Source of the DNA: Steroidobacteraceae bacterium
GTDB lineage: Bacteria > Pseudomonadota > Gammaproteobacteria > Steroidobacterales > Steroidobacteraceae
Reading direction: 5' to 3'
Length of the DNA: 34,451 nucleotides
Assembly (NCBI GenBank): GCA_035571575.1
Contig: DATNCK010000363.1
Location: forward strand, 1 to 34,451
Shown: piece by piece, positions 1 through 34,451 of the stretch
Layout of the letters: each line of letters starts with the position of its first letter
How positions within the stretch are numbered: the stretch's first letter is position 1
Notes under the pieces: model-generated
The model's input: only the letters and a program-made list of their open reading frames with translations
What the model was told of the DNA's origin: nothing
Database searches by the model: none
Position numbers and translations under genes: made by a program

Positions 1-2387
1 AAGGCATCGCTGGCCACTACCTGGGTCACGAGAGAGGCGAAGCGGTAGTTGTCCTTCGCGGCATTGCGCACCATCGCGCGCACCACGGGCATGTCACGGT
101 AGTCCACGGGTCGGCCCAGCGCATAAGCCATCAGCTGTTCGGTGACGGTCTGCACGAACTGCTGCGGACGCGCGGCCAGTGCACGCCGCAGATCGTCGGG
201 TCCCGACAGCTTGGTGCCATCCGGCAGCACGCCGGCGGTGTCCACCGCGCCGCCGGTGTCGGTATCGCGTGCACGGAACTGACCCACGGTGTCGAAGTTC
301 TCCAGCGCAAAGCCCAGCGGATCCATGACGCCGTGACAGGCGAAGCAGGCGGGATTCTTGCTGTGCTGCTCGAAGCGTTCGCGCACCGTGGCGGGCTTGC
401 CGCGCACTTCATCCTTGAGGATGCCGACATTGGGCGGAGGCTGCGCGGGCGGTGTGCCCAGCATGCGCTCGAGGATCCACGCGCCGCGCAACACGGGCGC
501 AGTGCGATTCGGATAAGCCGTCACCATCAGCACCGCACCCTTGCCGAGAAGGCCGTGGCGGCGTGTGTCTTTGAGCGTGACGCGCTGGAATTGCCCACCC
601 TTCACGCTCTCGATGCCATACAGCATGGCCAGCGTCTCGTTGATATAGGTGTAGTCGGCGGTGAGCAGCGTGGTGACTGGCTGGTCACTGCGCAGCACGC
701 TGTCCATGAACAGCGCGAGTTCGCGCTTCATCAGCGGGCGCGGATCGAGCGTGCCGCTGGCATTGGGGAACAGGCGCGCATCGGGCTCGATCTCATCGAG
801 CTTCGCCATGTTGAGCCACTGGAAACCGAAATCGCGCGTCAGCGATTCGGCACGCGGATCGGACAACATGCGGCGCACCTGGGCGTCGAGTGCAGCGGGT
901 TTGTTCAGATCCCCCCGCAGCGCCGCTGCGAGCAGCGCATCGTCCGGAATGCTGCCCCACAGGAAGAAGGAAAGTCGCGAGGCCAGCTCGACATCGCTGA
1001 GGGTGCGCGTACCCGCGGCGTCGCCACCCTCGATGCGGTACAGAAAGTATGGGCTCGCCAGAATCGCTGCGAGGGCATCGCGCACGCCGGTTTCGAAGTC
1101 CGCGGACTTGCGGCCTTCGGTATAGAACGCCAACAACGGCTGCAGCAGCGCATCGTTCATCGGTCGGCGGAAAGCGCGCTGCGCCAGTGTGTTCACGATC
1201 TGCCGCGCGCAGGCGGCTTCTTCTGCAGCCTGCGAGGGATGACAGGTGAAGATCATCCGCCGCGCGACCGAATCCTGTACGGCATCTACCTTCAGTGGTC
1301 CGCGCACCTGCAGCGCGGAGAGGAATGCCTGACGCACCTCGCCACCTTCCGGTGGATCGGAGGCAAAACGCTCTTCGCTTTCGATGTTGGCACGCTGAAC
1401 GAAGGTCACGGCGATGGTGTGCTGGCCGGCCGGCGCCACGAAGCGGATGTCACGCAGCCGCGTGTTGATCTCCTCGACTGCCTTTTCCTGCGTCTGGTCG
1501 ATGGCCTTCTGGTCCTGCTCGCCGCCAACGGCCGTGCGATAGAACTCCTTGCCATCGAGCAGCGCCACCACAGTGTTGCCGAACTCCATGCGCGGAATCG
1601 CGCGGCCCGAGGCCAGATCACCGATGGTCAGGGCGTATTCGCCCGCGGCCGGAAAGTAGTGCCTGAAGCTGATGCCGCCGCGCGTGCCGAAGGGCATGCC
1701 TTCCTTATAGAGGAGCTGCGAGCCGGAACCATCGAGGCCCTCGGCCGCCAGCGCAATGACCATGTCGGCGAGAGTGCCGTAGGTAGTGGCCACGGGACGC
1801 GCCCTGGTGTTGCCCACGGCCTGCAGCGCCACGGTGCGAGCGGCCGAGAGATACTGATCCAGGTACGAGGGCGAGACCTGCAGATGCGCGGCGTCGTTGT
1901 CGAAGCCTTCCTTGCGCTGGTCGTTGGGCAGCAGCGCAGTCGCATCCACCTCGAGACCGATGAGATCACGTACGGCGTTGGCGTACTCGCGCTGATTCAG
2001 GCGTCGCAGCGGCACGCGGCCCGGTTGCTGAGTCACCTGCGCCGCATCCAGCCGGGTTTCGAGATAGCGCACCATCTCGTTGACGGTCTGGTTGTCGGGT
2101 CGCGACTTCGCGCTGGGCGGCGGCATGAAGCCGGCGCGAAGTTTGCGAACCGCCGCTTCCCAGACCTTGGCCTGGCTGCCCACATCATCGAAGGACATGG
2201 TGTCGAAGGCGGTACCGCCCGCCCAGTCGGTGGTGTTGTGACAGTCGACGCAGTACTTTTCGATGACACCCCAGCGGGTGTGGGCCTCGTCGGCGGGCCG
2301 TGCGGCATCGGCGGCAAACGCGGTTGCCGACAGCGCCATTGCGGCGCCGCTGAAGATGGCCCAGTTGTGGAAAAGCCCCCGAATCAT
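1..2387 (-). CDS. DUF1587/DUF1592/DUF1588/DUF1585-family secreted protein with an N-terminal cytochrome-c-type CxxCH motif (3' end cut by the window edge)
   Basis: Absent from the supplied ORF track because it runs off the left edge. The reverse complement from ATG at 2387-2385 reads MIRGLFHNWAIFSGAAMALSATAFAADAARPADEAHTRWGVIEKYCVDCHNTTDW (signal-peptide-like N-terminus, CVDCH). It continues with PLRRLNQREYANAVRDLIGLEVDA (DUF1587-type signature). Near positions 330-3 it reads LGFALENFDTVGQFRARD...LMAYALGRPVDYRD...NYRFASLVTQVVASDA (DUF1588/1585-type C-terminus). I read the frame codon by codon and saw no TTA/CTA/TCA at codon-aligned plus-strand positions, so it is open to position 3. Confidence 0.85.
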   Translation of the reverse strand, partial: MIRGLFHNWAIFSGAAMALSATAFAADAARPADEAHTRWGVIEKYCVDCHNTTDWAGGTAFDTMSFDDVGSQAKVWEAAVRKLRAGFMPPPSAKSRPDNQTVNEMVRYLETRLDAAQVTQQPGRVPLRRLNQREYANAVRDLIGLEVDATALLPNDQRKEGFDNDAAHLQVSPSYLDQYLSAARTVALQAVGNTRARPVATTYGTLADMVIALAAEGLDGSGSQLLYKEGMPFGTRGGISFRHYFPAAGEYALTIGDLASGRAIPRMEFGNTVVALLDGKEFYRTAVGGEQDQKAIDQTQEKAVEEINTRLRDIRFVAPAGQHTIAVTFVQRANIESEERFASDPPEGGEVRQAFLSALQVRGPLKVDAVQDSVARRMIFTCHPSQAAEEAACARQIVNTLAQRAFRRPMNDALLQPLLAFYTEGRKSADFETGVRDALAAILASPYFLYRIEGGDAAGTRTLSDVELASRLSFFLWGSIPDDALLAAALRGDLNKPAALDAQVRRMLSDPRAESLTRDFGFQWLNMAKLDEIEPDARLFPNASGTLDPRPLMKRELALFMDSVLRSDQPVTTLLTADYTYINETLAMLYGIESVKGGQFQRVTLKDTRRHGLLGKGAVLMVTAYPNRTAPVLRGAWILERMLGTPPAQPPPNVGILKDEVRGKPATVRERFEQHSKNPACFACHGVMDPLGFALENFDTVGQFRARDTDTGGAVDTAGVLPDGTKLSGPDDLRRALAARPQQFVQTVTEQLMAYALGRPVDYRDMPVVRAMVRNAAKDNYRFASLVTQVVASDA

Positions 2388-2449
2388 CCTGACGAGCCTA
2401 AAGCTGCGACTGGTATGAGGCAACACGCGGGTGAAGGGCAGCCGGCCGT

Positions 2450-2470
2450 GGTGGTGGTGCCACCACTACC
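2450..2470 (-). terminator. Candidate stem-loop downstream of the kinase/GGDEF gene
   Basis: GGTGGTGGTG-C-CACCACTACC. The core GTGGTG/CACCAC palindrome is at 2454-2466, extended by three more pairs plus a G.U. It lies 16 nt past the stop codon at 2486-2488. There is no U-tract, so intrinsic termination is uncertain. Confidence 0.3.
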
Positions 2471-2485
2471 TGCGGTGGAACCCGG

Positions 2486-5400
2486 CTAGTCGCTGATATC
2501 GTGTTCCGCACGCACGCCTTCGACGCGGTTACGGCCCGTGCCCTTGGCGTGGTACAGCGCCTCGTCGGCCAGGTGCACCAGTTTCGCGGCTTCGTCCCCG
2601 GAGCGCGGCATCATGGCCGCCACGCCGATGCTCAGTGTCACCACATCGTGCGAGGAGCCGGCATGCGCAATGGCCTGCGCCTGCACCAGCGCGCGGGCGC
2701 GTTCGGCCACATGCAGCGCGGCCTCCAGATCCGAGCGCGGCAGCACCAGCGCGAATTCCTCGCCGCCATAGCGCGCCACGAGATCGGAGTCGCGGGCGCT
2801 CTCGCGCAGCAGCGCGCCGATCTTGGCCAGGCATTCATCGCCGGCCTGGTGGCCATAGCGATCGTTGAAGAGCTTGAAGTGATCGACGTCGATCATCGCC
2901 ACAGCCACTTGGGTGCCGCGGCGCGCGGCCTCGGCAACCAGGCGTGGCAGTTCGGCGTCGAGACGCCGGCGGTTCGCAAGACCGGTGAGCGCATCGGTTT
3001 CGGAGAGCCTGGTCAGTCGCTCGTTGTCCTCGTCCAGATGCGCCACACGCTGCGCCACGCGGCGTTCGATGGATTCGGCCAGCAGCGCGTTTTCGAGCGA
3101 CGCGGCCAGCTGTCCGGCGATGAGCATGACGCCATCGAGCCGCGATTCCACGAACATGCCCTGCGCCTTGCGGTTCTCGAGCACCAGCATGGCCTTCAAC
3201 ATGCCGCGGCTGAGCACGGGCACGATCATCAGCGAGCAGCGCTGCAGGCCGGTGAAATAGGGATCGCGGCGGAAGCGCTCATCGGTGAGCGCATCATCCA
3301 CCACCAGCGGCTCACGCGTGCGCTGTGCGTAGCGGAATGCCGTCGACGGCAACAGTCTTTCCTGCACGGCCTGCTCGAAGGGCACCTGGCGACGCTCGCC
3401 CTCGTGCTTCTCGTCGGCGAACCAGGTGCGGGTGTCCTCGCTCCACAGCGCCAGGCGCACGGAGGTGGCGCCGGAAAGCGCGCTGACCACGGTGCTGACG
3501 TTGTCGAGCAGCTTGTCGGGATCGGTTTCGGACTGCAGCGCCTGCGCGGCTTTGAGTATGGCGAGCAGGTCGATCTCGCCGCCATGCGTCGATCCGCTGC
3601 GATGCGAGCCGGGACGACGCGTGCCCTTGCTGCCATCGTTCGAATCATCGTCGAGGCCCGGGCCCATGGCAGCGCACTTGGCCTGCGCACCCCAGGCCGC
3701 GTATTCGGCCCGCGCCCGCTGCTGCAGCAGATTGGCCGTGCGCGGCACGTTATAGGCCTGCCGGCAGCGTGCCGACTGTTCCAGTATCACGCCCCGCTGC
3801 CAGAAGCGTGGACGTTCGGAGGCCAGCTGCCAGGCGGCATCGTAGGCCTGCGCCGCAGCTTGGAAGTCACCATTCACCCAGGCCCGCTCGGCTTCGACCA
3901 GCTTGAGCAGATGCTGGAAATTGGCGGGACAGTCGGCGGCGCGGCCGGCGATCCAGTCGTGCTGGTAGTTCAGCTGACGGATCAGCGCATCGCGCTCGGC
4001 TCCCGTGGCCGCGCGTGCGCGGTGCGCGATGGCCAGCGCCTGCAGAATGTGGCCGGTACTCATGAACCAGGTGGCGCTGGTGTAGCGCGCCACGGGCGCC
4101 AGCGCATCCATCTGCGCCACGAAGGTATCGAAGTCGCCTGCGATCAACGCGGCCAGTGCACGCAGGATGCGGTAGTTCGAGAGGCCGACGGGATTGGCCG
4201 CCAGCCGCTGCACATGCTCGGTCTCGTCGAAGCCATCGTCCGAGAAGGTGTTCAGTGCATCGGTGCCGCCGCGCAGACAACGCGCGAACTGGCGGTAAGA
4301 ATGGAAGGTGGCGCCGGCCTGTTCATTGCCGATGCGGCGCGTGGAATCCACGGCCGTGCTGGCGGCCATCTCCAGCTCATCGAGCGAAGAGGCGCAGTCC
4401 ACCAGGTTCTTCAGCAGGCTGTTGTAGACACCGTAGCCGAAGTGCAGCTCGCCGGCGCGCAGCAGCAGCTCCTGCGCGCTGCGTGCTTCGGCCACGCCCT
4501 GCTCCAGCGGATGCATCCAGTGCGAGCCGCTCAATGCATAGGTGAAACGTGCCTGCGCGCCATCGAGTTCGTAGTTGCGCGCGGTGGCCACTTCCAGCAC
4601 GCGCGCGACGATGTCATGGCCGCCGCGATAATCGTCGCGGAATTCCACGGTGACGAAGGCGCTGTGGCTGAGCGGCCCGATCAGCGCCGCGGCAGCGCCC
4701 TGCGTGCGCCACAGCCTTGCGGCCGCCGCGATCAGCCATGCCAGCATCAGATGGTCGCTGTAGAACGCCGGCGGCATGCAGCGGTTGATGGTGCGCGCAA
4801 TGGCCTGCGCATGCGGATCGCGGCACTCGGCCTGCGCGACATGCGTCTCGGCCGGCTCGCGCCCCCAGGCATACAGCTCGTCGATGTCGGTCTCGACGGC
4901 GGCCTCGAAAGCTTCATGATCGGCCGGCACTGGCAGGCCCAGGTCGCGCAGCAGGTCGAGGCCCAGGCGCACCGCATCACCGGGGCGATCGCGCTGCGTG
5001 AGACTGGTGATCTGGATCAGGCTGGCATCGGCGCGCTGCAGGGCGTCGCTGGCAACGGGCAGAATGATGTCGCGGTAGACGGCATCGGCATCGGCGAGCC
5101 GGCCCATGCCGTACAGGGCGGCATGGTGATCGGTCGCCAGTCGCAGCCGCAGTTCGCGCACCGCCTCGGGCTCGAGGCGCGATGCGCCACGCACCAGCAG
5201 TGTGAGACCTTCGCGCGCGTAGCGTTCGATCTGCGCCCAGTTCACCGCCAGACGCGCCTGCGCAGCGGCGCCACGGAACAGCGTCACCACATGCGCACAT
5301 TCGCTGGCGTCGTTCAGGCGATCTACCACCTGCAGATAGATTTCCGCGGCCACGCCGGCGTGCTCGGGCACCTTGGCCAGCCGCCGCGCCACCTGCAGCT

Positions 5401-7528
5401 GCAGTCCAGCGCGCTCTTCGGCGTTGAGACGCGAGACCAGCGACTGCAGCACGCGATCGTGGCGGAACTGCACGGCGTCCTGGGCGCTGTCGCGCACCAG
5501 CAGCCCTTCATGCAGTGCCGGCGCCAGCTGTTCGTCGATCAACAATTCAGGAACATCACTGGCCACGGCCAGGCGCGCCAATGGCACCACGCCACCGACG
5601 CAGGCCATGGCATCGAGCAGCCAGGTGGTTTCGGCCGGAATGCCTTCGAGCCGCTGCGCGACCAGCGCATCGACATTGCGGCCTTCCAGATGCTGGTGGA
5701 TGCGATCCCCGTCCCAGCGCCAGCCCTGCGTCTCGAGCAGCAGGATGCCGTCGCGACGCAGCGAGTCGATGAGTTCCAGCGTGTCGAAAGGATTACCGCC
5801 GGTGAGCGGACGCACCGCTTCACTCAGCGAGCGCGCATCATCGGGCGACAGGCGCAGGCACTCGGCCAGCATTTCCACCAGCGCCGTGGGGCGCAGGTTT
5901 TCCAGATGCAGTTCGCGCGGTGCGAGGCCCAGGCGCTTCCAGCGCGCGATCAGCGTGCGCAGCGGATGCGTGGCATCCACTTCGCTGTGACGGTAGGAGG
6001 CGAGGATGAGCACGCCACGCATGTCCTCGTCGAGATGCACGGCATCGAGCATGTCGAGCGCGGTGCGCGGCGCCCACTGCAGGTCATCGATGACCAGCAC
6101 GATGGGACGGCCCGGCTGCGCCAGCGTGCGCAGCAGCAGCTGCGTGATCTGCTGCAGGCTGGCGCGGGTCTGGCGCGCGGCAGCCGGCGCCACGGTCTGC
6201 GGATCCAGCTGCAGCAGATGCGCCACTTCGGGCAGCAGCGCGCCGGCCAGCGGGGCATTCATGCCCAGCGCGGTACGCAGACGTTCGCGCAGGCCGGCGA
6301 GTTCGGATTCAGGTTCGGCCAGCAGCAGCCGCAGCACGGCGCGCAGTGCCTGGCGTACGCCATCGGCCTCGCCATCCTGCTGCAGCACATCGAACTTGCC
6401 GGCGGCATACAAGCCGCCCGCAGGCGTGACCCAGCCACGCACATCATCCATCAGCGCGCTCTTGCCCACGCCGGGCGCGCCGCTGACCAGCACCATGGCG
6501 CAGGCGCCGTGGGCTACTTCATCGAACTGGCGGCGCAGTGTGTGCAGTTCGCTCTCGCGACCCAGCAGCCGTGAGGGCGGACGCAGCCGCGCCGGGAAAT
6601 CACGTTCGCCGAGCTTGAACTCCGCGCTGCTGTCGGCGCTCCACAGTTCGTAGGCCTTGGTCAGATCGAACACCAGACCGTCGGCGCTCTGGTAGCGCGC
6701 GTCGGGTTCTTTCTCGAGCAGGCGCATCACGATGCGCGACAGATTGCGCGGCACGTTCGCATCCACCACATCGGGCGCCAGCGGCGCGCGTGCCAGATGA
6801 TCGTGCACCAGCTTCAGCGGATCATCGCCCTCGAAGGGAGGCCGACCGGTGGCAGCTGCGTACAGTGTCGCACCGAGAGAGTAGAGATCCGCACGCGCAT
6901 CCAGCGCGCGTCCGGTGCGACCCGTCTGCTCCGGCGCCATGTAGGGCAGCGTGCCGGAGAGTTCGGTCAGATGTTTGAAGGCCAGGCGTTCTTCGGCGAA
7001 CACACTGGCCAGGTCGAAGTCGATGAGCCAGGCTTCGAGCGGCGCCACGCCCACGACCACGTTGGCGGGATTGATGTCCTTGTGCACCACGCCGCGCCGA
7101 TGCACTTCGGCGGTGATGCGCGCCAGTGCCAGGGCCAGGCGCAGTACCTCACCGGTTTCGAGGCGACGCGTCGCCAGCAAGGTCGACAGCGAGACGCCGC
7201 CGGCATCGGCGAACACCAGTGAATTCTGTGCAAGCGGGTCTTCGACCGGTGCGAGTACGCCATGCACGCCGGTGAGCCGCGCCAGCATGGCGCGCTCGTG
7301 ACGCAGACGGTCGCCCGCTCCCGGCCCCAGAGGCTGCTTCAGTATCTGCACGCCTTCGGGCGCGGAGCGTCTCGTCACGCGCGTGCGCGTGGTCTGGTAC
7401 AGCGTTTCTGCGGGTCCGTCCGGAATGGTGCGCGACAAGTTTTGGACGGTCGAACCCATGCCGGCATTGTTGGTCGACACGGTATTTTCCGGTATCGAAC
7501 ACCTCTCAATATGACATGTGTGCTGCAA
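2486..7528 (-). CDS. Multidomain signalling protein: protein-kinase-like domain, AAA_16/STAND-type NTPase, long helical (TPR-like) region, GAF, GGDEF diguanylate cyclase
   Basis: 1680-aa ORF. Kinase-like motifs: VQILK lysine, HKDINPAN catalytic loop (7061-7084), DFD (7013-7021), YMAPEQ. NTPase motifs: Walker A GAPGVGKS (6458-6481) and Walker B VLVIDDLQWA. A helical region of about 750 aa follows. The C-terminal GGDEF domain has GGEEF at 2753-2767 and RDSD (RxxD I-site) exactly five residues upstream. The track start is TTG at 7528 with no SD. In-frame GTG at 7480 or ATG at 7459 are alternative starts. Confidence 0.9.
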   Translation of the reverse strand: MQHTCHIERCSIPENTVSTNNAGMGSTVQNLSRTIPDGPAETLYQTTRTRVTRRSAPEGVQILKQPLGPGAGDRLRHERAMLARLTGVHGVLAPVEDPLAQNSLVFADAGGVSLSTLLATRRLETGEVLRLALALARITAEVHRRGVVHKDINPANVVVGVAPLEAWLIDFDLASVFAEERLAFKHLTELSGTLPYMAPEQTGRTGRALDARADLYSLGATLYAAATGRPPFEGDDPLKLVHDHLARAPLAPDVVDANVPRNLSRIVMRLLEKEPDARYQSADGLVFDLTKAYELWSADSSAEFKLGERDFPARLRPPSRLLGRESELHTLRRQFDEVAHGACAMVLVSGAPGVGKSALMDDVRGWVTPAGGLYAAGKFDVLQQDGEADGVRQALRAVLRLLLAEPESELAGLRERLRTALGMNAPLAGALLPEVAHLLQLDPQTVAPAAARQTRASLQQITQLLLRTLAQPGRPIVLVIDDLQWAPRTALDMLDAVHLDEDMRGVLILASYRHSEVDATHPLRTLIARWKRLGLAPRELHLENLRPTALVEMLAECLRLSPDDARSLSEAVRPLTGGNPFDTLELIDSLRRDGILLLETQGWRWDGDRIHQHLEGRNVDALVAQRLEGIPAETTWLLDAMACVGGVVPLARLAVASDVPELLIDEQLAPALHEGLLVRDSAQDAVQFRHDRVLQSLVSRLNAEERAGLQLQVARRLAKVPEHAGVAAEIYLQVVDRLNDASECAHVVTLFRGAAAQARLAVNWAQIERYAREGLTLLVRGASRLEPEAVRELRLRLATDHHAALYGMGRLADADAVYRDIILPVASDALQRADASLIQITSLTQRDRPGDAVRLGLDLLRDLGLPVPADHEAFEAAVETDIDELYAWGREPAETHVAQAECRDPHAQAIARTINRCMPPAFYSDHLMLAWLIAAAARLWRTQGAAAALIGPLSHSAFVTVEFRDDYRGGHDIVARVLEVATARNYELDGAQARFTYALSGSHWMHPLEQGVAEARSAQELLLRAGELHFGYGVYNSLLKNLVDCASSLDELEMAASTAVDSTRRIGNEQAGATFHSYRQFARCLRGGTDALNTFSDDGFDETEHVQRLAANPVGLSNYRILRALAALIAGDFDTFVAQMDALAPVARYTSATWFMSTGHILQALAIAHRARAATGAERDALIRQLNYQHDWIAGRAADCPANFQHLLKLVEAERAWVNGDFQAAAQAYDAAWQLASERPRFWQRGVILEQSARCRQAYNVPRTANLLQQRARAEYAAWGAQAKCAAMGPGLDDDSNDGSKGTRRPGSHRSGSTHGGEIDLLAILKAAQALQSETDPDKLLDNVSTVVSALSGATSVRLALWSEDTRTWFADEKHEGERRQVPFEQAVQERLLPSTAFRYAQRTREPLVVDDALTDERFRRDPYFTGLQRCSLMIVPVLSRGMLKAMLVLENRKAQGMFVESRLDGVMLIAGQLAASLENALLAESIERRVAQRVAHLDEDNERLTRLSETDALTGLANRRRLDAELPRLVAEAARRGTQVAVAMIDVDHFKLFNDRYGHQAGDECLAKIGALLRESARDSDLVARYGGEEFALVLPRSDLEAALHVAERARALVQAQAIAHAGSSHDVVTLSIGVAAMMPRSGDEAAKLVHLADEALYHAKGTGRNRVEGVRAEHDISD

Positions 7529-7594
7529 CGCAGCGGTCGGCTGGGGCAGCGAAGCGAGTTAACATTCCGGCACAACAAATCGGGGGGAAAGACC

Positions 7595-9355
7595 ATGGCT
7601 CAATGGGACGAAACCACCGGGCGTCACATTCCTGACGACCATCTACTGACCGATGCAGAGATTGCAGGCTGCGAGCGGGCCGACACCTTCGCTCCGGGCA
7701 GCGCGACACGCATGCCGGTTCCCACGCAGCTGGTCTCCAACGGCGAATATCCGCCGCTGCCGCAGAGCGACAATCAGCGCCGCGTCGAATACCGGGTCAA
7801 CGATCTGGCTGAGACCGCCGCGCGCAAGCTGGGTGTGAGCCGGCGCACATTTTTGCTGGGCAGCGGTGGCATGGCGGCCTCGTTCCTGGCCATGAATGAA
7901 ATCTACGGTCCCTACTTCGACGTGGATCCACTGTCGCTGCTGGTGCCCGAGGCCTATGCGCAGGCCGGTCCGCCGCGCAACCTCTTCATCTTCGATGACC
8001 AGCTGCACATGGTGCGCGGCAGCCGCTATGACGCGGCCGCGCCCTTGCGCGCACTGGCACAGGGTCCCTCCTCCACCAGCTTCAAGTCGAATCCGCTCAA
8101 CTCGCGTGGCGTGAAGGATGAGCGCGGCGATACCTGGGGCGTTTGGAACCGGCAGCTCGTCGGCCTGCCGAATTCGCCCGAGAATTTCCTGATCACGCAG
8201 TTCATCAAGGATGTGTTTCTCGACAGCCAGGTGACCGTGGGATTGCTGAGCAATGTGCCGGCTGGTGTGGTGGATCCGCCGGGTGCGAAGACACCGCGCA
8301 ATATCGCCGAGGCGCAGCAGGGCGAGATTCTCACCGCTGCGCAGACCGCGGCGGCGCGCGACTTCGTGAATTCCGTGTCGGGCAGCAAGCGCATGCTGGC
8401 GCATGCATTGCTCTATGTAGGCAAGGGTAACCTCGATTACATCCGCCAGCAGGCGGAGCAGCTGAAGCCCGATTCATGGAAGGGCTACAACATCGGCACT
8501 TCGGCGAAGGTGGACAACGACCCGCTGAGTCCGATGAAGCAGTGGCGGCACGACGATGAGGCCGTGGCTTATCCCACTTTCGAGTTGATCCAGTCGCTGT
8601 ATGACAAGGTGAAGGGCGAGCGGCCGGGCTTCAACAACATCTGCGTGCACAAGGGACTGGTGGACAACATGCTGCCGCGCCCCGAAGTGGGTCATCCCTC
8701 CGATCTGCCGAAGGCTGCGAAGGACTGGCCGAAGCTCAACTTCATCACCTATCACTCCTGCATCCAGCCGGCCTTCTTCATGTACGACGCCTGGCAGCAG
8801 GCGCGCGGCACGAAGATGCGCGAAGGCGTGCCCGATATTGCCTGGACCACCGAATACGGCGTGCTGTGCCGCGATCTGCCCAACACCTATGCCGAGATCG
8901 GCACCACCTGGGCCTCGGCCATCGTCACCTTCCCCACGCTGGCCGCGCATCTGCTGGGCCAGCTGCTGAAGTTCTTCGGCCCCGATCGCGTGGTGTTCGG
9001 CTCGGATTCGGTGTGGTGGGGCTCGCCGCAGTGGCAGATCGAGGCGCTGTGGCGTTTCCAGATTCCGGAGGAGATGCAGAAGAAATACGGGTATCCCGCA
9101 TTGACCGAGGAGACCAGGCGCAAGATCCTCGGGCTGAATTCAGCGCGGCTGTACGGCATCAAGCCGGCGCGCAATCTCGATACGCAGTACAAGCCTGTGC
9201 CTCGCGATTACGCCAGCAAGATGACGCCGGAGTTGCGGCGGCTGATGGAAGTGGACAGACCTGTTGCGGATAACATGGATTTGATGCGTGAACGCTACGC
9301 CGCGGCTGGCGGCGGACCGGATCATCTGCGTTACGGGTGGGTTCGTCCGATGTAG
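7595..9355 (+). CDS. Amidohydrolase-2 (TIM-barrel metal-dependent hydrolase) family protein with a twin-arginine-like motif
   Basis: ATG at 7595 is preceded by GGGGGGAAAG (7582-7591). The C-terminal signature VVFGSDSVWWGSPQWQIEALW...RRKILGLNSARLYGI is typical of Amidohydro_2. SRRTFLLGSGGMAASFLAM (Tat-like) lies about 80 aa into this reading. An in-frame GTG at 7835 would give a classic short Tat signal instead. The track ORF start at 7262 overlaps the divergent gene and is rejected. Confidence 0.8.
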   Translation: MAQWDETTGRHIPDDHLLTDAEIAGCERADTFAPGSATRMPVPTQLVSNGEYPPLPQSDNQRRVEYRVNDLAETAARKLGVSRRTFLLGSGGMAASFLAMNEIYGPYFDVDPLSLLVPEAYAQAGPPRNLFIFDDQLHMVRGSRYDAAAPLRALAQGPSSTSFKSNPLNSRGVKDERGDTWGVWNRQLVGLPNSPENFLITQFIKDVFLDSQVTVGLLSNVPAGVVDPPGAKTPRNIAEAQQGEILTAAQTAAARDFVNSVSGSKRMLAHALLYVGKGNLDYIRQQAEQLKPDSWKGYNIGTSAKVDNDPLSPMKQWRHDDEAVAYPTFELIQSLYDKVKGERPGFNNICVHKGLVDNMLPRPEVGHPSDLPKAAKDWPKLNFITYHSCIQPAFFMYDAWQQARGTKMREGVPDIAWTTEYGVLCRDLPNTYAEIGTTWASAIVTFPTLAAHLLGQLLKFFGPDRVVFGSDSVWWGSPQWQIEALWRFQIPEEMQKKYGYPALTEETRRKILGLNSARLYGIKPARNLDTQYKPVPRDYASKMTPELRRLMEVDRPVADNMDLMRERYAAAGGGPDHLRYGWVRPM

Positions 9356-9457
9356 GAGCGGTGGGGTGCGGCGCTTCCGGCGGCGTCGTATCCGCGTAAC
9401 TGAAAGTGTTAATGTCCGCGCAGTCTCGCGGACGGCAGAAAGGTACAACTAGAACAA

Positions 9458-10474
9458 ATGTCCCGCCCTCCCTTCCAGCAGATCGCCAAGAGCGATCTCG
9501 ACCGCCTGCGCACCTTCCGGCTGCTGCCCAATCTGACCAAGATTCCGCTGTTCGTGGGTTTGATGGTGTTCTTCACCTACGTGGCCTGGCAGGCCGATAG
9601 TTGGCCGCTGCAGTGGGCCGCGTACATCGCCATCGGCTATGTGTGGATGGGCATGGTCACCTTCATGCACGATGCCCTGCACTACACGCTGTTCCGAAGC
9701 CGCACGGCGAACTGGATCTTCGGCGTGCTGTGCATGCTGCCCATCTTCGCTTCCTTCGTCGGCTTTCGCGAAGATCACATCGAACATCATCGCCACAATC
9801 GTTCGGCGCGCGATCCGGATGCCTTCACCATGGGCAAACGCGGCTTCGCCGACTTCCTGGTGTTCTACAGCTATGCGCTGATCGGTGGCGTGCTCAGCTT
9901 CATCCACTTCAACTTCATCTACCCTTTCCAGAAGTTCAAGGCGCGCGAGTGGGCCATCCAGCTGGGTGAGACGGCGCTGAAGGTGGCCGTGTATTGGGTG
10001 GTGCTGGCTTATGCCGCCGAACATGGTGTGCTGGGCAAGACGCTGGAGGTCTGGCTGTATCCGGTGCTGGTGCTGTCGCTGCTGAATTCCATGCGCTTCA
10101 TCTCCGAGCACTACGGCACGCCATGGGAAGCAGGTCAGATGGCGGGCACGCGCACCGTCATCAGCAATCCGGTGAATTCATTCTTCTGGAACAACATCAA
10201 CTGGCACATCGGTCATCACGTATATCCGAGCGTGCCCTGGTACAACCTGGTCGAACTGCATCGGGTGCTGGAACCGCAGATCAAGGCCAGCGGCGCGCCG
10301 GTGGACAAGAGTTACATGGCGGTCTATTTCAAGGCATTGCGTGGCGGCCCGGAGTCGCAGCCCCGGCTGGCTCGGGCGCTGGCGGAACGCGCGGTGTCGC
10401 GCGCGATGCCGGCGGTCGCCGCTGCAGCGCCCGCAGTGGTGCCGGCTGTTGCACCGGTGGCGCTGGTCGACTGA
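9458..10474 (+). CDS. Membrane fatty-acid desaturase family protein
   Basis: 338-aa ORF with three histidine boxes (HDALH, EDHIEHHRH, HIGHHVYP) and several hydrophobic segments. The tail is Ala/Val/Pro-rich. Confidence 0.8.
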   Translation: MSRPPFQQIAKSDLDRLRTFRLLPNLTKIPLFVGLMVFFTYVAWQADSWPLQWAAYIAIGYVWMGMVTFMHDALHYTLFRSRTANWIFGVLCMLPIFASFVGFREDHIEHHRHNRSARDPDAFTMGKRGFADFLVFYSYALIGGVLSFIHFNFIYPFQKFKAREWAIQLGETALKVAVYWVVLAYAAEHGVLGKTLEVWLYPVLVLSLLNSMRFISEHYGTPWEAGQMAGTRTVISNPVNSFFWNNINWHIGHHVYPSVPWYNLVELHRVLEPQIKASGAPVDKSYMAVYFKALRGGPESQPRLARALAERAVSRAMPAVAAAAPAVVPAVAPVALVD

Positions 10475-10499
10475 GCGACCCTGCGCAGACGATGGCCTC

Positions 10500-11468
10500 C
10501 TAGCGCCCGGTCTGTGTGGTGTCCTGCAACTCCATCTGCATGGCGAGTGATCGCACACTGCCGGGGGGCACGAAGAACACGCCAGGTTTGCGGTCGAGTT
10601 CTTGATCGAAGCCCACGGGATCGGCCATCCCACACCAGGGCTCGATGCAGAGAAATGACGCGCCGGGTTTGCTCCACAGTCCCAGGTGCGTGGCGCCGGC
10701 GAAGCTCACGCTCAGTCGCGTTGAACCGGAAGCGCCACGCGCTGCAGGCGAATCAGGCGCATGAGATGCGCCGTAGCTGAGTTGGCGGCTCACCAACTGA
10801 TCGAAGATCACCACATCCTGTGCGAACAAGGCATCGTTGAGCGCCAGCTGCCGGCCTTGCACTGGCGAGGCTTGCGGCGTCGGCGTGACCAGGCCGCTGG
10901 CATCCAGACGACGAACTGGCGCGGGCTCGGCGAAAGTGAATTCGATGGTGTGCGCATCGCGTGCAGCGGCATCGCCTGCCGCACCGGAGAACAACGGCCA
11001 GCGGAATGCCGGATGGAAGCCCATGCTCACCGGCATGGGTTCATCACCCACGTTGCGCGCGGCGGCCTTGATCTCGAAGGCCTGTCCTTCCATGCGGAAG
11101 GCGACATCGAGTTCGAAACGGAATGGATAGACCTTCAGCGTTTCTTCGTCGAAGCGCAGGCGGAACACCAGTTCACGTTCGCCGCTGCGCAGAAGTTCGA
11201 AGCGGCGCGTGCGGGCCAGGCCGTGTCGCGGCAACGCATAGCGTTGGCCACGCCAGCGGTAATGGCCTTCATTCAGGGCACCGACGATGGGAAACAGGAT
11301 GGGTGCGCGGCCGGTCCAGAAGGCGGGATCACCATCCCACAGCAGGTCGCGGCCCTGGGCATCGCGCAATATCGAGAGCTGGGCGCCGAGTGGATCGACC
11401 ACTGCGGTCCAATTATCAGATCGCAGTGCCGTCCATTCGGCGGGCCAGGTGGATGGGCTCGTACTCAT
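10500..11468 (-). CDS. Aldose 1-epimerase family protein
   Basis: 322-aa ORF. Motifs PILFPIVGAL...YALPRHGLAR and MGFHPAFRWP resemble the YphB/aldose-epimerase superfamily. ATG at 11468. Confidence 0.7.
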   Translation of the reverse strand: MSTSPSTWPAEWTALRSDNWTAVVDPLGAQLSILRDAQGRDLLWDGDPAFWTGRAPILFPIVGALNEGHYRWRGQRYALPRHGLARTRRFELLRSGERELVFRLRFDEETLKVYPFRFELDVAFRMEGQAFEIKAAARNVGDEPMPVSMGFHPAFRWPLFSGAAGDAAARDAHTIEFTFAEPAPVRRLDASGLVTPTPQASPVQGRQLALNDALFAQDVVIFDQLVSRQLSYGASHAPDSPAARGASGSTRLSVSFAGATHLGLWSKPGASFLCIEPWCGMADPVGFDQELDRKPGVFFVPPGSVRSLAMQMELQDTTQTGR

Positions 11469-11513
11469 GAGCCCATCCTAGCCCAGACAGGAATGTCCGG
11501 GCGTTACCAGCGC

Positions 11514-12146
11514 TTACTTTGCGGCGGGCGCAGCGCCGGCAGCGGGTTCGGTCCTGAAGCGACCGACATACGCGGCCTTTGCAATCACCTTGCCCTTCAT
11601 GGCCTCGAGCAGCTCGGGACGGCTGGCCGTCGCGGGCAGATCGAGCTTGGCATTCAGCGCATAGAACTCGAATACATAGTGGTGATAGCGCGGACCAGCC
11701 GGTGCGCCCATACCCATGTAGGAGTTGTTGCGAATGCCCTTGCCGTTCACCGAGCCTTCGGGAAGCTTGCCTTCCTCGATCTGCGTGGTGTTGCCGGGAA
11801 TGTTCCACACCACCCAGTGCAGCACATCATCCGGCCCGCCGAGGGCCACATCGATGTCGTGCGTGATCAGCGCGAAGCTCTGCGTCTCCGGCGGAGCATT
11901 GGAGATCTTGAAATCCGGCTGTACGTTGCCGCCGGCACCCGAGTACTTCGGCGGAACGATGCCACCATCCGGGAAGGCCTTGCTCTCGATGAGCAGCGGC
12001 ACCAGCTTGAATCCACCACCGCGCGGCGGTCCACCCGCACCACCTGCGGCGGGCGGGCCACCGGCCGGTGGAGCCTGTGCCAGCACGGTGCCGGCGCCAA
12101 AAGTGATCAGCAGCAGCGCGAGCGCTGCGGAAGTCTTCAATCGCAT
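11514..12146 (-). CDS. Secreted YbhB/YbcL-type PEBP (Raf kinase inhibitor-like) family protein
   Basis: 210-aa ORF with a signal peptide MRLKTSAALALLLITFGAGTVLAQA and a Gly/Pro-rich linker. PEBP-like core: FALITHDIDV...LHWVVWNIP...YHHYVFEFYAL. SD GGGGGA lies upstream of ATG 12146. Confidence 0.8.
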   Translation of the reverse strand: MRLKTSAALALLLITFGAGTVLAQAPPAGGPPAAGGAGGPPRGGGFKLVPLLIESKAFPDGGIVPPKYSGAGGNVQPDFKISNAPPETQSFALITHDIDVALGGPDDVLHWVVWNIPGNTTQIEEGKLPEGSVNGKGIRNNSYMGMGAPAGPRYHHYVFEFYALNAKLDLPATASRPELLEAMKGKVIAKAAYVGRFRTEPAAGAAPAAK

Positions 12147-12166
12147 GGTCTTGTCCCCCAGGTTTG

Positions 12167-12214
12167 AAAAAACGGCCCCTGAACTGGCGAGTATAGCCGG
12201 TTCGACCTGGGGCC
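12167..12214 (-). terminator. Candidate intrinsic terminator after mnmE
   Basis: On the minus-strand RNA, GGCCCC (12209-12214 on plus) pairs with GGGGCC (12174-12179). An inner GTTC/GAAC helix is also possible. The structure is followed by G and UUUUUU (12167-12172). It lies between the mnmE stop (12237) and the PEBP start (12146). The loop is large, hence moderate confidence. Confidence 0.4.
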
Positions 12215-12236
12215 CCGGCTGCGGTGGTTTGGTCGA

Positions 12237-13595
12237 CTACTTGCCGATGCAGAAGCTGCTGAAGATATGGCCCAGCAATTCGTCACTGGTGACATCACCG
12301 ATCACTTCGCCCAGCGAAGCCTGCGCATCGCGCAGTTCAAATGCCGCAAGTTCTCCGTGTTTTGCGGCCAGTTGCCGGCAGGCGGTGTCGAGTTGCGCTG
12401 CGGCTTTTTCCAGCGCGTTCACATGGCGTGCACGCGCCGAGAAGCTGCCACCGGCGATTTCCGTGTGGCCAGCCACAGCGGCGAGATGAGCTCGCAGCGC
12501 ATCCAGTCCCTCTCCGGTGAAGGCGGAGATCCGCAGGTGCGGCCCTGGTGGGTCAGAGTCTGTTGAGGATGCCACCAGATCGGACTTGTTCATGACCAGC
12601 GTCAGCGGCATGTCGGCGGGCAGCGCGCTGCGCGTGGCGTCGAAGCTGCGGCCGCTCGGATCGGTCACGCCGTCGATGACATACAGCACGTGATCGGCAT
12701 GCTGCAGCACCTCGCGCGCGCGGCGCATGCCCTCGGCTTCGATGGCATCGTCGGTGACGTCGCGCAGGCCGGCAGTGTCGATGAACTCCATGGGCACGCC
12801 GCCGATGTCGACCTTCTCGCGCAGCAGGTCGCGCGTGGTGCCGGCGACAGGCGTGACGATGGCGGCATCGAAACCCACCAAGGCGTTCAGCAACGTGCTC
12901 TTGCCGGCATTGGGCGCGCCGGCGATCACTACCGTCATGCCGCGCGTCAGCAATGCGCCGCGACGGGCTGCGATGAGCACACTGTCGAGCAATGCGCGCA
13001 CGTATTCCACGCGCTCACGCAGCTCGGCGCTGGCGAGGAAGTCGATCTCTTCTTCAGGGAAGTCGATGGCCGCTTCCACATACACGCGCAGCGCGGTGAG
13101 TGCATCGCGCGTGGCCTGCACGCGCTGCGAGAACTCACCCTGCAGTGAGCGCATCGCGGCGCGCGCCGCCGCTTGCGACCCGGCCTGGATGAGATCGGCG
13201 ATGGCCTCGGCCTGCGCCAGATCGATCTTGTCGTTGAGGAAGGCGCGCTCGGAAAACTCCCCTGCCCGTGCGCGCCTTGCGCCGAGCTCCACCACGCGTT
13301 CGATCAGCGTCTCGACGATGAGGCCACCGTGACCCTGCAGCTCGAGCACGTGTTCACCGGTGAAGGAATGCGGCGCGGGGAAGTACAACGCGATGCCGCT
13401 GTCGATGATCTCTCCCTGAGTGCCCTCGGTGCCGGCATCGCGCCAGCGGCTGAAAGAAGCCATGCGCGGCACCGGCAACTCACCCAACAGCGCCTGCGCG
13501 ATGGCGGGCACCATTGTTCCGGATACACGTACAATCGCTACGCCACCGCGACCCGGAGGGGTCGCAGCAGCAACAATGGTGTCCGTAGACCGCAT
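12237..13595 (-). CDS. mnmE: tRNA modification GTPase MnmE (TrmE)
   Basis: 452-aa ORF with a G-domain P-loop GAPNAGKSTLLNAL, DTAGLR, NKSDL and the characteristic C-terminal CIGK. It sits in the conserved position downstream of yidC. Confidence 0.95.
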   Translation of the reverse strand: MRSTDTIVAAATPPGRGGVAIVRVSGTMVPAIAQALLGELPVPRMASFSRWRDAGTEGTQGEIIDSGIALYFPAPHSFTGEHVLELQGHGGLIVETLIERVVELGARRARAGEFSERAFLNDKIDLAQAEAIADLIQAGSQAAARAAMRSLQGEFSQRVQATRDALTALRVYVEAAIDFPEEEIDFLASAELRERVEYVRALLDSVLIAARRGALLTRGMTVVIAGAPNAGKSTLLNALVGFDAAIVTPVAGTTRDLLREKVDIGGVPMEFIDTAGLRDVTDDAIEAEGMRRAREVLQHADHVLYVIDGVTDPSGRSFDATRSALPADMPLTLVMNKSDLVASSTDSDPPGPHLRISAFTGEGLDALRAHLAAVAGHTEIAGGSFSARARHVNALEKAAAQLDTACRQLAAKHGELAAFELRDAQASLGEVIGDVTSDELLGHIFSSFCIGK

Positions 13596-13611
13596 CCCGG
13601 CGGCCGCCGCG

Positions 13612-15387
13612 CTAGTTGCGAACGGTCTGCGCCGCCGCGATGCGACGGTTGATGTTCCACTGCTGCGCGATGGTCAGCAGCGTGTTCACCACGTAGTACA
13701 GCACCAGGCCCGATGGGAAGAAGGCGAAGGTCACCGACATCACGATCGGCAGGATCATCATCACCTTGGCCTGCACCGGATCGGGCGGCGCGGGGTTCAG
13801 CTTGTACTGGATGAGCATGGCGCCGGCCATGATCAGCGGCAGCACGTAGTAGGGATCGCGCGAGGAGATGTCTTGCAGCCAGCCGAAGAACGGCGCCTGG
13901 CGCATCTCCACGCTCTCGAGCAGCACCCAGTAGAAGGCGATGAACACGGGGATCTGCACCAGCTGCGGCAGACAGCCCGCGGCCGGGTTCACCTTCTCTT
14001 TCTTGTACAGCTCCATCATCGCCTGGCCGAGCTTCTGGCGATCGTCCTTGTACTGCTCCTGGATGGCCTTCAGTCGCGGCTGGATGAGTTTCATCTTCGC
14101 CATCGAGCGGCCGGAGGTTTCCGCCAGCGGATAGAACAGCAGCTTCAGCAGGAAGGTGACGACGATGATCGCCACGCCCCAGTTGTTGAAGATGGAGTGC
14201 ACCTTGTCGAGCAGCCAGAAGAGGTACTTCGACAGGAAGGTCATGATGCCGAAGTCGGCCGCGCGGCCGAGTTCCTTGTGGATGGTCTCGAGCTGGCGCT
14301 GCAGCTTCGGACCGACGAACAAGGTTTCCTTGATGGAACCCATGGCGCCAGGCGCCACCGTGACGGTGGGCCCGACTGTGGTGACGACGTATTCATCGCC
14401 ACGCGCGGTCATGGTGTAGCGATCTTCCTCGCCGCGATTAGGAACCACTGCGACGACAAAGTGATGCTGCAGTGAAGCCACCCAGCCATCGGTGATCTTG
14501 CGATCGAGGCTGGCGTCTTCCTTGCTCGTGATCTTCAGCTTCTGGTACTTCTTGCCATCGTAGATCGCAGGACCCGTGAAGGAGTAGCTGTCTACGTTGA
14601 AGTAAGAACGCTTCACTGCCGGCATGTCGTGCAGGATCTGCGCATACGACTGCACCGACCACGCCGCCTGAGAGGCATTCTCGACGGCATATTCGATGTC
14701 GATGCGATAGGAGCCGCGATGGAACACCAGCGTCTTGATGACCTTCACGCCATCGGCTGAGGTCCAAGTAAGCGGCACGCGGATTTCGTCGCTGCCCTCG
14801 CGCAACACATAGGAGGCGGCCTCGCTCTGGAACAGCGCCAGGTGCGTGGGATAGGCGTCCGCCGGCACATTGCCGCTGCCGGCCAGGCCGGTCTGCAGCA
14901 GGTATTGCTCGCCCTCACCTTCGTGACGCAGCAGCCGCACGGGTGTGGGCTGGCCCTTCACCTGCGGATAGAACAGCAGGTCGGCGCGCTGGAGTTGGCC
15001 ACCCTGCGTGTTCACGTCCACGTCGAGCGCATCGGTGCGCACGGTGATGAGCGAACCGCTGCTGACGGCGGGGGCTGCAGCCGGCGCGGTAGCAGGTACC
15101 GCACCGGGCGCCGCCGCCGGTGTCGCTGGCGCGCTCGCCGGGGGAACCGTTGCGCCGGCCGTAGCGGGGACCGTGCCTACCGCGGGAGTTGGCGTCGCAG
15201 GCGTGGGCGCCGTCTGCGGAATCGCCGCGCCCAACGGCTTGTTCACTTTTTCAGCTTCGGCAGCCTTCTGCGCGGCAGCGGCGATGGCGGCATCGCGCGG
15301 CCCAAACTCCGCCACCCAGGTGGAGTAGTTCACGAGCACGGCCAGGGCGAGTGCCACCCAGAGGATCAGTCGGACGTTCTTCATCAT
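13612..15387 (-). CDS. yidC: Membrane protein insertase YidC
   Basis: 591-aa ORF. It has an N-terminal TM segment, a Pro/Ala/Thr-rich linker, a large periplasmic domain and a C-terminal multi-TM core ([40 protein letters not shown]). Conserved synteny rnpA-yidD-yidC-mnmE. Confidence 0.95.
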
Positions 15388-15605
15388 GGTACGGGGTCGA
15401 ATCCGCCTTCATTCAGAGGCTGGCAGCGGAGAATTCTCTTGGTGGTCAATGACAGTCCCCGGATGGCGCCATGTCTTTCGATGGCTTGCCGGGCGTAGTC
15501 GGAACAGGTGGGGTAGAAACGGCAGCATTGGCCCAAATGCGGGCTAATCAGCACCTGATAGGCTTTGATTGTTCCGTCTAACGCGGAATTCAGGACTGTG
15601 CGCAT
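15384..15605 (-). CDS. yidD: Membrane protein insertion efficiency factor YidD
   Basis: Contains [31 protein letters not shown]...ILRCQPL..GGFDPVP. I prefer ATG at 15605 (MRTVLNS...). The track start at 15626 is a GTG seven codons upstream. The stop TGA overlaps the yidC start (ATGATGA at 15381-15387), and the 5' end overlaps the rnpA 3' end. Confidence 0.85.
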
Positions 15606-15964
15606 CGTTTCCGGATCTCGGTCCACAGGGCCGCGAGGCTCTCGCGAAGTCGCGCATTATGCGCGGAACGTGCCCCATTGCGGGCGCCGACCACCAGGTC
15701 CATGGCCGGCAGATTTTCTGCTTCGCGGCGGAAGGATTCCCGCACCTGGCGCTTCACCCGGTTACGCGCCACGGAATTGCCCACGGCCTTGCCACCGATG
15801 GAAAGTCCCAGCCGGGGATACCCCAGGGTATTGCGCGCCGCATTGATGGAAAAGCACTCGTCGACCACGCGCTGGCGCGTCTCGTAGACGGCTGAGAACT
15901 GGGGCGGGTTGAGCAGACGCTGGCTTCGGGTGAAGCGCAGCGCAGGCGGTTTCGCGCCGGTCAT
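15590..15964 (-). CDS. rnpA: Ribonuclease P protein component
   Basis: 124-aa basic ORF immediately downstream of rpmH (21-nt spacer). Motif [22 protein letters not shown]. Confidence 0.9.
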
Positions 15965-15985
15965 GGGCGCGGGAACGCCGGATCC

Positions 15986-16126
15986 TTACGGGATCAGGCG
16001 CTTGCGACCCTTGGCGCGACGCCGGGCCAGCACCTTGCGGCCGTCGGCGGTGGCCATGCGGGCACGGAAGCCGTGCGTGCGTACACGCTTGATCTTGCTC
16101 GGCTGGAATGTGCGTTTCGTGGCCAT
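15986..16126 (-). CDS. rpmH: 50S ribosomal protein L34
   Basis: Below the ORF-track size cutoff. The reverse complement of 16126-15986 reads [46 protein letters not shown] followed by a stop (TAA at 15986-15988). Confidence 0.95.
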
Positions 16127-16159
16127 GGCGCTGTTTCAGGTCGGAAAATCGGGTTGCGC

Positions 16160-16188
16160 AGGGTACGCATAGGCACCGGTGGAGTCAA
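16160..16188 (-). promoter_or_regulatory. Candidate sigma-70 promoter of rpmH-rnpA
   Basis: On the minus strand: TTGACT (16188-16183), 17-nt spacer, TACCCT (16165-16160). It lies about 35 nt upstream of the rpmH ATG and just downstream of the oxygenase stop at 16200. Confidence 0.45.
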
Positions 16189-16199
16189 TGGCTATCCGG

Positions 16200-17690
16200 T
16201 CAACGCCCTGCCAGGGCCTCCGTCAGATAGCCGCCTTCCGGCTCCCACCAGCCATGGACCTGGGTATGCAGCCGGAATGGCATCTTCACCCGGGCAATGG
16301 GCCCCTCCCCCAGCCGCATGGCATCGGCGATGACCAGCTCCGAGCGCATCTCGGCGAAGTCGTTGGCCACGGTCAGGATCCAGCCCTCGCCTTCGGGCGC
16401 GTCGGGGCGTGCCGGCACGAACTGCGGTTCGGAGAGGCCATGCGTGCTGCCGGCCGACAGCCGGTCGATGGCATTGGTGTGATGGTCGAAGCGCCAGATG
16501 GCATTGGCCACGCGCACTGACAGATTGCCGCCGCGGGCGCGATCGAAGGGCAGCGAGGGATCGACCATCAGCATGTAGCTGTAGCGGAAGGGCCGCGTGA
16601 GGTAGCGATCGTCGATGCGCACCATCGAGGTGCCGCGCTGACCGTTGAAGAGGATCTCTTCGCGCCAGCCTTCATCCTTCGATGCCAGGTCGAAGGTCCA
16701 GCGGCGGATGGTGGGCGAAACACCAGCCACATCGAAGGACGAACCATCGGCATTCGGAAAGAAGGGATGAAAATTGTTGCTGGCCACCGGCGCGTCGAAG
16801 ATGACGCGATCACCTTCACTGCGCGCATTGGTGGTGTGCGCCAGCATGTTCTGCTCGGGCGTGCCGCGGAACCAGCGGATGTCCTTCACTTCGCCATCGC
16901 GCGGAATGATGGCCACATGACAGGGCAGCGAACGATCGTAGGTCCAGTGGACCTGCCCCGCCTCGAGCCGCTCACGACTGGTGGTCACACCGGTGGTCGG
17001 CAGGATGATGTGACGATCGGTGATCGCCATGTCATGCATCATCGAAACCAGCGGCGCCTTGAACCACCATTCACGCTGCAACTTGCCGTGACGATCGAAG
17101 ATGAACACGGCCAGATCATTGCTGGCATCGCCGCGCGCTTCGTAGGCGAAGGCAATCAGCTCGCCGGTGGCGGGATCGATCTTCGGATGCGCGGTGAAGG
17201 TTTTGGCCTTCATTTGCCCATGAAAATCCCACTCGCCCAGTGTTTCGAGCGTGTTGGGATCGAGCGCCATCGGCGGGCTGTCTTCCTTCATCGAGAACAG
17301 CAGGCCGTGATGGATCATCGGCGTGGTATTGCCGGTGTTCAGGCTCAGATCGCGCACGGATGGATCAGAAGTCAGCCGATTGCGATAGCGTCCGAACAGC
17401 GCACGGCGGGCTTGCGCCTCCGCTTCGTATCTGGCGGTGCGGATATAGCGGGTGCGGAAATCGACGTGGCCGTCCCGGATGCGGAACAGATCCACGGCAC
17501 CGTCGGAGTTGTAGGGCGTATCGTCCGCGAACCGCGGCGGATAGCGCCGATCGATGCAGGAACGGTAGAAGTTGCCCGCAAGGCCCGAGGGAATCTCGCC
17601 CACCACTTCGCAATCGTGCAGGTCCGCTTCGAAGCGCAGCGGTGCAAAGAAGCCGCTGGCCGTTGGATCGCCTTTGAAACTGACCCCCAT
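16200..17690 (-). CDS. Carotenoid/apocarotenoid cleavage oxygenase (RPE65/lignostilbene dioxygenase) family protein
   Basis: 496 aa from ATG at 17690 ([21 protein letters not shown]...). Candidate iron-ligand histidines lie in [22 protein letters not shown] and [10 protein letters not shown]. The track ORF (to 18512) continues antisense into dnaA and is rejected upstream of 17690. Confidence 0.85.
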
Positions 17691-17698
17691 CGTGGAGC

Positions 17699-17724
17699 CG
17701 ATTGTACGCGACGATTGTACGCGA
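17699..17724. repeat. Perfect 13-bp tandem duplication in the oxygenase-dnaA divergent spacer
   Basis: CGATTGTACGCGA occurs at 17699-17711 and again at 17712-17724. It is followed by the short palindrome GCGAGT-AG-ACTCGC (17721-17734). Confidence 0.9.
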
Positions 17725-17765
17725 GTAGACTCGCCTCCCCCTCCGATCCACCCTCCTCTGCGCGC

Positions 17766-19160
17766 ATGCCCGAGCTCTGGACAAAAATTCTCGCGCGGCT
17801 GGAGAACGAAATCCCCGAACAGCAGGTGAATACCTGGCTGCGTCCGCTTCAGGCGGTCGAGGACGGCGCGGGGCTGCGCCTGCTGGCGCCAAACCGCATC
17901 GCCCTGGATTGGGTACAGAGTCACGCCGCCACGCGCATCCGCGTGCTGCTGGGCGAGCTGAGCGGCGCACAGGCGCCGCTGCAGGTGGAAGTCGGATCGC
18001 TGGCTCCCGTGAATGCCCGCGGCCTCAGCAACGGGCACGCCGGCAATGGTCATGGCGCTGCCCACAATGGCGGGCACGGTGAAGCTGCGCGCGGTAATGG
18101 CGCGGTCAGGCGCCCTGCGGTCGAAACCGCCGTACTGATCGGCTCGAAGCTGAATCCGGATTCCACCTTCGAGCATTTCGTCGAGGGCAAGAGTAATCAC
18201 TTCGCCAAGGCCGCCGCGATGCAGGTGGCGGAGAATCCCGGCAAAGCCTACAACCCGCTGTTCATCTATGGCGGCACGGGTCTGGGCAAGACCCATCTGA
18301 TGCAGTCGGTGGGTCACGTGATCCGGCAGCGCGATCCGGCGGCGCGCATCGCCTATGTGCATTCGGAGCGCTTCGTCGACAACATGGTGCAGGCGCTGCG
18401 CCACAACACCATGAACGAGTTCAAGACCAATTATCGTTCGCTGTCGGCGTTGCTCATCGACGACATCCAGTTCTTCGCCAACAAGGCGGCCTCGCAGGAA
18501 GAGTTCTTCCATACCTTCAACACGCTGTTCGAAGGCCAGGCGCAGATCATCATGACTTCGGATCGTTATCCGAAGGAGATTCCCGGTCTCGAGGAGCGAT
18601 TGAAGTCGCGCTTCGGCTGGGGTTTGTCGGTGGCCATCGAACCACCGGAGCTGGAAACCTGCGTGGCTATCCTGATCAGCAAGGCGCAGGCCTCGGGCGT
18701 GGAATTGCCGGAGGAAGTGGCGTTTTTCGTGGCGAAGCGCATTCGTTCGAATGTGCGCGAGCTGGAAGGCGCGCTGCGCCGGATCATCGCGAACGCGCGC
18801 TTTACCGGACAGCCGATCACGCTGGATTTCGCCAAGGAAGCGCTGAAAGATCTGCTGAACCTGCAGGCGCGCCTGGTCACCATCGAGAACATCCAGAAGA
18901 CGGTGGCCGATTACTTCAAGGTGCGCATGAGTGACCTGCTGTCAGAGCGACGCAGCCGCTCGGTGGCACGTCCGCGGCAGGTGGCGATGGCACTGGCCAA
19001 GGAGCTCACTGCGCACAGCCTGCCGGAGATTGGAGAGGCGTTTGGCGGTCGTGACCACACGACTGTTCTGCATGCCTGCAAACGCGTGAAGGAATTGCAG
19101 GAAAGCGAGCCCCGCATGGCTGAGGATTACTCGAACTTGCTGCGGATGCTCACCGGCTGA
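17766..19160 (+). CDS. dnaA: Chromosomal replication initiator protein DnaA
   Basis: 464 aa from ATG at 17766 ([28 protein letters not shown]...). It has a His/Gly/Asn-rich domain II linker, an AAA+ Walker [11 protein letters not shown] and the C-terminal DNA-binding motif [15 protein letters not shown]. The track ORF start at 16767 is an antisense artefact. Confidence 0.97.
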
Positions 19161-19178
19161 AGAACCTGTGCATCACTC

Positions 19179-19233
19179 TGTGGACAAGTCGGGTAACAAG
19201 TTGGGGATGATTGTGTGGATGGAATTGTCCACA
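19179..19233. promoter_or_regulatory. DnaA-box cluster 1 (three boxes)
   Basis: TGTGGACAA at 19179-19187 (reverse complement TTGTCCACA). TGTGGATGG at 19214-19222 (reverse complement CCATCCACA). TTGTCCACA at 19225-19233. The last two are an inverted pair separated by 2 nt. Each has 1-2 mismatches to TTATCCACA. Confidence 0.7.
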
Positions 19234-19321
19234 GCCCATCAACAGTATTAATGCAGGTGGTTCGCCAGTTTGTCGGGCTTCGAAGCGCGCGTAAATTCAT
19301 GACCTGCAAGGCCCTTGTGAT

Positions 19322-19339
19322 TTATCCTCGCTATCCACA
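19322..19339 (+). promoter_or_regulatory. DnaA-box cluster 2 (two abutting direct boxes)
   Basis: TTATCCTCG at 19322-19330 (2 mismatches) is directly followed by CTATCCACA at 19331-19339 (1 mismatch). The pair is adjacent to the AT-rich tract. Confidence 0.6.
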
Positions 19340-19388
19340 AGACCTGTAACTACTACAACAGTCTTAAATATAAGTTTGGTTTAGAACT

Positions 19389-20492
19389 ATGAAATTCACG
19401 GCGACGCGTGAGCAGATCATTCATCCGCTGCAGGCGGTGATCGGTGTAGTCGAACGCAAGCAGACCATGCCGGTGCTGGCCAATGTGCTGTTGTCGGCCA
19501 AGGGCAGCCGGCTTTCAGTCACGGGCACCGACCTGGAAGTCGAGCTGGTGGCCAGCGGTGAAGTGAGCGTGGGTCAGCCGGGCGAGATCACCGTGCCGGG
19601 TCGCAAGCTGCTGGAGATTGCCAAGGCGCTGCCGGAGAAGTCTTCGGTCACCGTGACGCTGGATGGCGAGCGAGTGAAGATCGCTGCGGGTCGAAGCCGG
19701 TTCACGCTGTCCACCTTGGCAGCCAGCGAGTTTCCGGTGGTGGAGTCCGTGAGCGCGCAGCAAACCCTCACCCTGCCCCAGAGCGAACTGAGCCGGCTCA
19801 TCGGCAAGACGCATTTTTCGATGGCGCAGCAGGACGTTCGCTACTACCTGAACGGGACTTTGCTGGAAACGGACGGGAAATTGCTGCGAACGGTTGCAAC
19901 TGACGGTCATCGTCTGGCAATTGCCGAGGCGCAGCTGGCGACCGGCGGCAAGAGCGTCCAGGCGCAGCAAGTCATTGTTCCGCGCAAAGGTATTCTGGAA
20001 TTGCAGCGTATTCTCGGATCGGAGGGGGATGTGGAGATCACCATCGGATCGAATCACATTCGACTCCAGATCGGCGATATTCGCTTCACTTCGAAGCTTA
20101 TTGACGGCAAATTCCCGGATTACGGTCGCGTGATTCCGGCCAGCCCAGCCAAGGCCATCGTGGTGGATCGGGATTCTTTGCGTGCTGCACTGCAGCGCAC
20201 TGCGATTCTCTCCAATGAAAAGTATCGTGGCGTCCGGGTCGGCCTGGCGAATAACTCTTTGAAATTGCAGGCTCATAATCCCGAGCAGGAAGAAGCTCAG
20301 GATGAGGTGGAGATCGATTACAAGGGTGAGGAGCTGGAGATTGGCTTCAACGTCACCTACCTGCTGGACGCGCTGACGGCCATCGACACCGAAACCGTAG
20401 AGATCGGCCTTACCGATGCCAACAGCAGCTGTCTCATTCGTTCGCCCGGTACGACGCACTCGCGCTACGTCGTGATGCCGATGCGGCTGTAG
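19389..20492 (+). CDS. dnaN: DNA polymerase III beta sliding clamp
   Basis: 367-aa ORF. It begins MKFTATREQIIHPLQAVIGVVERKQTMPVLANVLL and ends YVVMPMRL. Conserved position after dnaA. Confidence 0.97.
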   Translation: MKFTATREQIIHPLQAVIGVVERKQTMPVLANVLLSAKGSRLSVTGTDLEVELVASGEVSVGQPGEITVPGRKLLEIAKALPEKSSVTVTLDGERVKIAAGRSRFTLSTLAASEFPVVESVSAQQTLTLPQSELSRLIGKTHFSMAQQDVRYYLNGTLLETDGKLLRTVATDGHRLAIAEAQLATGGKSVQAQQVIVPRKGILELQRILGSEGDVEITIGSNHIRLQIGDIRFTSKLIDGKFPDYGRVIPASPAKAIVVDRDSLRAALQRTAILSNEKYRGVRVGLANNSLKLQAHNPEQEEAQDEVEIDYKGEELEIGFNVTYLLDALTAIDTETVEIGLTDANSSCLIRSPGTTHSRYVVMPMRL

Positions 20493-20561
20493 GGCCGCAT
20501 TGATGACGGGCCACTTTCCGGTGCGCCTTGGTTGTCACGGTAGAGGGGCAGTTTTCTCGCC

Positions 20562-21617
20562 ATGAGCCTGGCGTCGCTCCAGATCTCTGGAGTTCGCTGC
20601 ATCCAGGCAGCTAGTCTGGAATTCCGGCCAGGCCTGAATCTCGTGTTTGGAGCCAACGGTTCCGGCAAGACATCCATTCTGGAGTCAGCTTTCCTCATCG
20701 GGCGAGGGCGCTCATTCCGCACCCGTCACACCGAGCAGCTCATTGGTCGGGAGCTCGACAGGTTGCAACTCTTCGGCACCACACAGCATCCGTCTCACCG
20801 AATCGGGTTCGAGTATCGGCGTGACGAGTCCTACAACGGCAGACTGGACGGTGAGGACATCAGAAGCCTAGCGGAGTTGCCGGGTGCGTTCTTTGTCGAA
20901 GTGATCGATCCGGAAGTTCACCGACTAGTGGAGGGGGCTCCCGGGGAGCGGAGGCGCTGGTTGGACTGGGGAGTGTTCCACGTGGAACCTGCGTTCCTGG
21001 AGACCTGGGTGCGATTCATCCGCGCGCTGAAGCAGCGCAATGCCTCCCTGAAGCAGGGCCTGGACCCCCGACCTTGGGACGCCGAACTGGTGTTGCACGG
21101 CGAATCTGTGGCGCGGATGCGCGAAGCCTGGCTGCAGTCGGTGCAACCTTTCTGGAAGGCCGCCGTGCAAAGGCTTTCTGGCCTCGACGTGAGCATGGGC
21201 TATTTCCGCGGCTGGGCTGCTGATCGCGAGTTGGGGGAAGTGCTCGAGGCCGGCCTGGAGCGCGATCGCCAGCGAGGGAGCACGCTCGCCGGACCCCAAA
21301 GAGGCGACGTGCAATTGAAAGTGCAGGGCAGAGCAGCGCGGGAGGTGCTATCCCGTGGCCAGCAGAAGCTGGTTGCCGCGGCTCTCGTCCTGGCACTGCT
21401 GCAGCGGTTGAGCGGAGATCCAGGAACGCCGCCGACGCTGCTCCTCGATGATCCTGCCGCCGAGCTGGACTCGCAGCGACTAGCCGCACTGGTCGAACTG
21501 GTGAAAGACCTTCGTTGCCAGCTGGTGGTGACCTCGCTGCATGCAGACCTAGCCATCTTCGGAATCCCCGAGCGTGCGTTCCACGTGGAACGTGGCGTCG
21601 TCACCTCGATGGGATAA
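20562..21617 (+). CDS. recF: DNA replication and repair protein RecF
   Basis: 351-aa ORF with Walker A GANGSGKTSILES, the SMC-like signature SRGQQKLVAAAL and Walker B LLLDDPAAELD. Conserved position after dnaN. Confidence 0.95.
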   Translation: MSLASLQISGVRCIQAASLEFRPGLNLVFGANGSGKTSILESAFLIGRGRSFRTRHTEQLIGRELDRLQLFGTTQHPSHRIGFEYRRDESYNGRLDGEDIRSLAELPGAFFVEVIDPEVHRLVEGAPGERRRWLDWGVFHVEPAFLETWVRFIRALKQRNASLKQGLDPRPWDAELVLHGESVARMREAWLQSVQPFWKAAVQRLSGLDVSMGYFRGWAADRELGEVLEAGLERDRQRGSTLAGPQRGDVQLKVQGRAAREVLSRGQQKLVAAALVLALLQRLSGDPGTPPTLLLDDPAAELDSQRLAALVELVKDLRCQLVVTSLHADLAIFGIPERAFHVERGVVTSMG

Positions 21618-21650
21618 TTTCGATAAACGAAATAATATACTTCGGTGCGG

Positions 21651-21682
21651 TGCATCCCATGCCGCCGCCCGTGACGACTCAA
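21651..21682 (+). promoter_or_regulatory. Bipartite motif copy 1 (candidate ECF-type promoter of the membrane protein-sigma-antisigma operon)
   Basis: TGCATCC (21651-21657), 11 nt, CCGTGACGACTCAA (21669-21682). The motif ends 28 nt before ATG 21711. It is identical in both halves and in spacing to copy 2 at 22988-23019. Confidence 0.55.
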
Positions 21683-21710
21683 CTGCGTCCCGACCTCAAG
21701 AGAGACCGCG

Positions 21711-22124
21711 ATGACCGGCAAACTTCCCGAGATCTACTGGTACCTGTTCTGGATCGGCTTCGTGATCCTCGCGTTTCGCATGGCTTATCTGGGCGGCCGC
21801 TCCGGCCACGAGAAGCACATGAAGGCGCTCGACATCCTGAAGCTCTACGCCGAGAAGGGCGCAGAACCACCGCCCGCGATGATGGATCAGCTGGCCGCGC
21901 AGGTATTCCAGGAGGCGAATCCCAAGCGCGATGGCACCGGCGGTTTGATGACCACCTTCCTCAGCCTGCTGTTCATGGCTTGCGTGTCCTGGGGCGTCAG
22001 CGCCTGGCTCACCGCCAGGCAAGTCGCGCCCTGGGCTCCCATCGCGGCAACCGCGGCACTGGCGTTCTTTGGTATTGGCGCAGCCGGCTTCCTGATTGCA
22101 GCATTACTCAACCGCAAGAAATAG
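21711..22124 (+). CDS. Small three-TM membrane protein (hypothetical), first gene of the ECF operon
   Basis: 137-aa ORF. Hydrophobic segments: IYWYLFWIGFVILAFRMAYL, LMTTFLSLLFMACVSWGVSAWL and IAATAALAFFGIGAAGFLIAALL. A soluble loop (HEKHMKALDILKLYAEKGAEPPPAMMDQL) lies between the first two. The stop TAG at 22122-22124 abuts the sigma ATG at 22125. Confidence 0.7.
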   Translation: MTGKLPEIYWYLFWIGFVILAFRMAYLGGRSGHEKHMKALDILKLYAEKGAEPPPAMMDQLAAQVFQEANPKRDGTGGLMTTFLSLLFMACVSWGVSAWLTARQVAPWAPIAATAALAFFGIGAAGFLIAALLNRKK

Positions 22125-22643
22125 ATGGATGCGGAGGACGCAGCATTGCTCGCCGCAGTCCGCGACGGTTCGCAGCAGGCGTTCAACCTGCTGGTCGATC
22201 GTCATCAGCAGGCAGTGCGCGTGTTCCTGCGACGCCTGGTGGGCGCCAACGACGCCGACGATGTCGCGCAGGAAACATTTCTCGCGCTATGGACACAGGC
22301 TCGCATGTTTCGTGGCGGCTCACCCGTGCGCACCTGGCTGCTAGGCATCGCCTGGCGTAAAGCCAAGGACACGCAGCGAAGCTGGTTTCGCCGGCGTCGC
22401 CGCGACCAGGCCTGGCATGAAAGCAGGGATGATCACGAGGAATTCTCTGCTGACATGCAGCGGGCCATGGAACAGGCCATGGCTTCGCTGTCGCTGGATC
22501 AGCGCGCCGCCGTCACCTTGTGCCTTGCCTTCGGGCTGTCGCATGTCGAGGCCTCGGCGACCATGAATCTGCCACTGGGCACAGTGAAATCGCATGTGGC
22601 GCGTGGCCGTGAAAAGCTGCACGCCTTGCTGGGAGACGAGTGA
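22125..22643 (+). CDS. ECF-type RNA polymerase sigma-70 family factor
   Basis: 172-aa ORF. Region 2 is DDVAQETFLALW. Region 4 is LSLDQRAAVTLCLAFGLSHVEASATMNLPLGTVKSHVARGREKL. Confidence 0.9.
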   Translation: MDAEDAALLAAVRDGSQQAFNLLVDRHQQAVRVFLRRLVGANDADDVAQETFLALWTQARMFRGGSPVRTWLLGIAWRKAKDTQRSWFRRRRRDQAWHESRDDHEEFSADMQRAMEQAMASLSLDQRAAVTLCLAFGLSHVEASATMNLPLGTVKSHVARGREKLHALLGDE

Positions 22644-22960
22644 TGGAAGAACAGATGGACGAGAAGATCGGAAGACTGCTGCGCATGGATGCGCCTGCAG
22701 AGCGGGATCCATGGTTCCGCATCAGCTTGATCGAGCGCCGCGAAAGAATGCGTTACCAGCGGCGTCAACAGAAGTTGCTGGGTGTAGCGCTGCTCATCGC
22801 CCTGTTCATCGTTCTGCCGTTGATGCTGCGACCCACGCTCTTCAGCATGGAACTGCTGCGCAGCAGCCTCATCGCGCTCTTCGCGCTCGCGCTGATCGCA
22901 GCAGCGGTGCGTGCGGTGCATGGTCTGCGGCAGGCACTGCGTTGGCTGCGAGGTGTCTAG
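22643..22960 (+). CDS. Small two-TM membrane protein, candidate non-canonical anti-sigma factor
   Basis: ATG at 22643 shares its A with the sigma stop (TGATG at 22641-22645), and SD GGGAGA lies upstream. The protein has a charged N-terminal region of about 45 aa and then two hydrophobic helices. There is no HxxxCxxC zinc anti-sigma motif. The functional call rests on position only. Confidence 0.55.
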   Translation: MEEQMDEKIGRLLRMDAPAERDPWFRISLIERRERMRYQRRQQKLLGVALLIALFIVLPLMLRPTLFSMELLRSSLIALFALALIAAAVRAVHGLRQALRWLRGV

Positions 22961-22987
22961 GATCGGGCGCTGAAAATTCCGCCGCGC

Positions 22988-23019
22988 TGCATCCGGACGG
23001 CCGCACCGTGACGACTCAA
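22988..23019 (+). promoter_or_regulatory. Bipartite motif copy 2 (candidate ECF-type promoter of the TPR/CxxCH gene)
   Basis: TGCATCC (22988-22994), 11 nt, CCGTGACGACTCAA (23006-23019). Same halves and spacing as copy 1. Confidence 0.55.
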
Positions 23020-23060
23020 GTATGAAAGCGCAATCCGCGCACATACAGGAAGGGCTCGCC

Positions 23061-23936
23061 ATGGATTGTCGACAAGCCGCGGACATCCGCTGGGATCAGG
23101 TCTGCAAGCAGGTTTCAAAAGTCGCCACGCTGATCCTGATGTGGATCTTCGTGCTGCTGGCCGTGTTCAATACGGCATGGGCTCACGCGCCGGCACCGGC
23201 TGTGGGCGCCAAGCAAGTTCTCGAGCAATCGCGCCGGTACCAGTACCAGTTCCGCACCGGTGATGCGACCGTACTGGCTCCCTGGGTCGCGATGCTGGAA
23301 GAGGCGACGAAGGCTGAGCCAGGCAACGCCGACCTCTGGTACTGGCAGGGCTATGCCTACCTCGCGCTTGGCGCCCACTCACTGATGGCGCAGAAACCCG
23401 AAGACGCCATGGCTGCAATGAAGAAGGGCCCGGCGGCGCTGATGCGGGCGCTGAAACTCAATCCCGATCACGCCGAGGCGCTGTCGCAGCTGGGTGGCAT
23501 ACAGACCTTGCTGGGGCCCGTGCTGCAGTTGCCGGCCATGGCGCCGCGTGGTGTGGCGCAGATGAATCGTGCGGTGGAGCTGGCGCCCAATTCCATCCGT
23601 GTGCGGTTGATGCGCGCCTTCGCCGGTCCGAATCTGCCGCCCGAGCTGCGCAACACCGCCAACGAAGCCGAGGATCTGGACTATCTGATCGAGGTTGCGG
23701 AGTGGGGCACGGCTGGCGACTACATCCGCATCATGCGTGGCGATCTGAGTTTCGAAACCGGCCATCCGGATCTGGCACGTGCCATGTACCGCAGCGTTGA
23801 GGGTTCAGGCTCAGGTGCCTCAATGGATGCCAAAGCCCGACTCGCAGCGCTGGAGAAGGGCAGTGTGCCCCTGGCAGACATCAAGGCGCTGCGTACCTCG
23901 GCGGGCTCGCAGTGCGCCATGTGCCACGTAAAATAG
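23061..23936 (+). CDS. Secreted TPR-like protein with a C-terminal CxxCH motif
   Basis: I prefer ATG at 23061, preceded by AGGAAGGG (23048-23055). The track start at 23022 sits 2 nt after the promoter-like motif. There is a hydrophobic signal-like segment VATLILMWIFVLLAVFNTAWA. TPR-like helices include NADLWYWQGYAYLALG and ALKLNPDHAEALSQLGG. The protein ends SQCAMCHVK, with CAMCH at 23913-23927. Confidence 0.7.
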   Translation: MDCRQAADIRWDQVCKQVSKVATLILMWIFVLLAVFNTAWAHAPAPAVGAKQVLEQSRRYQYQFRTGDATVLAPWVAMLEEATKAEPGNADLWYWQGYAYLALGAHSLMAQKPEDAMAAMKKGPAALMRALKLNPDHAEALSQLGGIQTLLGPVLQLPAMAPRGVAQMNRAVELAPNSIRVRLMRAFAGPNLPPELRNTANEAEDLDYLIEVAEWGTAGDYIRIMRGDLSFETGHPDLARAMYRSVEGSGSGASMDAKARLAALEKGSVPLADIKALRTSAGSQCAMCHVK

Positions 23937-23986
23937 GGGGCGCAACACCCCGGTTGATGCAGCCCTCCCAGGGGTTTCAGCCAGGC

Positions 23987-24014
23987 TGACCTGCAGCCGT
24001 TCAGAGGCTATAAT
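23987..24014 (+). promoter_or_regulatory. Candidate sigma-70 promoter of gyrB
   Basis: TGACCT (23987-23992), 16-nt spacer, TATAAT (24009-24014). It lies 27 nt upstream of the gyrB ATG. Confidence 0.5.
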
Positions 24015-24038
24015 AATAATGAGCGGCGCAGGGGTTGA

Positions 24039-26486
<2,448 letters not shown>

Positions 26487-26493
26487 AAGGCAT

Positions 26494-26520
26494 GCCGGGG
26501 TTTGGGGTAACATCCCCGGC
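26494..26520 (+). terminator. Candidate stem-loop after gyrB
   Basis: GCCGGGG (26494-26500) pairs with CCCCGGC (26514-26520), with a possible inner GGGG/CCCC pairing. It starts 8 nt after the gyrB stop. There is no T-tract. Confidence 0.35.
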
Positions 26521-26557
26521 CACAACATCCGCTCCAAGAACGAGGCGCTAGACATCC

Positions 26558-27394
26558 GTGGACGTTGGCCATCTGCGTGAATCACTGACCAACAGCATCC
26601 AGACCCTGGCAAATGATGCCGCGGCCCGGCTGCCTGGTCTGATCGTCGCCGTTCTGCTGATCATCGCGGGCTGGATCGTCGCGCGGCTGGCACGCTCCGG
26701 CATGCGACGGGTGCTGACCTCGCTGCAGAAATCCATCGCCCGTCGCAGTGGCCGGCCCGAGAGCGACTCGGGCGCCGAACGCCTCTCTGCCCGTGTGCTC
26801 AGCGGCGTGGTGTTCTGGGCGGTGATCCTGCTGTTCGCTTCCACCGCGACGCAGATCATCGGTCTCGACCTGTTCACGAAGTGGATCAGCGGCATCGTCA
26901 AGCATGTGCCCGGCATCCTCGCGGGCCTGCTCATCATTGCCGCGGGCTTCGTCGCCTCCGGTTTCGTCGGCGACCTGATCCGCTCGAGTGCCAAGCGACT
27001 GCCGAGTGCGCAGCAGGTGGCGCTGGTGCGGGTGGCACAGACCTCGGTGCTGGTGGTGGCGCTGCTGGTGGGCGCGGACCAGATCGGACTGGAAGTGCGC
27101 TGGGTGGCCATCCTGGTGACGGTGACGCTGGGCGTGACGCTGGGCGGCGCGGCGTTGGCAGTGAGCTTCGGTTCCAAGCACTTCATCGCCAATGCCATCG
27201 GCGCGCACTACATGCGCCAGTCCTTCCGCGTTGGCGAGAAGGTGCGCGTGGCGGGCTATGAAGGGCGCATCATCGACATCAACGCCACGTCCATCGTGCT
27301 GGAGACCGCCAGTGGACGCGTGAACATCCCGGCCGGCGCCTACAGCAACAGCCCCATCGAATTGCTGAGCGCAGAGCGCAGCGAGAATGTCTGA
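26558..27394 (+). CDS. Minimal MscS-like (mechanosensitive channel family) membrane protein lacking the C-terminal cytoplasmic domain
   Basis: 278-aa ORF with a GTG start at 26558 (start uncertain). It has two conserved-TM-helix-like repeats (LPGLIVAVLLIIAGWIVARLA and VPGILAGLLIIAAGFVASGFV). The pore-helix-like segment is GVTLGGAALAVSFGSKHFIANAIGAHYM. The MscS beta-domain is FRVGEKVRVAGYEGRIIDINATSIVLETASGRVNIPAGAYSNSPIE, and the protein ends 10 aa later. Confidence 0.75.
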   Translation: MDVGHLRESLTNSIQTLANDAAARLPGLIVAVLLIIAGWIVARLARSGMRRVLTSLQKSIARRSGRPESDSGAERLSARVLSGVVFWAVILLFASTATQIIGLDLFTKWISGIVKHVPGILAGLLIIAAGFVASGFVGDLIRSSAKRLPSAQQVALVRVAQTSVLVVALLVGADQIGLEVRWVAILVTVTLGVTLGGAALAVSFGSKHFIANAIGAHYMRQSFRVGEKVRVAGYEGRIIDINATSIVLETASGRVNIPAGAYSNSPIELLSAERSENV

Positions 27395-28229
27395 AGCGCT
27401 GACGCATGCCTTCCTGCGCGCGCATCCTGAAGACGCCGCACGTGTGCTCGAGGGTTGTCCTCCCGCTGATGTCGTAGCGCTGATGCAGCAGCTGCCGGCG
27501 CGCATCACCGCACCGGTGCTGCAGCTGTTGCGTCCGTCGATGGCCGCGGCGGTTCTGCATGGTGTGGATCTCAATCGCGGCGCGGCATTGGTGGCGCTGC
27601 TCGAAACCAGCATGGCCGCGCGTGTGCTGCGTCAGGTCACCGAAGAGCAGCGCATCGCGCTGCTGGCACGTCTGCGTACCTCCAAGGGCATTGCGTTGCG
27701 ATTCATTCTCGCCGTGCCGGACGACAGCATCGGCGCCTGGGTGGATGCAGACTGCCTCACGCTCACCGGCGAGGTCACCGCAGCGGCGGCGCGCGAGCGT
27801 GCTGCGGCCGCCAACGGCAACACCGAGCGCATCGTGCTGCTCGACGCCGATCGACGGCCGATGTCGTGGATCCTGTTGCCGGATTTGCTGCGCGCACAGC
27901 CCGCAACGCCGGTGTCAGCTCTGGCCGTGCCGATTCCCGCGACGCTGGTGGCCGCGATGCCTTTGTCGGCCGGCTTGTTGCACGCTGCGTGGCGCACGAG
28001 TTCTGTGCTGCCCGTGACCACGCGCCTGGGCACGTTCATCGGCCTGCTGCGTCATGAGCGACTGCAGCAGGTGTATGACCAGGATCGCGCCAGCCGCGGC
28101 CCGGGCATCAATGCGGTGGGCGCGGTGCTGTCGCGCGGCTACTGGCAGAGCGTCACCGGCATCCTGCGCGGTGGCCTGTCGCTGCTGCCGCCGGTGCGCG
28201 CGCTGTCGGAGATTCCCGATGAGCGCTGA
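27387..28229 (+). CDS. Soluble MgtE N-terminal-domain / CBS-like protein (no transmembrane pore domain), paralogue 1
   Basis: 280-aa ORF whose ATG at 27387 overlaps the upstream stop by 8 nt (ATGTCTGA). The N-terminal region FLRAHPEDAARVLEGCPPADVVALMQQLP... follows the MgtE_N pattern. The second half is a degenerate CBS-like region. I saw no hydrophobic TM stretches. Confidence 0.65.
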   Translation: MSEALTHAFLRAHPEDAARVLEGCPPADVVALMQQLPARITAPVLQLLRPSMAAAVLHGVDLNRGAALVALLETSMAARVLRQVTEEQRIALLARLRTSKGIALRFILAVPDDSIGAWVDADCLTLTGEVTAAAARERAAAANGNTERIVLLDADRRPMSWILLPDLLRAQPATPVSALAVPIPATLVAAMPLSAGLLHAAWRTSSVLPVTTRLGTFIGLLRHERLQQVYDQDRASRGPGINAVGAVLSRGYWQSVTGILRGGLSLLPPVRALSEIPDER

Positions 28230-28959
28230 GCTGGCCACGGTCGCGCTGCTCAACGAGCGCTTTCTGACGGACTATCCATTCGAGGCGGCGCGTGCCCTGG
28301 AGGCACTGCCTACGGAATCCACCGTTTCGATCCTGCGTTCTCGTTCGGCAAAAGCGCGTTTGCGTACCTGGCAGGCGCTGGCGCCCGATCGCGCTGCAGA
28401 TGTGCTGATCGCGCTGGATGCGCAAACCGCACAGCAGCTGCTGCTCGAATCCGATCCGCAGGTGAGTGTGGCTGCGTTGTCGCAGGTGGATGCTTCGCGG
28501 CGCGAGGGACTGCTCGCCGCGCTGCCTGAAGAAGCAGCCGCAGATCTGCGTCATGTGATGCAGTACCCGCCCGGCACTGCGGGCTACCTGATGGATCCAC
28601 GCATCGGCGCAATCGATGCGCGGCTCACGGTGGCCGAAGCCATCGAACGCCTGCGCAGTCTGCGAACGCGGGGCCTGAGAGATTTGTTCGTGGTCGACCA
28701 GCAGATGCAGCTGGTCGGTCAGCTCGAGATCGAAGATCTCGCACTTACCGGGCGCGAGCGTCCGCTACGCGAGATCACCCGGGCCGTCACCGCCGTGGTG
28801 CGTGACAACGATACCGCGGCTGTCGTGGCGAAGCGGTGGAGCGAAACGCCACTGACGGTGCTCCCGGTGGTGAATGCAGCGGGGCGTTTCGTCGGAGTAG
28901 TGCGGCAGTCACCGAATGCGCGCTCTTCAAGAGGGCTGCTGCGACGCTTGTTCGGCTGA
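28219..28959 (+). CDS. Soluble MgtE N-terminal-domain / CBS-pair protein (no transmembrane pore domain), paralogue 2
   Basis: 246 aa from ATG at 28219, overlapping the upstream gene by 11 nt (ATGAGCGCTGA). The N-terminal region is FLTDYPFEAARALEALPTES.... The linker and CBS region read MQYPPGTAGYLMDPRIGAIDARLTVAEAIERLR...LFVVDQQMQLVGQLEIEDL...LPVVNAAGRFVGVV, matching the MgtE linker+CBS pattern. The track start at 28054 is rejected. Confidence 0.7.
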   Translation: MSAELATVALLNERFLTDYPFEAARALEALPTESTVSILRSRSAKARLRTWQALAPDRAADVLIALDAQTAQQLLLESDPQVSVAALSQVDASRREGLLAALPEEAAADLRHVMQYPPGTAGYLMDPRIGAIDARLTVAEAIERLRSLRTRGLRDLFVVDQQMQLVGQLEIEDLALTGRERPLREITRAVTAVVRDNDTAAVVAKRWSETPLTVLPVVNAAGRFVGVVRQSPNARSSRGLLRRLFG

Positions 28960-28976
28960 AGCGCCGCGTCTTCAGC
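28955..28976. terminator. Candidate bidirectional stem-loop spanning two convergent stop codons
   Basis: GCTGAAG (28955-28961), 8-nt loop, CTTCAGC (28970-28976). The TGA of the MgtE-like gene (28957-28959) and the TGA of the CAP gene (complement of 28972-28974) both lie in the stem arms. Confidence 0.4.
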
Positions 28977-29481
28977 GCGCCGGCTGACCGAAGTCCTGCA
29001 CCCAGTAGAAATGGCCGCGCTTGCGGCCTTTTGCCACGGCGCTGCCCATGTCTCGAAAGCGCGCATCCATGATGTTGGCGCAGTGACCTGGGCTTGCCAG
29101 CCAGCCGGCAACCACTTCCTCCGCTGAGTCGGAACCGAAGGCGATGTTCTCGCCGATGAGCATCCAGCGATATCCCGTGCGGCGCACGCGATCTCTGGGT
29201 TCGCTGCCATCCGGGGCGTGGTGATCGAAATAGCTGCGCGCGGCCATGTCACGGGCGTGGGAAGCCGCCGCCTTGTGCAGAGATGCTGACGGCCGCAGCG
29301 CCGAGACAGCGGGAAAAAAATCATGGCCGCAACGCCTGCCCTGAGCCCGGGCTGCATTCACGAGTTCGAGAATGCGCTCTTGCACCACCGTGGGCCTGGC
29401 CGTCGCCGGCACCCCGGCATGGCCGAGACCTGCCGATCCGCAAAGGATGAGAGTCGCCAGCAGCCGGTAGGTTGGGCTCAT
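28972..29481 (-). CDS. Secreted CAP/SCP (PR-1-like) domain protein
   Basis: 169 aa from ATG at 29481 (MSPTYRLLATLILCGSAGLGHAG, signal peptide). CAP-like motifs: LHKAAASHARDMAARSYFDHHAPDGS, GENIAFG and VAGWLASPGHCANIM. The track extension to 29610 runs through the AT-rich promoter region and is rejected. Confidence 0.8.
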   Translation of the reverse strand: MSPTYRLLATLILCGSAGLGHAGVPATARPTVVQERILELVNAARAQGRRCGHDFFPAVSALRPSASLHKAAASHARDMAARSYFDHHAPDGSEPRDRVRRTGYRWMLIGENIAFGSDSAEEVVAGWLASPGHCANIMDARFRDMGSAVAKGRKRGHFYWVQDFGQPAR

Positions 29482-29501
29482 CTTCACAGCCCAAGTCTGG
29501 C

Positions 29502-29527
29502 GTTCACCCCCTGAATCGGGGGTGAAC
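29502..29527. repeat. Perfect 10-bp inverted repeat (hairpin or palindromic operator) in the CAP-gene leader
   Basis: GTTCACCCCC (29502-29511), loop TGAATC, GGGGGTGAAC (29518-29527). It lies 21 nt upstream of the CAP-gene ATG on the minus strand, with no upstream gene that it could terminate. Confidence 0.85.
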
Positions 29528-29548
29528 CACCGGCTTGATCCGTGAGTC

Positions 29549-29594
29549 TTGAAATCGATCCGATTTAGATATATCTTTACTTCGACATATCGAA
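29549..29594 (+). promoter_or_regulatory. AT-rich divergent promoter region with three consecutive palindromes (candidate PadR operator and promoter)
   Basis: Palindromes: AAATCG-ATC-CGATTT (29552-29566), AGATATATCT (29567-29576) and TTCGA-CATA-TCGAA (29581-29594). A possible promoter is -35 TTGAAA (29549-29554) with -10 TATCTT (29572-29577) at 17-nt spacing. SD AGGA (29597-29600) precedes ATG 29609. Confidence 0.4.
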
Positions 29595-29608
29595 ACAGGA
29601 TCGAATCC

Positions 29609-30205
29609 ATGAGAGCTCATTTTCACAGGCCCCATCATTCCGACCGTCATGCCGGCTCGCCTCCGGGAGGCCGCCACTTTCGCGGCGGTCACCATCACGG
29701 CGGCGGGCCGGGAGGCGCCGGTGGCTTCGGCGGCCGGGGCGGACATGGCGAGCGCGTGTTTCACCATGGCGCTCTGCGCCTGGTAGTGCTCGCGCTGATC
29801 GCCGAGTCGCCACGCCACGGCTACGAAATCATCAAGGCCATCGAGGAACGCCTGGCCGGCAGCTATTCGCCCAGCCCCGGCGTCATCTACCCAACGCTGA
29901 CGCTGCTGCAGGAAATCGGCCACGTCACCGTCGAAGAACACGAAGGCAAGAAGCGCTACTCGATCACCGAGGAAGGCCGGCAGCACCTGCTCGAGAACCA
30001 GCCCGCGGTGGATGCAGTCATGGCGCGCATGCGCGACGTGAGTTCGCGCTTCGGCGGCGGACCGGCGCCGCAGATCATCCGCGCAATGGAGAACCTGAAG
30101 CTGGCGCTGCGACTGCGCATGGGCCGCGGACCGCTCACCGACGAACAACTCCAGGCCGTCGCCGCAGCCATCGACGCGGCAGCCACCGCCGTCGAGCGCA
30201 CCTGA
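29609..30205 (+). CDS. PadR family transcriptional regulator with a His/Gly-rich N-terminal extension
   Basis: 198 aa from ATG at 29609. The N-terminal roughly 53 aa, MRAHFHRPHHSDRHAGSPPGGRHFRGGHHHGGGPGGAGGFGGRGGHGERVFHHG, hold 13 His. The winged-helix core is LRLVVLALIAESPRHGYEIIKAIEERLAGSYSPSPGVIYPTLTLLQEIGHV. Confidence 0.85.
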   Translation: MRAHFHRPHHSDRHAGSPPGGRHFRGGHHHGGGPGGAGGFGGRGGHGERVFHHGALRLVVLALIAESPRHGYEIIKAIEERLAGSYSPSPGVIYPTLTLLQEIGHVTVEEHEGKKRYSITEEGRQHLLENQPAVDAVMARMRDVSSRFGGGPAPQIIRAMENLKLALRLRMGRGPLTDEQLQAVAAAIDAAATAVERT

Positions 30206-30213
30206 GGTCGGTC

Positions 30214-30519
30214 ATGACGAAGGTAACAGGTGAAGCCGCAACCCCCGATGCCGCGCGCGTGATCCGGCGGCTGTGCCGCCACTGGGCGCATAAATTCCCG
30301 GTGAAATTCGACGACACATCGGGCGAGATCCAGATCAACGATGTGCGTGTGGCGATGCAGGCCGGCGCTGAAACCCTGCATGTGGTGCTGGAAAATCCGA
30401 GCGGAGACGTGCCGGAGAGATTGCCGGGTGTCGTCGCTGACCATCTGATACGCATGGCGGCAACTGATCCCGCTTTACAGGTGCGTTGGAACGCGGCCGA
30501 CCAGACGCCGGTGGCGTGA
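30214..30519 (+). CDS. DUF2218-like small protein
   Basis: 101-aa ORF with SD GAGG upstream. The motifs RRLCRHWAHKFPV and VVADHLIRMA...LQVRW resemble the DUF2218 family as I recall it. It starts 8 nt after the PadR stop. Confidence 0.65.
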   Translation: MTKVTGEAATPDAARVIRRLCRHWAHKFPVKFDDTSGEIQINDVRVAMQAGAETLHVVLENPSGDVPERLPGVVADHLIRMAATDPALQVRWNAADQTPVA

Positions 30520-30533
30520 CGATCGTCGCCGCG

Positions 30534-32045
30534 ATGAAGGAAGACGGCATCAACGAGGATCTGCGCGCCTGCCTGCGCACACTGCAGGCCATCCACGCAG
30601 ATCGCGGCCTGCTCACGCAGCTGACGCAGGAGCAGCGCCGTGAACTGCTGATGCTGGCCGGGCTGGTGGCCAAACCCGAGCGCAACGAATTGCGCCAGAT
30701 GGCCAAGGCCTTCCGCCGCGCCGATCGTCAGGCCGTTCAGCAACAGGATCGTCAGTCGATCGAAACAGCGGGTCTGAGGCAGCAGCGCCGCAGTGAAACG
30801 TATGCGCCGCTATGGTTGCCGCGGCCCGATGCAGAAGTCGCGCAGAGCAATGCCGGCGCCAGCAGTGCCTCGGCCACCGAACGTCCGACGCTGAATGCTG
30901 CGCGCAACTGCTATGTCTGCAAGCAGCCCTACACCACAGTCCATCGCTACTACGATTCGATGTGCTGCGCCTGCGGCGACTTCAACTACGCCAAGCGCGA
31001 ACACAGCGCCGATCTCACCGGTCGCGTGGCGCTGGTCACTGGCGCGCGCGTCAAGATTGGCTACCAGGCTGCGTTGAAATTGCTGCGTGCCGGCGCGAGT
31101 GTCATTGCGCTCACGCGATTTCCCGTGGATGCCGCGGCGCGCTATGCGCAGGAAGCCGACTATGTCCAGTGGCGCGAGCGCCTGCAGATCCACGGTCTGG
31201 ATCTGCGCCACACTCCCAGCGTGGAGATCTTCGCGCGCTGGCTGGGTGAGCAGCTGCCGCGACTCGACTACATCCTGAACAATGCCTGCCAGACCGTGCG
31301 GCGTCCGGCCGGATTCTTCCGCCATCTGCTGCAGCGTGAGGCCGCTGGGTCCACCGCATTGCTGGCCGAACACCGCGCGCCGCTGGCGCAGCACGACACC
31401 CTGTGCCGCGCGTTGGTCGCCGCCACGGCGCAACCCGAGGGCCTGATTCACAGCGCCGCGCTGTCGCAGCGGCGCTACCTGGACGAGGATTATCTGGAGG
31501 GTGAGGCGCTGTTTCCTTCCGGTCGCTACGACGAGGACCAGCAGCAGGTGGATCTGCGCGCGGTGAACAGCTGGCGGCTGCGGCTGCATGAAGTGGAAAC
31601 GCCGGAGCTGCTCGAGGTGCAGCTGGTGAATGCCATCGCGCCCTACATCCTCAACGCACGGCTGAAACCGCTGATGATGAAGAGCGGCGCGCGTGATCTG
31701 CACATCGTCAATGTCAGTGCGATGGAAGGGCAGTTCTACCGCACCACCAAGACCGACAAGCATCCCCATACCAACATGGCCAAGGCGGCGCTGAACATGA
31801 TGACGCGCACCAGCGCGCCGGACTATGTGCGGGATGGCATTCACATGAATGCGGTGGACACCGGCTGGGTCACCGATGAAGATCCCGCCGTGCATGCGGC
31901 ACGCAAGGCAGAGGAGGGCTTTGCGCCGCCGCTGGACATCATCGACGGCGCGGCGCGCATCGTTGATCCCGTCTTTGCCGGTGCCAACACTGGCACTCAC
32001 CTGTGGGGACAGTTCCTGAAGGATTACAGACCCGCGCCGTGGTGA
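30534..32045 (+). CDS. SDR-family oxidoreductase with an N-terminal helical region and a CxxC...CxxC zinc-ribbon-like insert
   Basis: 503 aa from ATG at 30534 (the track start at 30486 is a TTG overlapping the DUF2218 gene). It contains CYVCKQPYTTVHRYYDSMCCAC, the Rossmann motif VALVTGARVKIGYQAAL, NNAC, and NVSAMEG...HPHTNMAKAAL. Confidence 0.8.
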   Translation: MKEDGINEDLRACLRTLQAIHADRGLLTQLTQEQRRELLMLAGLVAKPERNELRQMAKAFRRADRQAVQQQDRQSIETAGLRQQRRSETYAPLWLPRPDAEVAQSNAGASSASATERPTLNAARNCYVCKQPYTTVHRYYDSMCCACGDFNYAKREHSADLTGRVALVTGARVKIGYQAALKLLRAGASVIALTRFPVDAAARYAQEADYVQWRERLQIHGLDLRHTPSVEIFARWLGEQLPRLDYILNNACQTVRRPAGFFRHLLQREAAGSTALLAEHRAPLAQHDTLCRALVAATAQPEGLIHSAALSQRRYLDEDYLEGEALFPSGRYDEDQQQVDLRAVNSWRLRLHEVETPELLEVQLVNAIAPYILNARLKPLMMKSGARDLHIVNVSAMEGQFYRTTKTDKHPHTNMAKAALNMMTRTSAPDYVRDGIHMNAVDTGWVTDEDPAVHAARKAEEGFAPPLDIIDGAARIVDPVFAGANTGTHLWGQFLKDYRPAPW

Positions 32046-32243
32046 GGTGAGCCGCCGCGTCGTGGATTCCCGCGGTATTCAATGCGGATCAGACCGCGGC
32101 CATCCAAGTGCTGCGATGCAGCCAGAATAGGAAAGACCCTATTGCGACATGGGTGCTGCGCCTACAGCCCCGCTGCGCGTTTTGCTTCAGCCTCTGCGCA
32201 CGGTCCCACGCCAAAAGCGGAAAGTTTGCAAGGAGAAGCATTA

Positions 32244-32690
32244 ATGAAGACAAGAATCGTCAGTTCAATTGTGGCCAGCGTCGCGATGACTCTGGCTCTG
32301 GCCGCGTGCAATCGCGCGGAATCCCCCGGCAAGGTCTCCTCGGATGTGGCCGAGGCCCAGGCCGACAAGCAGGACAAGGTCGCTGATGCGCGCGCCGATC
32401 AGGCCGAAACGCAGCGCGATACCGCTTCGGAAGCCGTCTCACACGATCCGGATGATCGTGGCGATGCCATCCAGAAGCGTGCCGGTGCAGCCTACGACAC
32501 GGCGATTGCCGCTGCCGAAGGCGATCGCAAGGTAGCCAAGCAGGCTTGCGAAGCCCTGCAGGGCGACTCGCAGGCCGCGTGCAAGAAGAGCGCGGATGCG
32601 TCCTACGATGCCGCCAAGGCCAATGCACAGATGGCGCGCGATGCCGAAAAGCAGCGTGGCGACGCCGTGCAGAAGCTGGACAACAAGTAA
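32244..32690 (+). CDS. Small Asp/Ala/Lys-rich lipoprotein (hypothetical)
   Basis: 148 aa from ATG at 32244, preceded by AAGGAGAAG. The signal peptide has a lipobox: MKTRIVSSIVASVAMTLALAAC. The remainder is low-complexity and charged or helical. Confidence 0.7.
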   Translation: MKTRIVSSIVASVAMTLALAACNRAESPGKVSSDVAEAQADKQDKVADARADQAETQRDTASEAVSHDPDDRGDAIQKRAGAAYDTAIAAAEGDRKVAKQACEALQGDSQAACKKSADASYDAAKANAQMARDAEKQRGDAVQKLDNK

Positions 32691-32710
32691 GCAAGGTCAA
32701 TGGCCGACGT

Positions 32711-32735
32711 GGGTACCGGCCTGCTGCCGGTGCCC
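32711..32735 (+). terminator. Candidate stem-loop after the lipoprotein gene
   Basis: GGGTACCGGC (32711-32720), loop CTGCT, GCCGGTGCCC (32726-32735). This is a 10-bp stem with one G.U pair, flanked by TGGCC/GGCCA that could extend it. There is no T-tract. Confidence 0.4.
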
Positions 32736-32811
32736 ACATGGCCACTTAGGGGTCAGAAGCGAGCGCGCACCGTCAGACCGACGATGCGCGGGTCGCCTGG
32801 CTGGCCAAGGA

Positions 32812-32834
32812 TCAGACCGGAATTGCCGGTCTGA
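32812..32834 (-). terminator. Candidate stem-loop after rluE
   Basis: TCAGACCGG (32812-32820), loop AATTG, CCGGTCTGA (32826-32834). It lies 12 nt downstream of the rluE stop (32846-32848). There is no U-tract. Confidence 0.4.
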
Positions 32835-32845
32835 ACGACTGGCAG

Positions 32846-33403
32846 TCAGCGATTGCTCCAGGGCGCGACGGGTTCGATCTTTCGCCATTCGCCCAAGGGC
32901 AACTCCTCTACGTGCACACTGCCGATGGCCGCACGCACCAGCCGCAAGGTTGGAAAGCCCACGCGCGCCGTCATGCGCCGCACCTGGCGGTTCTTGCCCT
33001 CGCGCAGCGTCAGCTCGATCCAGGCCGTGGGAATCTTCGCGCGATAGCGTATGGGCGGATCACGCGCCCACAGATTCGCGGGCGCTTCGATGCGCCGTGC
33101 ACCAGCGGGTTGCGTGATGAAATCTCCCAGATCGACACCGGCTCGCAGCCTCGCCAGCGCTGCATCGTCGGGCTCACCTTCAACCTGCGCCCAGTAGACC
33201 TTGGCCAGCTTGTGGCGCGGACTGGCGATGCGCGCCTGCAACGCGCCATCATCGGTGAGCAGCAGCAGCCCTTCGCTGTCGGTGTCGAGCCGGCCGGCCG
33301 GATACACATCGGGCACGTCGATGAAATCGGCAAGTGTGCGCCGGCCAGCTTCCGGCCGGAACTTGCAGATCACGCCGAAGGGTTTGTTGAAGGCGATGAG
33401 CAA
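32846..33403 (-). CDS. rluE: 23S rRNA pseudouridine synthase, RluE-like (RsuA family without an S4 domain)
   Basis: 185-aa ORF. Motifs: FNKPFGVICKF, catalytic YPAGRLDTDSEGLLLLTDDG, and REGKNRQVRRMTARVGFPTLRLVR. The only available in-frame start is TTG at 33403, 21 nt after the upstream radical SAM stop. Confidence 0.8.
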   Translation of the reverse strand: MLIAFNKPFGVICKFRPEAGRRTLADFIDVPDVYPAGRLDTDSEGLLLLTDDGALQARIASPRHKLAKVYWAQVEGEPDDAALARLRAGVDLGDFITQPAGARRIEAPANLWARDPPIRYRAKIPTAWIELTLREGKNRQVRRMTARVGFPTLRLVRAAIGSVHVEELPLGEWRKIEPVAPWSNR

Positions 33404-33424
33404 GAAAGCTTCAGTCGCTTATCT

Positions 33425-34451
33425 TCACGCGAGACAGCGTTCGATCAGATCGTGCGGCACGGTGGTAGGCGGCACGGTGGTAGGCGGGACGGTGGTGGCT
33501 GGCACCGCGTTGGCCGCGGCAAGCCTTCTGGATCCACTGCGCCGGCGCTTCGCGCCAGCACGCTGCGCCACTACCTGCGGCTCGAACCATTCGCGTACAT
33601 CCACATCGAGACCGACGCCGTGCATGTAGTTGTACAGCGCCTTGCGCAATCCCTGCCCCAGAAAATCATGATCGGTACCGGTGGGATCATCGAAGGCCAC
33701 ATCGTTGTGCGCGAAGGTGATGTTGGCGGGCGGCCGCAGCGTGATGCCATAGGCCTGAGGATCAAGACCAATGGGCGAATGTGCCGTGGCCGCAAAGCGA
33801 TGCCAGTACGCCGACTGGATACAACCCGCCGCGAACAGCTGTCGTACGCGTTCGAGGGCGTCGACGGTGTCCTGGACGGTCTCAGTAGGAAAGCCATACA
33901 TCAGATAGGCGTGCACCATGATGCCGGCGTCGGTGAAGGCGCGCGTGACCCGCGCCACCTGTTCCACCGTCACACCTTTCTTCATCAGTTTCAGCAACCG
34001 GTCGGAGGCCACTTCCAGCCCACCGCTCACCGCCACGCAGCCCGCCCGTGCCAGCAGCGCGCACAGCTCCGGGTTGAAGGACTTCTCGAAGCGGATGTTC
34101 CCCCACCAGGTGATGGCCAGCTTCTCGCTCACCAGTTGCTGCGCCAGCGCGCGCATGCCGGCCGGCGGCGCCGCCTCATCGACCAGATGAAACCCCGTCT
34201 CGCCGGTCTCTTCGATCAACGCACGGATGCGCGACATCACCACATCGGTGCCCGGCTTGTCGTAGCGTCCGATGTAATCCAGTGACACATCGCAGAAGGT
34301 GCACTTCTTCCAGTAGCAGCCATGCGCCAGCGTGATCTTGTTCCAGCGTCCGTCGGACCAGAAGCGGTGCATGGGGTTCAGCATCTCCAGCACCGACACA
34401 TAGCGGTCCAGCGACAGGCCGTCATAGGTGGGAATGCCGGTATCGCGTTGC
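33425..34451 (-). CDS. B12-binding-domain-type radical SAM protein (5' end cut by the window edge)
   Basis: CYWKKCTFC (CxxxCxxC) follows the class-B-like YDGLSLDRY segment. The track start (GTG at 34399) is not the true start. Codons upstream (QRDTGIPTYDGLSLDRY) stay open to the window end. The C-terminal tail is basic and contains a (PPTTV)x3 repeat. Confidence 0.85.
   Translation of the reverse strand, partial: QRDTGIPTYDGLSLDRYVSVLEMLNPMHRFWSDGRWNKITLAHGCYWKKCTFCDVSLDYIGRYDKPGTDVVMSRIRALIEETGETGFHLVDEAAPPAGMRALAQQLVSEKLAITWWGNIRFEKSFNPELCALLARAGCVAVSGGLEVASDRLLKLMKKGVTVEQVARVTRAFTDAGIMVHAYLMYGFPTETVQDTVDALERVRQLFAAGCIQSAYWHRFAATAHSPIGLDPQAYGITLRPPANITFAHNDVAFDDPTGTDHDFLGQGLRKALYNYMHGVGLDVDVREWFEPQVVAQRAGAKRRRSGSRRLAAANAVPATTVPPTTVPPTTVPHDLIERCLA
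33456..33500. repeat. 15-bp tandem repeat (about 3 copies) inside the radical SAM 3' end
   Basis: GGCACGGTGGTAGGC occurs at 33456-33470 and identically at 33471-33485. A diverged third copy, GGGACGGTGGTGGCT, is at 33486-33500. On the minus strand this encodes TTVPPTTVPPTTVP. Confidence 0.9.

Follow-up and report, generated by a model that had tools for sequence, protein, structure and literature searches.

Overlapping genes for a short MscS-like membrane protein and two pore-less MgtE-type proteins in a Steroidobacteraceae bacterium

We analyzed a 34,451-nucleotide stretch of DNA from a Steroidobacteraceae bacterium (contig DATNCK010000363.1, assembly GCA_035571575.1), hereafter the window, in which three overlapping genes adjoin gyrB. 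All three lie on the plus strand in the order ORF1-ORF2-ORF3, and their coordinates were confirmed as 26558-27394, 27387-28229 and 28219-28959. The start of ORF3 is the ATG at 28219; a start at 28054, taken from a mechanical list of open reading frames, was rejected, as the homologues all begin at the MSAEL position instead. The features of the locus, with their evidence, are:

26487..26557, plus strand: gyrB-ORF1 intergenic spacer, 71 bp (sequence read)
26558..27394, plus strand: ORF1, short MscS-family membrane protein, 278 aa, GTG start (Pfam, PDB profiles, Foldseek, hydropathy)
27104..27223, plus strand: equivalent of the pore-lining TM3a/TM3b, ORF1 residues 183-222 (HMMER alignment to 9h2s, column counts)
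27224..27364, plus strand: MscS beta-domain, FRVGEKVRVAGYEGRIIDINATSIVLETASGRVNIPAG..., ORF1 residues 223-269 (Pfam match at residues 219-266; AF2 strands at 228-269)
27387..27394, plus strand: overlap of ORF1 stop and ORF2 start, ATGTCTGA (sequence read and ORF coordinates)
27387..28229, plus strand: ORF2, soluble paralogue of the MgtE cytosolic region, 280 aa (Pfam MgtE_N, AF2, Foldseek, HMM)
28116..28184, plus strand: conserved C-terminal helix, GYWQSVTGILRGGLSLLPP, ORF2 residues 244-266 (alignment, AF2 helix 244-266)
28219..28229, plus strand: overlap of ORF2 stop and ORF3 start, ATGAGCGCTGA (sequence read and ORF coordinates)
28219..28959, plus strand: ORF3, truncated MgtE (N domain and CBS pair), 246 aa (Pfam, TIGR00400, full-length orthologues, dN/dS)
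28912..28959, plus strand: short basic tail PNARSSRGLLRRLFG and stop codon, ORF3 residues 232-246 (tail comparison, tblastn, synteny)

In the spacer lie a hairpin of high GC content (CCGGGG...CCCCGG) and, some 12 nt ahead of the ORF1 GTG, a GAGG. An M-box riboswitch was considered here and rejected, the 71 bp being too short for one. An Rfam search of the whole window returned no family up to the gathering score, and no sigma-70-like promoter was found in the scanned interval 26300-29200. At the two gene junctions, the start/stop overlaps read exactly as the initial annotation had claimed, and a GGAG is placed 9 nt upstream of the ORF2/ORF3 overlap. Gene calls from six related loci likewise place overlaps, of 4-23 nt, at these junctions. 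The description of the three genes as translationally coupled is upheld.

ORF1 displays five hydrophobic segments, corresponding to five TM helices. Its reported Pfam families are PF05552 and PF00924: MS_channel_1st_1 scores 38.3 bits, and a partial match to MS_channel_2nd (PF00924; profile positions 14-62 of 68) covers residues 219-266 at 24.2 bits against a cut-off of 20.2, with no Pfam match to MS_channel_3rd. In PDB profile searches, residues 111-268 align with residues ~22-167 of E. coli MscS, and further alignments, with MSL1 and H. pylori MscS, reach the beta-domain's end. All of the top 50 Foldseek matches (50/50) are MscS-family channels; the AF2 monomer model has a pTM of 0.40. A HMMER alignment with the chimera 9h2s (YnaI-MscS, its MscS part) shows that TM3 fits the family pattern of a pore-lining helix with Gly/Ala packing, a hydrophobic gate and a TM3a/TM3b hinge (G113/G121): L200/F204 align with the E. 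coli MscS gate residues L105/L109, and N212 and G215 with N117 and G121. Over 77 loci, the first gate column is L/I/V and the second L/F plus one V and one I, while the columns equivalent to N117 and G121 are invariant N and G. The beta-domain directly follows TM3b, as in the MscS family, and the protein ends about 10 residues past the last beta-strand (residue 269 of 278). It hence lacks the alpha-beta domain and the C-terminal beta-barrel, and therefore a vestibule with side portals. The proposal of an MscS-type protein without the cytoplasmic cage is thus borne out: the Pfam and PDB alignments stop at the end of the beta-domain, and comparison with ordinary full-length MscS and MSL1 reveals no complete cytoplasmic domain. 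An end-to-end length of 270-300 aa is the norm among ORF1 homologues.

ORF1 resembles E. coli MscS (PDB 2OAU/6RLD) in its pore-lining TM3 and beta-domain, the hydrophobic gate positions and the invariant Asn and Gly, and YnaI in having five TM helices, i.e., two additional N-terminal ones. Unlike both, it is without the cytoplasmic alpha-beta domain and C-terminal barrel, and, one distant ORF1-only homologue excepted, it is encoded with MgtE-type proteins. TcMscS, a miniature MscS of Trypanosoma cruzi, is heptameric and tension-gated without the portal-forming C-terminal part (PMC12334622). Its MscS fold ends after the beta-domain, as in ORF1, but it has two short membrane helices against the five full TM segments of ORF1, and no partner sensor proteins are reported for it, whereas ORF1 is co-encoded with ORF2 and ORF3. 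The alpha-beta domain and barrel are missing, then, from an accepted member of the MscS family as well as from ORF1. The top single-sequence PDB match of ORF1 is 9sdb, which, like 9sdg, is a heptamer of a 171-aa bacterial "small-conductance mechanosensitive channel" and possibly also a short MscS.

ORF2 is built of an N domain, a sequence-degenerate CBS pair and a C-terminal helix. Pfam recognizes MgtE_N alone (PF03448; 41.8 bits, cut-off 25.9), with no CBS match. Its AlphaFold model (pLDDT 86) nevertheless superposes on the MgtE cytosolic structures 8gpv, 5x9g and 2yvy, including the CBS pair (Foldseek E ~1e-14, TM-score 0.72-0.77), and a purpose-built MgtE-cytosolic HMM matches it over positions 9-231. 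Aligned over 222 residues, ORF2 and ORF3 share 25% identity (E 2e-10); this identity, the Pfam matches and the ORF2 fold superposition uphold their description as co-linear MgtE N+CBS paralogues. In the place of the MgtE plug helix/TM1, ORF2 has the C-terminal helix, with Y252, L267 and P268 invariant in the family alignment. On the Kyte-Doolittle scale the helix averages 0.4-1.45 in the different family members—moderately hydrophobic and below TM grade—making it a candidate docking or membrane-surface helix. Several CBS-pair transporter modules are among the ORF2 Foldseek matches. In OpuCA, CorC/CNNM and ClC, as a general principle, ligand sensing by a cytosolic CBS pair governs a membrane protein for transport; there, the CBS pair is fused to the transporter or belongs to the same family, whereas here the modules are separate polypeptides encoded beside a channel protein of the unrelated MscS family, over which their control is putative.

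ORF3 matches MgtE_N (43.7 bits, cut-off 25.9) and CBS (PF00571, 35.6 bits) in Pfam, and positions 25-242 of the 450 in TIGR00400. It has the N domain-CBS pair order and fold of T. thermophilus MgtE (PDB 2YVX/2ZY9; cytosolic part 2YVY/5X9G), as does ORF2, but the plug helix and five-TM pore of that protein are missing from both; the full-length ORF3 orthologues of sister lineages have 432-435 aa. Neither protein matches the MgtE pore domain PF01769 or contains a TM-grade hydrophobic segment, a purpose-built MgtE TM HMM has no match within the window, and tblastn at E<=10 recovers no TM remnant; Pfam, TM HMM and hydropathy thus concur with the earlier claim that the pore is absent. The two window proteins also score far under the TIGR00400 cut-off (72.5 and 22.2 vs 232.75 bits). 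Because of these absences and low scores, ORF2 and ORF3 are MgtE-derived sensor proteins and not MgtE channels. In ORF3 the basic tail takes the place of the plug helix. Such tails are 14-23 aa long and R- and W-rich in the truncated homologues, and are unconserved in sequence; the ORF3 stop lies 13 bp from a convergent CAP-domain ORF.

Of 57 strongly conserved MgtE columns the pore-less clade keeps 48, and of the 18 acidic columns conserved among 70 full-length MgtEs of the operon it keeps 14. The four residues R133, R200, E201 and V204 (ORF3 numbering), which full-length MgtE conserves, are absent from every pore-less member; therefore, the sensor module has changed in some respect. The ATP ligands of the T. 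thermophilus MgtE CBS domain are Y170, R187, D188, N203 and F227 (PMC5529423). Alignment to 2yvy followed by column counts showed D188 alone to be kept, with Y170 replaced by D/E, R187 by E/Q/H, N203 by R and F227 by L/I/V, in pore-less and full-length members of this MgtE subfamily alike. Nucleotide sensing, which the initial annotation had offered beside divalent-cation sensing, is thus unlikely in the canonical mode.

Relatives of ORF1 were found in 190 GTDB reference species. Among 80 loci with enough downstream sequence to be informative, the window included, 74 have an overlapping trio of ORF1, ORF2 and a full-length MgtE; the remaining six comprise four pore-less loci, one without ORF3 and one distant homologue with ORF1 alone. 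Three further pore-less loci were added beyond the 80, giving seven. The gene order is the same in the 74 + 7 loci, in agreement with the expected co-conservation of the trio, and the 150th-ranked ORF1-family representative (E 2e-58) is likewise in a complete trio. The hosts are mainly Burkholderiales and Steroidobacteraceae-like Gammaproteobacteria; the order and both overlaps are also kept in Nitrotoga, Thiobacillus and Methylophilaceae, with ORF1 identity of 38-48%. No ORF1-MgtE_N fusion was seen among the best 150 ORF1-family representatives. We found no description of the MscS-like/MgtE trio in the searchable literature, and this widespread operon is apparently undescribed. The third gene of the wider family is thus typically a full-length MgtE, unlike the 246-aa pore-less ORF3 of the window. 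Because of this prevalence (74/80), the window trio is a derived, lineage-specific truncation and not a split channel by primary design. For the wider family this goes against the initial annotation, which had itself named a full-length MgtE partner elsewhere as grounds for dropping its idea.

Neighbour joining on the concatenated protein sequences, computed without support values, makes the pore-less loci monophyletic, in one Steroidobacteraceae-like clade. Its sister is formed by the full-length loci L009, L015 and L016, with the full-length L010 and L017 outside. L017 has the synteny recF-gyrB-ORF1-ORF2-MgtE, and L015 and L016 have CAP(-)-PadR-DUF2218-SDR-ORF1-ORF2-MgtE. The window and L095 show gyrB-ORF1-ORF2-truncated ORF3-CAP(-)-PadR (window only)-DUF2218-SDR; L011 retains CAP(-) and SDR, and L094 SDR only. 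Thus, in the gyrB-context loci the neighbouring order switches exactly at the 3' end of ORF3, and the trio itself is intact across at least three distinct genomic contexts. Given the monophyly and this synteny break, the MgtE pore domain was probably lost in a single event, in which a genome rearrangement is likely to have broken the gene.

More than 30 clusters (90% identity) of 245-257-aa pore-less proteins exist, with identity as low as 54%, and the ORF3 reading frame is intact in 7/7 pore-less loci. The dN/dS of ORF3 is 0.21-0.36 at dS 0.6-1.8, compared to 0.22-0.47 for the same region in the full-length sisters; ORF1 gives 0.08-0.25 and ORF2 0.09-0.24, all these ratios being approximate because dS above 1 is saturated. 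Within the pore-less clade, purifying selection acts on each of the three genes, and the window holds a natural MgtE "pore deletion" kept by selection. We hold this anatomical and evolutionary account of the trio with high confidence.

That all three genes were kept after the pore was lost suggests a joint function of the MgtE sensor modules and the MscS-like ORF1. Purifying selection on all three also fits soluble MgtE modules that function together with ORF1, the operon's sole membrane protein. In MgtE itself, the plug is locked and the pore shut when Mg2+ binds the N/CBS domains (PMC8104411). Our preferred mechanism would couple a cage-less MscS channel to an MgtE-type regulatory module that senses Mg2+. 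ORF1 would form an MscS-type oligomeric channel, hydrophobically gated at L200/F204, with a ring of beta-domains and without a vestibule. ORF2 and ORF3's cytosolic part would be Mg2+-responsive MgtE-type modules that close up on binding Mg2+, probably not canonical ATP binders, and would regulate ORF1 as detachable subunits, either bound to it or acting alongside it. The ancestral operon would have coordinated MgtE-mediated Mg2+ influx with a tension- and Mg2+-controlled valve. In the pore-less clade only the sensor-plus-valve part would be left, and hence ORF1 would be the sole conduit.

For this explanation as a whole, with anatomy, evolution and mechanism blended, we estimate a probability of about 0.5. 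The regulatory complex taken by itself, with MgtE-type modules acting with ORF1, falls somewhat short of even odds. More doubtful is a specific arrangement in which the N+CBS modules bind the exposed beta-domain ring or membrane-proximal face of ORF1, yielding a heteromeric ligand-modulated MscS that was ancestrally coupled to MgtE, linking tension or osmotic state to Mg2+, with the pore-less clade as the natural experiment. Against a complex speak its mismatched symmetry, the MscS ring being heptameric and the MgtE-type module dimeric, and the lack of ORF1-MgtE_N fusions among the 150 representatives. Nor need a sensor replace the missing cytoplasmic domain, as first envisaged: the cage-less TcMscS is a functional heptamer alone, and short ORF1-type proteins also occur beside full-length MgtE. 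The docking of an ORF2/ORF3 heterodimer on ORF1, likewise part of the initial annotation, is hypothetical.

The direction of the relationship could equally be the reverse: with a complete MgtE in most lineages, ORF1 and ORF2 might be accessories of MgtE. In such a trans-acting scheme, which we consider unlikely, ORF1, ORF2 and the ORF3 remnant would be subunits for MgtE or another Mg2+ transporter, the pore-less clade relying on a full-length MgtE elsewhere in the genome; for example, the N+CBS proteins might enter mixed cytosolic assemblies with MgtE while ORF1 conveys membrane tension. As the third gene, translationally coupled to the others, encodes a complete MgtE in the great majority of loci, the primary partner of ORF1/ORF2 would be a real MgtE, and the survival of most conserved ORF3 sensor residues after pore loss is as for MgtE-type partners. 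However, neither the 34-kb window nor the flanks of the six other pore-less loci hold an MgtE pore domain, and L014, the one reference MAG that has a pore-less trio, has no second ORF1-type locus among the top genome-scan matches. Further, the MgtE pore sits at the homodimer interface, with no obvious room for extra sensor subunits (PMC8104411).

Less likely again, the genes might be co-transcribed but functionally independent, ORF1 being a small mechanosensitive release valve and ORF2/ORF3 soluble Mg2+-binding/CBS regulators of another target, for example an enzyme or transcription factor. That TcMscS works alone without a cage (PMC12334622), that stand-alone CBS-pair regulators of unrelated targets are common, with many among the ORF2 Foldseek matches, and that fusions were not seen would all accord with such independence. 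However, the order and the 4-23-nt overlaps persist across Burkholderiales, Steroidobacteraceae-like bacteria, Nitrotoga, Thiobacillus and Methylophilaceae, which is rare for unrelated functions, and the trio stays unseparated through the different genomic contexts. Finally, that ORF3 is a dead mgtE fragment, a pseudogene left by the deletion in an operon being lost, is very improbable: it plainly is a shortened mgtE, ending in 14-23 residues of unconserved read-through, and four otherwise conserved residues are gone, but this idea is largely refuted by the intact frames in all seven loci and in clusters spanning 54-100% identity, by constraint no weaker than in the full-length sisters (dN/dS not above theirs), and by a start that still overlaps the ORF2 stop with GGAG upstream.

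Both MscS-like channels and MgtE are well understood, each as a channel complete in itself, and we know of no dedicated partner subunit that either has from the other family. The coupled MscS-like/MgtE operon points to an unrecognised link of mechanosensitive osmotic-type channels with Mg2+ homeostasis. In Bacillus, a physiological link of this kind has been reported (PMC8844918). The pore-less clade offers a clean handle on what the MgtE cytosolic module does besides gating its own pore. If that module does gate ORF1, ORF1 would be a first MscS-fold channel whose ligand sensing lies on separate subunits; if it does not, the annotation is still useful, as the 245-285-aa proteins called "magnesium transporter" are not transporters.

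The window covers a chromosomal replication-origin region, in which mnmE, yidC, dnaA, dnaN, recF, genes for an ECF sigma factor and a TPR protein, and gyrB (together 12237-26486) precede three overlapping genes, which we term ORF1, ORF2 and ORF3.

Features of the replication-origin neighborhood and the three-gene operon
12237-13595, minus strand, mnmE
13612-15387, minus strand, yidC
within 16767-19160, dnaA
19389-20492, dnaN
20562-21617, recF
22125-22643, ECF sigma factor
23022-23936, TPR protein
24042-26486, gyrB
26487-26557, 71-bp gyrB-ORF1 spacer with the GC-rich inverted repeat CCGGGGTTTGGGGTAACATCCCCGG, no T-run
26558-27394, plus strand, ORF1, GTG start, 278 aa
27387-27394, plus strand, ORF1/ORF2 overlap ATGTCTGA, exact in the sequence
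27387-28229, plus strand, ORF2, 280 aa
28219-28229, plus strand, ORF2/ORF3 overlap ATGAGCGCTGA, exact in the sequence
28219-28959, plus strand, ORF3, 246 aa

The ORF list and a reading of the sequence reproduced exactly the coordinates and both overlap strings of the initial annotation, whose observations on this trio held on all points once ORF positions, domains, folds and paralogy had been determined. The mechanical ORF list opens ORF3 at 28054 and every homolog begins at the MSAEL position; a GGAG lies 9 nt upstream of the ORF3 start. Co-transcription of the trio with gyrB is possible, and the CCGGGGTTTGGGGTAACATCCCCGG repeat may be a stem-loop at the gyrB 3' end or act as a weak attenuator. 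The short spacer upstream of ORF1 yielded no M-box or other Rfam RNA, and promoter and terminator scans returned nothing informative. The closest homologs come from Steroidobacteraceae MAGs. Elsewhere in the window, the dnaA-dnaN spacer holds a cluster of three one-mismatch DnaA boxes (19179, 19225, 19331), the window-wide count of five not being significant alone (reached in 8 of 100 shuffles). A 1680-aa multidomain signaling protein with Ser/Thr protein kinase, AAA_16 ATPase, GAF and GGDEF diguanylate cyclase domains is encoded on the minus strand at 2486-7528; opposite it, 2501-6574 carries an open frame of 1357 aa, probably a high-GC shadow ORF.

Pfam searches with ORF1 recovered MS_channel_1st_1 and a partial match to the MscS beta-domain model. 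Against the PDB, the ORF1 family profile matched MSL1 and the H. pylori and E. coli MscS proteins over the regions equivalent to TM1-TM3 and the beta-domain, but no further. The AlphaFold model (pLDDT 75) likewise displays long helices and a small beta-domain followed by the C-terminus, and every one of its top 50 Foldseek matches is an MscS-family channel. Hydropathy shows five TM segments, two more than in MscS, a likeness to YnaI. In a residue-level alignment, L200/F204 correspond to the E. coli gate residues L105/L109, and N212/G215 to N117/G121. Over 77 loci the first gate column is L/I/V and the second L/F (plus one V and one I), and the N117 and G121 equivalents are invariantly N and G. 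These MscS-family matches, together with the conserved gate and hinge columns, make ORF1 a credible pore-forming MscS homolog that lacks the alpha-beta domain and C-terminal barrel (the cytoplasmic cage). Its shortness is no accident of the window, since the whole family, with 1156 clusters (50% identity) at E<=1e-30, measures 270-300 aa end to end.

A precedent for a cage-less MscS is TcMscS, in which the portal-forming C-terminal part is absent and which is still a heptameric mechanosensitive channel (PMC12334622). The best single-sequence PDB match of ORF1 is a 171-aa 'small-conductance mechanosensitive channel' that forms heptamers (9sdb, 9sdg, 9sed, 9seh); judging from alignment offsets, it seems to end directly after the beta-domain and may be another natural cage-less MscS. 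We found no publication on it. A search for Rosetta-stone fusions of ORF1 to MgtE_N among the best 150 representatives of the ORF1 family found none, the few longer proteins bearing only N-terminal extensions or TM-helix repeats.

ORF2 and ORF3 are paralogs (25% identity over 222 co-linear residues) related to MgtE, a homodimeric Mg2+ channel whose pore closes when Mg2+ bound at the N/CBS domain interfaces holds the plug helices in place (PMC8104411). In ORF2, Pfam detects only MgtE_N; its model (pLDDT 86) can be overlaid on MgtE cytosolic domains, CBS pair included (8gpv, 5x9g, 2yvy; E about 1e-14, TM-score 0.72-0.77). ORF3 contains MgtE_N and CBS domains and aligns to the 450-position MgtE equivalog model over positions 25-242. 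In place of the plug helix and TM1 of MgtE, ORF2 has a conserved, moderately hydrophobic C-terminal helix (244-266), with Y252, L267 and P268 invariant. Pfam, MgtE HMMs and hydropathy revealed no pore domain or TM-grade segment in ORF2 or ORF3, in agreement with the initial annotation, which had placed the membrane part of the operon in ORF1. The MgtE response is tuned by ATP binding to the CBS domain (PMC5529423). Throughout the MgtE subfamily of this operon, full-length or pore-less, the ATP ligands Y170, R187, N203 and F227 are replaced by D/E, E/Q/H, R and L/I/V, which makes canonical ATP sensing by the CBS pair, and with it the initially suggested nucleotide sensing, unlikely; these modules more probably bind Mg2+.

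When one genome was scanned for each GTDB species, relatives of ORF1 turned up in 190 of the species, the majority being Burkholderiales (Rubrivivax, Ideonella, Piscinibacter, Thiobacillus, Nitrotoga, Methylophilaceae), Steroidobacteraceae and Solimonas. Divergent ORF1 homologs are found in the same overlapping three-gene arrangement, with the third gene coding for a 432-435-aa full-length MgtE that includes the PF01769 pore.

Gene content of loci with enough downstream sequence, window included, sorted by HMMs built from the operon proteins
74 loci: ORF1, ORF2 and full-length MgtE
4 loci, window included: ORF1, ORF2 and pore-less ORF3 (MgtE N and CBS domains, no PF01769 pore)
1 locus (L022): ORF1 and ORF2, third gene absent
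1 locus: ORF1 only, a distant 28%-identical homolog adjoining a CitMHS-type transporter

Three further pore-less loci were added after this count. As the 74 loci and also the 150th-ranked ORF1-family representative carry the full trio, the conserved unit is a short MscS-like protein, a pore-less MgtE paralog and an MgtE channel. Contrary to what the initial annotation's split-channel proposal needed, a full-length MgtE is therefore the usual neighbor. On a Rubrivivax-like MAG contig (L022, 6001-9762), homoserine-pathway-like ORFs, frameshifted and on the opposite strand, come directly after ORF1 and ORF2, and an MgtE gene is absent; either the third gene may have been lost a second time, independently, or the contig, which is error-prone, may contain an assembly or rearrangement artifact. 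In a Thiobacillus MAG (L058, 6693-7613), ORF1 is split by a stop and an ORF2-like frame runs into the last ~65 residues of the MgtE TM domain (HMM positions 125-189), as if an internal deletion had joined ORF2 to the C-terminus of MgtE, unless the contig was misassembled.

In a neighbor-joining tree of concatenated ORF1, ORF2 and ORF3-cytosolic sequences, the seven pore-less loci group together in a single clade, with the full-length loci L009/L015/L016 as sister and the full-length L010/L017 outside, all within a Steroidobacteraceae-like branch. The gene orders differ: L017 reads recF-gyrB-ORF1-ORF2-MgtE; L015 and L016 read CAP(-)-PadR-DUF2218-SDR-ORF1-ORF2-MgtE; and the window and L095 read gyrB-ORF1-ORF2-ORF3(truncated)-CAP(-)-(PadR in the window)-DUF2218-SDR. 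The block of a convergent CAP-domain gene, PadR, DUF2218 and a short-chain dehydrogenase (SDR; roughly 500 aa, adh_short with a long N-terminal extension) remains adjacent to the trio in this lineage: in the pore-less clade it lies downstream of the truncated ORF3, and in the full-length sisters upstream of ORF1, which looks like a circular permutation of gene order. It occupies 28972-32045 in the window, 444-5918 in L015, 2934-5905 in L016 and 8765-11207 in L095; L011 retains CAP(-) and SDR, and L094 SDR only. A tandem-duplication origin of the two orders was rejected, since neither gyrB nor another copy of the trio precedes the CAP block in L016.

The neighborhood switch coincides exactly with the 3' end of ORF3. 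The truncated proteins end in a basic, unconserved tail 14-23 residues past the CBS pair, and in the window 13 bp separate the ORF3 stop from the convergent CAP gene. No MgtE pore or TM remnant was detected downstream of ORF3, elsewhere in the window or in the pore-less loci. This is most simply read as a single rearrangement or deletion that broke the gene within its plug-helix codons. In L011 (3743-4018) and L094 (8766-9041) the truncated ORF3 is followed by an ORF of 91 aa, absent from the window, for which two TM helices are predicted; it has no Pfam match, does not resemble the MgtE TM domain and was rejected as a pore remnant.

The truncated gene has remained under constraint. Pore-less proteins of 245-257 aa form >30 clusters (90% identity) with 54-100% identity to the window ORF3. 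Within the pore-less clade, pairwise dN/dS of ORF3 is 0.21-0.36 at dS 0.6-1.8, no higher than in the same region of the full-length sisters (0.22-0.47), and ORF1 (0.08-0.25) and ORF2 (0.09-0.24) are both constrained. Pore-less ORF3 keeps 48 of the 57 columns that are >=90% conserved in 70 full-length cytosolic domains, and 14 of 18 conserved acidic columns, the latter a generic measure of acidic-column conservation. R133, R200, E201 and V204 are lost in all pore-less members and may have mattered only for coupling to the pore. On the dN/dS values, the number of intact homologs and the conserved columns, we rejected a pseudogene reading of ORF3. The pore-less variant is derived, probably of single origin, and selected.

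With all three genes under selection after the operon's only MgtE pore was deleted, we infer that MgtE-type modules do more than gate their own pore. ORF1 is the sole membrane protein remaining in the pore-less operon. Our preferred reading, to which we assign a probability of roughly 0.35-0.4, is that ORF2 and the ORF3 cytosolic part would respond to Mg2+ and have a regulatory role, either as subunits of the ORF1 channel or in concert with it; the ancestral operon would have coordinated MgtE-mediated influx with an MscS-type valve. The initially proposed 'split, mixed-lineage gated channel' had the anatomy right and finds partial support as a possibility, less the nucleotide sensing and set against a full-length MgtE as the usual neighbor. 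Its ORF2/ORF3 heterodimer is putative, and so is the docking of that heterodimer on ORF1; nor need the sensor proteins 'replace' the missing cage, given that cage-less TcMscS still works as a channel (PMC12334622). The main rival, which we consider rather unlikely, holds ORF1 and ORF2 to be MgtE accessories that in the pore-less clade serve a full-length MgtE encoded elsewhere. Independent functions of the three genes are more doubtful still, fitting poorly with junction overlaps conserved across distant lineages. Decay of ORF3 is contradicted by the selection data and highly improbable.

All parts belong to known families, and their combination appears undescribed: in the searchable literature we found no description of the trio or of an MscS-MgtE operon, and nothing relevant on PF05552 or on MgtE proteins that lack the pore. 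The pore-less clade represents a new variant. Specialists should find the conserved link between MscS and MgtE, like the naturally occurring deletion of the pore, interesting and readily testable, although a new mechanism is not demonstrated by these data.
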